Shown: piece by piece, positions 1-64,000 of the stretch | How the letters are laid out: every line of letters starts with the position of its first letter | Position numbering within the stretch: the stretch's first letter is position 1 | Position numbers and translations under genes: made by a program | Notes under the pieces: generated by a model | The model's database searches: none | What the model was told of the DNA's origin: nothing | The model's input: only the letters and a program-made list of their open reading frames with translations | Virus record (IMG/VR): IMGVR_UViG_3300046660_000488 | Span: 186,001-250,000 of that record | Strand: one strand, 5' to 3' | Length of the DNA: 64,000 bases

Positions 1-762
1 ATGGTCGCCCAGACTCCCCGCGATTTGATGATCAAAGACATTCGCATCGCACTTGGCGGCACGATTGTCCGCGTCGAACTTGAACGCGAAGAATACGATT
101 ACTGCATCAACGTAGCGTTGGATCGCTACCGCCTGCGGTCCGGTAACGCCGTCGAGGAAAGCTTCACGTTCCTCGACGTTCAGCCGGACACGTCCTTCTA
201 CAAACTGCCTGAAGAGATTCAGGAAGTGCGTGAGGTCTATCGTCGTATCAACGGCAACAGCGGCGGCGCCACCATCGACCCGTTCTCGCTGGCCATGACG
301 CAGAACATCTACATGATCCAGAACCCCGGCGGACTCGGCGGCGGCGGCTCGGGCCAACTGGCGACCTACGATTTCGCCATGCAGTATCAGAAGCTGGTCG
401 GCCGCATGTTTGGCCGAGACCTGACCTTCACGTGGAATGCCTCGACGAAGATGATCAACTTCCACCGCCAGTTCAACGCGGTCGAGCAGGTCGGCCTGCA
501 CGTCTACAACGCCAAGCCGGAAAGCATCCTGCTGGTCGATGTCTACGCCAAGCCGTGGCTGCGTTCCTACGCCATCGCTCAGGCCAAGTACCTTCTGGGT
601 CAGGCCCGTAGCAAGTTCGGTAGCTTCGCTGGTCCGCAAGGCGGCATCACCCTGAACGGCGACGCCCTGAAGTCCGAGGCTCAAGCCGAAATGGACAAGC
701 TGGAAGAAGAGGTCAAGAACCTGATCGACCAGAACATGGGCTACGGCTTCACCATCGGATAA
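1..762 (+). CDS. Neck/head-completion protein, T4 gp13-like
   Basis: C-terminal 'GQARSKFGSFAGPQGGITLNGDALKSEAQAEMDKLEEE' matches the gp13-like neck protein signature (G-[VI]-T-L-N-G followed by an acidic helix). ATG lies at base 1, so the true start could be upstream. Confidence 0.75.
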   Translation: MVAQTPRDLMIKDIRIALGGTIVRVELEREEYDYCINVALDRYRLRSGNAVEESFTFLDVQPDTSFYKLPEEIQEVREVYRRINGNSGGATIDPFSLAMTQNIYMIQNPGGLGGGGSGQLATYDFAMQYQKLVGRMFGRDLTFTWNASTKMINFHRQFNAVEQVGLHVYNAKPESILLVDVYAKPWLRSYAIAQAKYLLGQARSKFGSFAGPQGGITLNGDALKSEAQAEMDKLEEEVKNLIDQNMGYGFTIG

Positions 763-799
763 TATTGTTGTCCATGCTCCGGTACTGTTATGCTGGAGC

Positions 800-1546
800 A
801 TGGACGACAAACATCACCAACTCAAAAAAGACCTCGCAATGCTGGAAGCCATCGACCGCCAATCGTGGTCGCCGGGTCAGCACGCCAAGGACATCGCCCG
901 GCGGGCTGGTGAGGCGTTCCATGGGAGTCTCGCGGCGCTCGGGGCCACGACCAACCGCCGGACGCTGGACACAGGCTTCCAGCACGAAGAAGACCTGTTT
1001 CGTCCGGAGAACATCGACCACGTCGTCTACAGCGTCGTCCGGAACATCGAAGGCGAGTTGAGCGCAGGGATCAGCAACTACCTGCAACGCCTGCCAGCCA
1101 AGACCGTCTACGACTGCACCACCACCATGGGCATGGACAAATTCGTCGATGATCTCACGGTGATTCTCGCTGGCGCGCCCGGCGGGACCGTCGCGCTGAT
1201 CAGCAATGACGTCTACAACGTGGTGCGGACCGCGCGGAAAACGAAATTCGTTTACGAGCCCATGCAGACGGACCAAGTCATCGCCAAGGTCGGGACCATC
1301 CTGAACCGGGGCATTTTCCTCGACCTCAACGCCAAGCGCAACACGCCCGCGTACATCTGCTATCCGGGCTGGATCATGGCGCCGCCAAGAGACCATCTGG
1401 TCGAGTACACCGGCTTGAAGCAATTTGGTCTCGTCGGCCCGGCATGCCACACCTTCGACACCAATTACGCGCCGTCGTTCCACCTCAGCCGCATCACACC
1501 GCTGGGCGTCGAGTTCGATTCACCGAGCGACATCCCGTTCGCCTAA
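800..1546 (+). CDS. Hypothetical protein (248 aa)
   Basis: Long ORF with phage-typical GC3 codon bias, GGAG upstream of ATG; no motif recognised. Confidence 0.7.
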   Translation: MDDKHHQLKKDLAMLEAIDRQSWSPGQHAKDIARRAGEAFHGSLAALGATTNRRTLDTGFQHEEDLFRPENIDHVVYSVVRNIEGELSAGISNYLQRLPAKTVYDCTTTMGMDKFVDDLTVILAGAPGGTVALISNDVYNVVRTARKTKFVYEPMQTDQVIAKVGTILNRGIFLDLNAKRNTPAYICYPGWIMAPPRDHLVEYTGLKQFGLVGPACHTFDTNYAPSFHLSRITPLGVEFDSPSDIPFA

Positions 1547-2253
1547 GCGGCCTTTTCCTTGGCCAGCGAGACGAACATGCGGGCCATGATCCACAGCGTC
1601 TCGTTCTCTTCGATGGTCAGGATGTGGCCGTGTCCACGGCGTTCGTCCTCGTGGATCGACCAGTTGACGCCATGCAGCAATTGCTCAAGGCCCTCAATCT
1701 CCCAATCGTCTATGCGATAGGCGGCGAGGCGCTTGGGGAACCCGTCCAGCAGGGCGCGTAGCTCGTCGAACCGCTTTGGTGTCCGAACGTAGAAACAGCG
1801 CTCGTGCATGTCGCGGTAGGCTGGATCGTCGGCCACACGGAAATCCTTGGGGTACTGGGCGGCGAAGGCTTCGACCGCCTCGATCTCTTTGTGCCCAAGG
1901 CCGTAGATGGCCACGCCGATCCAGTGTAGGTCGTAGAGCCGCATTTCGGCCAGCCAGCGGGGGCCGTCGTTGTAATTAGGGCGTCCGGTCGTCCAATAGG
2001 TCAAGACATGGTCCGGCATCTGCATGCCGCTGCGAACGTGGGGACGGTGGACGCCATGCTTGTGGAAGAACGCCCAATTGCGAGCGCGTTCCTTGCGATA
2101 GATGCCCGCCATGTGCTTGCGGAACCGGGCACTCTCGGGGTTGCGCTTGTCGAGCAGGTCGTTGGGGTCATAGGGAGGCGGTGGCGGATGCCACGTCACC
2201 TTCCAGACATGCGTATATGTTGCAATGGGATTGACCGCCATGTAGACGGTCAA
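1543..2253 (-). CDS. Hypothetical protein (236 aa)
   Basis: Long ORF, converges on the previous gene with a 4-nt stop overlap; no motif recognised. Confidence 0.65.
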   Translation of the reverse strand: MTVYMAVNPIATYTHVWKVTWHPPPPPYDPNDLLDKRNPESARFRKHMAGIYRKERARNWAFFHKHGVHRPHVRSGMQMPDHVLTYWTTGRPNYNDGPRWLAEMRLYDLHWIGVAIYGLGHKEIEAVEAFAAQYPKDFRVADDPAYRDMHERCFYVRTPKRFDELRALLDGFPKRLAAYRIDDWEIEGLEQLLHGVNWSIHEDERRGHGHILTIEENETLWIMARMFVSLAKEKAA

Positions 2254-2283
2254 AGCATTTCAAGTAGAGATTGTCAAGGCTGC

Positions 2284-2955
2284 TTATCCGCGCGCGTACA
2301 CGCGATTGCGATCAGCGAATTTCTTCGACATCATGATCTCGCCGCCGAGCGATTCCACGTGCTTGGCGTACGCGACTGCTTCTTCGGTGGTGGGGAAATC
2401 GGCCCACGTGTTCCAAGCGCCGCCCAGAAGGCCGGTGTGGCGCGCGTTGAACTGGTCTTGAGCGATACCGCAGAGGTTCCGCAGGGCGGGGTTGCCGGTG
2501 GGACCTTCCTCGTCTGCACTTTCGAGGTCGATGGTGCGCTTCTTCATGTTGCCCAGATCGACCGTGCGCTTGCGGACAACGTCGAGACCGACAGCACGCT
2601 GCATGGGAGGACCCAAATCGGCGGTGACACCACCAAGTGTTCCTTCCTGCTCGGCTCGGGCCTGTGCAGCGGCATCAGCGTAGTTGTTGTTGAAATCGGC
2701 ATCTTGCTTGGTCACACCGACCTGATTACCACCGCCACGGTGATAGTCCAGTGCTTCCTTGCCAGCCGGAATAGCAGCGCCAGCCAGAGCGCCCATCGCT
2801 GCGGCGCCGATGGCCAGATCGCGCCATTTGCCCTCGTCAGTTCGACCCCAGCGAGCGAAGCCCTCGAAGACCGGCAGGCCGTGCTCAACCGGACCAAATT
2901 CCTTGGCGTTCTCAATGTTGTCGAGCAGGTTACGCATGTCGTCGCTGCGGTTCAT
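2284..2955 (-). CDS. Hypothetical late protein with one hydrophobic segment; candidate virion/internal head protein
   Basis: Preceded by TAAATA (2980-2985, minus) and GGAG RBS; N-terminus 'DMRNLLDNIENA'; hydrophobic stretch 'LAIGAAAMGALAGAAIPAG'. Confidence 0.7.
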   Translation of the reverse strand: MNRSDDMRNLLDNIENAKEFGPVEHGLPVFEGFARWGRTDEGKWRDLAIGAAAMGALAGAAIPAGKEALDYHRGGGNQVGVTKQDADFNNNYADAAAQARAEQEGTLGGVTADLGPPMQRAVGLDVVRKRTVDLGNMKKRTIDLESADEEGPTGNPALRNLCGIAQDQFNARHTGLLGGAWNTWADFPTTEEAVAYAKHVESLGGEIMMSKKFADRNRVYARG

Positions 2956-2979
2956 CGGGTGTCTCCACTATAGGTACAG

Positions 2980-2985
2980 TATTTA
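2980..2985 (-). promoter_or_regulatory. T4-like late promoter core TAAATA
   Basis: TAAATA in an AT-rich divergent intergenic gap, 24 nt upstream of the 2955 start. Confidence 0.6.
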
Positions 2986-3040
2986 GCAAGCCCTTCTGGA
3001 ACCTATGCTTCTCGGAACAAATCGACATAAAAGCACCAGA

Positions 3041-3046
3041 TAAATA
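3041..3046 (+). promoter_or_regulatory. T4-like late promoter core TAAATA
   Basis: TAAATA 23 nt upstream of the HtrL-like ATG, GGAGG RBS between them. Confidence 0.6.
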
Positions 3047-3069
3047 TACTCACTTCTGGAGGCTTTTCT

Positions 3070-3900
3070 ATGAGCGATATTTCTATTGTTACGGCGTTCT
3101 TCGACATCGGCCGTGGGAACTGGACGCAGGCCATGGAGCAGCGCGGTGGTCCACTTCCGCACTACCTTGAGCGCAGCAACGACACCTACATCGACCGGTT
3201 CTCGCACCTCGCGACGCTCGACAACGACCTGACGATCTTCACGACCTACCAGTTCGCGGGCAAAATCCAGCAACTGCGCGACGAGCGCGGGCTGACCGAC
3301 AAGACCAAGGTGGTCATCGTTGACCTGAACGACTGGGCCGAACGCCGCGCGCAGATTCGCGCCGTCATGGACGACCCCGAGTTCCCGGCAAAAATCAACC
3401 CGCAACAAATCCGCAACCCGGAATACTGGTCGGAAGACTACGTGCTGGTGATGTCACTGAAATCCCATTTCGTGGCCGAGGCCATCGAGCACGGCTACGC
3501 CAAGAACGACACCGTGGCGTGGATCGACTTCGGCTACTGCCGCGACGCTGCGGCGCTGGGCGGCGCGACGAAGTGGTCGTACGATTTCGACCCCGAGAAA
3601 ATCCACCTGTTCAACACCAAGGATTTCCCGAAGGACGACCCGAACGCATTGGTCACCCACGCGGTGGTCAACAACGATCCGATCATCCTTGGCGCGGCCA
3701 TCGTCGCCAACAAGGATCACTGGCGCCCGCTGTCGGAGAGCATGCAGGACAGCCTGACCATGCTGATCAACCAAGGCGTCGTCGATGACGATCAGAGCCT
3801 GTGGCTGATCTGCTACTTCGGCGGTCCGGAGCACTTCGAGCTTCACCCGATCAACTACCAAGATGCGTTCATCGTCTTCCGAGACTTCAACGACAAATGA
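3070..3900 (+). CDS. HtrL/YibB (WlaTC)-family putative glycosyltransferase
   Basis: Family-typical 'ISIVTAFFDIGRGNW...YLERSNDTY...F..LATLDNDLTIFT', 'NPEYWSEDYVLVM..KSHFV', 'AWIDFGYCR' and 'DDDQSLW'. Confidence 0.8.
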   Translation: MSDISIVTAFFDIGRGNWTQAMEQRGGPLPHYLERSNDTYIDRFSHLATLDNDLTIFTTYQFAGKIQQLRDERGLTDKTKVVIVDLNDWAERRAQIRAVMDDPEFPAKINPQQIRNPEYWSEDYVLVMSLKSHFVAEAIEHGYAKNDTVAWIDFGYCRDAAALGGATKWSYDFDPEKIHLFNTKDFPKDDPNALVTHAVVNNDPIILGAAIVANKDHWRPLSESMQDSLTMLINQGVVDDDQSLWLICYFGGPEHFELHPINYQDAFIVFRDFNDK

Positions 3901-4661
3901 AGATCATCCTCGACTGCACTGCCAACCTTGGTGATTTCCTGAATGCCATGCCGGTGCTGTCGGGTATCGCCAAGACCTGTGGCCTGATCGACTTCACGAT
4001 CCGCGATGACATGTCGAAGTTCACGGGGATCAAAGAATTCCTGATGTTCCAAGGCATCTTCTCGGACGTGCGGTTCATCAGCGAGCGAGCCGCAGTCGGG
4101 GACCTGACCTTCCACGCCAACATCAGCAGTTGGACCCGCGAGGACAAGGCCAACGACGACCGGCCGACCGAAACCTGCCGCTACGAAAACTGGATGCGGG
4201 ACCACTTCCCGCATATCCCGTTCGAGGTGGACGACAAGTTCGAGATCAAGGCGCCGGTCTATGTCGATGTGCCGATCATGGACGGATTCTACGCGGGCGA
4301 CCGCTGGCATCACAAGACCGATCCGCGCCGCCGCGAGAACATCATTTCGCACCTCGACGGATGTCACTTCCTCGATTTCACCCAGCCTCTGCTGGTGAAC
4401 GCCTACATCATCAAGAACAGCACCAAGCCGTTCGTGTCCTGCTTCACTGGCGTCGGCATCCTGTCCGACCTCATGAACAAAGAGACCTACATCGTCTGGA
4501 AGCCCGAAGACTTCAACGAAGAATTCAGGCGAGGTGACGACAACATATGGTGGGACAACAAAGATATTCACCAAGTTTTCCGAAAACACTATTATGGGGA
4601 TCGGAAATCTACTCTCGTGCTCGCGCGGGACGCCAACAAAGTCATCTGGGGCCGCGAATGA
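3897..4661 (+). CDS. Putative GT9 (ADP-heptose:LPS heptosyltransferase)-like glycosyltransferase
   Basis: ATGA overlap with the previous stop; N-terminal 'NLGDFLNAMPVLSGI' resembles the GT9 '(I/L)GD....P' motif; 'FVSCFTGVGILSDL' resembles the GT9 'D(S/T)G..HLA' region. Confidence 0.5.
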   Translation: MKIILDCTANLGDFLNAMPVLSGIAKTCGLIDFTIRDDMSKFTGIKEFLMFQGIFSDVRFISERAAVGDLTFHANISSWTREDKANDDRPTETCRYENWMRDHFPHIPFEVDDKFEIKAPVYVDVPIMDGFYAGDRWHHKTDPRRRENIISHLDGCHFLDFTQPLLVNAYIIKNSTKPFVSCFTGVGILSDLMNKETYIVWKPEDFNEEFRRGDDNIWWDNKDIHQVFRKHYYGDRKSTLVLARDANKVIWGRE

Positions 4662-5188
4662 GCTATCTACCGAGTCTGATCCACGACAAGCGAGTGATCC
4701 ACGAAATGGTGCAGATCGCGGGCGCGACGCCCGAAGGCTGCATCGTCGAGGTCGGCGTCTACCAAGGCGGTAGCGCCTCGTACCTGACAGAACTGGCCGA
4801 GAAACAAGGTCGGCAGATTTTCCTCTACGACACCTTCGAAGGCATGCCGGTGTCCGGTGAGCACGACATGCACCCGGTGGGCGATTTCGCCGACACCAGC
4901 TTCGAGAAGGTGCGCGACGCACTGCCCTACGCCACGGTGACCAAGGGGTTCTTCCCCGACAGCGCCATCGACATGCCCGACGTGGCCTTCGTCCATATCG
5001 ATGTGGACCAGTACCAGTGCTACGTGGACTGCATCAACTATTTCAGCCCTCGGATGGTCAAGGGCGGCGTGATGTGGTTCGACGATTACGAGTTGAAGGG
5101 TGCACAGATGGCCGTTGACGAACTCATCGGCAAGGAAAACACCATCGCGGCTGCTTGCGGCCACCACAAACGCTACAAGATTTTCTAA
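4658..5188 (+). CDS. TylF/MycF-family (macrocin-type) SAM-dependent O-methyltransferase
   Basis: ATGA coupling at 4658; 'GCIVEVGVYQGGS', 'LYDTFEGMP', 'KGFFPDS', 'AFVHIDVDQY', 'GGVMWFDDY' are TylF-family motifs. Confidence 0.85.
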   Translation: MSYLPSLIHDKRVIHEMVQIAGATPEGCIVEVGVYQGGSASYLTELAEKQGRQIFLYDTFEGMPVSGEHDMHPVGDFADTSFEKVRDALPYATVTKGFFPDSAIDMPDVAFVHIDVDQYQCYVDCINYFSPRMVKGGVMWFDDYELKGAQMAVDELIGKENTIAAACGHHKRYKIF

Positions 5189-5198
5189 GAGATACTTC

Positions 5199-5690
5199 AT
5201 GGACATTGTTGAATACAAGGGAGTGGCCTACCCTGAATTTCAGGCCAAGGGGTTTTCGTCGCAATTTGCGTTCCCGTTCGCCGCACATTTCTGCAAGGGC
5301 GACGGCTTCGACATCGGCTGCAACCGGCTGGAGTGGGCTTTCCCCGGCGCCCAGCCCATCGACCTGAACTTCGACGACGAGTTCGAGGCCTATAATCTGC
5401 CTGACCGTCAGGTGGATTACATCTTTTCGAGCCACTGTCTGGAGCACCTTCCCGACTGGACGAAGGCTCTCGACCACTGGCATGAGCGTCTGAAGGTCGG
5501 CGGGACGATGTTCCTCTACCTGCCGCACTACGATCAGGCCTACTGGCGTCCGTGGAACAACCGCAAGCACCTGCACGTGTTCACGGCCGAGATCATCGCC
5601 GACTGGCTGCGTGACCACGGCTACGTCAACGTCTTCGCCTCCGGGCGCGACCTGAACCACTCGTTCATGGTGGTGGGGGAGAAAGCCTGA
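5199..5690 (+). CDS. Class I SAM-dependent methyltransferase (Methyltransf_11-like)
   Basis: 'GFDIGC', 'DYIFSSHCLEHLPDW', 'LKVGGTMFLYLPH'. Confidence 0.8.
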   Translation: MDIVEYKGVAYPEFQAKGFSSQFAFPFAAHFCKGDGFDIGCNRLEWAFPGAQPIDLNFDDEFEAYNLPDRQVDYIFSSHCLEHLPDWTKALDHWHERLKVGGTMFLYLPHYDQAYWRPWNNRKHLHVFTAEIIADWLRDHGYVNVFASGRDLNHSFMVVGEKA

Positions 5691-5935
5691 TGTGGAAAGA
5701 CGTCAAGCCCAAGCCGGTCGCTGCACCGGCCAAGCCCTACGTGATCCGTTCGATCACGGTGAAATCGAGCTTCAAGCGGTGAAGCGTTTCGCCCCCATCG
5801 TGGCCTCGATTTTCCTGATCGCGGCCAACCCCGTGGCGTGGGTCACCTACCCGCTTTTGATCGCCTGCAAACACCTGTACGTTCGGCCGCGATAGGCTGT
5901 TGCCATATCTGGTAAACCAGATTAAGCATCATCGC

Positions 5936-6478
5936 ATGTACCGTTACGACAGCACCTGTTCATGTCCCCCGCCCCCGGCGCCGAAGATGACCACCACGGT
6001 CACGCGCACCGATCTGTTCATCGCGTTCGACAAGGCCGAAGCCTTCTACACGGCCGCGTTCGAGCAGGACAAGCTCGACCATGAGACCACGGTCAGCAAG
6101 GCCTACAAGGACTATCAGAAGCGATTGAAAGAGCGCAAGGATGCTCTGAAAGCTGAGATCGCTCGGCTTTTGGCCGCGCCCATCGTGATTCGCGACAAAT
6201 TCCTGTGGTTCAAGGCGAAGACCCGGACGCGGACGCAGGAAGAAGCTGAATCGGATGCGAAGGCTGGCCTTCATCGGCTGTTCTATCCGATGGGTCCGTT
6301 CCAGAAACCGAAGCTGTATTCCTCGAACCAGCATCGCCTCACGCGCGTGCAGGAAATGCGCGCGGCGTCGCTCTGCGATGGCTTCGACACCTTCACCCTG
6401 CCGGAGAATGACATGGTTCTGCTCAGCAATGCAGAGGCCATCGCCGAGGCCACGCCTGAGCCCGAGACTGCCGAATGA
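5936..6478 (+). CDS. Hypothetical protein, paralog family A copy 1
   Basis: Start taken at ATG 5936; shares N- and C-terminal motifs with the next two ORFs. Confidence 0.7.
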   Translation: MYRYDSTCSCPPPPAPKMTTTVTRTDLFIAFDKAEAFYTAAFEQDKLDHETTVSKAYKDYQKRLKERKDALKAEIARLLAAPIVIRDKFLWFKAKTRTRTQEEAESDAKAGLHRLFYPMGPFQKPKLYSSNQHRLTRVQEMRAASLCDGFDTFTLPENDMVLLSNAEAIAEATPEPETAE

Positions 6479-7032
6479 GCGGGATCAACCAAACCGGCTT
6501 CACGGCCGAGATCAGCCGTGTGGCGCTCATCGAACGTCTGGAGATCGCCGCCAAGGCGTATCGGACGAAGCACGACGAATTCAAGGCTGCGTGGGTCGCG
6601 AGAAATGAAGAATCGCTCGCCAAGCAAAAAGTCAATGCAGAGCGCACCCGCCCCATCCACGATGCGGCGAAAGCAGCCTTCATCGCCGAGCGTCTGAAAG
6701 ACGACGTGATGATTCCGGGTTGCCATTCGTGGATGAGGCCGACGCCTCGCAAGAAAACGTTGAAGGAAGCCACGGACGGTTGGTATCAGGAATGGCGTCG
6801 TCTCTGCGAAGAAGACAGCACCCTCTGTTACAGCTTCGAACAAATGCCATACTTTCCTGATGGCGAAGCAATGTGGAAGTCGATCTTCGAGGATGGTCGA
6901 GGCCATCGGCATCACAACTTGCAGTGTGCTGATCGCTGTGACGCTCTTCTGAAACTCGCCGTGGACGAAGACTTGATCAACATCCGCCTCGACGAGCACG
7001 ACATCAAATTGATCAACATGGCTTGGGATTGA
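6475..7032 (+). CDS. Hypothetical protein, paralog family A copy 2
   Basis: ATGA overlap with previous gene; C-terminus 'LLKLAVDEDLINIRLDEHDIKLI'. Confidence 0.7.
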   Translation: MSGINQTGFTAEISRVALIERLEIAAKAYRTKHDEFKAAWVARNEESLAKQKVNAERTRPIHDAAKAAFIAERLKDDVMIPGCHSWMRPTPRKKTLKEATDGWYQEWRRLCEEDSTLCYSFEQMPYFPDGEAMWKSIFEDGRGHRHHNLQCADRCDALLKLAVDEDLINIRLDEHDIKLINMAWD

Positions 7033-7038
7033 AGACCA

Positions 7039-7413
7039 ATGGCCCACAATGACAAGCCTCCGGTCACCGCCGAGATCGACCGGTGCACCCTGCTCGACCG
7101 GTCCACGGCCGTCGCCGCGCACTATCAGGCCATCGTCGATGACGAGCAAGCCGCGAGGAAAGAGCGTGAGGCCATCGAGCGGGAAGAGGGCATCCAGCGC
7201 CGGATGACGTTCTGTTTCTTCTTCAAGCGCTCGCGAGAGAAAGCCGAGGCCATTTACCTGCGGGAGGAAGGGCGCTGGTTGGGCCACAATTGGCCGACCT
7301 CAGCGCAGTACCGCCTGAGCCGCGCTGAATCGCTCATTCGGATGGCGAGCGATGAAACGCTGACCTCCATCCGCATCCCCGAAAACGACATCTACCTGTT
7401 GAACGTCGAGTAG
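7039..7413 (+). CDS. Hypothetical protein, paralog family A copy 3
   Basis: C-terminus 'LIRMASDETLTSIRIPENDIYLL'. Confidence 0.7.
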   Translation: MAHNDKPPVTAEIDRCTLLDRSTAVAAHYQAIVDDEQAARKEREAIEREEGIQRRMTFCFFFKRSREKAEAIYLREEGRWLGHNWPTSAQYRLSRAESLIRMASDETLTSIRIPENDIYLLNVE

Positions 7414-7417
7414 CACC

Positions 7418-8725
7418 ATGAGTGACGAAATCCCCGCAGGCGACCACCGCCGCATCGGTCGCGAACTCGACCTGTTCCACCTGCAAGAAGAGGCCTCGGG
7501 GTCGGTCTTCTGGCACGAGCGCGGCCACACGCTGTTCCGCACGGTCGAAAACTACATCCGCACCCGGCTGGCCAATGCGGGCTACGGCGAGGTCAAGACG
7601 CCCCAACTCTACAGCCAGTCGCTGTTCAAGGCGTCGGGTCACATGGACATGTACGGAGACGCGATCTTCCAGACCGGCGGGGCCTTCATTCCGGAAGAGA
7701 TTCGCTACAATCCCATGGGTCCGGATGATCCGGGCATAACCACGGTGAAGGGCGATCCTCTCGTCCATCCGACTCACGCGCTGAAGCCGATGAACTGCCC
7801 CGGCCACGTTCAGATTTTCAAGGCCGATACCGTCAGCTATCGCCAGCTTCCGTGGCGTATGGCCGAGTTTGGCTGCTGTCACCGCAACGAGCCGTCCGGT
7901 TCGATCCACGGCATCATGCGCGTCCGCCAGTTCACGCAGGATGACGCCCACATCTTCTGCACCGAAGAGCAGGTGGCCGAAGAGACGAAGGCGTTCTGCG
8001 AATTGCTGCTGAGCGTCTATCGCGACTTCGGCTTCACCGACATCGAGATCGGTTTCTCGACCCGGCCGGACGTGCGCGCCGGGACGGACGAGGTCTGGGA
8101 CAAGGCTGAAGAAGCGCTGGCAACCGCCGTCAAGGCGGCGGGCCTGATCTACAAGCTCCAGCCCGGTGAGGGCGCGTTCTACGGCCCCAAGCTGGAATTT
8201 GCGCTGCTGGACAACCGTGGCCGTCGCTGGCAGTGCGGGACGATCCAACTGGATTTCGTCCTTCCCAAGCGTCTGGGCGCCGAGTATGTCGGCCCCGACA
8301 ACGTCGAGCGCCAGCCGGTCATGCTGCATCGGGCAATCCTCGGGTCGCTGGAACGCTTCATCGGCATCCTGCTCGAAAACTACGAGGGCAAGCTTCCCGC
8401 GTGGCTGGCCCCGCAGCAGGTCGTCGTCGTCTCCATCAAGCCGGAGACGAACGATTACGCCAAGGAAGTGTTCGAAACGCTTAAGGGCATGTGGGTCCGC
8501 CCGATCCTTGACATCCGCGACGAGAACGTATCGCAGAAGATCAAGGAGCACAGCGAAATGGCGATCCCCTACATCGTGGCGGTCGGCCCGCGTGACGAGG
8601 ACAACCGCACCATCGCGATCCGCAAGCTGGGCGACAAGAAACCCACGGACTACGAGCTTTTCGAAGGCTGCGGCATGATCGAGGAAGATTGCTTCCCGAT
8701 GGAGCTTCGGAAACACAACTGGTAA
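7418..8725 (+). CDS. thrS: Threonyl-tRNA synthetase, catalytic plus anticodon-binding domains only (no TGS/editing domain)
   Basis: 'DHRRIGRELDLF', 'ALKPMNCPGH', 'AEFGCCHRNEPSG..HGIMRVRQFTQDDAHIF', 'GEGAFYGPK', 'WQCGTIQLDF', 'MLHRAILGSLERFIGILLE', 'LPAWLAPQQV'. Confidence 0.95.
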   Translation: MSDEIPAGDHRRIGRELDLFHLQEEASGSVFWHERGHTLFRTVENYIRTRLANAGYGEVKTPQLYSQSLFKASGHMDMYGDAIFQTGGAFIPEEIRYNPMGPDDPGITTVKGDPLVHPTHALKPMNCPGHVQIFKADTVSYRQLPWRMAEFGCCHRNEPSGSIHGIMRVRQFTQDDAHIFCTEEQVAEETKAFCELLLSVYRDFGFTDIEIGFSTRPDVRAGTDEVWDKAEEALATAVKAAGLIYKLQPGEGAFYGPKLEFALLDNRGRRWQCGTIQLDFVLPKRLGAEYVGPDNVERQPVMLHRAILGSLERFIGILLENYEGKLPAWLAPQQVVVVSIKPETNDYAKEVFETLKGMWVRPILDIRDENVSQKIKEHSEMAIPYIVAVGPRDEDNRTIAIRKLGDKKPTDYELFEGCGMIEEDCFPMELRKHNW

Positions 8726-8767
8726 TTCTGGTTGACCAAAACACAGGTCATAGGGTAGAGGTAGCGT

Positions 8768-9028
8768 GTGCCTAAGATTCAGACTGACGACTGGGATTCG
8801 ATGGATGGCTACTACGACTGGAGCCAAGAACCACCGAAGCCCGTAAAGCCGGTTTTTTGGACCGACGACAAGGTCGAAATTCTGAGAAGGTGGTGGTTGT
8901 GGGGTGTCAGAACCGTCGTGATCGCCAGCGAATTGGGCACGACGAAAAACGCTGTGATCGGTAAGGGCACTCGAATTGGCCTGACCGGTCTCCACGGATC
9001 GGAACCCCGGCCCGCGCAAATCTATTGA
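8768..9028 (+). CDS. gcrA: GcrA-like cell-cycle regulator (HTH domain)
   Basis: 'WTDDKVEILRRWW..G.....IASELGTTKNAVIGKGTRIGL' matches the GcrA N-terminal HTH (WT.E.V..L..LW..G.S...IA..LG.VTRNAVIGK.HRLGL). GTG start with GAGG RBS. Confidence 0.75.
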   Translation: MPKIQTDDWDSMDGYYDWSQEPPKPVKPVFWTDDKVEILRRWWLWGVRTVVIASELGTTKNAVIGKGTRIGLTGLHGSEPRPAQIY

Positions 9029-9040
9029 AGGAAGTGGGCC

Positions 9041-9712
9041 ATGTCCCTATTCGACGACATCAAGGCCGCCCAACTCCGGGCGCGTAAGGACCGCAACACG
9101 GTCAAGGCCACGCTGCTGACCACGCTGATCACCGAAGCCTCGACGGGCCTCGCAGCGACGCTGCGGACGGAAGCCGAGAACGCGATCAACAAGCTCGCCA
9201 ACGGCGACAAGACCAAGCACGAATGGCCGCCCGGCCGTCTGGACGTCGCGCTGGCCGCCCTCAAGCAAGAGGCCAAGGCCGAAGGCTGGGACGAGGACGC
9301 CTACAAGGCCAAGGTCGCCGACCTCAACGCTCTGGCGGAGTCCGAAGGCTGGCCGCTGGGTCGCCGTGACGCCGAGATTGCCAAGGTCAACGCCCAGTTC
9401 AACAAGGACTGGCTCCCGTCCGACGAGCAAGTCGAGAAGGTCATCGGCAAGTTCGTCAAGGCCGGGCGCGACAACCTCGCGGTCTTCGAGCAGCGCGGCA
9501 ACGCCGAGAAGGTGGACGAGGTCAAGCAAGAGCTTGAAATCCTCACGGATTTCCTGCCCAAGCAACTGACCGAGGGCGAGTTGACGGAGGTCATCAACAA
9601 CTTCCGCGCCGAGCATCCGTCCGCCCAGATCGGCCAGATCATGGGCCACCTCAAAGCCAGCTTCCAAGGTCGCTACGACCCGAAGATGGCCAGCCGCCTC
9701 GCGAACGGGTGA
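9041..9712 (+). CDS. GatB/YqeY domain protein with internal insertion
   Basis: 'IKAAQLRARK', 'EQVEKVIGKFVK', 'ELEILTDFLPKQLTEGEL', 'IGQIMGHLK..FQGRYD.KMAS' typical of YqeY; about 80 extra residues in the middle. Confidence 0.85.
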   Translation: MSLFDDIKAAQLRARKDRNTVKATLLTTLITEASTGLAATLRTEAENAINKLANGDKTKHEWPPGRLDVALAALKQEAKAEGWDEDAYKAKVADLNALAESEGWPLGRRDAEIAKVNAQFNKDWLPSDEQVEKVIGKFVKAGRDNLAVFEQRGNAEKVDEVKQELEILTDFLPKQLTEGELTEVINNFRAEHPSAQIGQIMGHLKASFQGRYDPKMASRLANG

Positions 9713-9715
9713 TCC

Positions 9716-9946
9716 ATGGCTGACATTCAAAGCGTCGTCGAAGAGATTCAGGACACGGCTGACTTGGCCGAAGCCCTCGAATTGCTGGAGAAGCGCACCG
9801 GCGATCCGGCGGCGAGAGTCGTCGTCGCGATCCTCAAAGACCTGAGCGACCGCAGTGGTTTCTTCGAAGACCTCGACGGCGACATCGAGTCGGAGATCGT
9901 CGGCGAACTCTACCAGAAAGCCAACGCGGCTCTCGAAGACGGATGA
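9716..9946 (+). CDS. Small acidic hypothetical protein
   Basis: Tightly packed ORF in a same-strand run, ATGA overlap with next gene. Confidence 0.6.
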   Translation: MADIQSVVEEIQDTADLAEALELLEKRTGDPAARVVVAILKDLSDRSGFFEDLDGDIESEIVGELYQKANAALEDG

Positions 9947-10407
9947 CCTTCGTCGGCCCGAAATGGTCACGCAGCCGCAAGAAAGCCAAGGCGCGCGTCA
10001 ACTTCCAACGGAAGCGATGCGCGTGGGGCAAGTACGTGCGCGGCTGTCGTGGCCATCCGGGCATCGTGATCGAGACGTGGTTCTCCGACGCCGACATCCA
10101 CGGCAACAGCGTGGATATTCGGTCGTTGGTCGATGGAGAAGAGGAATCCTGTTCTCTTCTCCATTGCTCTCCCACGCCGATGACCAAGGAACGGGCTGAA
10201 GCCGAGGCCGCCTACTGGCGCCTGTATGGCAAGGAAGCCGCGTGGCTGAAATTCCAGCCCGACTGGCTCGCCTACCTCACCCAGCAATGGGAAGAGCAGC
10301 AAGGCGATCCAGACCGGGCCGAGTGGTATCGCAAGCCGATCCACGAATACCTTCACCTGACTGAAGAACAATACGACCTGTGGGTCGTTCGCGGGGAGCT
10401 TCCGTAA
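9943..10407 (+). CDS. Hypothetical protein (154 aa)
   Basis: Coupled to both neighbours (ATGA, TAATG). Confidence 0.65.
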   Translation: MTFVGPKWSRSRKKAKARVNFQRKRCAWGKYVRGCRGHPGIVIETWFSDADIHGNSVDIRSLVDGEEESCSLLHCSPTPMTKERAEAEAAYWRLYGKEAAWLKFQPDWLAYLTQQWEEQQGDPDRAEWYRKPIHEYLHLTEEQYDLWVVRGELP

Positions 10408-10928
10408 TGGGCAGTCGTGCCGGTTTTTGCTATGCCAACCCCGATGATTACACCGTCGATGTGACGACGCTGGAAACGGGCACGCCTCTCTACTTCATCA
10501 TGTACGAGGAAGCCAACAAGCGCAAGTGGAGCGATCTCGCCGACTACACGCTCGTGCGGCTTATCTTCAAGGAAGCAATTGTTCGCAGTCAAGAAGTCAA
10601 CATCTACGACGGTGTCAAGACTGAGCGTATCGAGTATCAGCTTCAATTCGAAGATGACGAGAACCATTACTTCACATGGGTTCTCGGCAACCATGACCGG
10701 CGAGGGTACGACTCGAAAGTCCGCATATACCGCACGCCGGAAGAGGCTCAGGCATGGATCAACCAATCCATGTATGAGCAGGTCAAAGAGGCTGAAGAGG
10801 CTTTGAAAGACCACAAGGCCCAAGTCGCGTGGCTCAAGAAACGCCAAGCCCTGCCGATGAAGGTTTACGCCCCCAACGGGGTGGACCAATACAAAGACCC
10901 CAAGTACGCCGCGCTGAAGGAAGGTTGA
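10407..10928 (+). CDS. Hypothetical protein, paralog family B copy 1
   Basis: TAATG coupling gives start 10407; beta-rich N-part plus C-terminal coiled coil, similar to the next ORF. Confidence 0.65.
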   Translation: MGSRAGFCYANPDDYTVDVTTLETGTPLYFIMYEEANKRKWSDLADYTLVRLIFKEAIVRSQEVNIYDGVKTERIEYQLQFEDDENHYFTWVLGNHDRRGYDSKVRIYRTPEEAQAWINQSMYEQVKEAEEALKDHKAQVAWLKKRQALPMKVYAPNGVDQYKDPKYAALKEG

Positions 10929-10932
10929 GCCG

Positions 10933-11451
10933 ATGGTGAAGAAGTATCTCCACTACACCGACCCGACACCTGAGCCGGAGTTTGATCCGACCAAGCACAA
11001 TCCGGACCTGCCGATCTACTTGATCTGCGTCGTGGACTCCAGCTTCCAAGACCTTGGGGAATACACCATCCTGCAAAACTGGCTGGTCGTCGAGGCCTTC
11101 ATCGAAGACGTGTTCCTTCGTGAGGACAGTGTCATCTATGACACGGACGGCTCGCGAGAATATCGGCGGCGGGAATGGGTGCTCAAATTCAAGGACGGAA
11201 GCTCGGCCTACTGGGTTGAGGGACGGCCCCGTGAACGAGCGATGGGCGATCCGCCCAAGGTCGGCGAAAGCGTCTGGATCAGCGACGACAAGGAATTGGC
11301 ATACAGCAGGGTGGCCGAGCGCGATCAGGCTGAGATCAGCATCGTCGAGTCGCAGGTCAAGGAATACCGGGCCAAGCTCAACTACCTGACGGCCAAGCGC
11401 GACCGTGGTCGCCACCTGTTCAATATTCACCTCGAACCAATTTCTGGTTGA
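10933..11451 (+). CDS. Hypothetical protein, paralog family B copy 2
   Basis: Same layout as the 10407 ORF. Confidence 0.65.
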   Translation: MVKKYLHYTDPTPEPEFDPTKHNPDLPIYLICVVDSSFQDLGEYTILQNWLVVEAFIEDVFLREDSVIYDTDGSREYRRREWVLKFKDGSSAYWVEGRPRERAMGDPPKVGESVWISDDKELAYSRVAERDQAEISIVESQVKEYRAKLNYLTAKRDRGRHLFNIHLEPISG

Positions 11452-11519
11452 CGAAAACAAAAATCAAGCGCACCCTAACTGGTAGACCAGTGTTAATCTG
11501 GCCCGTAGGAGGTAGCGTC

Positions 11520-11624
11520 ATGGGTTATTTCGTTGGACTGGTCGCGGCGTTGTACGTCGTCACGATGATCGTCATTCAGCCCAAGGTTCTTGCGGCTCTT
11601 GGCCGCGCAATGTTCGGTCGCTGA
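11520..11624 (+). CDS. Possible 34-aa hydrophobic peptide
   Basis: Strong AGGAGG RBS 8 nt before ATG and a palindromic motif upstream; MGYFVGLVAALYVVTMIVIQPKV...; 3' end overlaps the convergent gene. Confidence 0.35.
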   Translation: MGYFVGLVAALYVVTMIVIQPKVLAALGRAMFGR

Positions 11625-12402
11625 TTTTCTTCTTCAGCAAGTCGTAGAACTTGTACAGGCGCTTATCGAAGCGTCTCTGGTTCTCTGGCGTCAGGTAATC
11701 CCTGAACCCACGATCAAAATCGAACAGGTGTGCGCGCTTGAAAGCGTCGAAACTGGCCAGCGCCTTGAAATTGGCGCTCGGCTTGAAGTAATGGCGCTCT
11801 GATCCGATGATGTAGCTGCTGATGACGTTGTGCATGCCCTGCTGGAAATAGGCATTGAATTCCAGAGGACTGTTGAAATAGGCCTCCGGGTCCTTGCTGC
11901 TGACGGCTTGGACTTTCTGATTGAATTTCCCGCGCGTCGGCGTCGTCTGCCGGGAACGATCCTGATAGTGCGTTAGCTCGTGGACCATGTGCCCGAACAA
12001 GTTGGTCCAGTTGAGGCTATAGCCCAATTCGGTCTTGTCGCCGATGTCGCTGTCCACGCTGATCACGATGTAATAGATGGGCTTGCGCTCGGCGACGTTG
12101 CGACCCTGAAGCATACTGGCCGGGTTCTCTTCGACGTTCAGGCCCGGCGTATAGGCGAAGCCGATGAACAGGTCGTCTGGACCACCAAACTGATCGGCGT
12201 TGACGATGTAGAGCTTGGTCCCGTCGCGGATCATGCGCGCCTGCATCAGGTTGCGGATCGGCGTGTCCGCGTTGTTCTTACCGATCCAACGACCGAATTT
12301 CTGGACGAGCTTGTAGGCCTCAGCCTCCGAGGCGAATTGCTTCTCAGAGGGGTGTTCCGGCTGGTTTTTGTCTAGCGTGTCAAACAGTTCGTTCAGGATC
12401 AT
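11572..12402 (-). CDS. Hypothetical protein with HExxH motif (possible zinc metallopeptidase)
   Basis: 'GHMVHELTHYQD' followed by 'YFNSPLEFNAY'; N-terminus 'MILNELFD'; TAAATA 60 nt upstream. Confidence 0.6.
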   Translation of the reverse strand: MILNELFDTLDKNQPEHPSEKQFASEAEAYKLVQKFGRWIGKNNADTPIRNLMQARMIRDGTKLYIVNADQFGGPDDLFIGFAYTPGLNVEENPASMLQGRNVAERKPIYYIVISVDSDIGDKTELGYSLNWTNLFGHMVHELTHYQDRSRQTTPTRGKFNQKVQAVSSKDPEAYFNSPLEFNAYFQQGMHNVISSYIIGSERHYFKPSANFKALASFDAFKRAHLFDFDRGFRDYLTPENQRRFDKRLYKFYDLLKKKISDRTLRGQEPQEPWAE

Positions 12403-12950
12403 TCAAAGCGCGCATCCGAGACGATGCCCTCCAAGGGTTTGGGCGCCTCTTCGGCGCTCCAGTATTTAACCTCGCCGTGGAGGTAGACGCGGTTCTCGTA
12501 GATCGTGGCGCGCTCGGCCGAACGAACGGCGCGGCCGTCGTCTTCACGAACGAACAGATGGCTGGTCTTGGGGTTGAACCGGACCACCGCCGTGGCGCCT
12601 TTGGTCCCGTGTCCCCAGCGTGAGAAATTGCCGACCACGGCCGCCATGGGACGCTTGTTGATCTCACCCTTGGCGATCTTCGCGCGAGCGGCTTGGTCGA
12701 TGTAGAACTCGACGTCGCTGAGCCCCACGACCTTCTCGTAGCCGATCACCCGGCCGCGTGGCGTAGGAGCCCCGTGGACCGTGTGGACCGGCCCTTGGAC
12801 GTTGGCGTTCAGGTTTAGACGGACCGCCACCCGGCGGCCGTCCACGGCGGCCAGTGCCGTCATGAAAAGCTTGTCGGCGATGTGCCGGGGCAAGTGCTCG
12901 CGAAATACCTCGCGGAAATCCTCGTAGGTCGAAAGCTCCGCCTTGGTCAC
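12399..12950 (-). CDS. Hypothetical phage protein (183 aa)
   Basis: GTG start coupled to upstream stop; 'RPMAAVVG...VRFNPKTSHLFV' looks like a common phage hypothetical family. Confidence 0.65.
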   Translation of the reverse strand: MTKAELSTYEDFREVFREHLPRHIADKLFMTALAAVDGRRVAVRLNLNANVQGPVHTVHGAPTPRGRVIGYEKVVGLSDVEFYIDQAARAKIAKGEINKRPMAAVVGNFSRWGHGTKGATAVVRFNPKTSHLFVREDDGRAVRSAERATIYENRVYLHGEVKYWSAEEAPKPLEGIVSDARFE

Positions 12951-13303
12951 AAACGCTCTCCGTCTTCAGCGGCGGCGATGATCTCGTTCATCCGGCTGCT
13001 GGCATTCACCCATCGTTTACCAGATTCATCAAGCGCGTACAACGACTTGCGGCCGGAATTATCACCGACGAGCAGGAACGGTTGGAAGGCGCGCGGGTGT
13101 TTCTTGAACACCTGCATCAGCATCAGGACACGGTCTTCAACGAGGTCGCGATCCTTGAATCGGGCGTTCAACTTGGCCACGTCAAGCAAGGCTCCGACTC
13201 CACCGTCGAGGGGAAACGCGACTGCATCGATCCCATGCAAAGCGGCGTAGACGCTCAGTCGCATCTGGCCGTGGCTCTTGTAGAATGTGGCGTCTTCTTG
13301 CAT
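12947..13303 (-). CDS. Hypothetical protein (118 aa)
   Basis: Preceded by TAAATA-GAGG-ATG; coupled to next gene. Confidence 0.65.
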   Translation of the reverse strand: MQEDATFYKSHGQMRLSVYAALHGIDAVAFPLDGGVGALLDVAKLNARFKDRDLVEDRVLMLMQVFKKHPRAFQPFLLVGDNSGRKSLYALDESGKRWVNASSRMNEIIAAAEDGERL

Positions 13304-13307
13304 CCTC

Positions 13308-13313
13308 TATTTA
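13308..13313 (-). promoter_or_regulatory. T4-like late promoter core TAAATA
   Basis: TAAATA only 4 nt before the ATG at 13303. Confidence 0.55.
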
Positions 13314-13322
13314 GAAAACCGC

Positions 13323-13350
13323 TTGACTACTTCATTCTGTGCTATATGAT
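13323..13350 (+). promoter_or_regulatory. Sigma70-like promoter (TTGACT-N16-TATGAT)
   Basis: In the divergent gap upstream of the 13383 gene, GGAGG RBS follows. Confidence 0.45.
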
Positions 13351-13382
13351 GCAGTTCTCGAAGTTTCCACGGAGGACCCCGC

Positions 13383-13859
13383 ATGACGATCACGGTGTTT
13401 TATCAGAAGCTGAATGACACCCGTCGTGTGGATGATGCGTTCTTCGACGCCAAATACAGCGCCTATGATGCCGAGACCGAAAAGCTGACCCAGATCGAGG
13501 GCGATCCCGCGCCGCGTATCGCGACCGCCATTTCGCGTCTGGTTGTGTTCGGCCGGTGCTATCTGCCCGTCGCCAAGCTGGACACGACCGACTTGGACGA
13601 AGCGTGGAAGGCCACGCAGAGCATCGACAGCGCGTGGACCGAAGGCCCGCTGGTCAAGGAATTCCTGTTCGACGACAGCAAGCACATCTACCCGGCTGAA
13701 GGCCGTCGCTCGGCGATGGTCGGCGACATCTACGCCATGGATGAACCCACCGAATTCGGCGTCCAGACCGTGGCCTACGTCGTCGCCAGCACCGGCTTCA
13801 TCAAGATCGCCGGTCTCGCGGCTCGCCGCCTGATGAATCAACTGTACGAGGTCGCCTGA
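13383..13859 (+). CDS. Hypothetical protein (158 aa)
   Basis: GGAGG RBS; 'RRSAMVGDIY' resembles a common small phage domain. Confidence 0.7.
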   Translation: MTITVFYQKLNDTRRVDDAFFDAKYSAYDAETEKLTQIEGDPAPRIATAISRLVVFGRCYLPVAKLDTTDLDEAWKATQSIDSAWTEGPLVKEFLFDDSKHIYPAEGRRSAMVGDIYAMDEPTEFGVQTVAYVVASTGFIKIAGLAARRLMNQLYEVA

Positions 13860-14299
13860 TGCTGAAGAACACTGAAGGCGACCGCATCGCGTGGGCAGAC
13901 ATCGAAGGCAAGTACGTCTTGCTGGTCGGTGGTTTCATCAACGTAGGCTTCGACGGCGAGTTTGGCGCGCTCGACGACGGCTCAAGACTGCAATGGACTA
14001 TCGCGCGCGTCGATGATTACAGCGACATGGCCGAGGCCATCGTCAGCCGCCATTACTACACCTACTATACGGCCAAGTACGAAAACCGAAACAAGACGCG
14101 CGGCTTCGAAACCATTTCGCCGAGCAAGCACGCGGCCCCGGTTCACGGAGCGATCCACTCGATCTATCCATCGAGGTCCATTGCGATGAAGGTCAAGAAA
14201 ACCCTCATGCCAATCAGCGACGCCGCGTTCGAGCAAATCGCGAGCGCTCAACAGCGCCATCGGAGACTATTGGACCAATATTCCCAGCCGGGCTCTTGA
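13859..14299 (+). CDS. Hypothetical protein (146 aa)
   Basis: TGATG coupling to previous gene. Confidence 0.65.
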   Translation: MLKNTEGDRIAWADIEGKYVLLVGGFINVGFDGEFGALDDGSRLQWTIARVDDYSDMAEAIVSRHYYTYYTAKYENRNKTRGFETISPSKHAAPVHGAIHSIYPSRSIAMKVKKTLMPISDAAFEQIASAQQRHRRLLDQYSQPGS

Positions 14300-14352
14300 C
14301 TATACAGCACAGGTGTGCTTTATAGTCATTTCTGACAGCGAGGGAGACAGTT

Positions 14353-14943
14353 TTGCGGATCGACTTCGACGACCTGATGGAGAAATACGCGGCGGCTTCG
14401 GTCGAAGAACGCGCGTTCATTTCTCCGCGTGCTGTCATGTCGTCCGCTCTCGGCGTCGAGATCGACGGTTTCACCATGGACGCCAAGCGCGTCAAAATCC
14501 GCATCGACCCCGAAGACTTCGACCTGACCTCGCTGATGAAGCACACCTTCGTCCGCAACAAGCGCGAGATCGGCGTGTTCCAACTGGACCGCGACCGCGA
14601 TGGCCGGGTTGAGATCACCTACGCCGCCATCACCGAAGGCGAGGCGATGGACGAGACCAAGCTGCGCGACGCGGCGGCTCTGGCCATGTCGATGATCGAA
14701 TCGGCCGACCGCTATGCTCGCTACAACCCCGATGCGACTCGCGAAATGGTCAAGCGGGTCATACGCGAAGCCACGCCGCAGGTTGACCCGACTTCGGTTC
14801 TGGTCGAAGAGGAAAGCAACGACCGTCTGGCGTTGCTGCGCGAGCAACGTCGGGGCCAATGCTTCGACGAGCCTAAGCGCTCAGCCGTCAAGGGCGCCCA
14901 GAAGGTCGCCTACACCGACCGTCAGTCCGCGAAGGCCCTGTGA
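14353..14943 (+). CDS. Hypothetical protein (196 aa)
   Basis: TTG start after GGGAG RBS; phage-type codon bias. Confidence 0.65.
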   Translation: MRIDFDDLMEKYAAASVEERAFISPRAVMSSALGVEIDGFTMDAKRVKIRIDPEDFDLTSLMKHTFVRNKREIGVFQLDRDRDGRVEITYAAITEGEAMDETKLRDAAALAMSMIESADRYARYNPDATREMVKRVIREATPQVDPTSVLVEEESNDRLALLREQRRGQCFDEPKRSAVKGAQKVAYTDRQSAKAL

Positions 14944-15128
14944 CCGTACCGCACACCAAGACCGCTCTGGAACGCCTCGCAGCGGCCACACGCGCCCAAA
15001 TCACCAAGGCCGTTGAGAACCACGACCATGCGGGTAAAATCCTGCTGGAGCAGCGTCTGGTCGCCGTGAACACGCTGCAATTCGACAAGGATGCGGTGAG
15101 GATGCTCACGAACGCCCTGAAGCTTTAG
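14940..15128 (+). CDS. Small hypothetical protein (62 aa)
   Basis: GTGA coupling with previous stop. Confidence 0.55.
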   Translation: MTVPHTKTALERLAAATRAQITKAVENHDHAGKILLEQRLVAVNTLQFDKDAVRMLTNALKL

Positions 15129-15157
15129 TCGCCCACTCGTTTGACGTGTCGCCATGA

Positions 15158-15163
15158 TAAATA
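15158..15163 (+). promoter_or_regulatory. T4-like late promoter core TAAATA
   Basis: 6 nt before the ATG at 15170. Confidence 0.55.
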
Positions 15164-15169
15164 TTACTC

Positions 15170-15478
15170 ATGGCAAGCTCTCATATCTTCGAAGCACTGA
15201 CGAACGTCCACGAGGACAATTTCGGATGGGTGCGTAAGCTGACCGGTACGCAGCCGAAGGAACAGCCTGCCGTCATCGTGGACAAGTCCGCGACCAAGAT
15301 TCGCCTGAAGGTCGGCGGCAATCGCTACTACACGATCACGCGGTCAGCCGACATCTTGAACCCCCGCACCAAACAACTCTCGTATCTGTGGACGGCGCGC
15401 ACGGATGACGGCAAGCCGCTGGGCATCGAGCACAGCGATCCGGCGGAAGTCATCAAGCGTCTGAAAATGCGGGGATGA
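15170..15478 (+). CDS. Hypothetical late protein (102 aa)
   Basis: Follows TAAATA; stop codon abuts the 3' end of the convergent tRNA. Confidence 0.65.
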   Translation: MASSHIFEALTNVHEDNFGWVRKLTGTQPKEQPAVIVDKSATKIRLKVGGNRYYTITRSADILNPRTKQLSYLWTARTDDGKPLGIEHSDPAEVIKRLKMRG

Positions 15479-15553
15479 TGGTAGACACGACAGGGATTGA
15501 ACCTGTGACCCCTACCATGTCAAGGTAGTGCTCTACCGCTGAGCTACGTGTCC
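15479..15553 (-). tRNA. tRNA-Val(GAC), CCA encoded
   Basis: Minus strand GGACACGTAGCTCAGCGGTAGAGCACTACCTTGACATGGTAGGGGTCACAGGTTCAATCCCTGTCGTGTCTACCA: 7-bp acceptor stem, D arm, CTACC/GGTAG anticodon stem with GAC, GGTTCAATCC T arm. Confidence 0.95.
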
Positions 15554-15563
15554 ACGCCGCATC

Positions 15564-15569
15564 TATTTA
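15564..15569 (-). promoter_or_regulatory. T4-like late promoter core upstream of tRNA-Val
   Basis: TAAATA 10 nt upstream of the tRNA 5' end. Confidence 0.5.
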
Positions 15570-15579
15570 GCACCGAAAA

Positions 15580-15891
15580 TTATTGGTGCAAGCGCAGGTC
15601 AAGCTCGGCGGCCATGGCTCGTACCTGACCACCAATCCACCCAATGATCAGACGTCGGATTTCCGTTTTCCACGGCGGGTTTTGGCATTTCTTCCACCGG
15701 ACAATGGTTGTGCGGTGGACATTGAAATGCTTTGCCAACGCCACCGCGTCAACTTGATGGATGTCAATACCATGCTGGACGATCATCCCAAATTCGACGG
15801 CGTCGAGCGCGCACGGCTGCGTGAGGCAATCGGCGAACGCGAGAAGACTGTCGCGTCGCGCGGCCAGCAATGCGATTTCGAGTGCGCTCAT
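15580..15891 (-). CDS. Small putative HTH DNA-binding protein (103 aa)
   Basis: Start at 15891 by ATGA coupling with the upstream membrane gene; 'VDAVALAKHFNVHRTTIVRWKK' is a helix-turn-helix pattern. Confidence 0.6.
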   Translation of the reverse strand: MSALEIALLAARRDSLLAFADCLTQPCALDAVEFGMIVQHGIDIHQVDAVALAKHFNVHRTTIVRWKKCQNPPWKTEIRRLIIGWIGGQVRAMAAELDLRLHQ

Positions 15892-16427
15892 CGGAAATTC
15901 AATACCGCGCTGATGGTTGCTATCCGGGGCATTTGCACCCGGCGCCATGCGTTGTCCAGCGTCTTCCCGGCCAACATCCATTTGGTGCGCGGGATATAGA
16001 GGCCCATCAGGTTGGCGAGGTTCTGAGACGCGAAAATCAGGTTCAGGGTCAGGTGGTAATTGTGTTTGCTCATGATCATTCCACCACTGGCCATGTAGGG
16101 CAGATGGAACAGCATCTGGAAAATGGTGCTGGCGATCAGGTAATTGAACCAGAGGTGCACGCTCTTGTACGTCGCCTTGATCATGACCAAGACGGTCAAC
16201 ATGACCACATCGAGATATGGGAATGAGAGATCGCCTATCGTGGGGATAGCCACATGCACGTAGGTGAGGTTGGACCACACCCACGACAGAACGAGCGTCA
16301 ACGCCACAGCGAACTGGGCGCCGACGACCTTTCCACGCCGGAATCGTGAGATTCCCGACGCTATCAGCACTGAGGTGCACAGCGCGCCATAACCGAGCGC
16401 GATCAAACCGAACTTAGGTGAAAGCAT
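15888..16427 (-). CDS. Polytopic membrane protein (179 aa, about 5 hydrophobic segments)
   Basis: Repeated ~20-residue hydrophobic stretches; basic C-terminus; lower GC than neighbours. Confidence 0.7.
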   Translation of the reverse strand: MLSPKFGLIALGYGALCTSVLIASGISRFRRGKVVGAQFAVALTLVLSWVWSNLTYVHVAIPTIGDLSFPYLDVVMLTVLVMIKATYKSVHLWFNYLIASTIFQMLFHLPYMASGGMIMSKHNYHLTLNLIFASQNLANLMGLYIPRTKWMLAGKTLDNAWRRVQMPRIATISAVLNFR

Positions 16428-16444
16428 CGCCCCCGCGTTGCCGG

Positions 16445-16705
16445 TTACCCGTCTTTTTCAGTGCCACCCGACAAAGTGGATGGCGGAACACCGAAGAAAC
16501 CGGCGAGAGCAACCGCGCTCCCGTTCAGATAGTTGTGGTGTACCAATTTCAACCGTTGCAGTCGAGTCTTTTCTGGAGAGTCAGGCAAAGCGTTGATCGC
16601 TTCACCCAGTTCCACAAGTTGGGACTTGGTCTGGGAGGCTCGTTCGGCGGCCAGTTGAATCGCGGCGGCGGTGATGGACTGGATGTTGGGGGCGTTATCA
16701 CTCAT
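16445..16705 (-). CDS. Small protein (86 aa) ending in LSGGTEKDG
   Basis: AGAGG RBS; amphipathic helices, 'LVHHNYL', low-complexity polar tail. Confidence 0.65.
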   Translation of the reverse strand: MSDNAPNIQSITAAAIQLAAERASQTKSQLVELGEAINALPDSPEKTRLQRLKLVHHNYLNGSAVALAGFFGVPPSTLSGGTEKDG

Positions 16706-16798
16706 CAGTACTTTCCTCTGCGATCCTAACGATCACAGAAACGACCATATCAGTGCTCGATGAACATGGTAAAGCTTCATTAACCAAGTTATCCACAA

Positions 16799-16832
16799 GA
16801 AAAAGCCCCGGCTTTTCGACCGGGGCTCTTCG
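16799..16832 (-). terminator. Intrinsic terminator of the giant fibre gene
   Basis: Minus strand GAGCCCCGGTCGAAAAGCCGGGGCTTTTTCTT: GC stem plus U tract right after the 16836 stop. Confidence 0.8.
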
Positions 16833-16835
16833 CAG

Positions 16836-19800
16836 TTAGCCCCTCGGGAAGGGCTTATTCGGCGGGGTGAAATTCGCCGTGTAACGAGCGACCCCCTTGG
16901 TGTAGCGGAAATCGTTGATCTGACCGATGTGGCTGTTGCCAGCCGCTTGGGTCTCATAACCACCGACCGTCAGGCGTTTCGTACCGGCCGCCAGCGTTCC
17001 AGTGAAACTGGAGTTCGTGGCGAACTGTGTACCGTTCATGTAGAAACGGCTGACGCCCGAGGCTCGGGTCCAAGCCATGTGAACCCATTGATCCTTCGGG
17101 AAGGTGACACCGCCAAGCGCGACCGAACCACCACCGACGTACAGGGTGATGACACCAGTCGCCGTCGTGTAGAAGATCGTGTCATTGGCCGTGCCAGCGT
17201 TGTAGGCGCCGAAGAAATTGTCGAAGCCGCCCGTGCCGTAGGCCGTCTTATAGAACCATCCTTCCATGGTGAAATCGCCGGATGCCGCCAGAGCGCCGTC
17301 CGTGTTGTCGATGTACATGAACTGGTTGACCAAGGACGTGAGCGACGACGATCCCCACTTTCCGCGAACCGTCGTGATGGTCGAGGCGGTGGTGATCGTG
17401 CGGCCAGACTTCAGTTCGACCGGAGCCGAACCCTGCGCGCCCGTGAGAGGCAACAGGACCATGGTGTTGGCATAGTACGGATCGACCGGGGTCGAGCCCA
17501 CGTATTCGACAGCGAACGTCTGGTCGGCGGTGTAATCACCAACCGAGGCGCGGACGACGATGTTGCTCGTCGCCGAAGCCACGCCCGTGTTCGCGAACGA
17601 ACCGGTGAGCGTGCCATTGCTGTTGAACGTGACGCCGCTCGGGAGCGTGCCCGACACCAGCGAGTAGACCGGCGTTGCCTGCGACGGCGAGGTCGCAACG
17701 ACCGCCGCCGTGTTCAGAACCGTGTTGGCATAACCAGCCGCGACCGTGGCGTTAGCAGCGGTCGTAAACGTCGGCGCGGCCAGACCGCCAATCGCGTCCG
17801 GCGGGGTGAAGGTCGCGGTGTAGCGAGCCTGACCCACCGTCATGCGGAAATCGTCGATGTAGCCGTTGAACTGGTAGCCGTGGGTCGAGTCCGTCGTGTA
17901 CGGGTAGAGGCCCAGCGTGATCGCGTCGGAATTGACGTTGAACGGGATCGCTCCGGCCGCTGTCGTCGATCCAACTTGGACACCGTTCAGCCACAGGGTG
18001 AAGGTCGTGCCACGACGTTGCAGAGCAATGTGATGCCACGTTCCCGTCGTGATCGGCAGGCCGAAGACGCCGTTCAATTGGAACACGTATCCGCTGGCGT
18101 CGGCGTTCTGACCACGGAATTCGACGGCCGTGATCGTGTTCGCATTACCAGCACCGATGGTTCCACCGTAATAGTAGAACTGGATCGCCTTACCGGCATT
18201 GCCGCCGCTGTTCGTGCCAATCGAAATGATCTCGCTCAGCCAACCATCCGCCGTCGCGACCAGAGCCGTGATGTTGGACTTGAACTCGATGGTCCAATCC
18301 TTCGTGCCGAGGTTGAATGCCGCCGGGAGACCGCTCGAACGGATGTAGTTGGTCAGGACGTTCTGGGCGCCGGTGACGCTCAGAGCGCCGGTGTTCAGCG
18401 GCGTGGACTTTGCAGTGCTGTATCCCCCGTTGCCCGAACCCGCCCACGTGATCAGACCCATGGAATCGGTCAGGGTCGGGTTGGCGCGCAGCACCGACAA
18501 CGTGTTGGCGATGAACGGATCGGCTTCGTTGGTGATCGACAGCGTGGCGTCGCGGGTGAAGCCCGTGGCCACGGCCGTGATGGTCGAGTTGGCCGTAGAG
18601 TTGGCAATCGACGTCGCACCAAAGAGCAGACCAGAGTTGCTGATCGACAGACCCGCAGGCAGAGCGCCAGCGGTCACCGTGTAGGTGGTGGCAGGAGGAG
18701 CCGACAGCGGCAGGAGCACCGATGCGTTCGCCGACGTGCGATAGGTCATCGCATTGTTCGTCCACGTCGGAACCGGGTTGCCCATCGACGGGAACGGCGC
18801 GGACGGCGGTGTGAAAGTTGCCGAATAACGGGCTGTTCCAACCGTGATGCGCGGCTCATCCATGTAACCGTACATGTTGTACTGGAAGCCGTTGATCGAC
18901 GTGCCACCAAGGAACAAGGTTGAAGTCGCCTGTGCTTGGAGTGCGGCCGAACCGATAGCCGTGTTGGCAACCGGGGTCAGCTTCACACCGTTGACGAAGA
19001 AATTGATGACCGTTCCTTCGCGCGTGACAGCAACGTGGTTCCACGTGTTCAGCGTGAAATTGGCTCCCATCGCCGCGTAGTAATCGGCGATGACGCCACC
19101 CGACGTGTTGTACGCACGGAACTTGATGTTCGTCGGCGTGGTCGCGTTGGAACCTTGGATGCCAACGTTCCACGAGTGCGTCTGGTTGTTCGTCACATCC
19201 GGCGCCACGTAGGCCATCAGCGTGGACAAGAAAATGTCGTAGGTGCTGACGTTCGACAGGTTCACCCAGCTTTCGATGGTGAAATTGCTGCTTCCGATGA
19301 CCACAGAGTTGGCCTGCGTGCGAGCAAGGTTCCCCGAGTTCCAGTCGTTGGTGTTGAAGAAGAGCGCCGTGTTGCCGAATTTCGACGACGCAGCGCTGAT
19401 TTTCGCGTTGCCAAGATAGATCGTGTTACGACCCGTCGTGTCCGTGGCGTAAGTCACCACGTTGGCTTGAGCATCGGCGTGGTACAGGAACGCGACGTTC
19501 GAGAAATTCTGGTCGAATTCGGCCAGCGTCGTGTAGGTGTAGCTCTTGGTTTTCGACCGACCGGACGTGTCCGTCGCCTTGATGACGAAGGTGTTGTCGG
19601 TGTTGGTCGAGACGTCGGCGAGAACGCCCGAGACTGTACCGGCGTTGGTCAGCACCGTGTTGCCCGGCAGAGTTCCGGACATCAACGTGTAGGTATTTAC
19701 CGCAGCGCCGTTCGCCACGGCGGTGACCGGGATGGCGACGTTGGCGGTCTTGTAGAATGCACCCAGTGATTGGGTCTTGGTCGTGAACGACGGGCCGTTG

Positions 19801-22800
19801 TCTTGGAAATTACCGAAGGCGGCAGTCGGCGGCGTGAAGGGTTCGACGTAACGAGCAACGCCCGGCGTAACGCGCATTTCGTCCATGTAGCCGTTGAACG
19901 CGCCTTGGAAGTTGTTGATGTTGATCGAGCCGTACTGCATGAACGTCTGGCCTGCGATCATCGGCTGCACGAAGCCAGCCGGAAGCTGCAAGGTCGCGAC
20001 CATGTTGCCGTCGATGAATGCGGTCAGGCTGTCACCCTTGCGAACCAAGGCGAAGTGGTGCCATGCGTTCAGCGACACAGCCGGGATCGGAGCACCAAAT
20101 TGCGCGCCGGGGACCAGCGGGCCGGTGTCGGTCGCGTAGCGGGTCTGGATTGTCAGGTAATCCATCGCCGGTGACGTGTTACCGATGAAGATACCCAAGT
20201 GGTTGCCGATGTTGTTCGACGTATTGCCGTTCGTCAGGTTGAGCAAGCAAGAAGCATAGCCCCCGTTGCTATGGGTCGTCAGACCGGACGAATAGAAGAA
20301 CAGTTCGAACGTGTAGTCGTTGGTTCCGAGCGTCGGCATCAAACCCGTACGAACGATGGAGTCCACCGCGCCGTTGAACTTGATCGAAGACGAACCAAAC
20401 TTGGCCTGCTCCGTGCTGATGACCGCTTGCGATCCTAGCGTGTACGTCGGGAAGACGTAGCCGTTATCGGTCAGGTCTTCGGCATGGATGAGCGACGCAA
20501 CATTGGAGTAATAGACGTCACCCGTCGTACCCAGAAGACGATAAGTCCGCGACGGGGTGGTGCGACCATATTGGTCGGTCGCCGAAACCGCGACGTTGGC
20601 GTACACGCCATCCGCCGGACCGGGGCCGGTTACCAGACCATTTGCGGCGGCGGTGTAGCCGTTGGAGACCGTATAGCTGACGGTAGCGTTGCCGAACGTC
20701 GTCGCCGGAGTGGCCAACGCGATAGCAGCATCCGCCTCAACGTTTGCAGTCGTCGCAGCCGTGAAGTACGGTTGGAAGAAGCTCTCCCAAACCGGCGTGA
20801 AGTTTTCGGTGTACTTGGCGATTGACCAGATGTTCAACGAGCGAACATAGGTGTTCATCAGGTTGTTGACCGAACCGGTGTTGCCGTTGTCGTACGCACC
20901 CAGCGTCAGGTTCTGCGAATCAAAATACGTCGAGGCCGGGGTAACCACGGTAACCGTCGCGGTCAGTGTGCCGTTGAGGTACATCCGCATCGTCGTGCCG
21001 ATCTTCACCACAGCAAGGTGGGTCCACACGTTGAGCGTGGTCGCACCGATCTGGCCGGTCGATCCGTTGTACGACCAATTCCACGTGTTCGTTCCCGGTG
21101 CGTAGACGATGTTGAAGCGTTCTTGAGTCGTGCCGACGTTGATCAGGATGCGAACCGTGGTGGTCCCCGGCGTTGCCGTGGCGTAGACCCACGTTTCGGC
21201 CGTGAAATCACCGACCAGTGCGCGAATGCTTGTCGTACCCGAGGTGAATTTAGCGACCGCCGCGTTGAAGTAAGCACAGGTTTCCCCCGGATAACCCGGC
21301 GCCACAGCCATGAGCGGGCCAGCGGCGTAGGTGATCGGAGCGACCGTGCCGACTTCCGGCGTTAGGGTCGTGTAGGCCACGCCGGTGTTGGCGTTGTTCA
21401 GACGCCACGACAGTGACAGCGCGTTGGCGGTGGTCAGGGTCGGGGCGACACTGAAGGTGCGGGCCGGGGTCTTGTTGCCGTTGCCGTCCGTCGCAATAGC
21501 ATCGAACGACACGGCCGTGGCAGTGTAGGTCGGATACGAACCGGTGATCACACCGTTGCTCAGCAGGCTCAGGTCGCCGGGCAGGGTCGAGTAGGACGCC
21601 AGTGCATAGGTGAGGTGACCGGTCGCATACGGATCGGTCGAGACGAGAGCCACGTTGCTGACGGCCGACTTTTCGTTTCCGCTGGAAACGACACCCGAAA
21701 GCGTCGTCCACTTCGGCAGGCTCGGCGACGAGACCGGAACGTCGTAGCTCGCGCCGGAATAACGCGCAGCATTGGTCAGACGGACTTCGTCGATGTAGCC
21801 GTTCAGACCACGGTGGGTCGCCGTGGCGTCACCGTTGATCAGCAGCGGCGTCGTCAGGTTCTGACGGGTGTACTGCGACGTGGCGACGCGAACGCCATCC
21901 ATGTAGAAAGTCAGGTTCGAAGCGCTGTCGCCGACGATGGCGATGTGATGCCATTCATTCAGCGACACGGCGTTGGCCGAAGCCGCCGTGACCGTCGATC
22001 CGCCCGTGCCCGTGTAGTAGACAACACCTTCCATCTTGCGGTCCGATCCGCGAACGCGCATCGCGAAATTGACCGAAGCATCGGCGTTTTTCTTCAGGAG
22101 GACAGTCGAGTTAGCCGTCTGAGAGGACGTCTGGTAGAACCATCCTTCAACCGTGAACGGGGCCGAGGTCGAGATCGAGTTGAAGGCATAGTTGCCCGAG
22201 GTCGAAGGAAGCGACAGGGCGACCGTGTTGGCGACCGCCAGTGCAGCGTTGCCGAACTTCGAGAAAGACGTGCTCGGAACAACCGAACCGCCCAGTTGTT
22301 GGGTCGGAATGGCGTAGTAATCTTGCAGCGGCATCTGCATTGCAGCAGTCGGGACGGTGATCGTCGCACCCGAATAACGAGCTTGCCCGACAGTCACGCG
22401 GAAGTCGTCGAAGTTGCCGACGTAGGCGTTGTTCGCGACACCACCGGCGCCGAACAGGAAGCCCGACGCTTCGGTCAGGTTGTAGCCCGGAACCTGCGTG
22501 GTGAACGAGCGCGTGCCGTCGAGGTAGCCCGTGAAACCGGTCGCATCACCTTGGATGACGACGTGGTGCCAGTTGGTGTCCGCGACGGTGCCCATGGTCA
22601 TCGGGATGCCAACGCCATACTTGATGTTGAAGACATTTCCAGCCGAGAAATCGAACAGCAGCGAGTTGGCGGTCGCGCCGTTGCTGCCCAGCCATGCCAG
22701 TCCTTCGTACAGACCGATGCGCGAACGCTTGAACCAGAATTCAATGGTGAACGCTTGGGTGTTGATCGCGCCGTTCGGGAACGCCAAATTGGTGGTCGAG

Positions 22801-25800
22801 TTGAGGGCGATAGCCATGCTGGCCGTGCCGAACTTGATGTTGGTCGTGTCACGGCTGTGTCCCGAACCGGTCAGTTGGTTCGACGAGCCATAATTCAGCA
22901 AATCAGCGTCGGCGGGGATGAACGAAACGACGTTGGCCCAGTACTGATCAACCGTGTCGTCGTAGTGGCCCAGATAGGCGACGGCGTTGGAGTAATTGTC
23001 GCTGAAAGTCGTATCGCGCAGGACGGTGATGGCGAACGAACGGTCTGCGAAGTTGCCAACCGGGTCAGTGACGCGGACGTCGAACGGCGTTGTGGTATCC
23101 GCACCAACCGTCGTCGGAGCGCCACGGATGACGCCGTTCGAACCGTACAGCGTCATGCCGCTCGGAACGGTGGTCGAGTTGACCAGCGAATAAACCAGCG
23201 CACCATTTTCCGGATCGGTCGCCGACAGCGTGAACGTGCCGTTGACGCCTTCGGTGACGTTGCCCAGCGTTCCGGCCGGGGTGACCCAGACCGGCGGACG
23301 GTTGTCCAGAACGGTCAGCGAGAAGGTGCGAGCCGTGGACAGCGTGCCGTCCGAAGCATCGACCGTGAAGTTGTAGGCCGTGTTGGAGGCGACGTTCGGC
23401 AGAGCGCCGACGACCAGACCGTTAGAGCGCAGCGCCAGTGTGCCCGGCAGGGTCGAAGCGTTGAGGCTGTAGGTGACCGTCTTGCCTTGCGGATCGACGG
23501 CGAGCAGCGTGGTGCTGTAGCCCGTGTTTTCCAGACCGCTCGGCAGAGCGCCAGCGTTCGTGGTCCAGACCGGAGCCGTGTCCTTCTGCGAGGTGATCGT
23601 GAAGGTACGATCCGAGCGGATCGCGCCGTCGAAAGCGCCCAGCGTGAAGGTGTAGACGGTGTCGGTCGAGACAGTCGGCAGGTTGCCGCTCAGAACGCCG
23701 TTGGCGGCGTCGAAGGTAGCGCCGTCAGGAAAAGCGCCGGAGATCAGCGAGAGTGTGACGGGCGTGCCGTTCGGATCGGTGGCGACGAAGGTCTTGGAGA
23801 AAGCCGTGCCAGCCAGATCGGTCAGGACGTTGCCAGCAGCCGTCGTCCAGACCGGAGCCACGTTCAGTTGAACCGAGATCGAGAATGCACGATCCGTGGT
23901 CTTGTTGGTGAGCTTATCCTTGGCCGTGATGTAGAACGGATAGGTCGTGTCGTTGGTGACCGCCGGAAGCGTTCCGCTGATGACGCCGGTGTTGGCGTTC
24001 AGGGTCATGCCGCTCGGCAGGAATTCTCCGGTACGGACCGAGTACTCGATGGGGTGACCGTTGGCGACAGCGTTGACCGTGTAGGACTGCGCGGTTTGCT
24101 CCAGAGCCGAACCCAGCGAACCCGCAGCCGTGGTGAACGACGGCGCGGCCGAGAACATGACCGTGTAGCTGAAGCTACGCGACGAAGTGCGCTTGGAATC
24201 CGAGGCCGTGACCGTGAAATTGTAGTCGGTGTCGGTCGAGACCGTTCCAATCGTGCCCGAGATCAGGCCCGTGAACGGGTCCATGCTGAGGCCGCTCGGG
24301 AGCGAACCCGAGGTGATCGAAAGCGTGACCTGTTGGTTTTCCGGATCGGTGACAACCACCGTGTTAGAGACCACGGTTCCTTCGATGTACGTACCGAACG
24401 AACCGGCCGGGGTCGTGAAGACCGGGTCAAGGTTCTTCAGCACCGTGATGCTGAAGGTGCGCTGAACAACGTTGTTGCCGTCCGTGACTTCGAACGTGAA
24501 GGTATAGGTCGTGTCGGTGTAGGTGAGCGGAAGGAACGCACCGCCCGTGCTGATGTAATTGCCGCTGACGGACATGTTCGGCGGAAGCGTGCCGCTGACC
24601 ATGGTGTAGGTGAGCGGCAGGCCTTCCGGATCGGTCGCCACGACGCTGAAGCCAGCGGTGTAGCCCGAGAGGGCCGTGCCCAGCGAACCAGCAGGCGTGG
24701 TCCAAACCGGCGGAGCGTCGGTGGCCACGGACATGGTGAAGGCGCGGTCGGCATAATGGATGCCGTCCGAAGCACGAACCGTGAAATTGTAGGACGTCGT
24801 GGTCGTCACGTTCGGCGTCGTGCCGGTGATGACGCCAGCCGGGGTCATGCCCATACCAGTCGGCAGAGCGCCGCTGATGATGCTGTAGGTCATGACCTGA
24901 CCTTCGGAGTCAGCCGCCGACAGAGCGACCGAAACCGATTTGTTCTTGATGAAATTGCCCAGCGAACCGGCCGGAGTGATCCACGTCGGGGTGCTGTCGG
25001 CCAGCAGCGTGATGCTGAAAGGACGGTCGGCGCTCAGGACGCCATCGCTGGCGCGAATCGTGAAATTGTAGGACTGGCCTTCCTGAGACAGCGTCGTGAT
25101 CCGGCCGCCGATGCTGCCGTTGATCAGAGACAGACCAGTCGGGAGCGCGCCTGACACGACGCTGTAGGTCAGCGACTGGCCATTGGCATCCGTGGCGCTC
25201 AGATTGATGTTGACGGCTTCGTTGGTGCTGAAGCTACCCAGCGAACCGGAAGCCGTGACCCACACCGGAGCCACGTTCTTCTCGACGCGCATGGTGAAGT
25301 CTTGTGTGGCGTCCTTGATGCCGTTGAACGCCTTGATCGTGAAGGCGTAATCTTCAGCATCCGTGACCGCCGGGAACGAGCCACTGAGCAGGCCGCTCTT
25401 GGACATCGTGATGCCGACTGGCAGGACGCCGCTCTCCAGCGTGTAGATCATCGGACCATTGCCGACGCCGCTGGCTTCGAGTTGACGGCTGTAGGCCAGA
25501 CCTTCGATTTGCGTGCCGAGGCTCGGGTTCGTGATCCAGACCGGCGGCGAGTTGAACTTCGTGGTGATCGTGAAGGTGCGCGCCGTGCGGCTCGACTGGT
25601 TGTTCGAATTGTCGTCCGCGTACAGCATGAAGCTGGTCGTGACGTCGTTGTTCACCTTCGGAAGCGAACCGTTGATCACGCCCGTCGCCTGATTGAGCGA
25701 CAGACCCATCGGCAGGATGTTGCCCGGTGCGTTGTAGAAGGCAATCGGACGGCCTTCCGGATCATTCGCCGCGATGGTGGCGCTGAACGGCATGGTCTCG

Positions 25801-27611
25801 AAAGCCGAACCCAGCGAGCCAGCAGGCGTGATCCACACCGGCGGCAGGTTGACCTGCACGACGAGGGAGTAGGCTTGGGCGACCGGAGCGTTGACGCCGT
25901 CGCTGGCGCTGATCGTGAAATTGTAGGTGGTCTCGCTTCCAACGTCCGGCGTGACGCCGCTGATGAGGCCCGTGGAGCCGTTCAGCGTGATACCGGCCGG
26001 AAGCATGCCCGCCGTGATCGAATAGGCCACAGACGTGGCGTTGGGGTCTTGGGCGACCAGTTGCGCGGAGAAATCCGACTTGCCGAGCACAGTGGCGATC
26101 AGGCCAGCGTTCGACACCCAGATCGGCGGGATGTTGTTGCGGACCACGAAGGAAAACGTCTGCGTCGTCTTCTGCTCACCGATGGCGGCTTCGACGTCGA
26201 AGCTGTAGTTGGTATCCGACGCAACCGTGCTCAGCACGCCGCCCAGCAGACCGGTGTTCGCGTCGAGGTTCAGACCAGCCGGGAGCGCGGCCAGAGCCGT
26301 GTAGGTGACCGAACGGTTGGCGCCGGTGCTGTCCGTGGCCTTCAGGGTCTTCGAGACCGGATAGCCTTCGATGCCTTCGCCCAGATCAGCAGCGGTGTTC
26401 CACACCGGCGGCATGTTCTTCAGGGTGGTGATTTGCAGGCTGCGCGACGCGGCGTTGACGCCGTCGTTGGCGACGACCGTGAAGTTGTAGTTGGTGTTGG
26501 TGACGACATCCGGAAGCGTGCCCGAGATCGTGCCCGTCTCTTCCATGGTCAGGTCGCCCGGCAGGGTCGAGCCATTGGCCAGAGTATAAGTGACGAGGTC
26601 GCCGTTCGGATCGGTCGCGTGGGCGTTGAGGACGATGAATTCGCCGCCGAAGCCTTGACCGATCTTGCCAGACGAAATCCAGACCGGTGGGACGTTCTTC
26701 TCAACCTTGATGCGGAAGGTGCGGACCGTGCTCTTGAAACCGTCCGTGGCGGCCACGTTGAACGGGTACATCATGTCGCGGCCAACCGCCGGAGCCACAC
26801 CGGCGACCACGCCCGTGTTGCCGTCGAGGACGATACCGTCCGGCAGAGTTCCGGCGTCGAGGCGGAAGGTAACCGTCTGGCCAGCCGTCGCGTCGGTGGC
26901 TTGCAGTTGGACGTTGAAGGGCTTGCCTTCGACGACCTTGCCGCCGAGATCGCCGCTCAGATAGTCCGGCGTGATCCAGACCGGCGGGGCATTGTACTTG
27001 GTCTGGAAATTGAACGCGCGGTCGGCGGTCATCGTGCCGTCAGAGGCGCGGACGGTGAAGAAGAAATTGGTGTCATCGGTGACCGACGACAGACGGCCGC
27101 TGAGCAGGCCGGTGTTGGATTGCAGCGTCAGACCGCGCGGCAGGGAGCCCGTCAGGACCGAATAGCTGACCGGTGTGCCTTCCGGATCAACAGCTTCGAG
27201 TTGGACGCTGGCGAGGGTGTTGTCGAATTGCGAACCGAGCGACCCTGCGGCGGTCACCCAGACCGGGGCAGAGTTGACAGTGACGTTGGCGGAGAACGTG
27301 CGGGTGGCGGTCTCGCCGTTCGACGTGGCCGACAGTGTGAATTCGTACGAGCCCGCGATGTTGTTCAGCGTGCCGTAGATCGTGCCGGTGTTGATGTCCA
27401 GAGCCGTGCCGGGCGGGAGCGTGCCGCTCTCCAGCGAGAACACCGGCGCCGGACCATTGATGACGCGAACGCGATTGGTCTCTGCAATGTCCGAGCTACC
27501 GACGAACGAGCCGATGTCCCCTTCCGGCGGCGACAGCCAGTCGATCAGGGTCTTATTGGTTGCTGCTTGGTTCAGCCAAGTAAGTTTCAGGCCGTCGTAC
27601 TTAATACCCAT
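16836..27611 (-). CDS. Giant virion fibre/adhesin-like protein (3591 aa): ~15 tandem putative Ig (He_PIG/cadherin-like) repeats then ~7 LamG/concanavalin-like domains alternating with Ig repeats
   Basis: Repeats begin P-[VI]-W-x-T and contain 'ATDPEG..VTYS...G.LP.GL.L...G.ISGT'; LamG units run from 'D.Y..NV' through 'FT[IV]E.W' and 'W.H.A' to 'GY[IM]D[ED].R.T.G.ARY'. TAAATA upstream. Confidence 0.85.
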   Translation of the reverse strand: MGIKYDGLKLTWLNQAATNKTLIDWLSPPEGDIGSFVGSSDIAETNRVRVINGPAPVFSLESGTLPPGTALDINTGTIYGTLNNIAGSYEFTLSATSNGETATRTFSANVTVNSAPVWVTAAGSLGSQFDNTLASVQLEAVDPEGTPVSYSVLTGSLPRGLTLQSNTGLLSGRLSSVTDDTNFFFTVRASDGTMTADRAFNFQTKYNAPPVWITPDYLSGDLGGKVVEGKPFNVQLQATDATAGQTVTFRLDAGTLPDGIVLDGNTGVVAGVAPAVGRDMMYPFNVAATDGFKSTVRTFRIKVEKNVPPVWISSGKIGQGFGGEFIVLNAHATDPNGDLVTYTLANGSTLPGDLTMEETGTISGTLPDVVTNTNYNFTVVANDGVNAASRSLQITTLKNMPPVWNTAADLGEGIEGYPVSKTLKATDSTGANRSVTYTALAALPAGLNLDANTGLLGGVLSTVASDTNYSFDVEAAIGEQKTTQTFSFVVRNNIPPIWVSNAGLIATVLGKSDFSAQLVAQDPNATSVAYSITAGMLPAGITLNGSTGLISGVTPDVGSETTYNFTISASDGVNAPVAQAYSLVVQVNLPPVWITPAGSLGSAFETMPFSATIAANDPEGRPIAFYNAPGNILPMGLSLNQATGVINGSLPKVNNDVTTSFMLYADDNSNNQSSRTARTFTITTKFNSPPVWITNPSLGTQIEGLAYSRQLEASGVGNGPMIYTLESGVLPVGITMSKSGLLSGSFPAVTDAEDYAFTIKAFNGIKDATQDFTMRVEKNVAPVWVTASGSLGSFSTNEAVNINLSATDANGQSLTYSVVSGALPTGLSLINGSIGGRITTLSQEGQSYNFTIRASDGVLSADRPFSITLLADSTPTWITPAGSLGNFIKNKSVSVALSAADSEGQVMTYSIISGALPTGMGMTPAGVITGTTPNVTTTTSYNFTVRASDGIHYADRAFTMSVATDAPPVWTTPAGSLGTALSGYTAGFSVVATDPEGLPLTYTMVSGTLPPNMSVSGNYISTGGAFLPLTYTDTTYTFTFEVTDGNNVVQRTFSITVLKNLDPVFTTPAGSFGTYIEGTVVSNTVVVTDPENQQVTLSITSGSLPSGLSMDPFTGLISGTIGTVSTDTDYNFTVTASDSKRTSSRSFSYTVMFSAAPSFTTAAGSLGSALEQTAQSYTVNAVANGHPIEYSVRTGEFLPSGMTLNANTGVISGTLPAVTNDTTYPFYITAKDKLTNKTTDRAFSISVQLNVAPVWTTAAGNVLTDLAGTAFSKTFVATDPNGTPVTLSLISGAFPDGATFDAANGVLSGNLPTVSTDTVYTFTLGAFDGAIRSDRTFTITSQKDTAPVWTTNAGALPSGLENTGYSTTLLAVDPQGKTVTYSLNASTLPGTLALRSNGLVVGALPNVASNTAYNFTVDASDGTLSTARTFSLTVLDNRPPVWVTPAGTLGNVTEGVNGTFTLSATDPENGALVYSLVNSTTVPSGMTLYGSNGVIRGAPTTVGADTTTPFDVRVTDPVGNFADRSFAITVLRDTTFSDNYSNAVAYLGHYDDTVDQYWANVVSFIPADADLLNYGSSNQLTGSGHSRDTTNIKFGTASMAIALNSTTNLAFPNGAINTQAFTIEFWFKRSRIGLYEGLAWLGSNGATANSLLFDFSAGNVFNIKYGVGIPMTMGTVADTNWHHVVIQGDATGFTGYLDGTRSFTTQVPGYNLTEASGFLFGAGGVANNAYVGNFDDFRVTVGQARYSGATITVPTAAMQMPLQDYYAIPTQQLGGSVVPSTSFSKFGNAALAVANTVALSLPSTSGNYAFNSISTSAPFTVEGWFYQTSSQTANSTVLLKKNADASVNFAMRVRGSDRKMEGVVYYTGTGGSTVTAASANAVSLNEWHHIAIVGDSASNLTFYMDGVRVATSQYTRQNLTTPLLINGDATATHRGLNGYIDEVRLTNAARYSGASYDVPVSSPSLPKWTTLSGVVSSGNEKSAVSNVALVSTDPYATGHLTYALASYSTLPGDLSLLSNGVITGSYPTYTATAVSFDAIATDGNGNKTPARTFSVAPTLTTANALSLSWRLNNANTGVAYTTLTPEVGTVAPITYAAGPLMAVAPGYPGETCAYFNAAVAKFTSGTTSIRALVGDFTAETWVYATATPGTTTVRILINVGTTQERFNIVYAPGTNTWNWSYNGSTGQIGATTLNVWTHLAVVKIGTTMRMYLNGTLTATVTVVTPASTYFDSQNLTLGAYDNGNTGSVNNLMNTYVRSLNIWSIAKYTENFTPVWESFFQPYFTAATTANVEADAAIALATPATTFGNATVSYTVSNGYTAAANGLVTGPGPADGVYANVAVSATDQYGRTTPSRTYRLLGTTGDVYYSNVASLIHAEDLTDNGYVFPTYTLGSQAVISTEQAKFGSSSIKFNGAVDSIVRTGLMPTLGTNDYTFELFFYSSGLTTHSNGGYASCLLNLTNGNTSNNIGNHLGIFIGNTSPAMDYLTIQTRYATDTGPLVPGAQFGAPIPAVSLNAWHHFALVRKGDSLTAFIDGNMVATLQLPAGFVQPMIAGQTFMQYGSININNFQGAFNGYMDEMRVTPGVARYVEPFTPPTAAFGNFQDNGPSFTTKTQSLGAFYKTANVAIPVTAVANGAAVNTYTLMSGTLPGNTVLTNAGTVSGVLADVSTNTDNTFVIKATDTSGRSKTKSYTYTTLAEFDQNFSNVAFLYHADAQANVVTYATDTTGRNTIYLGNAKISAASSKFGNTALFFNTNDWNSGNLARTQANSVVIGSSNFTIESWVNLSNVSTYDIFLSTLMAYVAPDVTNNQTHSWNVGIQGSNATTPTNIKFRAYNTSGGVIADYYAAMGANFTLNTWNHVAVTREGTVINFFVNGVKLTPVANTAIGSAALQAQATSTLFLGGTSINGFQYNMYGYMDEPRITVGTARYSATFTPPSAPFPSMGNPVPTWTNNAMTYRTSANASVLLPLSAPPATTYTVTAGALPAGLSISNSGLLFGATSIANSTANSTITAVATGFTRDATLSITNEADPFIANTLSVLRANPTLTDSMGLITWAGSGNGGYSTAKSTPLNTGALSVTGAQNVLTNYIRSSGLPAAFNLGTKDWTIEFKSNITALVATADGWLSEIISIGTNSGGNAGKAIQFYYYGGTIGAGNANTITAVEFRGQNADASGYVFQLNGVFGLPITTGTWHHIALQRRGTTFTLWLNGVQVGSTTAAGAIPFNVNSDAITLGLYPYTTDSTHGYQFNGYIDDFRMTVGQARYTATFTPPDAIGGLAAPTFTTAANATVAAGYANTVLNTAAVVATSPSQATPVYSLVSGTLPSGVTFNSNGTLTGSFANTGVASATSNIVVRASVGDYTADQTFAVEYVGSTPVDPYYANTMVLLPLTGAQGSAPVELKSGRTITTASTITTVRGKWGSSSLTSLVNQFMYIDNTDGALAASGDFTMEGWFYKTAYGTGGFDNFFGAYNAGTANDTIFYTTATGVITLYVGGGSVALGGVTFPKDQWVHMAWTRASGVSRFYMNGTQFATNSSFTGTLAAGTKRLTVGGYETQAAGNSHIGQINDFRYTKGVARYTANFTPPNKPFPRG

Positions 27612-27674
27612 AGTGGCTCATCCTATATGCAAACAATGTGAGATTTATCGGCGACCGCGAGCACCGAGACGCAG

Positions 27675-27680
27675 TATTTA
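27675..27680 (-). promoter_or_regulatory. T4-like late promoter core for the giant fibre gene
   Basis: TAAATA 63 nt upstream of the 27611 start in an AT-rich intergenic region. Confidence 0.55.
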
Positions 27681-27919
27681 GTTGCGACGTGCCGTATAAT
27701 AACGGCTTCCACTGTTCGAAATTTGCTTTTGTAATTCGGGTTAAATTTCAATCACTACTGTATCAAATACTGAGATTTTACGTCTATATTGACGTAGTTT
27801 ACATGCAATACTTGCGGATAACAGCACAGATCAACGTTGGGTACTCATTTGGTAAACGAGACGGGTTGACATGCTCGCGCCGCTGTGCTTGAACGGTGCT
27901 CGAACCGATTGGAAAGACG

Positions 27920-28252
27920 ATGCGAAAGCCAATTCCCTCCGAAGTCATCGGCGCCTGCCAGATGGAATTCGAAAAACGCGCAGCGTTCCGTTTCAAGGAC
28001 GGCGCGGTCTTGGCCGCTCTGATCGAGACCGATAGGTATCTGAAGAAAAAACTGATGACCTACGCCGGACCGGAGCCCCTGAGCGGCCTCGACACCTACG
28101 AGCGCCACTACCTGTTCGACGTGTTCGCCGCCAAATACATCGACGGGCTGGACCACTGGCCGATCAACAACGATGGTGAGGACAAAAGCATCGCGTTTCT
28201 GGCGGGCATCGAGAAACTGTCCAAGGAAGGCGTCATCGACGTCATCCCATGA
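27920..28252 (+). CDS. Hypothetical protein
   Basis: In-frame ATG at 27920 after GGAAAG; TTGACA at 27866; ATGA coupling to next gene. Confidence 0.65.
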   Translation: MRKPIPSEVIGACQMEFEKRAAFRFKDGAVLAALIETDRYLKKKLMTYAGPEPLSGLDTYERHYLFDVFAAKYIDGLDHWPINNDGEDKSIAFLAGIEKLSKEGVIDVIP

Positions 28253-29013
28253 ACCTGCCGCAGAAATTCGAAACGCGGCTGGTCTACCAGATCATGGCCT
28301 CCGACCTCGTGCCCGAGATTGTTGAGGCGACGAAACTGCCGATCAAGGACTTCACGCCGATCTACGACACGGTCTTGTACGGACAGCGCGCCATCACGTT
28401 CATGAACAATGGGGCGCCCTTCGTCTTCGAGATCGCCGAGAATGCGGACGGGTCACTGGATGTGATCCGAGAGCGACCGGTCTTCCCGTGGGAATACAAT
28501 CTGATGTCTCCCGCCTTCAATCGCTGGGTGGCGCGAAACACCGTTGAGTCTGGGGGCGCGTTCTGGCGGATCGTTCAAGGCTACATCCACCCGTCCGACA
28601 TCGAATTCAACCTGTACCACTACCGGACCGGCACACGGATCGACGATGACGACGGCCCTACGGAAAAGCTCGTGCGCTTCCGGCCGGTCGCCGCCCCGGA
28701 TTGCCCGCTGCATCTGCATTTTTCGCTGGTCGCTCCCCAGATCGTCAATCACACGGTCGTCACCACCTTCAACCTGACCGAGATCAAGGATTACGCCCCG
28801 GCGAACGAACCGAACGTCCGTGGAGTCGCCATCGGGTTGGGTCCGTCGAGGTCTCGATGCCTGAAAGCATTCACCGATTCTGGCTACATCCTGAACGAAA
28901 CCATCCCGCCGCCGACGTTCAACGACAGCGACCGGTTCAAAACGATCTACAATAGCAAGGGAAAAGCGCTCGTGCGGCGCCGCCTCACGGAACCTCAGAT
29001 TTCAGGCTCGTAG
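28249..29013 (+). CDS. Hypothetical protein (254 aa)
   Basis: Long ORF with phage codon bias. Confidence 0.7.
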   Translation: MNLPQKFETRLVYQIMASDLVPEIVEATKLPIKDFTPIYDTVLYGQRAITFMNNGAPFVFEIAENADGSLDVIRERPVFPWEYNLMSPAFNRWVARNTVESGGAFWRIVQGYIHPSDIEFNLYHYRTGTRIDDDDGPTEKLVRFRPVAAPDCPLHLHFSLVAPQIVNHTVVTTFNLTEIKDYAPANEPNVRGVAIGLGPSRSRCLKAFTDSGYILNETIPPPTFNDSDRFKTIYNSKGKALVRRRLTEPQISGS

Positions 29014-29693
29014 GTGTGAAAATTGCGGCGGATGCCCTGCACCGTCGCAGTTTCGGTTTTCACGTACTTGAAGCGCGTGTTGGGCATGATCAGGAATTCA
29101 AGTTCCTCGGGGTCGTGCGAGTACGGGGCCACGTAGAAACCGTTCTTGAACCCGGCAGGCAGGATGAAATGGAGGACGTGGTCCTCCGGCATCATGTCGG
29201 CCAGCAGGGCGTTGCGGGTGGCTTCCCACTCGTCGGTCTCATCGTCCCGGCGATAGTTGGTGGTCTTGACCGCCACCTTGATGCTCAGCGACGAACTGGT
29301 GAAAGCCGGGGTTGAGAGGACGCCGTCTTCCGTGATCTCGCGGGGATCGAACTCGCCCGTGCCGCTGTAGGTGTGGTGGACCTCGTTGAGCGCCACCCGG
29401 TTGTTCAGCATCAGCAGGGAATAGTACTGGGCGCGCATCGCGCCGTCCAACTGGCTCGGATCGCCACCAGCCTCGATCAACGCGGCGTTGATATCGGACC
29501 CGGCTGTGTAGAGCTTGGTCATGTGAAGCACAGACGCGGTGGTGATCTGGTATTGGGCCGCAAGCTGAGCATGCTCCGCCTCGAAACCCTTGAAATCGAG
29601 GTTGATGTTGGTCTCGATGCGACGCGAGTCATCGTTGCCTACCTCGCTCTGGTAGGAGTCCACGATGTCAATGGCGGCCCGAATCTGCAACAT
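28995..29693 (-). CDS. Putative ADP-ribosyltransferase (VIP2/Alt-like R-S-E fold)
   Basis: 'HTYSGT', 'PAFTSSSLS' (STS-like), 'VLHFILPAG..G.Y', 'EELEFLIMPNTRFK' (ExE). Start set at the ATG 7 nt after TAAATA. Confidence 0.75.
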   Translation of the reverse strand: MLQIRAAIDIVDSYQSEVGNDDSRRIETNINLDFKGFEAEHAQLAAQYQITTASVLHMTKLYTAGSDINAALIEAGGDPSQLDGAMRAQYYSLLMLNNRVALNEVHHTYSGTGEFDPREITEDGVLSTPAFTSSSLSIKVAVKTTNYRRDDETDEWEATRNALLADMMPEDHVLHFILPAGFKNGFYVAPYSHDPEELEFLIMPNTRFKYVKTETATVQGIRRNFHTYEPEI

Positions 29694-29700
29694 GCCCAAG

Positions 29701-29706
29701 TATTTA
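29701..29706 (-). promoter_or_regulatory. T4-like late promoter core TAAATA
   Basis: 7 nt before the ART ATG. Confidence 0.55.
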
Positions 29707-29773
29707 TGGCCGCAGGTGTTGACGGCCGGATGAGCTACCCGTACAAGTTGGGAAACCAAATGGGACGCGAGCG

Positions 29774-30250
29774 ATGAACCGCCGTCATTTTCTGGGCCTG
29801 CTCACAGCGGGCGCCGCAGCTTCAGCCGCAGACGTCGCATCGGCGACCGCCTTTGACCCGCGCTACGGGAAGCTTCTCCGCGCGCAGCGGGACATCATCC
29901 ACGCGAACAATCGCTGGAAGATCAGCCGGAATGTTGAGGATCGCCACACGGTCCGGCTTCTCTTCAATGACATGATGTTCTACGCCTTCGAGGCGTTCCC
30001 GAACATGGAAATGACCGGCGACGTCGCGGCGAAAATGCGTCCAGTCTGGGAAAACAAAATCAACACACTGAGTGAGGACGATCTTCGACAGTACGAAGAC
30101 CCTATCCTCGTGACCGCGCTGGCCCGCGCCGCCATTTCGCAGTGGTTCCTGCCGATAGACAACCTCGAAAAATTCGACGGCAGGCCCAACGCTCTGAGCG
30201 TCTTTGCTACTCGCTACCGTCCGTTCGTTCTGGCCGACGAGAACACCTAG
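29774..30250 (+). CDS. Hypothetical protein with twin-arginine (Tat)-like signal peptide
   Basis: N-terminus MNRRHFLGLLTAGAAASAADVASA: RRxFL motif, hydrophobic/Ala core, ASA cleavage-like site. Confidence 0.65.
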   Translation: MNRRHFLGLLTAGAAASAADVASATAFDPRYGKLLRAQRDIIHANNRWKISRNVEDRHTVRLLFNDMMFYAFEAFPNMEMTGDVAAKMRPVWENKINTLSEDDLRQYEDPILVTALARAAISQWFLPIDNLEKFDGRPNALSVFATRYRPFVLADENT

Positions 30251-30483
30251 TCGAGGAACGGTTCTTCGCCGTCCGCGATGCGGAGCCGGTCTTCCTCCAG
30301 CATCCCGTCTTCCGAGACCTGATAGTCGAGGTTCCCCTTCGGGACCTCGCCTTTCTGGAGCTTTCCTTCAACGTACCAGCGGCAGAACAGCCGGTCGTAC
30401 TGATCGACGAAGTCGATCTGGACCTCACCGGCCATGCCGGAATTCTTGGTCCACACCCATACCTGACCGGCGGCGAAGATCAT
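30247..30483 (-). CDS. Small hypothetical protein
   Basis: ATG after GGAGG RBS; last of a run of small minus-strand genes. Confidence 0.55.
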   Translation of the reverse strand: MIFAAGQVWVWTKNSGMAGEVQIDFVDQYDRLFCRWYVEGKLQKGEVPKGNLDYQVSEDGMLEEDRLRIADGEEPFLD

Positions 30484-30494
30484 CGGTCCTCCGA

Positions 30495-30749
30495 TCACTG
30501 ATAGGTGCAGACGACGCCGGGCGAGCCGACCGTGACGACTTCGTAGCGGCCGTTCCGATAGACCTTGCAGCCCTCGAATTCGGCGACGAGCGTGTAGCCC
30601 TTGGCGCGGTTGGCGCGGTAGATGGCCATTTGCTCGTTCTCGCGTTCAGCCATCAGGAACATCCCGTAGGCGGCGAGGCCGACGATGGCGGCGGCCACGT
30701 ACACGCGCTTCTTCAGACGCGACTTCGGTTGCGGGGTGGCGTCGGTCAA
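30495..30749 (-). CDS. Small membrane-anchored hypothetical protein
   Basis: Single TM 'VYVAAAIVGLAAYGMFLM' after a basic N-terminus. Confidence 0.6.
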   Translation of the reverse strand: MTDATPQPKSRLKKRVYVAAAIVGLAAYGMFLMAERENEQMAIYRANRAKGYTLVAEFEGCKVYRNGRYEVVTVGSPGVVCTYQ

Positions 30750-31045
30750 TTCGTTGCTCCTATGAAATTGCGGCGGATATAATCTGCGACCGGGCCGGGC
30801 ATGGCGACCAGAACGGCGCGGTCTTCAAGTTGATAGTCGCAGCCGGACAGGCCGCAGTCGCATTCGAAATGCTCTTGGGCGCTGACCTCGATCACCGGGA
30901 CCAGATGGCTCTTGCCCTGTGGATCGTAGACCTTGACCGGCTTTTCCATGCCGAAGGCCTTCCACCACCAGACGCCGCCGTCGATCACCAACTTGCGAAA
31001 GCCGGGGCGGGTCAGGGGTAGGCGGCGCGTACGCTTGCGTTCCAT
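30746..31045 (-). CDS. Small hypothetical protein (99 aa)
   Basis: GAGG RBS; 'CDCGLSGC' cysteine cluster. Confidence 0.6.
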   Translation of the reverse strand: MERKRTRRLPLTRPGFRKLVIDGGVWWWKAFGMEKPVKVYDPQGKSHLVPVIEVSAQEHFECDCGLSGCDYQLEDRAVLVAMPGPVADYIRRNFIGATN

Positions 31046-31113
31046 GGTGTCCTCAGTGTGCGGCGATGACGCAGATCGCGATGATCGCGCCGAAAATAGC
31101 GGGCCAGATTATA

Positions 31114-31662
31114 TCACGCACTGGGCGCGCTCGTCTTGCCAAGGGCCATGACCGGCATCAGGGCCACGACGTCGTACTCGAATTCGGCCGTGACCATCTT
31201 CAGGAGGGCTTCGCCTTCCTCGTAGGTCTCGACGCCAGCGGCGGCTTCCTGCACTGCTTTCTTGGCGGCTTCCAAGGCCGCGTCGGCGGCGGCCTGAGCC
31301 TTGGCCAGCATGTGGCGCGCCTTGGCCAAGCTGATGGTGGCGCTGTCAACCCAGCGGAACCGAACGTGCGGCAGGTCACGAGCGTCCATCTTGTGGGCGT
31401 CCCAGATGGCCGAAATGTCGAGGGCGGCGAAATCGCCGTTCTCCATCGACAGGTTGGTCACGTGGCTGGTGAACTGTTCGTGGCGCTCGTTGACGTCGCG
31501 CGCCCAGTCCAGAGCCGCATCCAGCCCGTCGAATTCGGTGAACTGAACCTTGGTCGAACCCTTGTCCGCGCCGGAATGGCAGAGCGTGATGATCGTGACT
31601 TCGGCCAAGGGGTTCTCCTCGTGAAAGTTGTATCGAAACCCTACATACCACATCCCCGGCAT
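31114..31662 (-). CDS. Hypothetical protein with C-terminal Ala-rich helix
   Basis: 182-aa ORF with phage codon bias. Confidence 0.65.
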   Translation of the reverse strand: MPGMWYVGFRYNFHEENPLAEVTIITLCHSGADKGSTKVQFTEFDGLDAALDWARDVNERHEQFTSHVTNLSMENGDFAALDISAIWDAHKMDARDLPHVRFRWVDSATISLAKARHMLAKAQAAADAALEAAKKAVQEAAAGVETYEEGEALLKMVTAEFEYDVVALMPVMALGKTSAPSA

Positions 31663-31755
31663 AATGCAAGCCCTATTCTTTGAACTGTGCTTGTTATGGA
31701 AGCACAGATGAAACGGGGACTTGCGCTAAATCGACTCTGCGGGAAATGACTCAAT

Positions 31756-31785
31756 TTGACACAACCTTAGATTCGATTCTATACA
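31756..31785 (+). promoter_or_regulatory. Sigma70-like promoter TTGACA-N18-TATACA
   Basis: Near-consensus -35/-10 pair with no protein gene for ~800 nt downstream. Confidence 0.55.
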
Positions 31786-31789
31786 GGGA

Positions 31790-32530
31790 CTCATATTCGT
31801 TCAGAGCATTATCATCTTCAGCGGCCATGCTCGTCGCGACAACTGGAAAAGGTGGGGCTCACACAGGGTGACCCACGCAGGGGCTGAACGGCCAAGGGAC
31901 GGACGCTCCACGCGGACTGAGCATTAAAGCGCGCGATGAAGGCAACGGCTTCCCACTGTAGACCCTACGGTCTACGACAAAGGCACTGAACAATGATGAG
32001 AGTCGTGTCTTGACCATTTGACACCTCTCTGCACATGGCGGTTCTTTCGACGCCGACCATGTGTGCTTGGCCCTCACGGGCCATAACCGTCTGACATATA
32101 ACGTTCACCAGCTACGCAAGGCAGTCCAATGAAAAGGCGTTCGACGCACATTGAGACAACATGCCCCAAAGGAGCACTCTTCAGGTGGAACAAGTCGGGA
32201 TTGGGTTGCTACAAGCAGGTCTAGGGAGACCGCCTGCTGCCGCTATAGACGCGGCTAAGTGACTACGAAAAGGCTATACGAACTCAGGGCGTTATGCTTC
32301 ACTCCTCCTCTCCGGTACACGTTTCAGTCCAGCACTTCAGACGCATTTTTGTGTCTGGATGCTTGTGACTGGCGTGGACACCGGAGAGGGGGAGAAAGAG
32401 ACCTTAAATCTAGGGCATATGGGATTTGAAAGTTTAAGGCCAAAAGGCCAGATTGAAAGCCCAAGCAGTGGGATGAACGGAGCGCAAGCGGAGTGATTCC
32501 CCTGCTTGCTCAGGGGGCAAATGCCCCCTG
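31790..32530 (+). ncRNA. Candidate large structured non-coding RNA (~740 nt), family unknown
   Basis: No credible ORF; at least 8 hairpins including a 93-nt irregular stem 32302-32394 whose G-U wobbles favour the + strand; ends in hairpin CAGGGGGC-AAAT-GCCCCCTG. Boundaries approximate. Confidence 0.6.
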
Positions 32531-32580
32531 AAGCCGAAAATCTGGTTGACGAAATCGGAAATTGTGCTACACAGTTCCTC

Positions 32581-32913
32581 ATGAAGCAGAACCCCTACGA
32601 CGTAGACACCAGCGACATCGTCATCGGCTATGCCGGTTACGAGGCGGGGTTCTATTGCTTTCGGGTCAAGCTCGCCGAAGCCGCAGGCATGGCGACCATC
32701 AAGCTTCAGATGGAAATCTCGTCGTGGGCCTTTGACGCCGTGAACGGCCGCTGGCATATGGGAAACGACTTTCCCTACAGCGATCATCCGCCCGTGAAAC
32801 TGACCAACCCCGGCAAGAACGACACCTTCATCATTTTCGAGCGCATGGCTGACGCCGTGGCGTTCGAGAACAAGTTTGAGGTCACCGGCATCACGCCGAA
32901 GATGCTGGTTTAA
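32581..32913 (+). CDS. Hypothetical protein
   Basis: ATG 32581 chosen because the upstream in-frame part carries a TTGACG promoter-like element and the RNA hairpin. Confidence 0.6.
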   Translation: MKQNPYDVDTSDIVIGYAGYEAGFYCFRVKLAEAAGMATIKLQMEISSWAFDAVNGRWHMGNDFPYSDHPPVKLTNPGKNDTFIIFERMADAVAFENKFEVTGITPKMLV

Positions 32914-32914
32914 G

Positions 32915-33448
32915 ATGACCGACATCATCGAGATCGACCGGGCCACTTTCGCCGACATGCGCGATTTCGCGCGGCTGGTCATGTGCTTTGGGAAGAAATC
33001 GAGGACCATCAACTTGATGGGCAACGCTCTCCAGTTGAGCCACGCGATCCTGTCGAAAGATTCCATGCGGATCACGATAGCCAACACCACCAAATACTGG
33101 TCGGCCGAGCTTTATCTGACCGTTCCGTACAATCTTCGCGTGCATCTCAAGCCCCCGAACATCAAGGACCATCGGGGTAAGATGCACCAAACGGTCTCAC
33201 TCGGCCTGAGCGGCGTCACTCGTCTGCCTCGATACTACGACGAATTGCACATCCTCAAGCACAACTGCGGCGAGGGGAGAAACACCCGAAACCAGCATGA
33301 CCCTGAGTATTTCGCATTCTGGCTTCTGAGGTTCGGTATTAGGGCCGTGGACAGCAAGTCTGGCTTCCGGGGAAGCAAAGATTCCTTCACCAGCGATTTG
33401 ATCGCCATGAAGATGACCTATCACGACCAGTATTCGGAACCGGGCTGA
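32915..33448 (+). CDS. Hypothetical protein, C-terminal motif family C
   Basis: Ends '...GSKDSFTSDLIAMKMTYH...'. Confidence 0.65.
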   Translation: MTDIIEIDRATFADMRDFARLVMCFGKKSRTINLMGNALQLSHAILSKDSMRITIANTTKYWSAELYLTVPYNLRVHLKPPNIKDHRGKMHQTVSLGLSGVTRLPRYYDELHILKHNCGEGRNTRNQHDPEYFAFWLLRFGIRAVDSKSGFRGSKDSFTSDLIAMKMTYHDQYSEPG

Positions 33449-34314
33449 TGACGATCAACAACCAGCACGAACCAACCTGCCATTTTACGGGCGAGAAACC
33501 GGTCCCCATGCCGGAGGACACGAGGGTTCGCGCTGAAGCGCTGGCCTTCATTCTGGCCGCCCGGTGGGACAGCACGCCTCGGATCATGGTCGCCTACATC
33601 CACGAACTGTGGACGGCCCACCATTACGGCCCTGTAAACGACTATACGGACGCCTCCCGCGCCGCTCGCAAGGACATGGCGGCCATCAGCCAAGATTTCG
33701 CCCAGATGTCCCGCGCCCGGCGCGCGGTGGTGGCCGAAATGCGGAAGTCCGAGTTGATCAAGGGCAAGTCGGTTCTCCGTGTCAACGAGCATGAGCACGA
33801 GAAACTGATGAATTTGGTGCGCGACTGCCGCAAGGTCGCCGTTCGGGATTTCAAGTACACCCCCATAGTCAAAGAGACGTACGAAGGCATGGGGTTCCGG
33901 TTCGACATCATCGCCAGCAATAATGGCAACCGCGTTTTCCAGCAGAGAAAGCAGCATTTCGAGTTCGTCTTCAGCTACAAGGACAACCCGGATCGCAACT
34001 CGACGCTGACATTCACGGTGGTCCCGCCCGACATCAAGGTGACGATTGTCGATCAGGCCAGCCACAATGACTGGATCGATTTCGACTATTTCCGTGACAA
34101 GGACTTCCACGATCACCCCGGCGCCAGAGAAGCCGAGATTCTGTTCAACAACCAAGTCTCCGGCACGCCTGTCGAGTACACCGCCCGCAACAACGCCGCC
34201 CGAACCCTGTGGCTGATGCGCTGGGGCGTGCCCGTTCGCGAGACCGTCACCTTCGACGGCAACCGGGAACGGTTCGAGCACGACATGGTCGCCCTGAAAC
34301 TGGCGGTCGGATGA
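33448..34314 (+). CDS. Hypothetical protein, C-terminal motif family C
   Basis: TGATG coupling; ends 'GNRERFEHDMVALKLAVG'. Confidence 0.7.
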   Translation: MTINNQHEPTCHFTGEKPVPMPEDTRVRAEALAFILAARWDSTPRIMVAYIHELWTAHHYGPVNDYTDASRAARKDMAAISQDFAQMSRARRAVVAEMRKSELIKGKSVLRVNEHEHEKLMNLVRDCRKVAVRDFKYTPIVKETYEGMGFRFDIIASNNGNRVFQQRKQHFEFVFSYKDNPDRNSTLTFTVVPPDIKVTIVDQASHNDWIDFDYFRDKDFHDHPGAREAEILFNNQVSGTPVEYTARNNAARTLWLMRWGVPVRETVTFDGNRERFEHDMVALKLAVG

Positions 34315-35144
34315 TGAGCCGAGAAGAACACCGATACTGGATGGGCGAACTCACTGTCGAGATCGACGAGAGCCTTCGCAACCGCATCGAGAGTGTCGGA
34401 TTCCTCTGGGCCTGCCAGAACGACGTCAACCCGGCCGCCGTCAACCGTCTCATCTATGACGAATACTACCGCTACCATTTCGGGAAGATGGAGAAGGCGA
34501 CGAAGGCTTGGAACCAGTTTCAGAACCAGTTCAAGAATTCGTCGCAGGCCACACACCGCCGTAGGCTCATCCGACACCTGATGCGCGAGAATGGCTGGAT
34601 CGGAGCGCCGGAAGATGCCCCGCCGGTCGAGGCCCACCGTGAGATCGTGCGGCAAATCCGCAAAATCATCAGCAAGGTGCTCTCCGACGAATTCAGCTTC
34701 CCCTATGTTGGAAACGGATTCCGGGTGGCACTGGACTGCATATGCCGTATGGGGATGACGGAGACCGTGGTGGTGATTGACCGGGAATCGTCGGACGAGG
34801 TGAACCGAATCGCGTTCGATCTACTGACGCCCGAAATGGCGATTGAACTGGTTGACCATGTCGATCAGCGCTATCTGAACAGCACCAAGGGTTGGATGCA
34901 CCGTGAGCAGAAGATCACGAATTTCCACGCTCTGCCGTCGTGGCAGGCGACGCGGGAAGTGGTCGAGAAATCGCAGTCTATCAAGCTGACCGGCTGTCGT
35001 ATCGGATTGGCTCTGAACGAAAACCTCACCGATTATTTCTGGCTGAACGCATTCGGCGACGTGGACCGGGCGTCTCTGAAGGTCGAGGGTGATCTTGACG
35101 CCCTGAAACGTGACCTGATGGTCTTAAAGATGGCCCAGTCCTGA
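34311..35144 (+). CDS. Hypothetical protein, C-terminal motif family C
   Basis: ATGA coupling; ends 'GDLDALKRDLMVLKMAQS'. Confidence 0.7.
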   Translation: MMSREEHRYWMGELTVEIDESLRNRIESVGFLWACQNDVNPAAVNRLIYDEYYRYHFGKMEKATKAWNQFQNQFKNSSQATHRRRLIRHLMRENGWIGAPEDAPPVEAHREIVRQIRKIISKVLSDEFSFPYVGNGFRVALDCICRMGMTETVVVIDRESSDEVNRIAFDLLTPEMAIELVDHVDQRYLNSTKGWMHREQKITNFHALPSWQATREVVEKSQSIKLTGCRIGLALNENLTDYFWLNAFGDVDRASLKVEGDLDALKRDLMVLKMAQS

Positions 35145-35212
35145 CGGGTGGTCGGTTGACTTTCAACCGGCGATCAGGCCTATAGAGATTTGGTTTCCCA
35201 AAAGGTATATCC

Positions 35213-38071
35213 ATGAGCCTCTACAAGGACACGGTCTTCCTCCCGACCACGTCTTTCACCATGCAGCGCCCGACCATCGCGGACGAGGCGGCTATGGTGC
35301 GCTCGTGGGGCCACCTCTACCAGAATTATGGGCCGCGCTCCGTCGATCTGACGGATGACGATCCGTTCGTCCTGCACGACGGCCCGCCATACGCCAACGG
35401 CGACATCCACATCGGCCACGCGATGAACAAAGTCCTCAAGGACTTCATCGTCCGGTCGCAGCGTGGCATGAACAAGTCCGTGGACTATCGTCCGGGCTGG
35501 GACTGCCATGGCCTGCCCATCGAGACGCAGGTCGAGAAAATCCTGCTGGAAGAAGGCGTGCAGAAGAAGCGCCTTGGCCCGGTGGCCTTCCGCGACCGCT
35601 GCCGCGAGTACGCGCAAGGCCAGATGGACAAACAGCGCGACCAATTCAAAGCGCTGGGCGTCATGGCCGACTACAAGGCCCGCTATTCCACGATGGACTT
35701 CGCCTCCGAGGCGGCCATCGCCGACCGCTTGCACCTGCTGCTGGTCGCCGGGCTGCTCTATCGCGGCAAGAAGCCGATCCTGTGGAGCACCATCGAGGAA
35801 ACGGCCTTGGCTGAAGCCGAGGTCGAGCACAAGCCGATCAAGGTCACCAGCGCCTATGTCGCTTTCCGCATCTACGCCGAAGGCAAGGACATGCGCGACC
35901 CTTCGGCCGAGTATGTGATCGCGCCGATCTGGACCACCACGCCGTGGACCATCCCGGCCAACCGCGCCATCGCGTTCAACCCCGCCCTCGAATATCGCCT
36001 GTACCGTGTCCTGCATGCGGCTGGAACCGTCCTGAACCACGGCGAACAACTCGTGCTGGCCAAGAGCTTGGCTCCGAAGGTTCTGGCCGAGCTTGGCGTG
36101 ACCGAATGGGAAGAGCTTGAGCGCTACGAGTTGGCGGGCCGCGAGTACTACAGCCCGCTGGCCAATGGTGGCTCCAGCTTCGTCTACAACAACTCCATGC
36201 CGTTCATCGTTGGCAACCACGTCACCGACGCCATGGGCACGGGTCTCGTTCACACGGCTCCGGACCACGGTCCGGATGACTATGCCTGCTGGATGAAGTA
36301 CTGCGAAGACGGCGCCGGTAGCGAATTCTACCCGATCTTGAACGCGGACGGCACGTTCAGCGAGTTGATCCCCGGCATCGGCGGGATGAACGTCCTGAAC
36401 CAGACGCCCAAGGGTGAGTACATCTTCGAGTACACCAATGCGGTGATGATCGAAACGCTTGGGTCCGCCGTTCTCGGCCGGGCCAAGGTCGAGATCAGCT
36501 ATCCGCATTCGTGGCGCTCCAAGGCGCCGCTGGTCTACCGCGTCACGCCGCAGTGGTTCATGTCCGTGGACGACGACCTGCGTGGCATCTGCGACAAGGC
36601 CATCGACGAGGTTCTGTTCCCGCCGGGCCAAGAGCCCAGTAAGGAACGTCTGAAGGCGTCGATGGCGTCGCGCCCGGACTGGCTGATCAGCCGCCAGCGC
36701 TGGTGGGGCACGCCTCTGGCGCTGTTCTTCCACAAGGACACGAACGAACCGCTGCGCGACGAGATCGTCAACGCCCGGATCGTCGAAACCTTCCGCGAGG
36801 AAGGCGGCAATTCGTGGTGGGAGCGGCCCAAGACCTATTGGCTCGAATTGGCTGAGGTCAATCCGGACGATTACGTGCAGTGCATGGACGTGCTGGACGT
36901 GTGGTTCGACTCTGCCTCCAGTCTGGCGCTCATCGAGTTTGGTCAGGCTGACCTCTACCTCGAAGGTACGGACCAGCATCGTGGGTGGTTCGGCTCGTCG
37001 CTGCTCCAGCAGTGCGCGATCCTCGACACCTACGTCGAGAATTACTACGCCCCGTTCGCCCAACTGGTGACGCACGGTTTCGTGCTCGACGCCAAGGGCG
37101 AGAAGATGTCCAAGTCCAAGGGCAACGTCATCCCGCCTGAGAAGGTTGTTGCCGACTATGGGACCGATGTCCTGCGGTTGTGGGTCGCCACCAGCGACTA
37201 CACGCAGGACATCCGCGCCGGGGACAAAATCTTCGACAGCGCGGCCGACATCTACAAGAAACTGCGGTTGACGATTCGCTACCTGCTGGGCGCCCTGCAA
37301 GGGTGGTCCGACGACGAGTGGACGCGGCCATCCAGCCCGCTGGAGAATTTCGTCCTGTCACGGATGAACGATCTGAACGAGGACGTGGCCAAGGCTTACG
37401 CCGAGTACCGGTTCAACGACGTGGTGCGGATGGTGATGAACTATTCGTCCAACACCCTGTCGTCGTTCTTCTTCGACATCCGCAAGGACACGCTCTACTG
37501 CGACCCGTTGATCTCGTCGGTCAAGCGTCGGGAATACCGGACGGCTCTGCTGCAATTGCTGCAAGCGATGACCGCATGGCTTCAACCCATCGTCCCGTTC
37601 ATGATGGATGAGGCGTTCGTGGCGCTCGGCTGGAGCCGGGACCAGCGCATCATCACGCGCGGCTACCCCATCGATTTCGCCGACGACGAGAAGAAGGCGT
37701 TGGAGGACCGTTTCGGCTGCGTGTTCGAGGTGTTGGATTTCGTCAACGACCAGTTGGAAGCCCTTCGCCGCGACAAGACGATCAAGACCGGGCTGGACCT
37801 GTTCATCCAAGTCCACATGCCCGAGCGCCACTTCAAGGCGTTCGAAGGTCTGGACGCGGCCGAAATCCTGCGGGTCAGCCAAGTCGGGCTGTTCGTGAAC
37901 CCGAACCCAAAGGACAACGAGTTCAAATTCGCGCACTACCCCGCCAAGGGTGAGCGGTGCGAGCGCTCGCGCCGGTTCTTCTACGACGTCGGCTCCGACC
38001 CAAACCACCCGACCCTGTCGGCGCGCGATGCGCTGGCGGTCGAGGAATACAAATTCATCAACCAGCCATGA
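35213..38071 (+). CDS. ileS: Isoleucyl-tRNA synthetase
   Basis: 'LHDGPPYANGDIHIGH' (HIGH), 'PGWDCHGLPIE', 'WTTTPWTIPAN' editing domain, 'GTGLVHTAPDHG', 'DWLISRQRWWG', 'YLEGTDQHRGWF', 'KMSKSKGN'. Confidence 0.97.
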   Translation: MSLYKDTVFLPTTSFTMQRPTIADEAAMVRSWGHLYQNYGPRSVDLTDDDPFVLHDGPPYANGDIHIGHAMNKVLKDFIVRSQRGMNKSVDYRPGWDCHGLPIETQVEKILLEEGVQKKRLGPVAFRDRCREYAQGQMDKQRDQFKALGVMADYKARYSTMDFASEAAIADRLHLLLVAGLLYRGKKPILWSTIEETALAEAEVEHKPIKVTSAYVAFRIYAEGKDMRDPSAEYVIAPIWTTTPWTIPANRAIAFNPALEYRLYRVLHAAGTVLNHGEQLVLAKSLAPKVLAELGVTEWEELERYELAGREYYSPLANGGSSFVYNNSMPFIVGNHVTDAMGTGLVHTAPDHGPDDYACWMKYCEDGAGSEFYPILNADGTFSELIPGIGGMNVLNQTPKGEYIFEYTNAVMIETLGSAVLGRAKVEISYPHSWRSKAPLVYRVTPQWFMSVDDDLRGICDKAIDEVLFPPGQEPSKERLKASMASRPDWLISRQRWWGTPLALFFHKDTNEPLRDEIVNARIVETFREEGGNSWWERPKTYWLELAEVNPDDYVQCMDVLDVWFDSASSLALIEFGQADLYLEGTDQHRGWFGSSLLQQCAILDTYVENYYAPFAQLVTHGFVLDAKGEKMSKSKGNVIPPEKVVADYGTDVLRLWVATSDYTQDIRAGDKIFDSAADIYKKLRLTIRYLLGALQGWSDDEWTRPSSPLENFVLSRMNDLNEDVAKAYAEYRFNDVVRMVMNYSSNTLSSFFFDIRKDTLYCDPLISSVKRREYRTALLQLLQAMTAWLQPIVPFMMDEAFVALGWSRDQRIITRGYPIDFADDEKKALEDRFGCVFEVLDFVNDQLEALRRDKTIKTGLDLFIQVHMPERHFKAFEGLDAAEILRVSQVGLFVNPNPKDNEFKFAHYPAKGERCERSRRFFYDVGSDPNHPTLSARDALAVEEYKFINQP

Positions 38072-38544
38072 CCCGCGAACACACCTACGAGGACGAGCAC
38101 GCCCGGTCTCTCGAAATGACCCTTGAGCCGGGCTATTACTGGGCCACCAACTCCCGAGGGGAGCGCGATCTTGTCGCGTTTGTCCCAGAGAACCCCGGTG
38201 GCCGTTTCAGGAACGCTCGTTCGGAGTGGGGGACCGATCTGTCCTTTGCGGACATCGTAGGGCCTATCAAGCCTCCGGAAACGGACGGCAAAGGCCCCGG
38301 CGTCGTCACGCCCATCGGCTCATACTATTGGGCGCGGGAATACGTCAGCGGCAAGGTGATGGTGGTCTTCGTGGACTGGCGCCGCGACATTCGTCCACTG
38401 GGCGGCGTAACGCGCGGATCGCAATACAGCCACAAACTGATCAGCAAGGCGATTACAGAGGATCGTCTTCCGAGTGATCGTGATCCGAATGGTCATGACC
38501 CGAGTGGTCCTGATGAGCCTCCAGTTCCGCCCGCTGTTCCTTGA
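38068..38544 (+). CDS. Hypothetical protein with duplicated 'GxYWA' module
   Basis: ATGA coupling with ileS; 'PGYYWAT' and 'GSYYWAR' repeated; Pro-rich tail. Confidence 0.6.
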   Translation: MTREHTYEDEHARSLEMTLEPGYYWATNSRGERDLVAFVPENPGGRFRNARSEWGTDLSFADIVGPIKPPETDGKGPGVVTPIGSYYWAREYVSGKVMVVFVDWRRDIRPLGGVTRGSQYSHKLISKAITEDRLPSDRDPNGHDPSGPDEPPVPPAVP

Positions 38545-39037
38545 TCGACGAGGCCATCGAGCCAAGGTGGAAGGGTAGAACCTTCAGGGTGCGGTTCAGG
38601 TGCTTGCAGACCACGCCCTTGAGGCCGGGGTTGCGGATGTGCGGGTAACGGACCTCGGGGATGATCGCGGCATCCTTTTGGGTCATGATGTACTGCATGC
38701 CCCAGAATTTGAACGCGGGGCACGGGCAGTGAACGCGGATGTTGCCTGCCCATAGCAACAGGCGCGCGGCGTCGGGCGCCGACAGGTCAGGATCGAGAAC
38801 CTGTTCCTGCCATTCGACGAACTGGATGTAGGTGTTCCAGCCGTTGTATTTGTTGGGCACGAAGAATTTGACAACGTTTCCCTTAGTCCCGACGTAGCGG
38901 ACGTAAGGAATCAGTTTCGAATAGTCGTTGTGGGGGAGCCAGTTTGGGTCCACCTTGACCATGATGTCCTTGTAATACTCCTCGTCAATGACGTGGGGCG
39001 TATCATCATGGAAGTATTTGAGGACATCGGGGTGCAT
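38453..39037 (-). CDS. Hypothetical late protein with SWIM-type zinc-finger motif
   Basis: 'VHCPCPAFKFWG...GVVCKHL' (CxC...CxH); TAAATA 5 nt before ATG; His/Asp-rich tail. Confidence 0.65.
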   Translation of the reverse strand: MHPDVLKYFHDDTPHVIDEEYYKDIMVKVDPNWLPHNDYSKLIPYVRYVGTKGNVVKFFVPNKYNGWNTYIQFVEWQEQVLDPDLSAPDAARLLLWAGNIRVHCPCPAFKFWGMQYIMTQKDAAIIPEVRYPHIRNPGLKGVVCKHLNRTLKVLPFHLGSMASSIKEQRAELEAHQDHSGHDHSDHDHSEDDPL

Positions 39038-39042
39038 CCTCG

Positions 39043-39048
39043 TATTTA
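39043..39048 (-). promoter_or_regulatory. T4-like late promoter core TAAATA
   Basis: 5 nt before the ATG at 39037. Confidence 0.55.
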
Positions 39049-39107
39049 GTTGCTGTCGATTTTTGCGTTTGGTATGGTTTAGGCATAACTTTTATTGGAT
39101 TTTGACT

Positions 39108-39401
39108 ATGAATTTCCGTCCTCTAGGCGACCGCGTTCTGGTCGAGCGCGCCGATGAGATCACCGTTTCGAAGGGTGGCATCCTGCTCGGCGTCAACACT
39201 GAAAAGCCCTCGGAAGGCAAGGTTCTGGCTGTCGGCAACGGCAAGCGCGCCGAGAACACCGGCGAACTGATGCCGCTGGAACTGAAGGTCGGCGACCGGA
39301 TCATGTTCGGCAAGTGGTCGGGCAACGAGATCAAGATCGGCGAAAAGCAATTGCTGATCATGAACGAGTCAGACGTGCTCGGCGTGATCGACGACGCATA
39401 A
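39108..39401 (+). CDS. groES: Co-chaperonin GroES (Cpn10)
   Basis: 'MNFRPLGDRVLVER', 'KGGILL', 'GKVLAVGNG', 'LKVGDRIMFGKWSGNEIKI', 'LLIMNESDVLGVI'. Confidence 0.95.
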   Translation: MNFRPLGDRVLVERADEITVSKGGILLGVNTEKPSEGKVLAVGNGKRAENTGELMPLELKVGDRIMFGKWSGNEIKIGEKQLLIMNESDVLGVIDDA

Positions 39402-39418
39402 GCGAAAGAAGATCACCG

Positions 39419-39916
39419 ATGTACGACCTCGACGGACCTGCCCTGCTCGTCTTCCCTCCGATGACCTATTTCAAGCCCGTGGACGCTCCCAAGCCGTCCG
39501 TCTTTCTGGCTGGGTCCATCGAAATGGGGAAGGCCGTTGACTGGCAGGCTGAGGCCGCTGAACGTCTTGAGAAGACGACATCGGTGATCTTCAACCCTCG
39601 CCGCCCTGATTTCTGCCCCACGTGGGATCAGAGCATCCTCGATCCGGAATTCAACGCTCAGGTCAACTGGGAATTGGACCACATCGAGCGGGCCGATTAC
39701 GTCCTGTTCAATTTCGTCGGCGAGACCATGTCGCCGATCACCCTGCTCGAATTGGGGTTCGTGAGCGCCAAAAAGCCCAAGCAGGCTCTGGTCCACTGTC
39801 CGCAAGATTTCTGGCGGAAGGGCAACGTTGACATCGTCTGCAACCGCTATGGGATGCGGATGGTGGAAGACCTCGACGAAGCCTACGACCTTATCGGATA
39901 CCAAGCAATCTGGTGA
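39419..39916 (+). CDS. Nucleoside 2-deoxyribosyltransferase-like protein
   Basis: 'SVFLAGSIEMG...DWQ', 'IFNPRR', 'QVNWELDHIERAD', 'SPITLLELG', 'YWRKGNV'-like 'FWRKGNVDIVC'. Confidence 0.8.
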   Translation: MYDLDGPALLVFPPMTYFKPVDAPKPSVFLAGSIEMGKAVDWQAEAAERLEKTTSVIFNPRRPDFCPTWDQSILDPEFNAQVNWELDHIERADYVLFNFVGETMSPITLLELGFVSAKKPKQALVHCPQDFWRKGNVDIVCNRYGMRMVEDLDEAYDLIGYQAIW

Positions 39917-39968
39917 CGGTCGGTAACTCGACATTGCCACCCCATTTCCCATCGGTTAGAACTTAGCC

Positions 39969-40337
39969 ATGATCGCAGCCACAGTGGCGTCGTCGGACCT
40001 TTCAATCCGGGCTCTCGCCTCCAACCTCCGTCTACTGCCCCGCGACCGCCGCACAGTGCTGGCCGGTTATCTGATGGCTGAGGGGCTGATGTTTCCTCCG
40101 ATCCACCTGTGGCCCATTTTCTGGGTCCTGCGGCGTATCCGTGGCAAGCAAGGGCTCTACAACTTCGTCGCGATCCTTAGCCAAATCTACCCACGCGCTA
40201 TCGACGGCATCATCGCCGATACCGCCAAGCACATGCTGGACGGCCGCGACACGGAAGATGCTGACTCCGTGGGCGGGTTCTCGCAGCGGGAACTGAACCT
40301 GATTGTCCGGTATCTGAACTCGCAAAACAACGAGTAG
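39969..40337 (+). CDS. Hypothetical protein (122 aa)
   Basis: ORF in same-strand run. Confidence 0.55.
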   Translation: MIAATVASSDLSIRALASNLRLLPRDRRTVLAGYLMAEGLMFPPIHLWPIFWVLRRIRGKQGLYNFVAILSQIYPRAIDGIIADTAKHMLDGRDTEDADSVGGFSQRELNLIVRYLNSQNNE

Positions 40338-40368
40338 TTGACATCGTCTGGATACTTGCCTATAAATA
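40338..40368 (+). promoter_or_regulatory. Dual promoter: sigma70 TTGACA-N17-TATAAA overlapping a full T4 late consensus TATAAATA
   Basis: TTGACA 40338-40343, TATAAATA 40361-40368, ATG at 40377. Confidence 0.65.
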
Positions 40369-40376
40369 CGGGCAGT

Positions 40377-40643
40377 ATGACGAACAGAAACTATGAGGTG
40401 GAACAGGGGTTCTACCAAGCGTGTGCCGAGTTGTTGAACGCGGAGTACACGTACAAGCCTTTCCTGTTTTATAAGCCCACGCGGTGGAACAACAGGGAGC
40501 CCGGCAATGGCCGGTACATTGGACACGGATTCGTCCGGATGTTCGGATCGCGCGCGATCCATGTGCAATTGCACAATCCGAGAGTGAGCGGTTCGTTCAC
40601 CTCTCCGGAAGCGGCTTTGGCCGCGATCCGCGCCGCCCTTTAA
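40377..40643 (+). CDS. Small hypothetical protein
   Basis: ATG 8 nt after TATAAATA. Confidence 0.6.
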   Translation: MTNRNYEVEQGFYQACAELLNAEYTYKPFLFYKPTRWNNREPGNGRYIGHGFVRMFGSRAIHVQLHNPRVSGSFTSPEAALAAIRAAL

Positions 40644-40679
40644 CTTGACCGAAAATAACCCCGGCTGAGACAATGGCTC

Positions 40680-41192
40680 ATGAGAGAGCCATTGCATTCC
40701 CCGCTGGGGTATTCCTATTACATCCTCGACGAGGATTTCATCGCCCAGCACAAGCTGAAGACCGATAGCGTCTTCACGCCTGACGAGATCAAGCTGCTCG
40801 ACATTTTCGTCGTCCCCGAGAATGGCCAGTCCTACAAGGGCTACAAGATCATCGAGGTCGATCATTTCGTGCTGTCGGCCCGCCGCCTGCTGATGGCGGC
40901 CGTGGTCGAGGACAGTGCGGGCAAGGATCAGTACCTCGCCGAAGACCTCTACCGGATCAATCCCGAGCAGCAGCTTACCGGCATGGGCTCGGTGGGCTTG
41001 CAGGTGAAGCGCGACGGCCTGATGAAATATCTGGAGGGCATTGCCGTCCACAAGCCGCAGCCGATCATCGACCCCAAGACTTTCGACACGGTCCATCCGG
41101 GGACGCCGGAGTACAATGCCTATGTCGAGGGGATCGTGCGGCAGATCGAGACACTGAACCGGCTGATCGAGGAAATGGACCGCTTCGGCTAA
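40680..41192 (+). CDS. Hypothetical protein (170 aa)
   Basis: TTGACC promoter-like element upstream; phage codon bias. Confidence 0.65.
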   Translation: MREPLHSPLGYSYYILDEDFIAQHKLKTDSVFTPDEIKLLDIFVVPENGQSYKGYKIIEVDHFVLSARRLLMAAVVEDSAGKDQYLAEDLYRINPEQQLTGMGSVGLQVKRDGLMKYLEGIAVHKPQPIIDPKTFDTVHPGTPEYNAYVEGIVRQIETLNRLIEEMDRFG

Positions 41193-41638
41193 TCGAAAAT
41201 CTCGTCGCGCCAGTCGCTGTGGGTCATTTTCATGAGGACCATGTCACGGACGAAGCCGTCTTGGTTCTCGACGCCGGGCGCCGACAGCAGGTAATGGGAA
41301 CCGAACACCTCGTAGACGTTCTTGGTGGTGTCCTTGGGTGCGAGGCTGAGGTTGAACCCGGCCACCCAGTCCTGCCCGAGCAGCATGTAGCGCTCGATGT
41401 CCACGTCGGTTTTTCTCATCAGGGCGAGGGACAGTTTGACGCCTTGGGCCATTTCCACCCACTGGCCACCGCCCGGAGGTGTCTTGGCCATGATGGCTTC
41501 ACACACCCGTAGAATGATATCGGCTGGGATGCCGCTGAATGAAGCTACGCCGTTAGCCATCGTGTTCCTCAGATGTGCCCCAAGCCCAAGATCAGAACTG
41601 ACGAACGTGACTTTTACGTAATGGTTCCGAGGAATCAA
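41189..41638 (-). CDS. Hypothetical protein, C-terminal motif family C
   Basis: Ends 'NQDGFVRDMVLMKMTHS...'. Confidence 0.6.
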   Translation of the reverse strand: MIPRNHYVKVTFVSSDLGLGAHLRNTMANGVASFSGIPADIILRVCEAIMAKTPPGGGQWVEMAQGVKLSLALMRKTDVDIERYMLLGQDWVAGFNLSLAPKDTTKNVYEVFGSHYLLSAPGVENQDGFVRDMVLMKMTHSDWRDEIFD

Positions 41639-41650
41639 CCCACATCGCGA

Positions 41651-42055
41651 TCAAGCGCACCATTCATCCCGGTACATTTTGAAGACAACCATGTCATTCC
41701 AGAACGCATTCGAATCGCCATAAAGTAGACCTCTATTGGGCATCGCAAGGAAGCGATTCGCGATCAAGTAGAGTGAACCACCGTTTGGATGGTTGTCGTT
41801 GGCGGCCTCATAAGCAATTTTGCCGTCGTTGATCAATGAACTTAAATCATGAATGGATGCTTCTATTTCAAAACGCCAGTTGCTACCCAGCAGCGACATA
41901 TTGACGCCGACGTTTTCCACCAAACCTATTTTTCTATTCGCCAGTTCGGTGAAGTATCCGTAACGGCGTTCTTTCCCTTTCCGGCTCACATGCGTGCGGC
42001 CTTGCGCGGTGCAGTATTCCGCCAGCGCACAGAAAAGGTTCATGTCGAACTTCAA
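41651..42055 (-). CDS. Hypothetical protein, C-terminal motif family C, low GC
   Basis: Ends 'GDSNAFWNDMVVFKMYRD'; visibly AT-richer codons. Confidence 0.6.
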   Translation of the reverse strand: MKFDMNLFCALAEYCTAQGRTHVSRKGKERRYGYFTELANRKIGLVENVGVNMSLLGSNWRFEIEASIHDLSSLINDGKIAYEAANDNHPNGGSLYLIANRFLAMPNRGLLYGDSNAFWNDMVVFKMYRDEWCA

Positions 42056-42264
42056 ATCAGCAACCCAACGATGTTTTTTGAGCAGGAAGCGATGATGGTG
42101 ACCGTCCCGAGGGCGAAACCGCCCCAGAACAAGCTCCTGACCTGCATGAGTTTTTCAAGGTCCACGATCCCTCGGTGCATGTCGTTTCGAAGCTTGGCGT
42201 AGACGATAAAGCTCGTGGTGACCGCCGCGAAGGCCAGCCACCCCATCATTGATAATGTGGACAT
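42052..42264 (-). CDS. Small two-TM membrane protein
   Basis: Two hydrophobic segments; ATGA coupling with next gene. Confidence 0.55.
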   Translation of the reverse strand: MSTLSMMGWLAFAAVTTSFIVYAKLRNDMHRGIVDLEKLMQVRSLFWGGFALGTVTIIASCSKNIVGLLI

Positions 42265-42409
42265 CGTCCCAGCTTATCAAGCCGTCATATTATCGTAAAC
42301 TAAAATCTAAAATTGTGGTTTACCGTTGTAAAAATCTCCTTACGGTAGCAATACTCAAATGGGGTTTCAGTACAGATCAAACCATCGTATACCCTTATAT
42401 TCTATTGCC

Positions 42410-42415
42410 TAAATA
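42410..42415 (+). promoter_or_regulatory. T4-like late promoter core for second fibre gene
   Basis: TAAATA 25 nt before ATG 42441, GAGG RBS between. Confidence 0.55.
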
Positions 42416-42440
42416 CCTCGAAATATTCGAGGGCTATCCT

Positions 42441-45400
42441 ATGGGCGTTCGCTACCAAGGTAAATTCAAGCAAATCAACACTCAACACAACGTGGGCAAT
42501 CGCCCGCCGGTTTGGGTGACTGATGCGGGTCTGATCGACACGGTCGATGAGTCCACGTCCTATTCCTATGCTTTCGAGGCAGTGGACCCGGAAGGCGGTC
42601 AAGTCGCGTACGCCGTTCACAGCGGCAATTTCCCGCTGGGCCTGACGCTGGCCGCTGACGGCACGGTGAGCGGTACGCTCCCGGCGGTCGCGACCAACAC
42701 GTCCTACACCTTCACCGTCCGCGCGGCGGACCCGGAAGGCGCTTACGCCGACCGCCAGTTCATCATCATGGTGGTGGACACCAACGCTCCGCCCGTCTGG
42801 CAGACCGCCAGCGGTTCGCTGGGTAGCGTGAACGAAGGCAACAACTTCACCTCGACCCTGTCGGCCACCGATCCGGAAGGTCAAGCGGTCAGCTTCGCTA
42901 TCTCGAACAACAGCCTCCCCTCGGGCCTCTCACTGGCCGCCAACGGCCTGATCAGCGGCACGACGACCGTTACCGGCGCGAACGCCCTTTCGGTCTTCAC
43001 GGCCCGCGCTACGGACCTCGACGGCGCCTACGCCGAACGCAATTTCTCGATCCTCGTGGTTCACAGCACGACCAAGCCGGTCTGGGTCACGAACTCGGCT
43101 CTGTCGGGCAACGAGCGCACCTCGTACTCGACCACGCTGGTCGCCAACAACGCGATCTCCTACACCATCACGTCGGGCGCTCTTCCGTCCGGCCTGACCT
43201 TCGACCAGTACTCGGGTGAGATCACCGGCAACCTCCCGGCCGTCTCGACCAACACCGGCTACAATTTCACGGTCACGGCCTACAGCGCCGACGACTCGAC
43301 GGCCCGCAATTTCACGCTGACCGTTGTCAACGTGAACGATCTGCCGGTCTGGTCCACGCCGCGTAACCTCGGTTCGCAACTGGAAGGCAACACGGTCAGC
43401 ATCCAACTGACGGCTTCCGACACCCAGTCGCGCACGATCACCTACAACTATTCGAACGGAACTCTGCCGACCGGCACGACCCTGTCGAACACCGGCCTGC
43501 TCAGCGGCACGCTGGCAAACGTCGCCATTGACACCCAGTTCGACTTCGACGTTCTGGCCACCAACGAAGACGGCTCGACCGCTCGCAACTTCAACCTGAC
43601 TGTTCTGGATTCCGGCGCGGCCGTCGCTCCGATTTGGGTGACCTCTACCCTTCCGAACGTCAACGAGCGCGAAGTCTACAACACGACCGTCGTGGCCAGC
43701 ACAGCCACGAGCTACGCGGTCACGGCTGGCTCGCTCCCCGCTGGCCTGTCCCTGAACGCCAACACCGGCGCCATCACCGGCACGGCTTCGAGCGTCAGCA
43801 GCAACACCACGGCCAATTTCACGATCACGGCGACCAATGGCGCTGGCTCGACGCCGCGCGCTTTCTCGATCACGGTGACCAACGTTGTCACGGCCCCTGT
43901 TTGGGTCACGAATGCAGCCCTGCCTTCGGCTTACGAAAGCGCTCCGGTATCAATCCAACTGCAAGCCACGGACGTCGAGAACCGCACGGTCACCTATTCC
44001 CGCCAGACTTTCGTGGGCGCCCCGCAACCGCCGGGTGGCCTGACACTGCTGGCCAACGGTCTACTCTACGGAACGCCGTACGCGGTCAACGCCAACACCA
44101 CGAGCACGTTCATCCTGAACGCGGTCAACGCCGATGGTTCGACGCCGCAGCAGTTCTCGATGACCATCCTGAACAACGCATCCCTGCCGATCTGGGATAC
44201 GTCATCGGGCTTGCTGTTCGAGGCTGACGAAGGCACGAACATCGTGACCATCGGCGTGGCCAACACCATGCAAGCTCACGACTCGCTGGGTCGTTCGATC
44301 TCGTTCTCTATCGCCCAAGGCTCCATCCCACAGACGGCCGCTCTCCACCCGAGCGGCTATTTCTACGGAACCTTCCCGAAGGTCCAAGCCGATACAGACT
44401 ATGATCTGGTCATCGCCGCAACAAATCCGGACGGCTCGTCCTATCAGAACATCACGATCCGCAATAAGAACGTGGCGACGGCTCCGACGTGGAATACGGC
44501 CGCTGGCAACCGCGCCTCGGCGACCGAAGGCTCGGGTTCGTTCAACTTCACCCTGTCGGCCTCTGGTGCTGACGGTACGCCGGTCACCTACTCCATCGTT
44601 GACGGCGCTCTTCCGGCTGGGGTCACGCTGAACCCGACCACGGGCAACATCAGCGGCTCGGCTCCCCGCGTCGCCAACACGACGGTCTACGATTTCACCG
44701 TTCGCGCCGACACCGCAGAGGCTTATGCCGACCGCGCGTTCTCGGTCACGGTCAACAACAACGCGGTCGTCCCGGTTTGGCAGACGGATGGCGGATCGCA
44801 AGGCAACTATTACGAGAACGAAGATTTCCAAGTCTTCTATTTCACGGCTACCCACCCGGACCTCCCGGTCCTGTACCGTCTCGCCGCGAACTCGGCTGTT
44901 CTGCCTTCCCCGATGGTTCTCAACAGCAACGGCGCCATCACCGGCGGCACGCCTCCGGTTGACGGCGGCGGTTCGGTTGATTTTACGCTGGAAGCTTACA
45001 ACTCGGATGGCGTTTCGGCTCGTCGTGCATTCTCGATTGGCGTCATCGACCGTGGCGGCGCCCCGGTCTGGGTCACGCCGAGCGGTTCGCTGCTCACGGC
45101 TAACGAGCGCACGCTGGTCAGCAACACGGTTGTCGCTACGCCTAGCGCCAACTCGAACGCCCTCACCTACACCATCCTCAGTGGCGCTACGCCGAACGGC
45201 GTTGTTCTGGCCGCCAACGGCCTGATCAGCGGCACGCTGGCTGGCGTCACCGCCAACACGACGTCGTCGTTCACGATCCGTGCAGCGACGCCGGATGGTC
45301 ACGCCGACCGTGCGTTCTCGATGACGACGATCAACATCCCGGCCGCACCGGTCTGGGTCACGAACTCGGCCCTTCCGGACCAGAACGAAGGCACGGCCAT

Positions 45401-47846
45401 CAGCCGCACCCTCGTCGCCACCGGTTCGGACGGCATCGCGGTCACGTACTCGCTGGTCAATGCCACGACCCTGCCGGGCACGGTTACCCTGAACGCCAAC
45501 ACCGGCGCTCTGTCGGGCAACGTTCCGCGCGCCAACTCGAACGTCGCGTTCAACTTCGACGTCCGCGCCACCACGGCTGAAGGCACGGCTGATCGTTCGT
45601 TCTCGCTGAACGTCATCAACGTCCCGGTCGCTCCGACGTGGAACACCCCGGCTGGCACGATCCTGTCGGGCACGGCGAACTCGGTTTCGTACCAACTGTC
45701 GGCCACGCACCCGGACAACCTGTCGGTCACCTATACGCTGGCCAACAGCACGACCCTGCCGAACAACATGACGCTGGCGTCGAACGGTCTGATCACCGGC
45801 GATCTGCCGCTGGTCGCCAACAACGTCCAGTACGATTTCACCGTCGCAGCAGCGTCGTCCGAAGGTACGGCGAACCGCAGCTTCACGATCCTTGGCCTGA
45901 CCCCGCTCAAGCCGCCGATCTGGGAAACGGCCAACGCATTCGTTCTGCCGGAAGGCAACGCCACCACTTATCAGATGGTCGCGACGAACAACTACGACCT
46001 GTTCTATGCCAACGTAGTGGCTCAAGCCAGCTTCACGAACGCGGTTCAAGATCAGAGCCCTCTGGCTCAAATCTTCACGAACACCGGTGTCGTCGTTTCG
46101 GCCGCACAGTCGAAGTTCGGTGGCACGTCAGGTCTGTTCAATGCGACGAACACGCCGACCGGCGCGTACCTCGGTTTGAACTCGCAGGGCGGTAACTTCG
46201 GAACGTCTGATTTCACCATCGAAATGTGGTACTTCCAGACCTCGAACGGTGCTCGCACACTGTACGGCCAGCGTGATGGTTCCTTCGTCGGCTTCAACAT
46301 GGTCGCCAGCGAAACGTCTATCCAAGTCTGGAGAGACAATGTCACGATGATCAACTACACGGGCACGTTCGCCATCAATACGTGGCGCCACGTTGCTCTG
46401 GTTCGTCAGGGAACTAACCTCACCCTCTATGTCAACGGTACTTCGGTCGCGACCTACGCATCGTTCGGAGCGTCCTACCCGACCTACACTATTGCCGCGC
46501 GTATCGGCTCGGACAATTTCAACAATAGCTGGGTCGGTTACATGGACAACGTCCGCGTCACCCGCGCAGCGCGTTACACGGCAAACTTCGCCGTGCAGAC
46601 GGTCGATGCTGACAGCCTTGGCATCACCTACGCTTACTCGTCGGGAACCATGCCGACCGGTCTGACCCTGAACTCGAACGGCGTGCTCACCGGCACGTCG
46701 CCGCGCGTCACGGCCAACACGGTCTACACCTTTGCCGCCAACGCGATCTCGAACGGCATCGCCTCGACGAAGACGTTCGCGACGACGGTCTACAACGTCA
46801 ACACGGCTCCGACGTGGACGACGAACTCTGGCATTATCGCGTCCGACTTTGGTAACGCGGCTGTCAGCACTCGTGTTCTCGCCGCCCACATCGACAATGC
46901 GACGATCACGTACGCCTTGGCCAACGCCACGACGCTTCCGAGCGGCGTGACGATGAACTCTGGTGGTTTCATCACCGGTACTCTGCCGATTGTCTCGAAC
47001 ACCACCAACTACAGCTTCGACGTCGCCGCCACGGCGGAAACGCTGTCTGTCGGGCGTAACTTCACGATTCAGGCGCTGAAATCAACTGATCCCTACGCTG
47101 CGAACGTCGTGGTCCTTCTGCACGGCGATGACAATGCAGTCGGTAACTCGATCACGGATGCCTCGGGTCACCAGACCTTCACGATGGGCAACGCAGTCGT
47201 TTCGACGGCCGCCGCCAAGTTCGGAACGAAATCGATCTACGTTAACGGCACGCCGACCACGAACGCTCGCCTCGCTCTTGATTCGATGCAATCGGCGGCG
47301 AATGCAACAGATTTCAATTTCGGAACGGGCGATTTCACGCTGGAAACTTGGGTCAATGTCACAACCATGGGAGCCGGAACTACGTATCCGACTCTCATGG
47401 GGTTCTGTAACCCGACTTCGCAAGCACTGGCCGACATGGCATGGACGTTTGGTATTCGCGGTACTGGTACTGGAGCCTCGGCTATCAACCAAGTGTTCTT
47501 CAATTCCTACTTCAAGGACACAGCTAACGGAAACGCTGCTGTTCAGGTTATCAACCCAACTGTTGGCGTTACGCTCGCTACGGGGGCGTGGCACCACATT
47601 GCGTGTGCTCGTCAGGGAACCAATTTCCGTTTCTTCGTGAATGGAACGATGGCCAGCAACACGACGATCAGCGCTGGAACCACCCTCGCCAATCCGTCAG
47701 GGAACACGTTCCAAGTTGGTATTGGCACGATCTTCAACAGTTTCTATACGCTCAACGGGTACGTGGACGAAGTCCGCGTCACAAAGGGCATCGCTCGATA
47801 CACGGCGACGTTCACCCCGACGAACGGTCCTTTCCCGAACCCCTAA
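42441..47846 (+). CDS. Second giant fibre/adhesin-like protein (1801 aa): ~14 putative Ig repeats plus 2 LamG-like domains
   Basis: Same P-[VIT]-W-x-T Ig repeats and 'GY[MV]D[NE]VRVT...ARY' LamG ends as the 3591-aa gene. Start moved from 42249 to 42441 (RBS, late promoter, N-terminus MGVRYQG parallels MGIKYDG). Confidence 0.85.
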   Translation: MGVRYQGKFKQINTQHNVGNRPPVWVTDAGLIDTVDESTSYSYAFEAVDPEGGQVAYAVHSGNFPLGLTLAADGTVSGTLPAVATNTSYTFTVRAADPEGAYADRQFIIMVVDTNAPPVWQTASGSLGSVNEGNNFTSTLSATDPEGQAVSFAISNNSLPSGLSLAANGLISGTTTVTGANALSVFTARATDLDGAYAERNFSILVVHSTTKPVWVTNSALSGNERTSYSTTLVANNAISYTITSGALPSGLTFDQYSGEITGNLPAVSTNTGYNFTVTAYSADDSTARNFTLTVVNVNDLPVWSTPRNLGSQLEGNTVSIQLTASDTQSRTITYNYSNGTLPTGTTLSNTGLLSGTLANVAIDTQFDFDVLATNEDGSTARNFNLTVLDSGAAVAPIWVTSTLPNVNEREVYNTTVVASTATSYAVTAGSLPAGLSLNANTGAITGTASSVSSNTTANFTITATNGAGSTPRAFSITVTNVVTAPVWVTNAALPSAYESAPVSIQLQATDVENRTVTYSRQTFVGAPQPPGGLTLLANGLLYGTPYAVNANTTSTFILNAVNADGSTPQQFSMTILNNASLPIWDTSSGLLFEADEGTNIVTIGVANTMQAHDSLGRSISFSIAQGSIPQTAALHPSGYFYGTFPKVQADTDYDLVIAATNPDGSSYQNITIRNKNVATAPTWNTAAGNRASATEGSGSFNFTLSASGADGTPVTYSIVDGALPAGVTLNPTTGNISGSAPRVANTTVYDFTVRADTAEAYADRAFSVTVNNNAVVPVWQTDGGSQGNYYENEDFQVFYFTATHPDLPVLYRLAANSAVLPSPMVLNSNGAITGGTPPVDGGGSVDFTLEAYNSDGVSARRAFSIGVIDRGGAPVWVTPSGSLLTANERTLVSNTVVATPSANSNALTYTILSGATPNGVVLAANGLISGTLAGVTANTTSSFTIRAATPDGHADRAFSMTTINIPAAPVWVTNSALPDQNEGTAISRTLVATGSDGIAVTYSLVNATTLPGTVTLNANTGALSGNVPRANSNVAFNFDVRATTAEGTADRSFSLNVINVPVAPTWNTPAGTILSGTANSVSYQLSATHPDNLSVTYTLANSTTLPNNMTLASNGLITGDLPLVANNVQYDFTVAAASSEGTANRSFTILGLTPLKPPIWETANAFVLPEGNATTYQMVATNNYDLFYANVVAQASFTNAVQDQSPLAQIFTNTGVVVSAAQSKFGGTSGLFNATNTPTGAYLGLNSQGGNFGTSDFTIEMWYFQTSNGARTLYGQRDGSFVGFNMVASETSIQVWRDNVTMINYTGTFAINTWRHVALVRQGTNLTLYVNGTSVATYASFGASYPTYTIAARIGSDNFNNSWVGYMDNVRVTRAARYTANFAVQTVDADSLGITYAYSSGTMPTGLTLNSNGVLTGTSPRVTANTVYTFAANAISNGIASTKTFATTVYNVNTAPTWTTNSGIIASDFGNAAVSTRVLAAHIDNATITYALANATTLPSGVTMNSGGFITGTLPIVSNTTNYSFDVAATAETLSVGRNFTIQALKSTDPYAANVVVLLHGDDNAVGNSITDASGHQTFTMGNAVVSTAAAKFGTKSIYVNGTPTTNARLALDSMQSAANATDFNFGTGDFTLETWVNVTTMGAGTTYPTLMGFCNPTSQALADMAWTFGIRGTGTGASAINQVFFNSYFKDTANGNAAVQVINPTVGVTLATGAWHHIACARQGTNFRFFVNGTMASNTTISAGTTLANPSGNTFQVGIGTIFNSFYTLNGYVDEVRVTKGIARYTATFTPTNGPFPNP

Positions 47847-47852
47847 ACGACG

Positions 47853-47882
47853 AAGGCCCCGGATCACTCCGGGGCCTTTTTC
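47853..47882. terminator. Intrinsic terminator between convergent genes
   Basis: AAGGCCCCGGA-TCAC-TCCGGGGCCTT followed by T run on the + strand. Confidence 0.8.
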
Positions 47883-49295
47883 TTAGGCGGCTTCCGCGAC
47901 CCGCTTGTTGCCCCACGGCAGGCCCCAGTTGGACGCGCACTTTTGGCCGTAGCCGACCTCGGTGGAACGCTCGTCCGTCAGCGGCAGAGCGCAGAAGCAG
48001 CACTGGCCGGTCAGCTTGCCGTACTTGGCGGCCGTGCCAGCCGGGTCTTGGCCCAGAGCCGTCAGCAGAGCCACCACCGACGTCATGTTCGGCTGGGCTT
48101 CGCGACGGGCCGACTTGTCAAACTTGCCCGTCTTGGCGATGCGGCCGTACCAGATGTTGTTGTCGAACGAGCCGCCGTCCGTGACGTTCAGCGTGCCCTT
48201 GTGGGCGCTGCGGTCACCGGCCAGCGACAGGACGACGTCCTTGCGGTCGTCGGTGATCAGGCGAATCTTCGGGTACTTGATCTTCGAGTTGCCACGGGCG
48301 AACAGCGCCATGACAGCTTCGAAGTCGGCGGCAATATCGACCGGGCCAGCGGCTTTGATAGCGTCGCGGCGAACGCGCTCTTCCTTCATAGCGAAGACGC
48401 CGACGATGGAGGCGGCCAGACCGCACGAGCGGGGCTCGATGACCACCGCATTGGCGATCACGGCGATGTTGTTTTCGTAGTTGTCCAACTCCCGGCCGCT
48501 GTCGCGCAGGCCGCGCGCCCAGTCCAGAGCACGCTGCGACAGGTCGCGGTCAGCGTCGGTGATCTCTTCGCGAGCATAGGTGTTGAAGTAGGTGTAGGCG
48601 ACCTTGCGGGTCGGGGTGATGCCCTGCTCGAAGGCGGTCTTGCCCGAGACCCAGCCGTGCTTGCGGACAGCGCAGGCGGTCGCCGCGCAGTACTCATCGA
48701 CTTCGATCCAGCGCAGATCGTGCACGGCGGTGCTCTTGGCGACGTCTTCTTCTTCAAGCTCGTCGAGGTCGCTCGACGCGACGGCGGCTTCCCGAGCGAA
48801 GCTCAGGAATTCAGCGGCCTTGGCCATCTTGGCGGGGTCTTGGCCGAAGAATTCGGTCAGGCAGGTCGAGCCGACTTGCTTGTACTCGCCGGTCTCGTCG
48901 TTCAGGACGACGTAGGTGTCGCGACGTTTGCGGTTGTGGTTGCAGTGGTCGCAGTTGGTGGACACCGCGCCATGAAACTTGGCGGGGAGGTCGGCGGCGC
49001 CCGGAATGGTGCGGATGACCGTGCCGGTCTCGTTGGAATGGTCGAGGCAGGCGACGAAGGTCCAGCCCTCGATCTTCAGGATCGGGGTGTTCATCAGGAC
49101 TTCGTAGACCTTGATCTCGCGGCCACGGTGCTTGACCATGTGGTAGGCGAAGACGGCGGGCTTGATCGGCAGACCGATCAGGCGCTCAGCGCGCTTGGAG
49201 AGCTTGGCGATCATGGCTTCGAACTTGGGGTAGTTCGGGGCGGGGATATTGAACAGATTGCGCTGCTCGTCGAGGTCCCAAGAACCGCTTTCCAT
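47883..49295 (-). CDS. Hypothetical protein with two Cys/His clusters and C-terminal DUF6011-like zinc finger
   Basis: 'CDHCNHNRKR..TY...QVGSTCL' and 'YGKLTGQCCFCALPLTDERSTEVGYGQKCA'; start at ATG 49295 after GGAGAG. Confidence 0.7.
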   Translation of the reverse strand: MESGSWDLDEQRNLFNIPAPNYPKFEAMIAKLSKRAERLIGLPIKPAVFAYHMVKHRGREIKVYEVLMNTPILKIEGWTFVACLDHSNETGTVIRTIPGAADLPAKFHGAVSTNCDHCNHNRKRRDTYVVLNDETGEYKQVGSTCLTEFFGQDPAKMAKAAEFLSFAREAAVASSDLDELEEEDVAKSTAVHDLRWIEVDEYCAATACAVRKHGWVSGKTAFEQGITPTRKVAYTYFNTYAREEITDADRDLSQRALDWARGLRDSGRELDNYENNIAVIANAVVIEPRSCGLAASIVGVFAMKEERVRRDAIKAAGPVDIAADFEAVMALFARGNSKIKYPKIRLITDDRKDVVLSLAGDRSAHKGTLNVTDGGSFDNNIWYGRIAKTGKFDKSARREAQPNMTSVVALLTALGQDPAGTAAKYGKLTGQCCFCALPLTDERSTEVGYGQKCASNWGLPWGNKRVAEAA

Positions 49296-49504
49296 GACTG
49301 TCTCTCCTTGCTTTCCGTGGATACCGTGGAAGAACAGTACCACAGTTCCTCGTTTCGTCAAGTCACCACCCTGCATTTTTCTTCAAATACTTTGCGGTTT
49401 CTTCCTCACCAAGACGGCGCTCGCGCCGTCTTGGTGCACAGTTTAATTTTGGTAAACAATGTTCCGTGGTGGTAGTCTGACCTCATTGTTCAGACCCATA
49501 CTTC

Positions 49505-50311
49505 ATGGAATTTCACATGAGTTCACACCAGAAAGCGGCTGCGAAGCCAATCACAGATGGAAAGGGCGCTAAGTCGGCGAGGCATATTGCGCGTCAACGA
49601 CTTCGTGATACCGCCATCCGCGCAGCAAAAGACTACACCGGCGAAGACGTCGATGTCGATTTTTTCCTCAGCGACGAATACAGCCCCACCGTCTACGAAG
49701 TCAGCATCCGCCCGACTTCTGAACCGAACTCTCCGCTCACCCTGCTCGGCGAGCAAGCCGCCGCCGACGAGCGCTCGTTCCGCAAGGTGATCCTGTCGGA
49801 CCCGCGCCTGCAAAGCCGTGGCGTCTATTTCTTCATGGACGCCCACCGCCGGGTTCTCTACGTCGGCCAAAGCGCCGACTCGAAGGCTGGTCTGGCCGCG
49901 CGCCTGATCCGTCACCTCGCCTACAGCAAGACCGACGCCCAAGCCCAGAACCGCATCGCCGTCAGCGAGATCGCCTACGTGGGGTTCTACGCTCTGCCGG
50001 AAAGCTCTGTCGCCCGGCTGCGAGAGATCGAGAAATCGTTGGTGGCCAAGTTCGCCGCCGAAGGTCACCCGGTCATGCAGACCATCGGCGCCACGACCCA
50101 GACGTTCGACATCGGTGAGCCCGTCGTTCTTCAGGTGATCCCCGATACGTCGATCCACGCTCGCCTCCGCAAAGAACGCGAAGTCGTCACCCAGATCGAC
50201 ATGTTCAAGGCCGCCTTCCTCCAGACCATGATCAACCCCACGCCGGGGTCGAAGACATGCGCTGATCGTCGGTTCAACTTGCTGATGAACGCCTTCAACT
50301 CGAACAGTTAG
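49505..50311 (+). CDS. GIY-YIG nuclease-domain protein
   Basis: 'RGVYFF...VLYVGQS...LAARLIRH...REIEKSLV' follows the GIY-YIG (G[IV]Y..Y[IV]G..R..E) pattern. Confidence 0.7.
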   Translation: MEFHMSSHQKAAAKPITDGKGAKSARHIARQRLRDTAIRAAKDYTGEDVDVDFFLSDEYSPTVYEVSIRPTSEPNSPLTLLGEQAAADERSFRKVILSDPRLQSRGVYFFMDAHRRVLYVGQSADSKAGLAARLIRHLAYSKTDAQAQNRIAVSEIAYVGFYALPESSVARLREIEKSLVAKFAAEGHPVMQTIGATTQTFDIGEPVVLQVIPDTSIHARLRKEREVVTQIDMFKAAFLQTMINPTPGSKTCADRRFNLLMNAFNSNS

Positions 50312-50368
50312 AAATAGCCGTTCGATGCCACTTTCTGTATACTTACTGGTACTTGGGTCGATTTCAAA

Positions 50369-51376
50369 ATGCGTTACATGACAGTGTGCAGCGGCGTTGA
50401 CGCGGTGTCCCTTGCTTGGGAACCGCTCGGCATGACGCCGGTGGCATTCTCTGAAATCGAAGAGTTCCCGAAGGCAGTCCTTGCCCACCGATGGCCGCAT
50501 GTCCCTGATCTGGGCGACCTGACGAAGATCGAGGGCAAGGACTGGGCTGGGAAGGTGGACATCCTGTGGGGGTCCACGCCCTGCCAAGCCTTCTCGCTTT
50601 CCGGCCGGAGAGCGGGGCTGACGGACCCGCGTGGCGCGATCACGCAGGCCTTCGCCGATCTGGCCGACGACATCAATCCAGACTTCGTGCTCTGGGAGAA
50701 CGTAAAAGGGGTCTTTAGTGACAAAAGCAACGCCTTCGGATGCTTACTCGGGGCGCTGGCCGGAGAAGATGTGCCTCTCGTCCCACCAAGGGGCGGATGG
50801 ACGCACGCTGGTTATGTGCTTGGACCAAAGCGCAATATCGCATGGCGACTCTTCGATGCCCAATATTCAGGAGTTCCGCAACAGCGCGACCGCGTGTACC
50901 TTGTGGCCTGTCCTTCAGACGGACTCGACCCAAGAGACGTTCTATTTGAGTCGCACACGAGCAGCCAAACTCCTCCGAGTGGCACAATCGCGCGGAAAGA
51001 CCTTGCCGCCGCTCTTGGCTACAGCGCTGGAGAACGTGCGTTCTCGGCCGCCCTCCGAGGCCGCGACGAAGGCGAGCAAATCGAAATCGGCAACGACGTA
51101 GCCAACTGCCTGCTGGCCGTGGCTGGCGGGTCGTCGGTTCCGATGGCCTTGGTCGATGACGGTGTGTTCCCGGTGGTCCGGACCCTGACGCCTATCGAGG
51201 CCGAGCGCCTGATGGGCATGCCGGACGATCACACCCTGATCCCCGGTCAACCGGGCGGGAAGACGGCCCGCTACAAGGCCATCGGCAATTCGCTGAACGT
51301 CAAAGACGTGCGGTGGATCGGTGAGCGCATTATCGAAACGGTGTTTTTCAGTCCTCGTAAAGGTGAAGCTCGATAA
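50369..51376 (+). CDS. DNA (cytosine-5) methyltransferase
   Basis: Motif I 'TVCSGVD', IV 'GSTPCQAFS', VI 'WENVKGV', VIII 'PQQRDRVY', IX 'RTLTPIEAERLMGMP', X 'RYKAIGNS'. Confidence 0.92.
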   Translation: MRYMTVCSGVDAVSLAWEPLGMTPVAFSEIEEFPKAVLAHRWPHVPDLGDLTKIEGKDWAGKVDILWGSTPCQAFSLSGRRAGLTDPRGAITQAFADLADDINPDFVLWENVKGVFSDKSNAFGCLLGALAGEDVPLVPPRGGWTHAGYVLGPKRNIAWRLFDAQYSGVPQQRDRVYLVACPSDGLDPRDVLFESHTSSQTPPSGTIARKDLAAALGYSAGERAFSAALRGRDEGEQIEIGNDVANCLLAVAGGSSVPMALVDDGVFPVVRTLTPIEAERLMGMPDDHTLIPGQPGGKTARYKAIGNSLNVKDVRWIGERIIETVFFSPRKGEAR

Positions 51377-51968
51377 TCTCGACGGTCGCTGAGTCGATCA
51401 TCACCTCGTTGTCCGATCCGTATCCGTCGTACGGATCGGTCAGCGCGCGATGAAGCTCCGAGCGGTTGGGGATGTCGGGGATGGTCTGGAGGAAGGCGAT
51501 CAGACCTTTCATCGACAGGACCACGGCCGGGGCCTTGACCTTGTAGATGATGATCACTTGCTTGGCGTCGCCGATGGGCGCGTCAACATCATCCTCATCG
51601 AAACTCCGCAGATCACCATTGTGGTGCATGCTGCGCTCGACGTATCCAGCCGCCTCATCGAATGACGGCGTGAAACCCTGCACTCCACCAGTTTTCTGGA
51701 AGCGTGGGGCCATCTGGTGATGGGTCAGCAGGTCTACAAAGGTCTCGCAGACCTCGCGATCCTCTGGCGTGATGTCGTGCCAGAGCGCACGGTAGTAGAC
51801 TCCGGCACCGAACACTTCCTGATAGCCATTGGCGTGGATCACCGCGATGGCTTCCTCAATGCCGTTGCCGTCATTGTGGATGATGTAGTCATGGATGACG
51901 CCGAGCGCGTGGCTCAGGGCGTCATTGCTCAGGTCACCGTCTTCGAGGATGGAAATCAGATCGCGCAT
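51348..51968 (-). CDS. Hypothetical late protein, possible ADP-ribosyltransferase-like fold
   Basis: TAAATA 4 nt before ATG; N-terminus MRDLISILED; 'VYYRAL', 'QGFT..FDEA', 'DNEVMID' echo the R / S-T / E strands of ART folds. Confidence 0.55.
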   Translation of the reverse strand: MRDLISILEDGDLSNDALSHALGVIHDYIIHNDGNGIEEAIAVIHANGYQEVFGAGVYYRALWHDITPEDREVCETFVDLLTHHQMAPRFQKTGGVQGFTPSFDEAAGYVERSMHHNGDLRSFDEDDVDAPIGDAKQVIIIYKVKAPAVVLSMKGLIAFLQTIPDIPNRSELHRALTDPYDGYGSDNEVMIDSATVEIIELHLYED

Positions 51969-51972
51969 CCCG

Positions 51973-51978
51973 TATTTA
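51973..51978 (-). promoter_or_regulatory. T4-like late promoter core TAAATA
   Basis: 4 nt before ATG 51968. Confidence 0.55.
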
Positions 51979-52710
51979 GGAGCGCGTTTTTCCGATGGGG
52001 CCGCCGAACGCCGGGTCGGCAAACTGCCGGATGCCTTCGCGGGAGTTGATCTTCAGGCGCTTGACCTGACCATCGGTCACGGTGAATCCCACTTTCTCGC
52101 TGATGGCGTAGGCGATCTGGTTGTCGGTCGCGCCACTCTCGTGGAGCTTGCGGACCTCGTTGACCAGTTCGAGGGTCCATTCCACGGTCTTGGTGTTCTC
52201 GGTCATTTCCGGGTCGATGGTCTTGACCATCTGGAAGACCTCGAACGGGACCGTACCCTTCGTGCCGTAGGAATTGATCCGGGCGACGCTGACGCCCGTC
52301 TGGGCGGCGAAGCGACGTTGCCAGCCCTTGGGCTTGCTGAACCGCTTGATGACCTCCGCCGCGAACAAGGAATAGCTGACGTTGTCGTTCTCGTCAGGCT
52401 TCACCTTGCCCTTGGCGTCGGCGACTTGCTCTTCAAGCTTCACGATGGTCCCGTTCAGCTTGATGATGTTCTTCCGCAGATCGAGGATGGTGTCCTCGTG
52501 CTGCTTGATCACGTTCTGTGTCGTGTCGTAGCTCATGTACGGCGTCGTCGCCGGAGCGGAGACTGGTTGTGACAGCAACTCGCTGAACGTCAGACCACTC
52601 GTGGTCATCATCTTCGCGACTTGGCGGACGGCGTTCAATGCCGTGTGCTCATCGGTGCGCGAGTCACCGGCGAGGTCAAGCATTTTGACCAGTCGTTCTG
52701 TCACAACCAT
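51976..52710 (-). CDS. Hypothetical protein with coiled coil and C-terminal HTH-like segment
   Basis: 'LDLRKNIIKLNGTIVKLEEQV' heptads; 'WTLELVNEVRKLHESGATDNQIAYAI' HTH-like. Confidence 0.65.
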   Translation of the reverse strand: MVVTERLVKMLDLAGDSRTDEHTALNAVRQVAKMMTTSGLTFSELLSQPVSAPATTPYMSYDTTQNVIKQHEDTILDLRKNIIKLNGTIVKLEEQVADAKGKVKPDENDNVSYSLFAAEVIKRFSKPKGWQRRFAAQTGVSVARINSYGTKGTVPFEVFQMVKTIDPEMTENTKTVEWTLELVNEVRKLHESGATDNQIAYAISEKVGFTVTDGQVKRLKINSREGIRQFADPAFGGPIGKTRS

Positions 52711-52744
52711 GGGGTACTCCAGAGGCTACTTGTGGCGGGAACGA

Positions 52745-53326
52745 TTAGGCGGTGACTTCGCCGCGCAGATCGTTCAGTTGGGCTTGGATCGAGTCCAGCT
52801 TCGACAGGCGGGTGACCGCACGGTCGCGTTCCACGGTGATCGAGCGGATCGTAGCGGCTTGGCGCTCGATGGTCGAGGTCAGGCCGGTGATCAGGTGGTG
52901 CTGGCGAGCTTCGAATTCGGCGCCGAACTTGGCGGCCAGACGGGTCGAGCCGGTGGTGGCGGCGCGGTTGAACAGCGTGATGGTCTCGGAGACGTCCTTC
53001 TGCACGTCGCCCTTGAAGGCGGGCAGGGTCGGAACGACCAGAGCCACCGACGTGGAAGGACGAGCGGCCAGACGGGCGCCCTTGATGCGAGCCCATGCAG
53101 CGACGACGCCACGCGGGCACTTGGCGATGCTGCCGGTGCGGGCGATGGCGCGGCCTTCAGGCGTGTAGCGCAGGATGTTCTTCAGGGTCTGCACGCTGTA
53201 CTTGGTGATGCGCGAGTAGTCGGCGAGGGTGTAGCCCGGACGCATGGCCACGGCGATCTTCAGTTCCTTGATCGCGCGGTTGCTGATGCGGGTCGTCTTA
53301 CCGGTGTCGGTCGAGTAAATAGCCAC
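52745..53326 (-). CDS. Basic hypothetical protein with C-terminal coiled coil
   Basis: GTG start at 53326 after GAGG inferred; ORF track extends to 53419 through an AT-rich promoter-like region. Confidence 0.55.
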   Translation of the reverse strand: MAIYSTDTGKTTRISNRAIKELKIAVAMRPGYTLADYSRITKYSVQTLKNILRYTPEGRAIARTGSIAKCPRGVVAAWARIKGARLAARPSTSVALVVPTLPAFKGDVQKDVSETITLFNRAATTGSTRLAAKFGAEFEARQHHLITGLTSTIERQAATIRSITVERDRAVTRLSKLDSIQAQLNDLRGEVTA

Positions 53327-53451
53327 GATAAATTGCCTCTGGAAATGGTTTCGGTTCGAGTGGTTCAGGGCGGCTGCAATTGCCGAAATAACCTGATGTC
53401 GAATTGGTAAACCGACCATTCACCGTTGGCAACTGGTAAACGAAAATTATC

Positions 53452-54408
53452 CTAATTTTTTTTGGAACGAATGCGCGATTCAATCACGGATCGCATGTCA
53501 GGATTCTGCTCAACCAACGTGCAGGAAAACCCTTCCAGCAAAGCGCCAGCGCCCGTTGTCCCGGTCCCCGCGAAGGGGTCGAGAATGTGTCCACCCGGCG
53601 GGCAGATCGCGCGACACAATTCCTGCATTAGCGCTACCGGCTTTACGGAGGGATGGAGCGAATTGTGGTCCGATTTCTTGGCCTTGGCGTGGCGGAAGAT
53701 CGTGGTCGGCCACTGTCCGCCGCGTGAGCGCTGGAGGCGGCCGATATTGACCGCGCCCGTGCCGTGGAGCCGGACGTTGTCGATCATCCGTTTCTCGGTG
53801 ATCGGTTTCTGGGCCATCATGATCGGCTCGAAGCAGGGCTTGAAGGTGTTGACCCCGTAGAAGAAGCCCAGCCACTTGCGGGCCTCGTCGGAGACGCCTC
53901 GCGCGAAGACCTTGAATTGCTTGGTCAGGCGCTGCTGGGCGCCATGGACGGCGTTGGCGGCCGTGAAGCCAGACCCAGTCTTCATGCCGATGGCCTTGCG
54001 GTCAGGGACGTTGTCGCGGTCGAATAGCTCGGCGAGGTTGGCGGGCTTGGGCAGGCCACCGGGGAATTCCCACGCCAGCATGGGGTAGAGCTTGAACCCA
54101 GCGTCTTCAGCCGCCACAGCGACCCTGTGGTACAGGCGCGAGGCCGCGAAGGACAGCACGAAGCCGCCCGGCTTCAGCGCCGCGTAGATCAGGTCCCAAA
54201 GCTCGGCCGAGAACGCGATGCCAGTGGAGTCCCACGATTTGCCATGCAGGCCGATCTCGTAGGGCGGGTCAGTGATGATCGCGTCAAACTGACGACCTTC
54301 CGCCACGCATTCTTTCAGGTATTCGAGGCAGTCGCCGATGACGATGTTGCATTTGGACAGATCGACAGCAGGCGGCTGCTCTACTGGCATGAAGTATTCG
54401 CTACTCAT
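53452..54408 (-). CDS. DNA N6-adenine/N4-cytosine methyltransferase (beta class)
   Basis: 'IGDCLEYL', catalytic 'IITDPPY', 'HPSVKPVALM', SAM-binding 'ILDPFAGTGTT'. Confidence 0.9.
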   Translation of the reverse strand: MSSEYFMPVEQPPAVDLSKCNIVIGDCLEYLKECVAEGRQFDAIITDPPYEIGLHGKSWDSTGIAFSAELWDLIYAALKPGGFVLSFAASRLYHRVAVAAEDAGFKLYPMLAWEFPGGLPKPANLAELFDRDNVPDRKAIGMKTGSGFTAANAVHGAQQRLTKQFKVFARGVSDEARKWLGFFYGVNTFKPCFEPIMMAQKPITEKRMIDNVRLHGTGAVNIGRLQRSRGGQWPTTIFRHAKAKKSDHNSLHPSVKPVALMQELCRAICPPGGHILDPFAGTGTTGAGALLEGFSCTLVEQNPDMRSVIESRIRSKKN

Positions 54409-54413
54409 GCCGG

Positions 54414-54419
54414 TATTTA
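54414..54419 (-). promoter_or_regulatory. T4-like late promoter core TAAATA
   Basis: 5 nt before the methyltransferase ATG. Confidence 0.55.
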
Positions 54420-54457
54420 GGGTTTGTTAAACTCGCCCTTTATTTTATGGACATAGC

Positions 54458-54490
54458 AAAAAGCCCCCGACCGTGGTGGCCGAGGGCTCT
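54458..54490 (-). terminator. Intrinsic terminator
   Basis: Minus strand GAGCCCTCGG...CGGGGGCTTTTT after the 52-aa ORF. Confidence 0.6.
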
Positions 54491-54515
54491 TGTTACCTTG
54501 GTGCTGGACTGGCGA

Positions 54516-54674
54516 TCAGTCGTCGGCGAGCGTGCCGTTGACGGAGACGCCGCCGCCGAACTTTTCGGTGGCGCGCTTGCGGGCCTTCGAGAACTTGTCG
54601 TCGTCTGAGGTGAACGAGAAGACGAAGGCGCCCTTGATGCGGTTACGGCCACGGAACACAGCGAGCTTTTGCAT
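54516..54674 (-). CDS. Small basic hypothetical protein (52 aa)
   Basis: GGAG RBS, ATG 54674, phage codon bias, own terminator. Confidence 0.55.
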   Translation of the reverse strand: MQKLAVFRGRNRIKGAFVFSFTSDDDKFSKARKRATEKFGGGVSVNGTLADD

Positions 54675-54792
54675 GATAGGTAAATGTCTCCAAGAAATGT
54701 TGATCCGATGAGCACATAGTACACGCTGTGCTTTCTTTGTCAAGCACAGTTTCAAGTATAGATTTCATCAGTGTTTTCAACGACATGACACG

Positions 54793-54823
54793 AAAAAGCC
54801 CCCGACCATGGGTCGAGGGCTTT
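54793..54823 (-). terminator. Intrinsic terminator of metG
   Basis: Minus strand AGCCCTCGACCCATGGTCGGGGGCTTTTT 30 nt after the metG stop. Confidence 0.75.
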
Positions 54824-54852
54824 CAAATAGACGGGCTCTGACTTTCAAATGG

Positions 54853-56562
54853 TCAGGGGTACTGTGCTTCCAATTCCGCGATACGGTCGTCGCTGATCTT
54901 GTCGAACAGGATGCCCGGCGGGTTGACGACCCACGGCCCTCCGACCGGCGTGTCGAAGGCGTTCTTGATTTTCTCGCTGGTGAACGGGATGAACGGCTCG
55001 AAGAACCTACCCAGTTCACAGGCGAAATAGATGCACTGCCGCAGAACCTGCTTGGTCCCTTCGAGGTCACCGGCCGAGTGGAGTTTCCACGGTGCCGCGT
55101 TCTGGAGGAAGGTGTTGGCATACTGGGCCATGTCGCGCAGCAGCGTGGCCGCCTTGACGATCTCGAAATCGCTCATGGCCCTTTGCTGTTGGGCGACGAT
55201 CTCCCCGAACGGTCCGATGTACGGACCCTCCATCAACGGCCTGTCGCTCTCGATGACCATGAGGTCGTATTTCTGGCACATCGAGACGACGCGGTTGATG
55301 AAGTTGCCCAGCTTGTCGGCCAGATCGCTGTTGACCGCTTTCTGGAAGCCGCTCCATGTGAAGGCCGTGTCGTTACTCTCCGGCGCGTTCGACAGCAGAT
55401 ACCAGCGCCAGTAATCGGCGGGGAACAATTCGAGCGCGGCGTCCATGAAGATGCCGCGATTGCCGGACGTTGAGAATTTCCCGCCGTTCCAGTTGAGCCA
55501 GTTGAAGGCCTTCAGGTAATCGACTGTCTTCATGTTCGACAGGTCGTCAAACGGCAGATCGTTTTTCGCGCCCAGCACGGTGGCCGGGAACGAGGTCGTG
55601 TGGAAGGCGACGTTGTCCTTGCCCATGACCTGCACGTAGGTCAGGTCGGATGTGTCGGCAGAAAGCCACGCTCGAACGTGCTGGGATTTGATGTACGACG
55701 TCCTCGCCGATTGCCCGAACTGTGCTTCAAAGACTTCTGATTCCGTGTGGCATGATTCGATGGTCGCCGCATAGTAGGCGATTGGGGCGTCGAACCAGAC
55801 GTAGAAGACCTTGCCGGGCATATCCGGAACAGGGATGCCCCATTTCAGGTCGCGGGTGATGCAGCGATCCTGAAGACCCTCGTTGATGTGCTTGTGGGCG
55901 ATTCCGCGCGCCAGCGTGCTCCAGTGCGCGTCTCGTTCGAGAAGCCACTTGGTGACGTCCGGCGCTGCCTTGGACAGACACAGGAACAGGTGATCGGTCT
56001 CGCGCAGTTCGAGGTTGGTCGAGCAGGAGATCGCCGATTGCGGATTGATCAGGTCGGTTGGGTCAAGAAGCGAACCACATTGGTCGCACTGATCGCCCCT
56101 CGCCATGCCGAACGAACACTTCGGGCAGGTCCCGAGGATGTAGCGGTCCGGCAGAAAGAGGTCGTCGTCAATGCTGAAGTACTGCTTGATCGTGCGTTTC
56201 TCGATCATCCCATTGGCCGACAGCGCCTCGTAGAACCGGCGCGTCAGGCGGTGGTTGGTCTTGGAAGACGAGCGACCGAAATGGTCGAACGACAGGCCGA
56301 ACCGGTCGGCGAGGTCGGCTTGGATAGCGTGCTGCTCACCACAATAGGTCTCGACAGACTGGCCAGCCGCCTGAGCGGCAAGCTCGGCAGGCGTGCCGTG
56401 CTCGTCAGTCGCGCAGATGAACTTGACTTCGCTATCGCCCCGAGCCCGCAAATGGCGCGCAAAGGCGTCGGCGGGAAGCATCGAGCCCGCGAGGTTTCCC
56501 AGATGCTTGACGCCGTTGATGTACGGCAAAGCCGAGGTGATTAGGAAGCGTTGGGTGCTCAT
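54853..56562 (-). CDS. metG: Methionyl-tRNA synthetase (short form, no C-terminal OB/Trbp domain)
   Basis: 'FLITSALPYINGVKHLGN', 'ATDEHGTP', zinc knuckle 'LPDRYILGTCPKC...GDQCDQCG', 'CITRDLKWGIPVP', 'YVWFDAPIAY', 'MGKDNVAFH', 'KFSTS', 'LADKLGNFINR'. Confidence 0.97.
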   Translation of the reverse strand: MSTQRFLITSALPYINGVKHLGNLAGSMLPADAFARHLRARGDSEVKFICATDEHGTPAELAAQAAGQSVETYCGEQHAIQADLADRFGLSFDHFGRSSSKTNHRLTRRFYEALSANGMIEKRTIKQYFSIDDDLFLPDRYILGTCPKCSFGMARGDQCDQCGSLLDPTDLINPQSAISCSTNLELRETDHLFLCLSKAAPDVTKWLLERDAHWSTLARGIAHKHINEGLQDRCITRDLKWGIPVPDMPGKVFYVWFDAPIAYYAATIESCHTESEVFEAQFGQSARTSYIKSQHVRAWLSADTSDLTYVQVMGKDNVAFHTTSFPATVLGAKNDLPFDDLSNMKTVDYLKAFNWLNWNGGKFSTSGNRGIFMDAALELFPADYWRWYLLSNAPESNDTAFTWSGFQKAVNSDLADKLGNFINRVVSMCQKYDLMVIESDRPLMEGPYIGPFGEIVAQQQRAMSDFEIVKAATLLRDMAQYANTFLQNAAPWKLHSAGDLEGTKQVLRQCIYFACELGRFFEPFIPFTSEKIKNAFDTPVGGPWVVNPPGILFDKISDDRIAELEAQYP

Positions 56563-57374
56563 CAGGCGTCTTCAGGCTCGTGTGAGAGTTTCAGGTAGAT
56601 GATGTCGGACCATAGCTGATCCTCACTGCCCACCAAGCGAATATCGGACATGAAGTCCAGTTTACGGTGCATCACGAAGCTCAGCGCCCAAGCACGGTCT
56701 GCCCGTTCCTGTTCTATGGTCCGGATGATGGAGCAGTCCACGAATGGACGACTGTCGTTTAGGGTATGAACCAATTTCAGTTTCGAGCTTCCGGTCACCG
56801 GCAACTCGAATTCATTGGTGTGATCGCCCTTGTTGAACAAGTTCCGCAAGAATGGCGCCAGTTTCCTGATCTTCCCATTGCCGCGTTTGTTGTTCAATGA
56901 TCTGTAGAAACGCAAGAACCGGTCGGCTGCTTCCCGTTCGGTGATCTCGGCCGATGTCGAGAAGACCATTGGGGGTTGGGGAGATTCCACGCGAAAGTAA
57001 GGTCCGGCGGCGAATGGGAAATCGCGATACAGACGGCCGACGAGCGTCCAGCCATCACCGGTCAGGCGGTACTGAAGCGAAAGCTCGTATGCGATGCTCG
57101 AATGCCAGAAATCCTTGTCGGACGGATCGAAGTTGACCGTGATGGTCTCGTCGTCCACGACGAACGACCGCTCCATTGGGTCGAGGATTGATTTTTCGAC
57201 GTCGCCTTTGATCAGGAAGGTCAAGTACCCCGATAGGAAATTGGCTTGCTCATCAGAGCACAGGTAGGCATCGCGCCAAGCATCGTTGTACTCGCCGCCT
57301 TCATGACCGTCCCACATGCGGCCGTGCCAGCCACGGCTCCAGTAAGCGGCCGGATATTTCAGCCTTTTAGGCAT
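56562..57374 (-). CDS. Hypothetical protein, C-terminal motif family C
   Basis: TGATG coupling to metG; ends 'GSEDQLWSDIIYLKLSHE'. Confidence 0.65.
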   Translation of the reverse strand: MPKRLKYPAAYWSRGWHGRMWDGHEGGEYNDAWRDAYLCSDEQANFLSGYLTFLIKGDVEKSILDPMERSFVVDDETITVNFDPSDKDFWHSSIAYELSLQYRLTGDGWTLVGRLYRDFPFAAGPYFRVESPQPPMVFSTSAEITEREAADRFLRFYRSLNNKRGNGKIRKLAPFLRNLFNKGDHTNEFELPVTGSSKLKLVHTLNDSRPFVDCSIIRTIEQERADRAWALSFVMHRKLDFMSDIRLVGSEDQLWSDIIYLKLSHEPEDA

Positions 57375-57700
57375 GCGAGAATATGGCGGGCCGCGCCCCT
57401 GATCTCTTGGATGGACGAGTCCTTGTCCAAGATGTTCTCGGCGCTGACGCGGATGGCGTAGATGTCGCGATAGCCCAGCGTCAGGAACGCCTGACGGTCG
57501 CCCACGGATTGGTGGGCCTTCATCATGATGTCTTCCACGGCTCCGGCCGTCAGACCCATTTGCTCGTCATCACCCGGCGCGTAGCCGATGGACTCGTTGG
57601 TGATGATGTCGCGCACGCGCGCCCAGTCGTCGGGCTCACCGGTGTGGCCGTGTTCCTCACCCGCCTCGACGGGGACGAGCATGTAATAGGCAACAGGCAC
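57359..57700 (-). CDS. Small acidic hypothetical protein
   Basis: GTG start 57700 after GAGG inferred. Confidence 0.55.
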   Translation of the reverse strand: MPVAYYMLVPVEAGEEHGHTGEPDDWARVRDIITNESIGYAPGDDEQMGLTAGAVEDIMMKAHQSVGDRQAFLTLGYRDIYAIRVSAENILDKDSSIQEIRGAARHILACLKG

Positions 57701-57715
57701 GGCGGACCTCGTAAA

Positions 57716-57747
57716 CAAAAAGAGGGCCGAGCATAGCCCGGCCCTCT
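57716..57747 (-). terminator. Intrinsic terminator
   Basis: Minus strand AGAGGGCCGGGC-TAT-GCTCGGCCCTCT followed by TTTTGT. Confidence 0.7.
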
Positions 57748-57772
57748 GATCTGGTCAACGAGTTCGCGGAGA

Positions 57773-58405
57773 TTAGGCCGCGAGGTCTTTGTCGTACTGC
57801 TTGAACATCGAGTTGGTGATGCCCTCGAACACGCGGATCATCTTGGCGTAGATGATGCGGTACAGGTGGGTGATCGGGTCGTTCAGCAGGGTCCAGACGG
57901 CCGAGGCGGGCCAGTAGGACATCCAGAACATGATGCGACCACGGTTGGCGGCGAGGTTCGGGCGGCTCAGGCGCTTTTCGCCGACGATGCGCTTGAAGAA
58001 ATCGCGGTTGGTCAGTTCGTTGCTGTTGTAGCCACGGTTCTTGCGAATTTCGTTCGACACCGTTTCGTCGGTCAGAGCGCCATGCTTGCTGATGAATTCA
58101 GCCTTGTAGGTCTCGTACTTGGCGGCCAGCTTGGCGACGTAGAACGACCACTTGGCCACGCCCCAGCCCATACCGGCGAGGACGTAGGCGACAAAGGCGC
58201 CGATGATGGTCAGGGGATGATGGACGATCCAGTCAAGCCAGTTGAGGTTGCCGAGGCTGACGAGGGCGACGAACGTGGCAATGACGGTGAACATAGCCCA
58301 GCCGGATCGTTCGTTCTCGACGAGAGCGATCAGGATCAGGAATGGGATGAGGGCGGCGAACCAGAACCACAGGGTTCCGAATTCGAGAAGAGCGAGTAGT
58401 GCCAT
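57773..58405 (-). CDS. Membrane protein (3 N-terminal TM segments)
   Basis: Hydrophobic N-terminal half; 'IMFWMSYWPASAVWTLLNDP' near C-terminus. Confidence 0.7.
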   Translation of the reverse strand: MALLALLEFGTLWFWFAALIPFLILIALVENERSGWAMFTVIATFVALVSLGNLNWLDWIVHHPLTIIGAFVAYVLAGMGWGVAKWSFYVAKLAAKYETYKAEFISKHGALTDETVSNEIRKNRGYNSNELTNRDFFKRIVGEKRLSRPNLAANRGRIMFWMSYWPASAVWTLLNDPITHLYRIIYAKMIRVFEGITNSMFKQYDKDLAA

Positions 58406-58485
58406 GAAATGGTGTCCAGAATGGGTTAATCCAATCCGAACACCATTTCACGGTAACTAATTTCGGTCAAGTTTGGTAAACCAAA

Positions 58486-58968
58486 TTACCCCTTGACGGT
58501 GACCGGCCGGGCCTCGAACACGGTGATCTTGGTGTCGGCCGTGTAGGTGACCACGCCCTTTTGGCCCCAGATGTGCTTCTCGATGATCTCGAAGCCCCGG
58601 ATGTCGGACAGATCGACCATGTCGGTGAACAATTCGTCCAGCTTTTCGCCGGTGGCGCTGCTGTCGTTGTTGTCCGAGAGGAAGCCTTGCAGCATGATCT
58701 CGTTGGCCTTGGTGGCGGCCAATTCAGCCTTGCTCAGCGACGAGTACAGGCCGACGATGGAGACGCCCTCGTAGGGAACGACCACCGCGTAGGCGCGGGT
58801 GTCGCGGGTGATCTCCGCGATCTTGGCGAACTCGGCCTTGGCGTCGTCAGCCAGCTTGCCAGCCTTGGCCTCGACGGTCTCGGCGACAGTGGCGACCTTG
58901 TCGGCCGCTTGATGTGCCAGATCACCGATCTTGGCGGCGGCGCCGGTCAGATGTTCACGCAGGCTCAT
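58486..58968 (-). CDS. Hypothetical protein with Ala/Lys-rich N-terminal helix
   Basis: ATGA coupling with upstream ORF. Confidence 0.65.
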   Translation of the reverse strand: MSLREHLTGAAAKIGDLAHQAADKVATVAETVEAKAGKLADDAKAEFAKIAEITRDTRAYAVVVPYEGVSIVGLYSSLSKAELAATKANEIMLQGFLSDNNDSSATGEKLDELFTDMVDLSDIRGFEIIEKHIWGQKGVVTYTADTKITVFEARPVTVKG

Positions 58969-59249
58969 GGTAGGTTTCCCGATCTGGCGATTTCCGCCGC
59001 TTGCAATTGAAGCTCCGCCATACGGACGGCTTCATCCATATGGAAATTCGCATCCGGAACGCCAGCCGCCCGAACCTCAAAAGCGGCTTTTCTGATAGAA
59101 ATAACCGCGCGCTTGATGTGGGCGAATTGGATGTCGTTCAGGTTCATTTCGCGATAGGACGCGACCAACGTTTCGAGGGTCGGTCCCTCCGGCGCCGGAT
59201 CAGTCACCCCGCCAGTGATTAACGATAGGGTAACGCCGGTCTTTTCCAT
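58965..59249 (-). CDS. Small hypothetical protein overlapping the nadE 3' end
   Basis: Starts 50 nt inside nadE; ATGA coupling to next gene supports it. Confidence 0.5.
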   Translation of the reverse strand: MEKTGVTLSLITGGVTDPAPEGPTLETLVASYREMNLNDIQFAHIKRAVISIRKAAFEVRAAGVPDANFHMDEAVRMAELQLQAAEIARSGNLP

Positions 59250-60936
59250 GAATCTTGCTCGTGATCTTGACGCCCGGCGCGGCCTGACGCCGCTTGTACT
59301 CCGCCATGTCCACCAGTTTACGGATTTTCTTCACGAGGTCCAGACGAAGCGCAAGTTCAGTGACGATTTCGTCGTCGCCCAATTCTTCCTCGATCATGGC
59401 CTTCAGGATGCTGTCCAGCACCGGGTACTCCGGCAGGCTGTCGCTGTCCTTTTGGTCCGCGCGAAGCTCGGCGCTCGGCGGCTTGACGATGATCTCTTCG
59501 GGGACGACGTCGATCCCGCTCTTGCCGAGGAAGCCGAAGCTGTCCAGATCGGCGGGCGCGATGGCGTTCCGCCAGCGGCAAAGCTCCCAGACGGTGGTCT
59601 TGTAGCAGTCCTTGATCGGGTTGAAGCCGCCCGACATGTCGCCGTACAGGGTGGCATAGCCGACGCTGACTTCCGACTTGTTGCCGGTGGTCAGCAGCAG
59701 GTGGCCCAACTGGTTGGACAGCGCCATCAGGATGTTGCCGCGCGCCCGTGCTTGGATGTTCTCGTCGGCGACGCCGGACAGGGCGATGATGCGCGGCTTG
59801 AACACGTCGGTCGTGCCGTCCTTCAGACGCAGCGCGCCATGGGTCGCCTGCCGCAATTGTTCCACCACCGGCTCGATGGGGATCAGCAGCAGTTCAGCGC
59901 CCAGACGCTTGGCGCCTTCGAACGCATCCGACTTGGAGTGGTCAGACGAGAAATTGGACGGCAGGCTGACCAACAGGACGTTCTCAGCCCCGATGGCGTC
60001 GCAGGCGATGGCCGCGACCAGACCCGAGTCCACGCCGCCTGAGTACCCGAGGACGACTTTCTTGAAGCCTTGCTTCCGCAGATAGTCGCGCAGGCCCAGA
60101 ACCAGAGCCTGATAGATGGCGCCGATGCTGGTGGGGACGACCTTGGCGTAGCCGTCGAGGCCGATCCGCTTGGTGTTGGGAGCAAGCTCCAGATCGAAAT
60201 AGGTCGTGCCCGCGACGAAGTGCGGAGCTTCCTGCACCTTCTGGCCATCGTAGAGGAACGAGCCGCCGTCGAAGACCAGTTCGTCTTGGCCGCCGACGAG
60301 GTTCACGTACAGGAACGGCAGGCCGACTTCCTTGACCCGGTTGGCGATCACCCGGCGGCGGACAGCGTTCTTGCCAGCCTCGAACGGTGAGCCGTTGATG
60401 GCGATCAGGAAGGTCGCCCCGGTGTCGGCCAATTGCTTGGTCACCTTCGGGAACCAAGCGTCCTCGCAGACCATCAGGCCGATCCGGTAGCCGCGCCATG
60501 TGAAGGCGGCGTTCTCGTAGGACGACGGCTTGAAAATGCGCTTCTCGTCGAAGACGCCATAGTTGGGTAGTTCGGTCTTCATGACCGTGGTGCGCTTGTA
60601 GACCCGCTCGGTGGGGTCGATCATGTAGGCGTTGTTGGTGACGCCGCCGTCCATGGTCAGGCCCTTGGCGGGCGCGCCGAAGATCAGCGCCGCCGTCTTA
60701 CCCGAGGCTTCCACGGCTTGTTGGATCAGCGACACGCGCTGGGCGACCGCGTCCATGAAGCTGTGACGCAGGACGAGGTCTTCCAGCGGATAGCCGGTCA
60801 GCGACATTTCCGGCGTGATGACGAGGTCGGCGCCCTTGTCGGCCGCTTCATGGTAGGCGTCGAGGATGGCTTTCATGTTGGCGTCCAGCGCGCCAACGGT
60901 GGGGTTCGATTGAACGACGGCGATCTTGATTTTCAT
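59200..60936 (-). CDS. nadE: Glutamine-dependent NAD+ synthetase
   Basis: N-terminal nitrilase domain ('TPEMSLTGYP', 'KTELPNYGVFDEKRIF', 'MVCEDAW') fused to NAD synthase ('VVLGYSGGVDS', 'ENIQARARG', 'TTGNKSE..VGYATLYGD', 'KPPSAELR', 'EYKRRQA'). Confidence 0.96.
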   Translation of the reverse strand: MKIKIAVVQSNPTVGALDANMKAILDAYHEAADKGADLVITPEMSLTGYPLEDLVLRHSFMDAVAQRVSLIQQAVEASGKTAALIFGAPAKGLTMDGGVTNNAYMIDPTERVYKRTTVMKTELPNYGVFDEKRIFKPSSYENAAFTWRGYRIGLMVCEDAWFPKVTKQLADTGATFLIAINGSPFEAGKNAVRRRVIANRVKEVGLPFLYVNLVGGQDELVFDGGSFLYDGQKVQEAPHFVAGTTYFDLELAPNTKRIGLDGYAKVVPTSIGAIYQALVLGLRDYLRKQGFKKVVLGYSGGVDSGLVAAIACDAIGAENVLLVSLPSNFSSDHSKSDAFEGAKRLGAELLLIPIEPVVEQLRQATHGALRLKDGTTDVFKPRIIALSGVADENIQARARGNILMALSNQLGHLLLTTGNKSEVSVGYATLYGDMSGGFNPIKDCYKTTVWELCRWRNAIAPADLDSFGFLGKSGIDVVPEEIIVKPPSAELRADQKDSDSLPEYPVLDSILKAMIEEELGDDEIVTELALRLDLVKKIRKLVDMAEYKRRQAAPGVKITSKIHGKDRRYPIVNHWRGD

Positions 60937-60940
60937 TGTC

Positions 60941-62026
60941 TCAGCCTTGGAATTCGATGATCGCGGCCCGGACGGTCGCGGGGTCGAGCTTGGTCGGGGA
61001 TGCGCGCATCACCTGACCCATCGCCCAACCGATGACTTTTTGGTCGCCTTCTGCGACCTTGGCGGCCTGTGCCGGATTGGCGTCGAGGACGGCCTTGATC
61101 ATGGCCTTGATCTCGTCGCCGCCCGCTTGGCTGAAGATCGGCTCCAGCACATCGCAGAGGATGGCGTAGAAGACGACCCGAGCCGCGTCGCGCGCCGAAT
61201 AGGTCTCGTCGATCTCGGCGCTCGGCCGCAGGACCAGCAGCACGTCATGCAGTTCGGCGTTGAACCGCGAGAGCAGCGCCGCGTAGAGGTCTTTGCGCGC
61301 CCCGTCAGGGATCAGCCCGGCGGCCAGCGCCGTGCCCAATTCCTTCAGGCCCGCTGCGTGGATGATCCGGTTGCGATCCTCGAACCCAAGCTCGCGTTCC
61401 TTCATCTTGGCGGCCATCGGGCCGAGGATGAAGTTGACGACCTCGTTGACCACGGCCGGGGTGTGCCCACGGCAGAGCCAGTCGAGATAGTAGAAGATGT
61501 CGAGCGTCCGTTCGCCCGACCACGACATCAGGTTGCGGATTTTTCCGTGCTCGACATCGAGCCCGATCATTCCGTTGATGATCTCGTAGGGGCTCTCGCC
61601 GAACCAGCGCGTGGCCCCCACGCCGTCGAGCAACGGAGCAGGCTTGGTCACGAACCGGCTGACGTCCCGATCCCGAGGCGTGACGAGGATGTCGCTGAAC
61701 GCGGCGGCGAAGTCTTCGGCGACCACGTGATGCTCGAAGTCGTAGAGCGACCAGCAGGTCGAGCCGTCGTTGATGACGTGGTAGGGCATGATCTTGGTCA
61801 CGCCATCCTCGTCGGTCACCGGGCGCTCGCCCCAGCGCTCACCCGCCACCCAGACGATCTCGCATCGGCTTTCGTTATCGACCAGCCACTTGATGATCGA
61901 CTGGCGCCGGTCTTCATCGACCGAATCGGTCTTCAGCCACACGGGATTGATGGACGCCCCCTTGCTGAAGGAGTCCTCCGTGGCGACGACCTTGCCATTT
62001 ACGAAGCGAGAGTCCGGGTGGAACAT
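60941..62026 (-). CDS. Unknown N-terminal domain fused to a GatB/YqeY C-terminal tail domain
   Basis: C-terminus 'IKAMIKAVLDANPAQAAKVAEGDQKVIGWAMGQVMRAS..KLDPATVR' matches the GatB tail; start at ATG 62026 just after the pncA stop. Confidence 0.7.
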   Translation of the reverse strand: MFHPDSRFVNGKVVATEDSFSKGASINPVWLKTDSVDEDRRQSIIKWLVDNESRCEIVWVAGERWGERPVTDEDGVTKIMPYHVINDGSTCWSLYDFEHHVVAEDFAAAFSDILVTPRDRDVSRFVTKPAPLLDGVGATRWFGESPYEIINGMIGLDVEHGKIRNLMSWSGERTLDIFYYLDWLCRGHTPAVVNEVVNFILGPMAAKMKERELGFEDRNRIIHAAGLKELGTALAAGLIPDGARKDLYAALLSRFNAELHDVLLVLRPSAEIDETYSARDAARVVFYAILCDVLEPIFSQAGGDEIKAMIKAVLDANPAQAAKVAEGDQKVIGWAMGQVMRASPTKLDPATVRAAIIEFQG

Positions 62027-62037
62027 CGGGTAAGCCC

Positions 62038-62691
62038 TTAGACGCCGAAGTCGGCGGTGGTCGCGAACTGGACGCCAGCGGCGATCAGTTGTTCGGTCAT
62101 GGCGTCGTTCGATCCGTCCGGAATGGCCTTGGTCAGGTCTTCCACGAGCACGGTGTCGAAGGTCGCCTCGGTGTTGACGCTCAGGTCGAGCAGGGTGAAG
62201 CCGACGCAGTAATTGCGAGCCAGACCCACGACGAACACGCGGCGGATGCCACGGCTGAACAGATAGCCGATCAGGCCGGTCGGGGTGATCTTGTCGTTCT
62301 CGTAGGCACCGGAGTAGCTGTCGATGGCCTTGTTCATGCCCTTGCGGACGATGGCCGCCGCCCGCTCGATGGTGTCCACCACGTTCGGGTGGAATTCCGC
62401 GCCGGGCGTGCCTTGGACGCAGTGGTCGGGCCACGCGACTTGGTCGCCGTAGGAGACCTGCACGATGGAGAACGGATCGACGCCATGGGTGCTGGCGAAC
62501 GAGCTATGACCGGCCGGATGCCAGTCCTGCGTGACGACGATCAGGCCGCCGTTCTTGGCGAAATGGAACGACAGGGCATTGATGCCTGTCATGATCTCGT
62601 CGCCTTCGGCCACGGCCAGCGCACCGCCGGGGCAAAAGTCGTTCTGGGGGTCGATGACGATGAGTGCGTCGGTCTTGGAAATCTGGAACAT
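62038..62691 (-). CDS. pncA: Nicotinamidase/pyrazinamidase
   Basis: 'ALIVIDPQNDFCPGGALAV', 'TQDWHP..HSSF', 'WPDHCVQGTPGAEFHP', 'RKG...DSYS', 'GLARNYCV'. Confidence 0.95.
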   Translation of the reverse strand: MFQISKTDALIVIDPQNDFCPGGALAVAEGDEIMTGINALSFHFAKNGGLIVVTQDWHPAGHSSFASTHGVDPFSIVQVSYGDQVAWPDHCVQGTPGAEFHPNVVDTIERAAAIVRKGMNKAIDSYSGAYENDKITPTGLIGYLFSRGIRRVFVVGLARNYCVGFTLLDLSVNTEATFDTVLVEDLTKAIPDGSNDAMTEQLIAAGVQFATTADFGV

Positions 62692-62747
62692 GGGTTTCTC
62701 CCGATTCGGGTTATAGGTTGTCGTTGAAACTGGTCAACGAAATTGGA

Positions 62748-64000
62748 TCAGACGATGATGGGCGCGCCGTTCAGGCCGTCGTTGCCGAAGACCCGGCGGT
62801 AGCGGGCGACTTCATCAGCGGGTCCAGTGGCCTTGTTGTAATTGTCCGACAGCTTGACGCAGGGACGACCATTGGCGCTGTAGGCCTTGCAGACGAGGCT
62901 CAGCGGCTTCATGAAGTCGTGACCCTTCGGCGAGCAGCCGTAGAAGTCGTTGGTTGCCAGCGTACCCCAGCCGAACGACTGGCGGATGACGCCCCGGAAG
63001 TGCTTGAAGATCGTCGGGATGTCTTCGCCGTGCGGCTTGTGGTGCGGCAGGTGGACGTCCAGACCATCGCTCGGGATCGCCAGCTTGGTGGCCGGGTCGC
63101 GGCCGTGGGCCTTGTAAAAATCGACGTATTCCTGAACGCCGTCGATGGCTTTCTTGGAATCCGGCCGACCACCGGCCCAGTCCGCCATCCACGTCGGCGC
63201 GTCCTTCAGGAATCCGGTCGTGCCGAAGGTGTCGGGAAGCATGATCCGCAGGGCTTGCGGATGATCTTCCTGCCATTCAGCGCACAGCTTGTACGGGGCG
63301 GCCTTCAGTTCCTCGTCGTCACTGGCCAACGCCGAGTAGACCATCGGAAGCTCGTGGGCGTTCGTGCCCCGAGCCTCGACGTTCAGTTCGGTGGCGAGGT
63401 GAACGTTCGACGTGCCGCCAAAGCGGTCGCCGAGGATTTCCTTCATCGTCTGGACGACGAACCGTTGCCACAGGTAGGAGTGACGACGGCGCGTGCCGAA
63501 GTCCGAGACACTGATGCCTTCAAGCTCAGGCGCCGCCAGAGCTTCGAGCTTGTCGTACAGCTTGACCTTCGCGCGGTCGTACAGACGAACCAGTTCGCTC
63601 TTGTCATGTTCCTTCAACAGCGACCGGGCATAAAGCTCCGAAATCACGGTCAGGCAGTGAAGCTCCCAGTCGGTGCTTTTGACCCAGCGGCCGGGGAACC
63701 GGATGTCGTAGTTGCCGGTGTTGTAGCCGACCGTGCCGTTGTAGGCGCGCTCGTGCTCGATGTGGTACTCGGGGAGCTTCGACGTCCGCAGGAAGTCGAT
63801 GTAATCCTTGCCGAAGATGCCGTCGAGGCCCGAGAAGCGCTGGCCTTGCAGGATGACCAGTTCGGTCGGCTGGTACATGACCGTCCGGGCGTGGTCGAAC
63901 TGTTCCTTGATCTCTTCGATGCTGACGAAGTTGGCCAGCGGAACGTCCGAGCGGTTCTTGAACCGGAATTCGACGTCCACGTTCGGGTTCCGCCGCAGGT
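62748..64000 (-). CDS. pncB: Nicotinate phosphoribosyltransferase, 5' end outside the window
   Basis: 'FRFKNRS', 'SDFGTRRRHS..WQ', 'GTSNVHLA', 'GTNAHE', 'LPDTFGT', 'RPDS', 'SDGLD', 'FGWGTLATND', 'VKLSDN..KATG'; frame is open to base 64000. Confidence 0.95.
   Translation of the reverse strand, partial: LRRNPNVDVEFRFKNRSDVPLANFVSIEEIKEQFDHARTVMYQPTELVILQGQRFSGLDGIFGKDYIDFLRTSKLPEYHIEHERAYNGTVGYNTGNYDIRFPGRWVKSTDWELHCLTVISELYARSLLKEHDKSELVRLYDRAKVKLYDKLEALAAPELEGISVSDFGTRRRHSYLWQRFVVQTMKEILGDRFGGTSNVHLATELNVEARGTNAHELPMVYSALASDDEELKAAPYKLCAEWQEDHPQALRIMLPDTFGTTGFLKDAPTWMADWAGGRPDSKKAIDGVQEYVDFYKAHGRDPATKLAIPSDGLDVHLPHHKPHGEDIPTIFKHFRGVIRQSFGWGTLATNDFYGCSPKGHDFMKPLSLVCKAYSANGRPCVKLSDNYNKATGPADEVARYRRVFGNDGLNGAPIIV

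What the first reader, a model, noticed from the sequence alone, without database searches (positions are those of the whole stretch)
7418..8725. ThrRS that starts at the catalytic core: no editing domain
Seen: the ORF begins 8 residues before 'DHRRIGRELDLF'. The upstream gene ends 4 nt earlier, so the ~240-aa TGS and N2 editing domains cannot be present in cis. There is also an extra ~25-aa loop ('GGAFIPEEIRYNPMGPDDPGITTVKGDPL') before 'ALKPMNCPGH'. Known: bacterial ThrRS uses N2 to hydrolyse Ser-tRNA(Thr); editing-less forms occur in some mitochondria and in archaea with free-standing editors. Inference: the phage enzyme may mistranslate, rely on a trans editor, escape host thrS autoregulation, or evade a defence that targets the host enzyme.
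Basis: partly seen in the sequence, partly recalled or inferred. Interest (0 to 1): 0.6.

Follow-up and report, generated by a model that had tools for sequence, protein, structure and literature searches.

The report
Editing-free threonyl-tRNA synthetase of huge phages
A 578-kb phage carries an intact-looking threonyl-tRNA synthetase that has only the charging core and anticodon-binding domain and no proofreading domain, a form shared by dozens of related huge phages and matched in the same genome by a valyl-tRNA synthetase that has also lost its proofreading domain.

Summary
ORF 7418..8725 (+, 435 aa) is a ThrRS that starts 8 residues before DHRRIGR, which is the boundary of the E. coli ΔN (242-642) crystallisation construct. 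The upstream ORF ends 4 nt earlier.

It is not an artefact. About 50 homologues at 57-69% identity share the start MS[DE]EL..DHRR. Many lie on 0.4-0.6 Mb phage contigs, and they form one clade (support 100). An independent soil metagenome shows the same junction without indels.

All 18 checked active-site positions, including the zinc triad, are invariant. The complete genome has no TGS, N2/SAD, AlaX, YbaK/ProXp, archaeal ThrRS-ed or DTD homologue. The nearest cellular relatives are full-length alphaproteobacterial enzymes.

The "extra loop" is real. However, many full-length alphaproteobacterial ThrRS carry a conserved 25-residue segment at the same site, against 12 in the others. In the phage clade this segment is hypervariable, 5-80 residues long.

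Three near-invariant anticodon-loop positions (E. coli N575, K577, R583) are switched throughout the clade. The same genome also encodes a ValRS without its CP1 editing domain, while its IleRS is full length.

Most likely this is an active minimal ThrRS that charges the phage's four tRNA-Thr, with errors tolerated or corrected by the host enzyme. I rate it a new variant of a known kind, of moderate interest.

The parts
7418..8725 (+). thrS, a minimal ThrRS of 435 aa: catalytic core plus anticodon-binding domain, with no TGS or N2 editing domain
   Evidence: The AF2 model has pLDDT 87.6 and matches E. coli/Salmonella ThrRS(242-642) structures at TM 0.91-0.93.
7418..7441 (+). Conserved short N-terminus (MSDEIPAG; clade consensus MS[DE]EL...) that replaces the end of the linker helix
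   Evidence: 39 non-redundant clade members start 7-10 residues before DHR (P0041: 3). Positions that are A, K and R in 95 full-length enzymes are changed here.
7442..8392 (+). Class II catalytic domain (residues 9-325) with the zinc triad C127/H178/H304 (E. coli C334/H385/H511) and motif 2/3 arginines R156 and R313
   Evidence: All 18 checked active-site positions are invariant in 50 short and 67 full-length sequences.
7676..7774 (+). Expanded beta-hairpin loop (residues 87-119) just before the zinc-binding Cys. It corresponds to the beta4-beta5 loop of yeast MST1.
   Evidence: It sits in place of the E. coli turn around residues 321-326. pLDDT is about 50. Length is 5-80 residues and the sequence is hypervariable within the clade. 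A conserved 25-residue counterpart occurs in many full-length alphaproteobacterial ThrRS. MST1 Lys123 in this loop contacts the tRNA bound to the other subunit (PMC4756836).
8417..8638 (+). HGTP anticodon-binding domain (residues 334-407) with clade-specific D368, N370 and K376 in place of E. coli N575, K577 and R583
   Evidence: The roles of N575 (C34/U32) and R583 (A37/A38) come from PMC4756836.
7039..7413 (+). Upstream small ORF of 124 aa, the last of three weakly similar tandem paralogues. It is not a TGS or N2 domain.
   Evidence: No Pfam or PHROG hit. A custom N-terminal HMM gives no hit. Paralogy and homologues upstream of thrS in L018 and L010 are shown. The Atlas gives only helical hypothetical proteins.
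8768..9028 (+). GcrA-like small regulator gene, also found next to thrS in L010 and L018
   Evidence: PF07750, E 8e-10.
9041..9712 (+). YqeY/GatB-like protein of 223 aa. It lies 0-3 genes downstream of the short thrS in six genomes and is single-copy in four complete genomes.
   Evidence: PF09424, E 8e-18. It is not linked to thrS in L014, L015, L016 or L019.
35213..38071 (+). Context: full-length IleRS (952 aa) that keeps its CP1 domain. Editing-domain loss is therefore selective, not general, in this genome.
   Evidence: TIGR00392 scores 657 bits over model positions 32-853 of 861 in one stretch.

Best explanation
The gene encodes a catalytically competent, dimeric, bacterial-type ThrRS reduced to its aminoacylation core and anticodon-binding domain. 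It descends from an alphaproteobacterial-type full-length thrS. The first ~240 codons (TGS, N2 editing domain and linker) were lost once in the ancestor of a large clade of 0.4-0.6 Mb phages, and the short form has been kept under purifying selection since.

During infection it activates threonine through the usual zinc-dependent site. It charges tRNA-Thr, most plausibly the phage's own four isoacceptors (CGU x2, UGU, GGU), which carry the bacterial identity pairs G1-C72 and C2-G71. Its reading of the anticodon loop is modified (N575D, K577N, R583K).

Without the N2 domain it cannot carry out post-transfer hydrolysis of Ser-tRNA-Thr, and the phage encodes no recognisable substitute. Any Ser-tRNA-Thr would therefore be limited by active-site selectivity or pre-transfer hydrolysis (as in yeast MST1), removed by the host's own full-length ThrRS, or simply tolerated during a short infection.

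Shown here: the architecture, its conservation, the intact active site, the absence of known editors, and a second editing-less synthetase in the same genome. Inferred: enzymatic activity, the substrate tRNAs, and how errors are handled.
For: - Family membership above the curated cut-off, with only the two C-terminal domains present.
- The start coincides with the active E. coli 242-642 construct, and the model superposes on it at TM 0.91-0.93.
- All 18 active-site positions are invariant, and 114 of 124 columns that are invariant in full-length enzymes are kept.
- 39 non-redundant short sequences form one clade (SH-aLRT 100) with substantial internal divergence (members are 57-70% identical to the window protein) and a common N-terminus.
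- The members lie on contigs of 242-608 kb.
- PF07973, PF04073, PF08915, PF02824 and PF02580 give no match in the complete 578-kb genome, while control genomes do match.
- A custom 245-residue N-terminal HMM finds nothing in 7,995 six-frame ORFs (best E 0.33), while controls score 303-319 bits. It also finds nothing in ten loci that hold a short thrS.
- Three further near-complete genomes of 516-608 kb also lack the SAD domain.
- The genome has four tRNA-Thr with G1-C72/C2-G71 among 69 tRNAs.
- The same genome encodes a ValRS lacking CP1 that belongs to more than 100 similar clusters.
- Precedent: the minimal ThrRS MST1 is active, has pre-transfer editing and still forms some Ser-tRNA-Thr (PMC4267643).
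Against: - There is no biochemical or expression evidence. No RNA run holds the locus.
- The three switched anticodon-loop residues could mean an altered or additional RNA substrate rather than ordinary tRNA-Thr.
- Absence of known editor families does not exclude a novel one among the many unannotated phage genes.
- IleRS in the same genome keeps its editing domain, so editing is not generally dispensable for this phage.
- The host is unknown, so rescue by the host enzyme is conjecture.
Confidence: 0.7

Rival explanations
1. The short ThrRS works with an unrecognised phage-encoded trans factor. This could be a novel editor, or a tRNA-binding helper such as the neighbouring YqeY/GatB-like protein or the small upstream proteins. 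Such a factor would replace the acceptor-stem contacts or the proofreading that the N-terminal domains provide.
For: YqeY lies 0-3 genes downstream of the short thrS in six genomes whose GC content ranges from 36 to 59%, and it is single-copy in four complete genomes. Homologues of the small upstream ORF family also precede thrS in L018 and L010. From my own knowledge, YqeY-type domains act as tRNA-binding appendages in GatB and in Deinococcus GlnRS.
Against: YqeY is hundreds of kb from thrS in G002 and G003 and is not near it in L016 or L019. The upstream proteins resemble only helical hypothetical proteins. No known editor fold family is present.
Confidence: 0.12
2. The protein has a role other than bulk translation. 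It might bind a tRNA-like RNA, act as a decoy or resistant copy against a host or competitor factor that targets ThrRS, or form heterodimers with host ThrRS.
For: Three anticodon-loop contact positions that are at least 95% conserved in 95 full-length enzymes are switched throughout the clade. The beta4-beta5 loop is hypervariable in length and sequence, as expected of a surface under conflict or under no constraint. The protein is 52-60% identical to alphaproteobacterial ThrRS, so the dimer interface could be compatible.
Against: Every catalytic and zinc-binding residue is invariant across a deep clade, which argues for retained aminoacylation chemistry. The gene co-occurs with phage tRNA-Thr genes and with several other ordinary-looking synthetases.
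Confidence: 0.12
3. The gene is a decaying fragment or an annotation or assembly artefact of a full-length thrS.
For: None beyond the unusual length.
Against: The same start occurs in about 50 homologues. The clade is monophyletic with conserved active sites. The junction appears in an independent sample without indels. No N-terminal remnant exists in any frame.
Confidence: 0.01

Closest known systems
E. coli ThrRS ΔN (residues 242-642), the laboratory truncation used for PDB 1EVK, 1EVL and many inhibitor complexes
   Same: Same domain content and the same N-terminal boundary (query residue 7 = E. coli 242). Identity is 45-46% and TM 0.91-0.93.
   Different: The phage protein is a natural gene. 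It carries a ~26-residue longer beta-hairpin loop, three changed anticodon-loop contacts and a 28-residue C-terminal tail. From my own knowledge of Dock-Bregeon et al. 2000, the E. coli truncation charges tRNA-Thr but also mischarges it with serine.
Yeast mitochondrial ThrRS MST1 (minimalist ThrRS; PDB 3UGQ, 4YYE)
   Same: [quoted passage not shown] It carries Lys at the position equivalent to E. coli R583, as the phage clade does. Its beta4-beta5 loop is the site of the phage insert (PMC4267643, PMC4756836).
   Different: Identity is only 31-32% and TM 0.84. The loss was independent, in a eukaryotic organelle lineage. MST1 is tied to an unusual tRNA-Thr1 and to CUN reassignment, and nothing comparable is seen here.
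Crenarchaeal split system ThrRS-cat plus free-standing ThrRS-ed (e.g. Aeropyrum pernix ThrRS-1, PDB 3A31)
   Same: The thrS gene is shortened at the 5' end so that the synthetase lacks the editing domain (PMC7373986).
   Different: Those genomes supply a DTD-like ThrRS-ed in trans. PF08915 and PF02580 are absent from this complete genome. The archaeal catalytic core is distant (28% identity, TM 0.71-0.75).
Full-length alphaproteobacterial ThrRS (Sphingomonadales, Hyphomonadaceae, Devosia, Micavibrio and others)
   Same: These are the closest cellular sequences in the first search (56-60% identity). Many carry an expanded loop at the same hairpin.
   Different: They have TGS and N2 domains. Their loop is fixed at 25 residues with a conserved acidic motif. 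They have N, K and R at E. coli positions 575, 577 and 583.
ThrRS genes of other huge phages (Sinorhizobium phage Phosso, 469 kb; uncultured phage LR756504, 636 kb)
   Same: All are phage-borne thrS genes. The LR756504 gene (386 aa) and that of G003 (410 aa) are also truncated at DHR.
   Different: The Phosso gene is full length at 640 aa. The LR756504 and G003 genes lie outside the core clade in the trees, but a single origin is not rejected (AU p 0.44 and 0.47).

Membership tests
Threonine--tRNA ligase (TIGR00418 thrS; class IIa) | Whole-protein score above the curated equivalog cut-off | tested here: met
   447.7 bits against a cut-off of 383.65
Threonine--tRNA ligase (TIGR00418 thrS; class IIa) | Class II core (motifs 2 and 3) plus the HGTP anticodon-binding domain | tested here: met
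   PF00587 E 1.2e-47 and PF03129 E 2.5e-12. R156 and R313 are invariant.
Threonine--tRNA ligase (TIGR00418 thrS; class IIa) | Zinc triad Cys334/His385/His511 and the Thr-binding residues (E. coli numbering) | tested here: met
   C127, H178, H304, D176, Y255, K258 and Q277 are present and invariant in 50 short sequences.
Threonine--tRNA ligase (TIGR00418 thrS; class IIa) | N-terminal TGS and N2 (tRNA_SAD) editing domains of the bacterial enzyme | tested here: not met
   Absent from the protein. Absent from the genome by PF02824, PF07973 and a custom HMM.
Threonine--tRNA ligase (TIGR00418 thrS; class IIa) | Thr-tRNA-Thr synthesis | not testable with these tools
   Requires an enzyme assay.
Split ThrRS-cat / ThrRS-ed system (Crenarchaeota) | A free-standing DTD-like ThrRS-ed gene in the same genome | tested here: not met
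   PF08915 and PF02580 give no match in the complete genome, while control genomes match.
Synthetase with a trans-editing partner (AlaX, YbaK/ProXp-ST) | An AlaX (SAD) or INS/YbaK-family gene in the genome | tested here: not met
   PF07973 and PF04073 give no match. SAD is also absent from G001-G003.
MST1-type minimalist mitochondrial ThrRS | Architecture limited to catalytic and anticodon-binding domains | tested here: met
MST1-type minimalist mitochondrial ThrRS | Common descent with the fungal mitochondrial enzymes | tested here: not met
   31-32% identity to MST1 against 56-60% to alphaproteobacterial ThrRS. The protein sits inside a phage clade placed next to Alphaproteobacteria.
MST1-type minimalist mitochondrial ThrRS | tRNA-dependent pre-transfer editing in the synthetic site | not testable with these tools
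   Requires AMP-formation assays as in PMC4267643.

The most novel reading that the evidence does not exclude
Huge phages of this group run a deliberately proofreading-poor branch of translation. They carry a minimal ThrRS (no N2) and a minimal ValRS (no CP1), each conserved over a deep clade. The ThrRS has a retuned anticodon-loop interface for phage tRNAs. The removal is adaptive rather than neutral: it could give faster charging, freedom from host factors that act through the N-terminal/TGS or CP1 modules, or tolerated Ser/Thr and Thr/Val ambiguity. It may also have happened more than once, in the core clade, in G003 and in LR756504.
Probability: 0.2. Interest if true: 0.75.

Novelty: new variant of a known kind. 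Interest (0 to 1): 0.55.

Why it matters
[quoted passage not shown] The natural exceptions described so far are fungal mitochondria, crenarchaea that keep a separate editor, and mycoplasmas with degenerate editing sites.

Here a bacterial-type ThrRS with no editing domain and no detectable editor has been maintained across a diverse clade of the largest known phages. It sits beside a ValRS that has also lost its editing domain. This gives a natural test of how much proofreading a viral translation supplement needs.

It also offers a compact, apparently self-sufficient ThrRS scaffold for biochemistry. In addition, it points to specific residues (E. coli 575, 577, 583 and 473-474) and one loop that appear to change when the N-terminal module is removed.

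In the paper library searched, nothing describes this form.

Tried and rejected
- **Upstream rescue of the N-terminus.** The three upstream frames show no TGS or N2 sequence. The nearest in-frame stop is 18 nt before the ATG, and the upstream ORF is in another frame, so TAG read-through would not fuse the two.
- **Recoding.** The genome has two tRNA(CUA) genes, but TAG ends 170 of 727 long open frames. I named no alternative genetic code.
- **ThrRS-YqeY complex prediction.** The job returned no verdict (score 0.00). It counts neither for nor against binding.
- **Truncation to admit long-variable-arm tRNA-Thr.** The phage's tRNA-Thr(UGU) is 86 nt with an extra arm. In G003 the tRNA-Thr genes are of ordinary length, 73-74 nt, so I dropped this idea.
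- **Upstream small ORFs as stand-ins for the N-terminal domains.** They have no family hit and resemble only helical hypothetical proteins.
- **Number of truncation events.** The maximum-likelihood trees place the G003 and LR756504 genes outside the core clade. AU tests do not reject a single clade (p 0.44 and 0.47), so this is unresolved.
- **Leader RNA, T-box or operator.** None reaches the Rfam gathering thresholds, and promoter and terminator scans are at chance level.
- **Host through the ValRS lead.** The short ValRS was not found in 401 sampled Sphingomonadaceae genomes. The exact-sequence look-up of P0187 found no record.
- **Literature.** Five searches for phage ThrRS or phage synthetases without editing domains found nothing on point.
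- **Large exhaustive protein search.** I did not run it, because no claim here rests on an absence of relatives.

Full report
**1. The observation**

The window is part of a complete 578,292-bp virus record with direct terminal repeats, 59% G+C and 69 tRNA genes. ORF 7418..8725 on the + strand encodes 435 residues beginning MSDEIPAGDHRRIGRELDLF. The preceding ORF, 7039..7413, ends in TAG, and four bases separate it from the ATG. It lies in a different frame. The nearest in-frame stop upstream of the ATG is TGA at 7400, and none of the three upstream frames resembles ThrRS.

Pfam finds only tRNA-synt_2b and HGTP_anticodon. The NCBIfam thrS equivalog scores 447.7 bits, above its cut-off of 383.65, but the match covers only model positions 169-554 of 565. 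Against E. coli ThrRS, query 7-87 aligns to residues 242-322 and query 120-407 to 327-614. The protein therefore starts at the boundary of the E. coli 242-642 construct that was crystallised as 1EVK and 1EVL. It has about 26 extra residues between the two aligned blocks.

An AlphaFold2 model has mean pLDDT 87.6. It superposes on those truncated E. coli and Salmonella structures at TM 0.91-0.93, on yeast MST1 at 0.84 and on Aeropyrum ThrRS-1 at about 0.71-0.75.

**2. It is not an artefact**

The word search returned about 50 clusters at 57-69% identity, 388-488 residues long and without TGS or SAD domains. Several lie on contigs of 484-608 kb and others on contigs of 242-295 kb. All start 7-10 residues before DHR, apart from one at 3, and the consensus is MS[DE]EL.

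A Logan contig of the probable source run (a rhizosphere metagenome) crosses the junction without any difference. A soil metagenome from another study holds a variant with 27 substitutions and no indel across 7383-7805.

**3. Evolution**

On the catalytic and anticodon-binding columns, with the loop excluded, the 39 non-redundant short sequences form one clade. Support is SH-aLRT 100, the stem is long, and internal divergence is substantial. The closest cellular sequences are full-length alphaproteobacterial enzymes of 641-659 aa.

Two further huge phages carry ThrRS truncated at the same motif: G003 (516 kb, 410 aa) and LR756504 (636 kb, 386 aa). Both fall outside the core clade, but AU tests do not reject a single origin (p 0.44 and 0.47). 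Sinorhizobium phage Phosso carries a full-length thrS, so capture by a phage does not by itself produce truncation.

**4. Is the enzyme intact?**

All 18 inspected active-site positions are invariant in 50 short and 67 full-length sequences. These include the zinc ligands C334, H385 and H511, the motif 2 and 3 arginines, and D383, Y462, K465 and Q484 (E. coli numbering). The window protein keeps 114 of the 124 columns that are invariant among full-length enzymes.

Positions that are at least 95% conserved in 95 full-length enzymes but switched in the clade are few:
- The last residues of the former linker.
- E. coli 473-474, where A-I becomes N-K or N-R. G003 has S-Q and LR756504 has S-L at these positions.
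- I526, which becomes L.
- Three positions in the anticodon-binding domain: N575D, K577N and R583K.

In the E. coli complex, Asn575 contacts C34 and U32, and Arg583 stacks on A38 and contacts nucleotide 37. MST1 has Lys at the position equivalent to R583 (PMC4756836). The clade therefore reads the anticodon loop somewhat differently. What this means for function is an inference.

**5. The loop**

The insert (residues 87-119, pLDDT about 50) lies in the beta-hairpin immediately before the zinc-binding cysteine.

It is not specific to phages. In 50 of 80 full-length alphaproteobacterial ThrRS this segment is 25 residues long and follows a conserved acidic pattern (VVPDE[IV]P..EDEGP..SG.A.LMAL). 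Most of the rest have 12 residues.

In the short clade the segment ranges from 5 to 80 residues, has no conserved sequence and is acidic (190 D/E against 46 K/R among 820 residues). The window's "FIPEEI" still resembles the cellular "VPDEIP".

The MST1 paper equates MST1 Arg174 with E. coli Arg375. On that numbering, MST1 Lys123 in the flexible beta4-beta5 loop falls at about E. coli 324, which is in this same turn. There it contacts the 5' phosphate and the A66-U67 backbone of the tRNA bound to the other subunit.

My reading is that the loop was inherited from the alphaproteobacterial-type ancestor and lost its constraint after the N-terminal module was removed. This is an inference. A direct RNA-binding role is unlikely given the loop's charge.

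**6. Editing**

The complete genome has no match to:
- tRNA_SAD (the N2 and AlaX family)
- YbaK/ProXp
- archaeal ThrRS-ed
- TGS
- D-Tyr deacylase

Each search matched control genomes where expected.

A purpose-built HMM of the 245 N-terminal residues of 93 full-length ThrRS found nothing in 7,995 six-frame ORFs (best E 0.33). The controls scored 303-319 bits. It also found nothing within 3-6 kb of the short thrS in ten other loci. Three more near-complete genomes of 516-608 kb also lack SAD.

By established knowledge, the N2 domain carries out post-transfer hydrolysis of Ser-tRNA-Thr. Archaea with a shortened thrS keep a separate editor. Minimal MST1 retains only pre-transfer editing and still forms Ser-tRNA-Thr in vitro (PMC7373986; PMC4267643).

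**7. Context**

The phage encodes four tRNA-Thr, all with G1-C72 and C2-G71. It also encodes full-length SerRS, AspRS, CysRS and IleRS, and a 171-residue HisRS-like fragment.

Most notably, it encodes a ValRS-like protein with an open frame of 517 aa (469 aa from the first ATG). HIGH and KMSKS motifs are present. The protein aligns to T. thermophilus ValRS residues 3-187 and about 350-695, so it lacks the CP1 editing domain and the C-terminal coiled coil. More than 100 clusters of such 411-579-residue ValRS exist, many on contigs of 415-646 kb. G003 has a copy at 63% identity. The nearest full-length ValRS are only 40-43% identical.

Three synthetases in this genome have cellular counterparts that carry editing domains: ThrRS, ValRS and IleRS. 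Two of the three have lost them.

A YqeY/GatB-like gene lies 0-3 genes downstream of the short thrS in six genomes. Elsewhere it is unlinked.

**8. Interpretation**

The best-supported reading is an active minimal ThrRS that supplements charging of tRNA-Thr during infection. Serine errors would be limited by the synthetic site, cleared by the host's own ThrRS, or tolerated.

Rivals are an unrecognised trans partner, a role other than bulk translation or a role in conflict with the host, and an artefact. I rate these at 0.12, 0.12 and 0.01.

**9. Novelty**

Synthetases in huge phages are known (PMC7162821). Editing-less ThrRS is known from fungal mitochondria and crenarchaea. I found no description of a conserved bacterial-type editing-less ThrRS clade in phages, nor of the accompanying ValRS without CP1. 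I class it as a new variant of a known kind.

Noticed in passing
G000:C1 about 174872-176426 (+), outside the window; locus L113 1073..2623: A ValRS-like gene (open frame 517 aa, 469 aa from the first ATG) with HIGH and KMSKS motifs but without the CP1 editing domain or the C-terminal coiled coil. More than 100 similar clusters exist, many on 415-646 kb contigs, and G003 has a copy at 63% identity.
   Followed up: partly
NCBI protein WP_422513522.1 / P0187 (not in the window): One short ValRS of this type is annotated in an isolate assembly named Sphingomonas sp. 3-13AW, on a 581,572-bp contig. This is a possible cultured host or system for this phage group. The gene was not found in 401 sampled Sphingomonadaceae genomes.
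   Followed up: partly
G000:C1:105645-106160 (+); locus L006 1423..1938: A 171-residue HisRS-like fragment lies between two tRNA-His genes. It has part of the catalytic core and no anticodon-binding domain (hisS 122.9 bits, far below the cut-off).
   Followed up: partly
G000:C1:109999-110155 (-), outside the window: Two adjacent tRNA genes with anticodon CUA (amber-suppressor type, called tRNA-Pyl by ARAGORN). TAG still ends 170 of 727 long open frames.
   Followed up: no
G000:C1:42360-42445 (L021 261..343) and other tRNA genes of the genome: tRNA-Thr(UGU) is 86 nt long. Its enlarged variable region can form a 3-bp stem capped by GCAA. Several other tRNAs that normally have short variable arms are also long (Cys 86-87 nt, Lys 85 nt, Gln 86 nt, Asn 88 nt), and similar long Cys and Lys tRNAs occur in G001 and G003.
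   Followed up: partly
window 5900..6478, 6475..7032, 7039..7413 (+): Three tandem, weakly similar small ORFs (E 5e-7 and 3e-4) end in a shared ...P/DE(N/H)D..LLN motif. Homologues lie directly upstream of the short thrS in L018 and L010. No family or function could be assigned.
   Followed up: partly
window 9041..9712 (+), around 9194-9374: The YqeY-like protein carries a ~90-residue insertion between its N-terminal helices and the Pfam-matched part. In the soil-metagenome variant, 179 nt of this region are replaced by 41 other nt.
   Followed up: no
window 16836..27611 (-): A single open reading frame of 3,591 codons. It was not examined.
   Followed up: no
window 4547..5690 (+): Two ORFs (213 and 196 aa) are 77-86% identical to their counterparts in L010. 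This is much more conserved than thrS itself (69%) between the same two phages.
   Followed up: no
L015 7918..8676 (+) (G002, 607 kb phage): A 252-residue class II synthetase-core-like ORF (PF00587, E 5.8e-9) lies two genes downstream of that phage's short thrS. It has no anticodon-binding domain.
   Followed up: no
L019/L020 1965..2366 (-): A PTH2-type peptidyl-tRNA hydrolase gene lies about 1.6 kb upstream of the short thrS (P0037 lineage).
   Followed up: no

Follow-up and report, generated by a model that had tools for sequence, protein, structure and literature searches.

Very few RNA classes above 600 nt with extensive conserved structure are known in bacteria and phages, which are the ribosomal RNAs, RNase P, group I and II introns, OLE, GOLLD, ROOL and a handful more, and each of them has either revealed new biochemistry or remains a prominent open problem. 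GOLLD is a large (over 650 nt), elaborately folded RNA of unknown function, which is encoded in phages or prophages, often next to tRNA islands, and whose 5′ part is less conserved than the rest (PMC12286853). ROOL RNA (rumen-originating, ornate, large) is of similar size, with 659 nt for the ROOL env-120 studied by cryo-EM, is phage or prophage encoded and widely distributed, and has multiple predicted pseudoknots and no known protein partner (PMC12286853). For GOLLD and ROOL, homo-oligomeric RNA-only cages (14-mer or 8-mer) have been seen by cryo-EM. OLE RNA is a roughly 600-nt ornate bacterial RNA with many covarying helices, which acts as a scaffold and forms dimers (PMC12286853). The non-coding content of the largest phages is essentially unexplored, and a 2026 review of jumbo phage biology mentions non-coding RNAs only in passing. 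Here we describe a region in a 578-kb rhizosphere huge phage (IMGVR_UViG_3300046660_000488) that is best described as the gene for a new class of large ornate phage RNA of roughly 740 nt, although its transcription and function are inferred only.

An ORF-free region and its homologs

The stretch of DNA analyzed here, referred to as the window, comprises 64,000 nucleotides of this genome. With a lenient ORF filter (at least 50 aa, GC3 at least 0.66), positions 31663-32505/32580 are the longest uncovered stretch of the window with 843-918 nt, against 438 nt for the next longest. A sequence-only reading had proposed that this gap holds a structured non-coding RNA of about 740 nt with its own sigma70-type promoter, which is either a divergent member of the GOLLD/ROOL kind or a new large phage RNA. 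Every promoter and helix element listed in that reading is present, and its main interpretation is supported. The region can be divided as follows.

31756-31785, + strand: promoter, with -35 TTGACA (31756-31761), an 18-nt spacer ending in GATTC, and -10 TATACA (31780-31785)
31787-32530, + strand: the RNA gene (copy 1), about 740 nt, with the start inferred at about 31787-31793 in the invariant GGACUC and the end placed at the terminal hairpin
31804-31837, + strand: candidate 5′ H-type pseudoknot, with S1 31804-31809 pairing with 31827-31832, and S2 GCGG 31821-31824 (in the S1 loop) pairing with UCGC 31834-31837
31838-31956, + strand: 5′ variable domain with large insertions and deletions between members, structure not resolved
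31958-31975, + strand: hairpin H_D (GUAGACC/GGUCUAC), followed by the conserved single strand ACAAAGGCACUGAAC
31998-32029, + strand: hairpin H_A with a conserved loop U.GA..AUUU
32032-32063, + strand: hairpin H_B (GCACATGG/CCATGTGT enclosing GGCG/CGCC; 32031-32064 in the sequence-only reading)
32065-32082, + strand: invariant single strand GCUUG, then hairpin H_C (GGCCC-UCAC-GGGCC, 32069-32082)
32087-32204, + strand: closed middle domain, in which the long-range helix CCGUCUGAC (32087-32095) with GUCGGGAUUGG (32194-32204) encloses the stem 32103-32109/32184-32191 and the hairpin 32124-32157, capped by a GNRA-type loop in two members
32214-32238, + strand: sequence-invariant hairpin AGCAGG-UCUAGGGAGACCG-CCUGCU
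32239-32255, + strand: hairpin H_E (GCCGC-UAUAGAC-GCGGC), with a loop beginning with the self-complementary UAUA in three of four members
32276-32295, + strand: hairpin H_G, presenting the conserved 9-nt loop AACUCAGGG (32281-32289)
32302-32394, + strand: long rod-like hairpin H_L, 93 nt here, with a base reading C-rich/GGGGGAG
32388-32424, + strand: most conserved junction, GGGGGAGAAAGAGAC..UAAAUCUAGGG.CAUAUG
32438-32449, + strand: small hairpin GGCC-AAAA-GGCC, found in copy 1 only
32462-32508, + strand: 3′ hairpin H_3 with symmetric purine-rich internal loops (UGA/GAU, GGA/GGA) and a GNRA-type cap
32511-32530, + strand: terminal GC-rich hairpin H_T (CAGGGGGC-AAAU-GCCCCCUG) without a U tract, an inferred terminator or 3′-end protector
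32546-32583, + strand: separate promoter-like site of the downstream 110-aa gene (TTGACG 32546-32551, 16-nt spacer, TACACA 32568-32573, ATG 32581), which is not part of the RNA and marks its boundary

Three homologous sequences were found. Copy 2 is a paralog about 321 kb away in the same genome, which was first seen as a second contig at the same depth in the source run and lies at contig positions 538.7-539.4 kb on the opposite strand. L024 is an ortholog in a 56-kb IMG/VR contig (nhmmer E = 2e-79), and L035 is a distant ortholog in a 25-kb Logan contig (nhmmer E = 2e-14). Homology begins at the promoter and ends at the terminal hairpin, and the lengths from GGACUC to the hairpin end are 744, 678, 759, and 662 nt. 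The -35 reads TTGACA/TTGACA/TCGACA/TTGCGA and the -10 reads TATACA in all four members at a fixed 18-nt spacing, followed by GGACUC, whereas the spacer varies apart from GATTC. The promoter motif is unique in the window. A consensus scan did not report it only because it requires T at position 6 of the -10 hexamer, which is lacking here. That a sigma70-type holoenzyme uses this site is inferred.

BLASTN of the gap against 50,697 GenBank phage records gave no match, and exact-pattern scans of IMG/VR with conserved motifs returned only the source genome, L024 and chance hits; L034 is a chance match inside a 1640-aa ORF. A scan of the JGI metagenomes gave 13 chance matches and not even the source contig, and a scan of GTDB genomes gave three chance matches, so that no bacterial homolog was found, albeit by one exact motif only. 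The upstream 182-aa protein has no homolog at all. The 110-aa protein has 28 homologs, but of 16 loci examined only the window, L024 and L035 carry the RNA. Most related phages lack the RNA at the syntenic locus, so it is dispensable for the lineage. No paper describing these motifs or a large structured RNA of huge phages was found in the literature.

Conserved structure and absence of a coding signal

All four members fold far better than shuffled controls, with z-scores of -5.8, -5.3, -11.4, and -8.0. For copy 1 the value is -5.84 on the + strand and -5.30 on the - strand, and strand-blind energy therefore does not settle the strand. Since MAFFT alignments of the variable helices were out of register, covariance models were built from copy 1 with or without L024 and the other members were aligned to them; a reverse-strand self-hit of the palindromic hairpin in one alignment was removed before counting. 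In the central domain 96% of pair cells form pairs and 22 of 35 pairs carry changes on both sides, comprising five of seven pairs in H_D (96% paired), six of 10 in H_A, seven of 11 in H_B (100% paired), and four of seven in H_C. H_A was deleted from the model alignment for L035, which has a shorter hairpin there. In the middle domain 94.7% of cells pair and 18 of 43 pairs change on both sides, although the long-range helix itself is nearly invariant (two of nine pairs vary) and L035 fits it poorly. Taken together, 40 of 78 pairs in the two domains change on both sides, which none of 500 shuffles reaches, and slid controls pair only 30-43% and 32-44% of the cells, respectively. However, only four sequences are available and two of the alignments were fitted with models built from copy 1 alone, which leans the counts toward that structure, and with four related sequences the shuffle test is not a probability.

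H_E has three of five pairs changed on both sides and is 90% paired, against 10-30% when slid. In H_G the stems differ (AUACG/CGUUAU, UACG/CGUA, CUUAC/GUAAG, GCCGCU/GGUGGC) while the loop is conserved in three members, and by our own count 93% of cells pair with two of five pairs changed on both sides. The long hairpin H_L, which has about 77-92 nt in copy 2 and L024 and about 50 nt in L035, is 96.7% paired in its basal 15 bp, with seven of 15 pairs changed on both sides (0 of 500 shuffles), and 93% paired in its inner part with 15 of 25 changed. The fold pattern of H_3 is the same in copy 1, copy 2 and L035. A member's own two strands of H_3 pair 7/7 (5/7 in L035), whereas strands from different members pair 1-4/7. 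For H_T own strands pair 5/5 and mixed strands 2-5/5, because copy 1 and L035 share the basal five pairs; a hairpin lies at this position in all four members, and copy 2 and L024 have different sequences. Hairpin-plus-U terminators are not enriched anywhere in 27.7-47.6 kb of this genome. Support for the 5′ pseudoknot is modest: on a plain MAFFT alignment 92.5% of cells pair, against 30-62% when slid, and S1 has three pairs changed on both sides (GAGCAU/AUGCUC against GGGGU/ACCCC), but S2 never varies and is neither supported nor contradicted. A pairing of GGGG in the 5′ domain with CCCC in the middle domain (9 bp in L024) is not consistent in L035, and an 11-nt tetraloop receptor and a kink-turn in the 3′ region, considered by eye, are not conserved. 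The small hairpin at 32438-32449 is absent from copy 2 and is a lineage-specific insertion.

The 25 nt of the hairpin 32214-32238 are identical between the two paralogs, which are otherwise about 70% alike, and GACCGCCUGC is invariant in all four members. There is little covariation in this hairpin, so a sequence-specific role is inferred. In the junction at 32388-32424 the 16-mer AGGGGGAGAAAGAGAC is identical in three members, and GGGGGAGA and CAUAU are present in all four. This junction is largely unpaired in the folds, and a role as the functional core is inferred. GCUUG is invariant in all four members as well.

With respect to the strand, the two aligned domains contain 22 G-U cells against four A-C cells, and the long hairpin folds to -62.5 kcal/mol on the + strand and -51.7 on the - strand, with four G-U pairs on +, where the sequence-only reading had counted three. 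Its remark that a GTGA loop would fit the minus strand better was not confirmed, since that stretch is paired in the + strand fold. These data also bear on the idea that selection acts on DNA or on replication, in that the region is an origin, a packaging site or a cruciform cluster, or encodes a ColE1 RNA II-like primer transcript. The region is a divergent intergenic region with a strong promoter, both strands fold well, and the two copies lie about 321 kb apart on opposite strands. However, helices are kept through G-U pairs on the + strand only, GNRA-type loops appear on the + strand, there are no iterons, AT-rich tracts or repeats, no origin signature and no antisense partner, GC skew follows gene direction and does not switch at the locus, and most relatives lack the element, which makes this explanation very unlikely.

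It is even less likely that the gap encodes one or more small proteins with atypical codon usage. Mechanical ORFs of 31-81 aa exist on both strands, and one pair (56 and 53 aa) overlaps the same region in copies 1 and 2. However, this pair enters the conserved block in different frames and runs through the hairpin of unrelated sequence, and no ORF is shared by all four members. Mismatches fall evenly over the three codon positions (70/68/62 for copy 1 against L024), only eight of 36 indels are multiples of three, and no ORF of at least 50 aa with GC3 of at least 0.66 lies in the gap. In close relatives from three other metagenomes the RNA body differs by 0.7-3.5%, while the flanking genes and the upstream spacer differ by 4.4-11.7%. 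Copy 1 and L024 are 72.5% identical in the RNA, while the adjacent protein is 50% identical.

Genomic context and possible modes of action

In three of four members the RNA lies directly upstream of the 110-aa gene on the same strand, and this gene heads a block leading to IleRS. Since the terminal hairpin lacks a U tract, read-through is possible, and the element could be a cis-acting 5′ leader (a giant riboswitch, T-box-like or attenuator element). However, copy 2 keeps the whole structure, yet is followed by a convergent gene, shares no flanking protein with copy 1 and has no gene to regulate, so that the element is best regarded as a stand-alone RNA and not as a leader. In addition, a promoter-like site with the same layout (TTGAC[GT], 16-nt spacer, TA...., ATG 5-7 nt later), read by eye only, lies between the RNA and the ATG in copy 1, L024 and L035, thirteen related loci run the same operon without the RNA, and no riboswitch or T-box model matches. 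A leader function is therefore considered unlikely.

The genome carries an IleRS and a tRNA, and the size, the multi-domain fold with a long-range helix and the invariant junction strands resemble large ribozymes. A ribozyme or the RNA subunit of an RNP serving the phage's translation machinery, for example a very divergent RNase P-like or other tRNA-processing RNA, is nevertheless improbable. No RNase P, tmRNA or group I/II intron model scores at E up to 1-10 on any member, ARAGORN finds one tRNA-Val and no tmRNA in the window, and no P4-type motif was seen; the weak likeness of GGGGGAGAAAGAGAC to the P4 5′ strand has no matching 3′ partner (read by eye). Moreover, the RNA is absent from most related phages that carry the same aaRS block, and two diverged paralogs are unusual for such an enzyme. 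A remnant or RNA component of a mobile element (an ORF-less group I or II intron, a retron-like or transposon guide RNA) would go along with the patchy presence among related phages, the two copies at unrelated loci of one genome, and a size typical of ORF-less group II introns. However, no intron, HEARO or other mobile-RNA model matches, the element interrupts no gene and carries its own promoter, and no reverse transcriptase, transposase, recombinase or nuclease is shared between loci. The copies are about 30% diverged without terminal repeats, and on the tree of the neighboring protein a single origin is not excluded. This possibility is therefore regarded as remote.

Positions 31787-32530 on the + strand are most likely a stand-alone gene for a non-coding RNA, the founding member of a small, previously undescribed family carried by a lineage of soil and freshwater huge phages. 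As there is no transcript evidence (the runs that contain the sequence are DNA metagenomes), the start, the end and even expression itself are inferred. The transcript is inferred to start in the invariant GGACUC, to end at or be protected by the terminal GC hairpin, and to fold into a multi-domain body with a 5′ pseudoknot domain, three central hairpins, a middle domain closed by a long-range helix, one sequence-invariant hairpin, a long variable rod, and a 3′ hairpin rich in purine internal loops. It is further inferred to act in trans as a folded particle during infection, with its invariant or conserved single strands and loops (GCUUG, AACUCAGGG, GAGAAAGAGAC..UCUAGGG..CAUAU, GACCGCCUGC) serving as the contact surface for a partner, which would be a protein, another RNA, or further copies of itself. 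No partner, no catalytic motif and no linked protein gene was found, so the mechanism beyond a folded RNA acting in trans is a guess. The position beside a phage aaRS block, the patchy distribution and the duplication give concrete hypotheses about a role in infection. The most likely working mode is that of an architectural RNA of the GOLLD/ROOL kind, and we put a probability of about 0.8 on an independent trans-acting structured RNA, whereas self-assembly specifically is only a tentative idea. More speculatively, and doubtful at present, this could be a new class of self-organizing RNA from huge phages, either an RNA-only multimeric assembly like the GOLLD/ROOL cages, with the long variable rod and the self-complementary loops (UAUA, CAUAUG) acting as inter-subunit bridges, or a new large ribozyme or RNP core acting on the host or phage translation apparatus. 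The two diverged paralogs might then form mixed assemblies or serve two specificities.

Comparison with OLE, ROOL and GOLLD RNAs

A scan of the window against Rfam at gathering thresholds found only the tRNA, and permissive scans (E up to 10 or 1) of all four members gave only spurious microRNA-precursor hits to the long hairpin on both strands, with E from 0.15 to 2.2. The first alternative of the sequence-only reading, a divergent member of GOLLD or ROOL, therefore finds no support, whereas a new large phage RNA fits. OLE shares with the RNA described here the ornate structure with many covarying helices. However, OLE is chromosomal in extremophilic Firmicutes and works with the dedicated Oap proteins encoded nearby, whereas no conserved neighboring protein occurs here and there is no Rfam match. 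ROOL is similar in size and phage or prophage encoded, and its multiple predicted pseudoknots and missing protein partner have a parallel in the 5′ pseudoknot and long-range helix proposed here and in the lack of a linked protein. The Rfam ROOL model does not match, the helix order and the conserved motifs are different, and only four members are known, against the wide distribution of ROOL. No similarity to the Rfam GOLLD model is detectable in any of the four members either, and the hosts and genomes differ, which are here soil and freshwater huge phages of about 55-60% GC. The nearest tRNA is about 16 kb away in the window and 2.8 kb away in L035, and none was seen near copy 2 or L024. Similar to GOLLD, the RNA is a large (over 650 nt), elaborately folded phage-encoded RNA of unknown function, which is less conserved in its 5′ part than in the rest and is encoded as a stand-alone gene in genomes rich in translation genes.

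Genomic context of the element and its homologs

The stretch under study is located on IMGVR_UViG_3300046660_000488, a viral contig of 578,292 bp (window position plus 186,000 gives the contig position), on which both genes flanking the gap are found at 100% identity, and the only DNA run that contains it entirely is a rhizosphere metagenome. At the nucleotide level nothing similar exists among 50,697 GenBank phage records. Besides a tRNA-Val, the window contains the following features around the gap:

16836-27611 (-) and 42249-47846 (+), two giant proteins (3591 and 1865 aa) made of He_PIG Ig-like and Laminin_G_3 repeats
31114-31662 (-), a gene encoding a 182-aa protein
31663-32580, the gap without a credible ORF
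32546-32583, a promoter-like site of the downstream gene
32581-32913 (+), a gene encoding a 110-aa protein
35213-38071, a gene encoding an isoleucyl-tRNA synthetase (IleRS)

The two giant proteins have an unusual codon-position composition (GC1 about equal to GC2, about 0.52), and related phages carry similar giants next to the same gene block (our loci L039 and L044). The 182-aa protein has no homolog among 5.8 billion proteins other than itself and is an orphan beside the RNA. With a lenient ORF filter the gap is the longest uncovered stretch of the window, and all inverted repeats listed by the sequence-only reading are present. The region folds much better than dinucleotide shuffles on either strand, with z = -5.84 on the + strand and -5.30 on the - strand, which is expected for DNA palindromes and does not by itself name the strand. 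A consensus scan reported neither a promoter nor a terminator, but the promoter is missed only because its -10 hexamer TATACA lacks T at the sixth position. Moreover, within window 27700-47600 neither consensus sigma70 promoters (4 found against 6.1 expected) nor hairpin-plus-U terminators (17 against 17.6) are enriched over shuffles, so that their absence here carries little weight. The promoters seen by conservation use -10 hexamers of the form TA.ACA, and the transcription signals of this phage may be non-canonical.

Placing contigs of four metagenomes on the region showed that a second contig of the source run, at the same depth (175x against 179x), matched 32215-32289 imperfectly and skipped the long hairpin, and that three other metagenomes (soil and freshwater) contain close relatives of the locus. 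A motif taken from the loose end of this second contig retrieved a second copy of the element (copy 2, as opposed to copy 1 in the gap) from the same viral contig. It is located at 538.7-539.4 kb on the opposite strand, about 321 kb from copy 1, roughly across the 578-kb genome, and the flanks of the two copies share no protein. In the coordinates of the retrieved stretch, L005, its surroundings are:

L005 1545-2212 (-), copy 2, whose terminal hairpin overlaps the stop region of a convergent 74-aa gene
L005 2394-2921, an outer-membrane beta-barrel gene
L005 2944-3528, a dihydrofolate reductase (DHFR) gene

Of five family motifs scanned in IMG/VR, three found only the source genome, whereas the motif comprising promoter and start found a third member, L024, in a 56-kb contig (nhmmer E = 2e-79). 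There it is located directly upstream of a homolog of the 110-aa gene, which is 50% identical in protein. The 110-aa protein family has no Pfam domain, harbors an invariant MGNxFPYxDxP motif, appears confined to huge-phage-like contigs and is usually encoded a few genes upstream of a phage IleRS. A profile search with this family gave 28 proteins, and inspection of their contigs revealed a fourth and much more divergent member, L035 (nhmmer E = 2e-14), again upstream of the 110-aa gene. The L035 contig carries two further features:

L035 6413-6484, a tRNA 2.8 kb upstream of its RNA copy
L035 7576-8955, a PAS/HWE histidine kinase-response regulator fusion, which is an unusual gene for a phage

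Thirteen other related loci have the same gene block but no RNA, either by nhmmer or by covariance model. On a tree of the 110-aa protein the three RNA-bearing loci fall outside a well-supported clade that contains 10 of the 11 RNA-less loci, and therefore one gain or one loss is not excluded. A single scan of metagenomes and a single scan of bacterial genomes gave only chance matches.

Conserved elements and selection on structure

Conservation starts at the promoter. The -35 hexamer reads TTGACA, TTGACA, TCGACA and TTGCGA and is followed by an 18-nt spacer that varies except for a terminal GATTC, then by TATACA in all four members, and then by (A/G)GGACUC. This pattern of fixed hexamers and a drifting spacer of fixed length is what a working sigma70-type promoter leaves behind. 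Conservation ends at a GC-rich hairpin, the sequence of which differs in copy 2 and L024 and is close to copy 1 in L035. From GGACUC to this hairpin the four RNAs measure 744, 678, 759 and 662 nt. Between these ends the same elements follow in the same order:

a 5' hairpin whose loop can pair with the strand just downstream (a candidate pseudoknot)
a variable 5' domain
three hairpins separated by invariant single strands (ACAAAGGCA, GCUUG)
a domain closed by a long-range helix
a hairpin whose sequence is almost invariant (GACCGCCUGC)
two small hairpins, one of which presents the loop AACUCAGGG
a long rod-like hairpin of 50-93 nt whose sequence is different in every member
the most conserved junction (GGGGGAGAAAGAGAC..UCUAGGG..CAUAU)
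a 3' hairpin with symmetric purine-rich internal loops

Folded on its own, each of the four sequences beats its shuffles, with z = -5.8, -5.3, -11.4 and -8.0. Since MAFFT put the variable helices out of register, we built covariance models from copy 1, with L024 added for the first model, and aligned the other members to them. For the third region (32236-32404), which comprises the long hairpin and hairpin H_E, a reverse-strand self-hit was removed before counting.

Table. Pairing and changes on both sides of pairs in the model-fitted alignments (region in the window; cells paired; pairs changed on both sides; shuffles reaching this; slid controls).
Central domain, 31957-32095; 96.0%; 22 of 35; 0 of 500; 30-43% paired, 1-4 pairs
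Middle domain and invariant hairpin, 32082-32240; 94.7%; 18 of 43; 0 of 500; 32-44% paired
Long hairpin, basal 15 bp; 96.7%; 7 of 15; 0 of 500; 57-62% paired
Long hairpin, inner part; 93%; 15 of 25; 0 of 500; 25-47% paired
Hairpin H_E; 90%; 3 of 5; 18 of 500; 10-30% paired

For the 3' hairpin the two strands of one member pair 7/7 (5/7 in L035), whereas strands taken from different members pair only 1-4/7. The terminal hairpin gives 5/5 for own strands and 2-5/5 for mixed strands, because copy 1 and L035 share its basal pairs. The candidate 5' pseudoknot has modest support, as three pairs in stem 1 change on both sides and stem 2 never varies. Furthermore, there may be a long-range pairing between a GGGG run in the 5' domain and the conserved GCCCCAAA of the middle domain (window 31838-31900 with 32160-32170; L024 about 3095-3105 with about 2790-2800 (-)), which comprises 9 bp (GGGGUUUAG/CUAAACCCC) in L024 and 5 bp in copies 1 and 2, but is not seen in L035. 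It has to be considered that there are only four sequences, that two of the models came from one sequence so that the alignments lean towards its structure, and that the shuffle test does not account for relatedness. Even so, the size of the effect, the slid controls and the independent single-sequence folds all point the same way.

Selection might also act on DNA, for example on a cruciform or an origin. However, the two aligned domains contain 22 G-U cells against 4 A-C cells, and a DNA cruciform or an origin would not favor G-U over A-C. The long hairpin is 11 kcal/mol more stable on the + strand, with four G-U pairs, capping loops of the GNRA type (GCAA, GCGA) appear on the + strand, and the promoter points the same way. 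Moreover, no repeats, iterons or skew switch mark the locus. With respect to the strength of selection, contig pieces within the RNA in the close relatives from three other metagenomes differ from the window by 0.7-3.5%, while pieces on the flanking genes and on the spacer upstream of the promoter differ by 4.4-11.7%. Copy 1 and L024 are 72.5% identical in the RNA, although the adjacent protein is only 50% identical.

Coding potential, gene organization and mode of action

A protein-coding function of the gap is contradicted by the comparison of the members. Mismatches fall evenly on the three codon positions, most indels are not multiples of three, and no ORF is shared by all four members. 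The one ORF pair that overlaps in copies 1 and 2 enters the conserved block in different frames and runs through the unrelated hairpin. A further possibility is that the RNA is a cis-regulatory leader of the 110-aa gene. However, copy 2 keeps the full architecture but has a convergent gene downstream. In the other three members a promoter-like site (TTGAC[GT], 16-nt spacer, TA....) is located between the terminal hairpin and the ATG of the 110-aa gene:

window 32546-32583
L024 about 2384-2420 (-)
L035 about 9970-10003

The ATG follows only 5-7 nt after the -10 and is not preceded by a Shine-Dalgarno sequence, which suggests a leaderless mRNA. Related phages run the same operon without the RNA. 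A cis-regulatory leader is therefore unlikely.

The element is thus conserved, structure-constrained, non-coding and stand-alone on the + strand, whereas it is inferred that it is transcribed from its own promoter, ends at the terminal hairpin and acts in trans as a folded particle. The parts that never vary are mostly single strands and loops, together with one hairpin that is conserved in sequence and not just in pairing, and these are the likely contact surface for a partner. The long rod changes sequence and length freely, as a spacer or a bridging arm would. Interestingly, two conserved loop motifs are self-complementary (UAUA; CAUAUG or AUAU), which would allow copies to pair with each other, as happens in the assemblies of the GOLLD and ROOL RNAs, but this is a lead and not a finding. 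We assign a probability of about 0.8 to an independent trans-acting structured RNA, whereas self-assembly specifically remains doubtful. The remainder is shared among a protein-bound scaffold, a ribozyme or RNP acting on translation components, and the rival explanations. The sequence-only reading, which had proposed a highly structured non-coding RNA with its own sigma70-type promoter, was correct in identifying a real feature. It is a new family of large structured RNA from huge phages with four members so far, the expression of which is inferred.

Comparison with known RNAs

Apart from the tRNA, no Rfam 15 family reaches its threshold in the window. Permissive scans of all four members (E up to 1 or 10) return only chance matches of microRNA precursors to the long hairpin, and ARAGORN finds no tmRNA. 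Therefore, membership in GOLLD, ROOL, OLE, HEARO, RNase P, tmRNA or the intron families is not supported. A literature search revealed no description of such an RNA in huge or jumbo phages and no paper containing the motifs of the family. In kind, the closest known RNAs are GOLLD and ROOL, which are both large, ornate, phage-encoded RNAs of unknown function and were both recently shown to form RNA-only cages (PMC12286853). The resemblance covers size, phage origin, stand-alone gene organization, a more variable 5' part and the lack of a linked protein, but it does not extend to sequence or to helix order.

What the first reader, a model, noticed from the sequence alone, without database searches (positions are those of the whole stretch)
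59200..64000. Phage-encoded deamidated NAD+ salvage route (pncB-pncA-X-nadE): candidate counter to NAD-depleting defences
Seen: co-oriented pncB, pncA, an unknown gene and a glutamine-dependent nadE. Known: PncA turns nicotinamide into nicotinate, PncB makes NaMN, NadD/NadM makes NaAD and NadE amidates it to NAD+. Thoeris, Sir2 and TIR-type defences cleave NAD+ to ADP-ribose plus nicotinamide, and the described phage reconstitution pathways NARP1 (Adps+Namat) and NARP2 (Nampt+NMNAT) use the amidated route. Inference: this cluster rebuilds NAD+ from nicotinamide by a different, deamidating route, and could also recycle nicotinamide released by the phage's own ARTs. No adenylyltransferase is in the window, so it is host-supplied, upstream of base 64000, or replaced.
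Basis: partly seen in the sequence, partly recalled or inferred. Interest (0 to 1): 0.75.

Follow-up and report, generated by a model that had tools for sequence, protein, structure and literature searches.

The report
Megaphage nicotinamide-to-NAD+ deamidating salvage cluster
A complete 578-kb soil megaphage carries a tight gene block that should rebuild NAD+ from nicotinamide via nicotinic acid; the genes look intact and the "missing" adenylyltransferase sits just past the window edge, but such clusters are already described in jumbo phages and an anti-defence role is untested.

Summary
On the minus strand lie glutamine-dependent nadE (59200-60936), gene X (60941-62026), pncA (62038-62691) and pncB (62748 to past the window end). 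All have full-length matches to solved enzymes and intact catalytic motifs.

It is a fused NadM-Nudix, the same family as the NARP2 Nmnat. A canonical PRPP synthetase lies 73 kb away.

The genome is a complete, terminally repeated, T4-like IMG/VR phage from a rhizosphere metagenome. It has no NAMPT/Namat, PnuC, NadR or NadD, so this is its only NAD+ route.

X is not an NAD enzyme. It is a GatB-tail/YqeY-type helical protein with an orphan N-terminal domain. It is absent from an otherwise syntenic cluster (L015), and its relatives sit beside RNA ligases.

The block is phage-specific: none of the 80 closest cellular pncB loci carries nadE or nadM nearby. Misassembly is unlikely.

Preiss-Handler clusters in jumbo phages are already published (PMC11662467). 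Cultured rhizobial jumbo phages carry related gene sets. The counter-defence role is plausible but untested, and general NAD+ supply is an equal rival.

Verdict: new member of a known kind, moderate interest.

The parts
59200..60936 (-). nadE, glutamine-dependent (two-domain) NAD+ synthetase, 578 aa
   Evidence: Pfam CN_hydrolase plus NAD_synthase. NCBIfam NF010588 at 632.7 bits, cut-off 479. Full-length matches to 3N05, 5KHA and 4F4H at E about 1e-120. Glutaminase triad context E43, K120, C157 and the P-loop SGGVDS at 299-304 are present. PHROG 36784 'NAD synthetase' at 616 bits.
60941..62026 (-). X, 361 aa: orphan N-terminal domain (about 1-143) plus a C-terminal GatB-tail/YqeY-type helical domain; probably RNA/tRNA-binding, not an NAD enzyme
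   Evidence: Pfam GatB_Yqey at residues 304-356 of X, numbered 440-492 in the 497-aa ORF. The AF2 model is confident only from about residue 145. Best Foldseek matches are GatB, 9a6e and 3ip4. Ten homologues exist in 5.8e9 proteins. The short ones lie directly after a T4 Rnl1-type RNA ligase. The N-terminal domain has one relative in 1.8e9 representatives. X is absent from the syntenic cluster in L015.
62038..62691 (-). pncA, nicotinamidase, 217 aa
   Evidence: Pfam Isochorismatase. NCBIfam NF008623 at 173.2 bits, cut-off 174. Match to A. baumannii nicotinamidase 2WT9 at E 3.6e-49. Catalytic D14, K117, C162 and the metal ligands D56, H58, H90 lie in conserved motifs.
62748..64000 (-). pncB, nicotinate phosphoribosyltransferase. 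The 452-aa gene runs to extended coordinate 64106; its first 35 codons lie outside the window.
   Evidence: Pfam NAPRTase_N plus NAPRTase on the full gene. Match to A. tumefaciens NAPRTase 1YBE at E 7e-124 over residues 3-444. NCBIfam NF003704 at 368 bits, cut-off 379. It is the only PF04095 gene in the genome, so there is no NAMPT or Namat.
64000..64000 (-). Pointer: the cluster continues beyond the window. nadM-Nudix (428 aa) lies at extended coordinates 64117-65403 (G000:C1:250117-251403). A Ros/MucR gene lies at 65557-66228.
   Evidence: Pfam CTP_transf_like plus NUDIX. Best NCBIfam hits are all bifunctional NMN adenylyltransferase/Nudix models, best 310 bits, below the cut-off of 397. Matches to Synechocystis 2QJO and Francisella 2QJT NadM-Nudix at E 8e-56 and 1e-52. 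The HIGH motif at 51-54, SATPMR at 189-194 and the Nudix box at 296-315 are intact.

Best explanation
The block is a phage-assembled, operon-like module: nadM-Nudix, pncB, pncA, X, nadE. It encodes every enzyme needed to turn nicotinamide (or nicotinate) into NAD+ by the deamidating Preiss-Handler route.

Inferred steps:
- PncA deamidates nicotinamide to nicotinate.
- PncB joins nicotinate to PRPP, giving NaMN.
- The NadM domain adenylates NaMN to NaAD.
- The two-domain NadE amidates NaAD to NAD+ with glutamine.
- The Nudix domain fused to NadM can split ADP-ribose into AMP and ribose-5-phosphate.
- The phage's own PRPP synthetase, 73 kb away, can turn that ribose-5-phosphate back into PRPP.

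In principle both products of NAD+ cleavage are recycled.

Shown here: gene identities, intact catalytic motifs, completeness of the set, phage origin, and conserved synteny.

Inferred: substrate preferences (NadM acting on NaMN, NadE acting on NaAD), co-transcription, and the biological purpose.

The purpose is to keep NAD+ up in the infected cell. I put about 0.35 on this being selected mainly as a counter to NAD+-depleting defences. I put about 0.45 on general NAD+ provisioning for a very large, slow phage with NAD+-consuming enzymes. The two are not exclusive.

X is most likely an RNA/tRNA-binding accessory that landed in the cluster, not a pathway step.
For: Identity and integrity of the enzymes.

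Only route in the genome:
- One PF04095 gene.
- No PnuC.
- The only PF01467 genes are NadM and a CoaD-like gene.
- Canonical Prs at 452 bits against a cut-off of 297.

Phage, complete:
- IMG/VR record with direct terminal repeats and CheckV 100%.
- T4-type gp23 at 304 bits.
- 69 tRNAs.

Conserved block:
- MucR-NadM-PncB-PncA-X-NadE-...-MetRS recurs in L004/L014 at 49-73% aa identity.
- The same block without X occurs in L015 at 46-58%.

Phage-specific assembly: of the 80 closest cellular pncB loci, 22 have pncA next door and none has nadE or nadM within 6 kb.

Recurrence in phages:
- About 15 further IMG/VR loci carry pncA with pncB, some also with nadE or prs, within 10 kb.
- Cultured phage Phosso has the same activities built from non-orthologous parts: NH3-type NadE, with separate Nudix and NMNAT.

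The NadM-Nudix family is common in phages: 465 records, including KVP40-like vibriophages.

Literature: NadM enzymes can use NaMN and work with a conventional NAD synthetase (PMC3376133).
Against: - No expression, timing or activity data exist. No RNA run holds the sequence.
- NadM-type enzymes often prefer NMN (PMC3376133), so the NaMN step is assumed.
- Three of the five NCBIfam best hits fall just under their curated cut-offs.

Against a defence-specific role:
- The genome also carries aaRS genes, Prs, a CoaD-like gene and 69 tRNAs. NAD+ genes fit a general pattern of metabolic autonomy.
- The route costs more ATP plus glutamine than NARP1 or NARP2.
- Removing nicotinamide would relieve product inhibition of sirtuin-type NADases (own knowledge).

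Promoter and terminator scans gave nothing above chance.
Confidence: 0.8

Rival explanations
1. General metabolic provisioning. The cluster simply boosts NAD+ supply (from host nicotinamide or from nicotinate in the rhizosphere) for a long infection cycle and for phage NAD+-consuming enzymes. It has no specific role against NADase defences.
For: - The genome carries many housekeeping genes: MetRS, TrpRS, Prs, a CoaD-like gene and 69 tRNAs.
- It carries NAD+ consumers and handlers: Tpt1 and an ADP-ribosylglycohydrolase.
- The published reading of jumbo-phage NAD clusters is provisioning (PMC11662467).
Against: - PncA starts from exactly the NADase product, and the fused Nudix takes the other product.
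- The same NadM-Nudix family is the Nmnat of NARP2, which was shown to defeat NAD+ depletion (bioRxiv 10.1101/2024.02.11.579819).
- Provisioning and counter-defence are not exclusive.
Confidence: 0.45
2. Francisella-type order of steps. NadE amidates NaMN to NMN (acting as an NMN synthetase), and NadM then adenylates NMN to NAD+.
For: NadM-Nudix enzymes favour NMN. In Francisella, NadM is paired with an NMN synthetase form of NadE (PMC3376133). The Francisella NadM-Nudix 2QJT is the second-best solved match.
Against: - The phage NadE is the two-domain glutamine type. It scores 632.7 bits on the conventional NAD+ synthase equivalog.
- It matches the Francisella enzyme 3FIU only at E 1e-10, against about 1e-120 for conventional enzymes.
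- Acinetobacter pairs a bifunctional NadM with a conventional synthetase.
Confidence: 0.1
3. X is an integral part of the pathway, for example an accessory or regulator of NadE or PncA.
For: X lies between pncA and nadE with gaps of 11 and 4 nt. It keeps that place in L004 at 49% identity. It is the only YqeY-domain gene in the genome.
Against: - L015 has the same cluster with pncA followed directly by nadE.
- C-domain relatives follow Rnl1 RNA ligases in other megaphages.
- The single N-domain relative lies near another RNA ligase.
- No NAD-related domain was detected.
- The NadE-X complex prediction gave no answer.
Confidence: 0.1
4. Host DNA misassembled into the phage contig.
For: The closest solved and cellular PncB sequences are alphaproteobacterial.
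Against: - Cellular identity is at most about 50-55%.
- The block is flanked by phage genes in a terminally repeated complete contig.
- Synteny is kept in two other viral contigs from other metagenomes.
- GC3 of 0.84-0.87 lies within the range of the phage's own gp23, Rnl1, Tpt1 and Prs genes.
- An independent 30.5-kb Logan contig spans X to gp30.3 with 0 differences at an even depth of 182.
Confidence: 0.02

Closest known systems
Preiss-Handler NAD+ gene clusters of 'NAD-jumbo phages' (PMC11662467, Microbiome 2024; e.g. Kuafu_71 pncB-nadD-nadE)
   Same: A jumbo phage carries a physically clustered, complete deamidated route with pncB and nadE, read as phage-autonomous NAD+ synthesis.
   Different: - The adenylyltransferase here is a NadM-Nudix fusion rather than NadD.
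- pncA is included, so the route starts from nicotinamide.
- NadE is the glutamine-dependent two-domain form.
- The phage is a T4-like rhizosphere megaphage with a probable alphaproteobacterial host, not a gut Bacteroidota phage.
- A YqeY-type gene is inserted in the block.
NARP2 (Nampt + Nmnat; KVP40 NadV/NatV) of Osterman et al. 2024
   Same: It starts from nicotinamide plus PRPP and ends in NAD+. The adenylyltransferase is the same NadM-Nudix family.
   Different: There is no Nampt in the genome. The single amidated step is replaced by PncA plus PncB before adenylation and NadE after it. This costs more ATP and needs glutamine.
Bacterial salvage I operons (for example Pseudomonas pncA-pncB-nadE, Clostridium nrtR-pncA-pncB-nadD-nadE; PMC2330246)
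   Same: The same enzymes and the same chemistry. Adjacent pncA-pncB pairs also occur in the closest alphaproteobacterial loci.
   Different: None of the 80 closest cellular loci has nadE or nadM beside pncB. No NrtR regulator is present; a Ros/MucR gene sits upstream instead.
Sinorhizobium phage Phosso (PV764938) and Agrobacterium phage Atu_ph07 (MF403008)
   Same: Both are cultured rhizobial jumbo phages with PncB at 45% identity. Phosso has a NadE-PncB-Nudix-NMNAT-isochorismatase cluster. Atu_ph07 has a glutamine-type NadE at 46.5% identity.
   Different: - Phosso uses an NH3-type single-domain NadE, with separate Nudix and NMNAT genes.
- In Atu_ph07 pncB and nadE lie about 89 kb apart, and no pncA was detected beside pncB.
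- The AU test rejects one clade for all five phage PncBs, p = 0.0009.

Membership tests
PncA nicotinamidase | Isochorismatase-fold protein with the Asp-Lys-Cys catalytic triad and Asp/His/His metal site | tested here: met
   D14, K117, C162 and D56, H58, H90 lie in the conserved motifs aligned to 2WT9.
PncA nicotinamidase | Score over the curated equivalog cut-off (NF008623, 174 bits) | tested here: inconclusive
   173.2 bits, 0.8 bit under the cut-off. The Pfam domain is over its own cut-off.
PncB nicotinate phosphoribosyltransferase | NAPRTase_N plus NAPRTase domains, full-length likeness to characterised PncB, and distinct from NAMPT | tested here: met
   Both Pfam domains are over their cut-offs on the full gene. 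Match to 1YBE at E 7e-124 over residues 3-444. Only 28 bits on the phage NAMPT family phrog_448. NF003704 at 368 bits is just under its cut-off of 379.
Glutamine-dependent NAD+ synthetase (NadE, two-domain) | N-terminal nitrilase-type glutaminase with a Glu-Lys-Cys triad, a C-terminal ATP-pyrophosphatase with SGGxDS, and a score over the equivalog cut-off | tested here: met
   NF010588 at 632.7 bits, cut-off 479. Motifs at E43, K120, C157 and 299-304.
NadM-Nudix bifunctional NMN/NaMN adenylyltransferase-ADP-ribose pyrophosphatase | HxGH and ISSTxxR-type motifs, an intact Nudix box, and the fused architecture | tested here: met
   HIGH at 51-54, SATPMR at 189-194, Nudix box at 296-315. Full-length alignment to 2QJO and 2QJT. 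The NCBIfam equivalogs score below their cut-offs, best 310 against 397.
NadM-Nudix bifunctional NMN/NaMN adenylyltransferase-ADP-ribose pyrophosphatase | Activity on NaMN, which the deamidated route needs | not testable with these tools
   The family includes both NMN-preferring and bifunctional members (PMC3376133).
NARP2 (Nampt + Nmnat) | A phage-encoded nicotinamide phosphoribosyltransferase | tested here: not met
   The only PF04095 gene in the complete genome is PncB.
NARP1 (Adps + Namat) | A Namat (NAMPT-family ADPR-PP transferase) next to a PRPS-like Adps | tested here: not met
   There is no second PF04095 gene. The one PRPS-family gene scores as canonical Prs (452 bits, cut-off 297) and lies beside TrpRS.
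NARP3 (PnuC + NadR) | A PnuC transporter and a NadR-like kinase/adenylyltransferase | tested here: not met
   No PF04973 match. The only PF01467 genes are NadM and a CoaD-like gene.
'NAD-jumbo phage', Preiss-Handler type (PMC11662467) | A phage genome over 200 kb that encodes pncB, a NaMN adenylyltransferase and nadE | tested here: met
   The genome is 578 kb and complete. pncB, nadM and nadE are adjacent. NadM stands in for NadD.
Anti-defence system against NAD+-depleting immunity | Restores NAD+ and phage growth in cells that express an NADase defence | not testable with these tools
   This needs experiments. No RNA or activity data were found.
GatB-tail/YqeY domain proteins (gene X) | C-terminal helical YqeY/GatB tail domain | tested here: met
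   Pfam PF02637 at 46.4 bits, cut-off 27. Foldseek best matches are GatB. Atlas neighbours are GatB-domain clusters, many of them viral.

The most novel reading that the evidence does not exclude
The block is a fourth, deamidating NAD+ reconstitution pathway. Expressed early in infection, PncA, PncB, NadM and NadE, together with the fused ADP-ribose pyrophosphatase and the phage Prs, rebuild NAD+ from both cleavage products. This lets rhizobial megaphages escape Thoeris, SIR2 and TIR-type NADase defences. Because it does not need intact ADP-ribose, it might also work against defences that evade NARP1.
Probability: 0.3. Interest if true: 0.7.

Novelty: new member of a known kind. Interest (0 to 1): 0.42.

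Why it matters
Three phage NAD+ reconstitution pathways have been shown experimentally (NARP1-3). None of them uses the deamidated route.

This locus, its two syntenic relatives, and the independently built cluster in the cultured Sinorhizobium phage Phosso give a concrete, testable candidate for such a route. The candidate has all of its parts identified, including the adenylyltransferase, an ADP-ribose hydrolase and a PRPP synthetase.

If it counters NADase immunity, it would extend the metabolic arms race to a new chemistry and to soil alphaproteobacterial phages. If it does not, it is one more example of metabolic autonomy in megaphages.

Tried and rejected
- **Promoter and terminator scan** of the block: counts no higher than in shuffles. 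There is no operon evidence beyond the short gaps.
- **NadE-X complex prediction**: 'no answer'. It counts neither for nor against binding.
- **N-terminal domain of X**: Pfam, NCBIfam and PHROGs gave nothing. Atlas gave only sub-threshold ferredoxin/ACT-like leads. AF2 pLDDT is under 50. An exhaustive HMMER search found one relative.
- **Gene after Rnl1 in this genome** as a possible second YqeY protein: unrelated.
- **First genome-contig scan with the single PncB**: no confirmed hit. The scan with an alignment worked.
- **DNA-level search in phages**: only short weak matches.
- **ART genes**: PF03496 and PF01129 are both negative. T4 Alt/Mod-type ARTs were not specifically searched.
- **NAD-dependent DNA ligase**: absent.
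- **Single acquisition of PncB by all five related phages**: rejected by the AU test, p = 0.0009. A clade of the three syntenic phages is not rejected, p = 0.29.
- **Recent foreign origin by composition**: rejected.

Full report
**What is there**

The window is bases 186001-250000 of a single 578,292-bp contig with 59% G+C and 69 tRNA genes. It is an IMG/VR virus record with direct terminal repeats, rated 100% complete by CheckV. It encodes a T4-type major capsid protein, gp23, at 304 bits. The source is a rhizosphere metagenome, and relatives about 90% identical appear at low depth in other soil runs.

At 59200-64000 all real genes lie on the minus strand. In order of transcription they are:
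- **pncB**, 452 aa, extended coordinates 62748-64106. The window end removes its first 35 codons.
- **pncA**, 62038-62691.
- **X**, 60941-62026. Its true start is the ATG at 62026. The mechanical 497-aa ORF overlaps pncA.
- **nadE**, 59200-60936.

These assignments rest. Gaps between genes are 56, 11 and 4 nt.

**The missing step**

I fetched the next 14 kb of the genome (L001). A 428-aa gene ends 10 nt upstream of pncB. It carries a cytidylyltransferase-like domain fused to a Nudix domain. Its best NCBIfam hits are all bifunctional NMN adenylyltransferase/Nudix models. Its best solved relatives are the Synechocystis and Francisella NadM-Nudix enzymes.

The whole genome holds only one other PF01467 gene, and it is CoaD-like.

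The genome has:
- one NAPRTase-family gene, so no NAMPT and no Namat;
- no PnuC;
- no NadR or NadD;
- a canonical ribose-phosphate diphosphokinase 73 kb away, beside a TrpRS gene.

**Integrity**

Each enzyme aligns over its full length to solved homologues and keeps the expected motifs:
- **PncA**: D14, K117, C162 and D56, H58, H90, aligned to 2WT9.
- **PncB**: E 7e-124 to the Agrobacterium tumefaciens enzyme 1YBE.
- **NadE**: glutaminase motifs at E43, K120, C157 and the SGGVDS loop. It scores 632.7 bits on the NAD+ synthase equivalog.
- **NadM-Nudix**: the HIGH motif, SATPMR and an intact Nudix box.

None of the five genes has an in-frame TAG. This matters because the phage carries two CUA-anticodon tRNAs.

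PncA, PncB and NadM fall slightly below the strict NCBIfam equivalog cut-offs. That is expected for diverged phage copies, but it is stated here as a limit.

**Gene X**

X has a confident helical C-terminal half and an unmodelled N-terminal 143 residues.

The C-terminal half:
- It is a GatB-tail/YqeY domain (Pfam; Foldseek to GatB; Atlas).
- Only ten homologues exist in 5.8 billion proteins.
- The full-length homologue sits in the same place in a syntenic viral contig, L004.
- The shorter homologues, which match only the C-terminal 220 residues, lie directly after a T4 Rnl1-type RNA ligase in other megaphage contigs.

The N-terminal domain:
- It has one relative among 1.8 billion representatives, a 106-aa protein that lies 1.1 kb from another RNA ligase.

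This genome has Rnl1 and Tpt1 elsewhere. It has no other YqeY gene. The gene after its Rnl1 is unrelated to X.

A third related contig, L015, has MucR-NadM-PncB-PncA-NadE with no X at all.

X is therefore best read as an RNA/tRNA-binding accessory lodged in the cluster, not a pathway enzyme. A NadE-X complex prediction returned no answer.

**Phage or host**

The closest cellular PncBs are 46-50% identical. They are mostly Alphaproteobacteria, with some Acidobacteriaceae. Of the 80 closest cellular loci, 22 have pncA next to pncB and none has nadE or nadM within 6 kb. The five-gene arrangement was therefore assembled in phages.

In the PncB tree:
- The window's protein pairs with L004 (100*).
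- It lies in a supported clade with L015, Atu_ph07, Phosso and a few cellular sequences.
- One clade of all five phage sequences is rejected, p = 0.0009.
- One clade of the three syntenic phages is not rejected, p = 0.29.

Composition matches bona fide phage genes: GC3 is 0.84-0.87, against 0.79-0.87 for gp23, Rnl1, Tpt1 and Prs. An independent 30.5-kb Logan contig spans X through gp30.3 with no differences at even depth.

Misassembly of host DNA is very unlikely. A probable alphaproteobacterial host is an inference from three things:
- the affinity of PncB;
- the Ros/MucR gene;
- the related Agrobacterium and Sinorhizobium phages.

**How it most likely works**

The route, each step inferred from family membership:
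1. Nicotinamide is deamidated to nicotinate by PncA.
2. Nicotinate plus PRPP gives NaMN, by PncB.
3. NaMN is adenylated to NaAD by NadM.
4. NaAD is amidated to NAD+ by NadE, with glutamine.

ADP-ribose can be split to AMP plus ribose-5-phosphate by the Nudix domain. The phage Prs can then turn the ribose-5-phosphate into PRPP.

The weakest step is NadM acting on NaMN. The family includes NMN-preferring members, but bifunctional NadM works with a conventional NAD synthetase in Acinetobacter and in archaea (PMC3376133).

The Francisella alternative runs NaMN to NMN by NadE, then NMN to NAD+ by NadM. It is less likely because this NadE is a conventional two-domain enzyme, far from the Francisella one.

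**Purpose**

For a counter-defence role:
- The two entry substrates are exactly the products of NADase effectors.
- NadM-Nudix is the Nmnat family of NARP2 and is common in phages, with 465 records.
- Phosso has built the same set of activities from non-orthologous parts, which points to selection for the function.
- An ADP-ribosylglycohydrolase and a SpoT-like hydrolase lie nearby.

Against, or neutral:
- The genome is generally rich in housekeeping genes.
- The route is costly.
- No expression data exist.
Tpt1 is a genuine nicotinamide-releasing NAD+ consumer.

I rate the biochemical reading at about 0.8. Within it, I rate a defence-driven role at about 0.35 and general provisioning at about 0.45.

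**Comparison with what is known**

It is not NARP1, NARP2 or NARP3, because a defining component of each is absent.

It does meet the published definition of a Preiss-Handler 'NAD-jumbo phage' (PMC11662467). It differs in using NadM-Nudix instead of NadD and in including pncA.

The surveys and papers checked give this picture:
- The Aravind-group surveys describe only the amidated NadV/NadM/NadR systems (PMC9503650, PMC7824862).
- The NARP preprint does not mention the deamidated route.
- The Atu_ph07 paper does not discuss pncB in its account of NAD+ metabolism. It uses the gene only as a phage-specific PCR marker (PMC6102473).
- Among 50,697 deposited phage records, 13 match PncB (12 over most of its length) and 10 match the two-domain NadE over its full length.
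- About 15 more IMG/VR loci pair pncA with pncB, some with nadE or prs as well.

**Verdict**

This is a new member of a known, bioinformatically described kind. The counter-defence hypothesis remains untested and can be tested directly.

Noticed in passing
G000:C1:109999-110155 (outside the window): Two adjacent tRNAs with anticodon CUA (ARAGORN labels them 'Pyl') among 69 tRNAs. They look like amber suppressors and hint at TAG read-through or recoding in part of the genome. The NAD genes have no in-frame TAG.
   Followed up: partly
window 54853-56562 (-) and G000:C1:~321439-322275: Phage-encoded methionyl-tRNA synthetase, 2.6 kb downstream of nadE and kept in that place in L004. A tryptophanyl-tRNA synthetase lies next to the phage Prs.
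   Followed up: partly
L001:7557-8228 (-) = G000:C1:251557-252228: A Ros/MucR-family zinc-finger regulator lies directly upstream of nadM-Nudix. It is conserved in that position in all three syntenic phage contigs (L001, L004, L015). It is a possible regulator of the block or of host genes.
   Followed up: partly
L001:13596-14561 (-) and L001:15726-16607 (+): An ADP-ribosylglycohydrolase (DraG/Tri1-like) and a SpoT-like HD-domain hydrolase lie 6-10 kb upstream of the cluster. Both are candidate reversers of host ADP-ribosylation and alarmone-based defences.
   Followed up: no
G000:C1:11436-11936 (+) and G000:C1:76168-77406 (-): Tpt1/KptA, an NAD+-dependent RNA 2'-phosphotransferase, and a T4 Rnl1-type RNA ligase. 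Together they form a tRNA-repair set that consumes NAD+ and releases nicotinamide. Relatives of X sit beside Rnl1 in other megaphages.
   Followed up: partly
G000:C1:371944-372654 (+): A CoaD-like (phosphopantetheine adenylyltransferase) gene, 105 bits against a cut-off of 103. It is another cofactor-synthesis gene in the phage.
   Followed up: no
L001:10197-12461 (+): A 754-aa protein with a weak prokaryotic RING finger match (Prok-RING_4). It is conserved next to the cluster region in L004 (741 aa). Its function is unknown.
   Followed up: no
G000:C1:434398-434676 (+): A second, short gp23-like frame with a TGA inside it. It may be a degraded or recoded capsid-protein paralogue.
   Followed up: no
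L003 (Sinorhizobium phage Phosso, PV764938) 6623-12264: A cultured jumbo phage with an analogous cluster built from different parts: single-domain NH3-type NadE, PncB, a separate Nudix, a separate NMNAT and an isochorismatase-family hydrolase. A nucleoside 2-deoxyribosyltransferase-like gene lies close downstream (12710-13162).
   Followed up: partly
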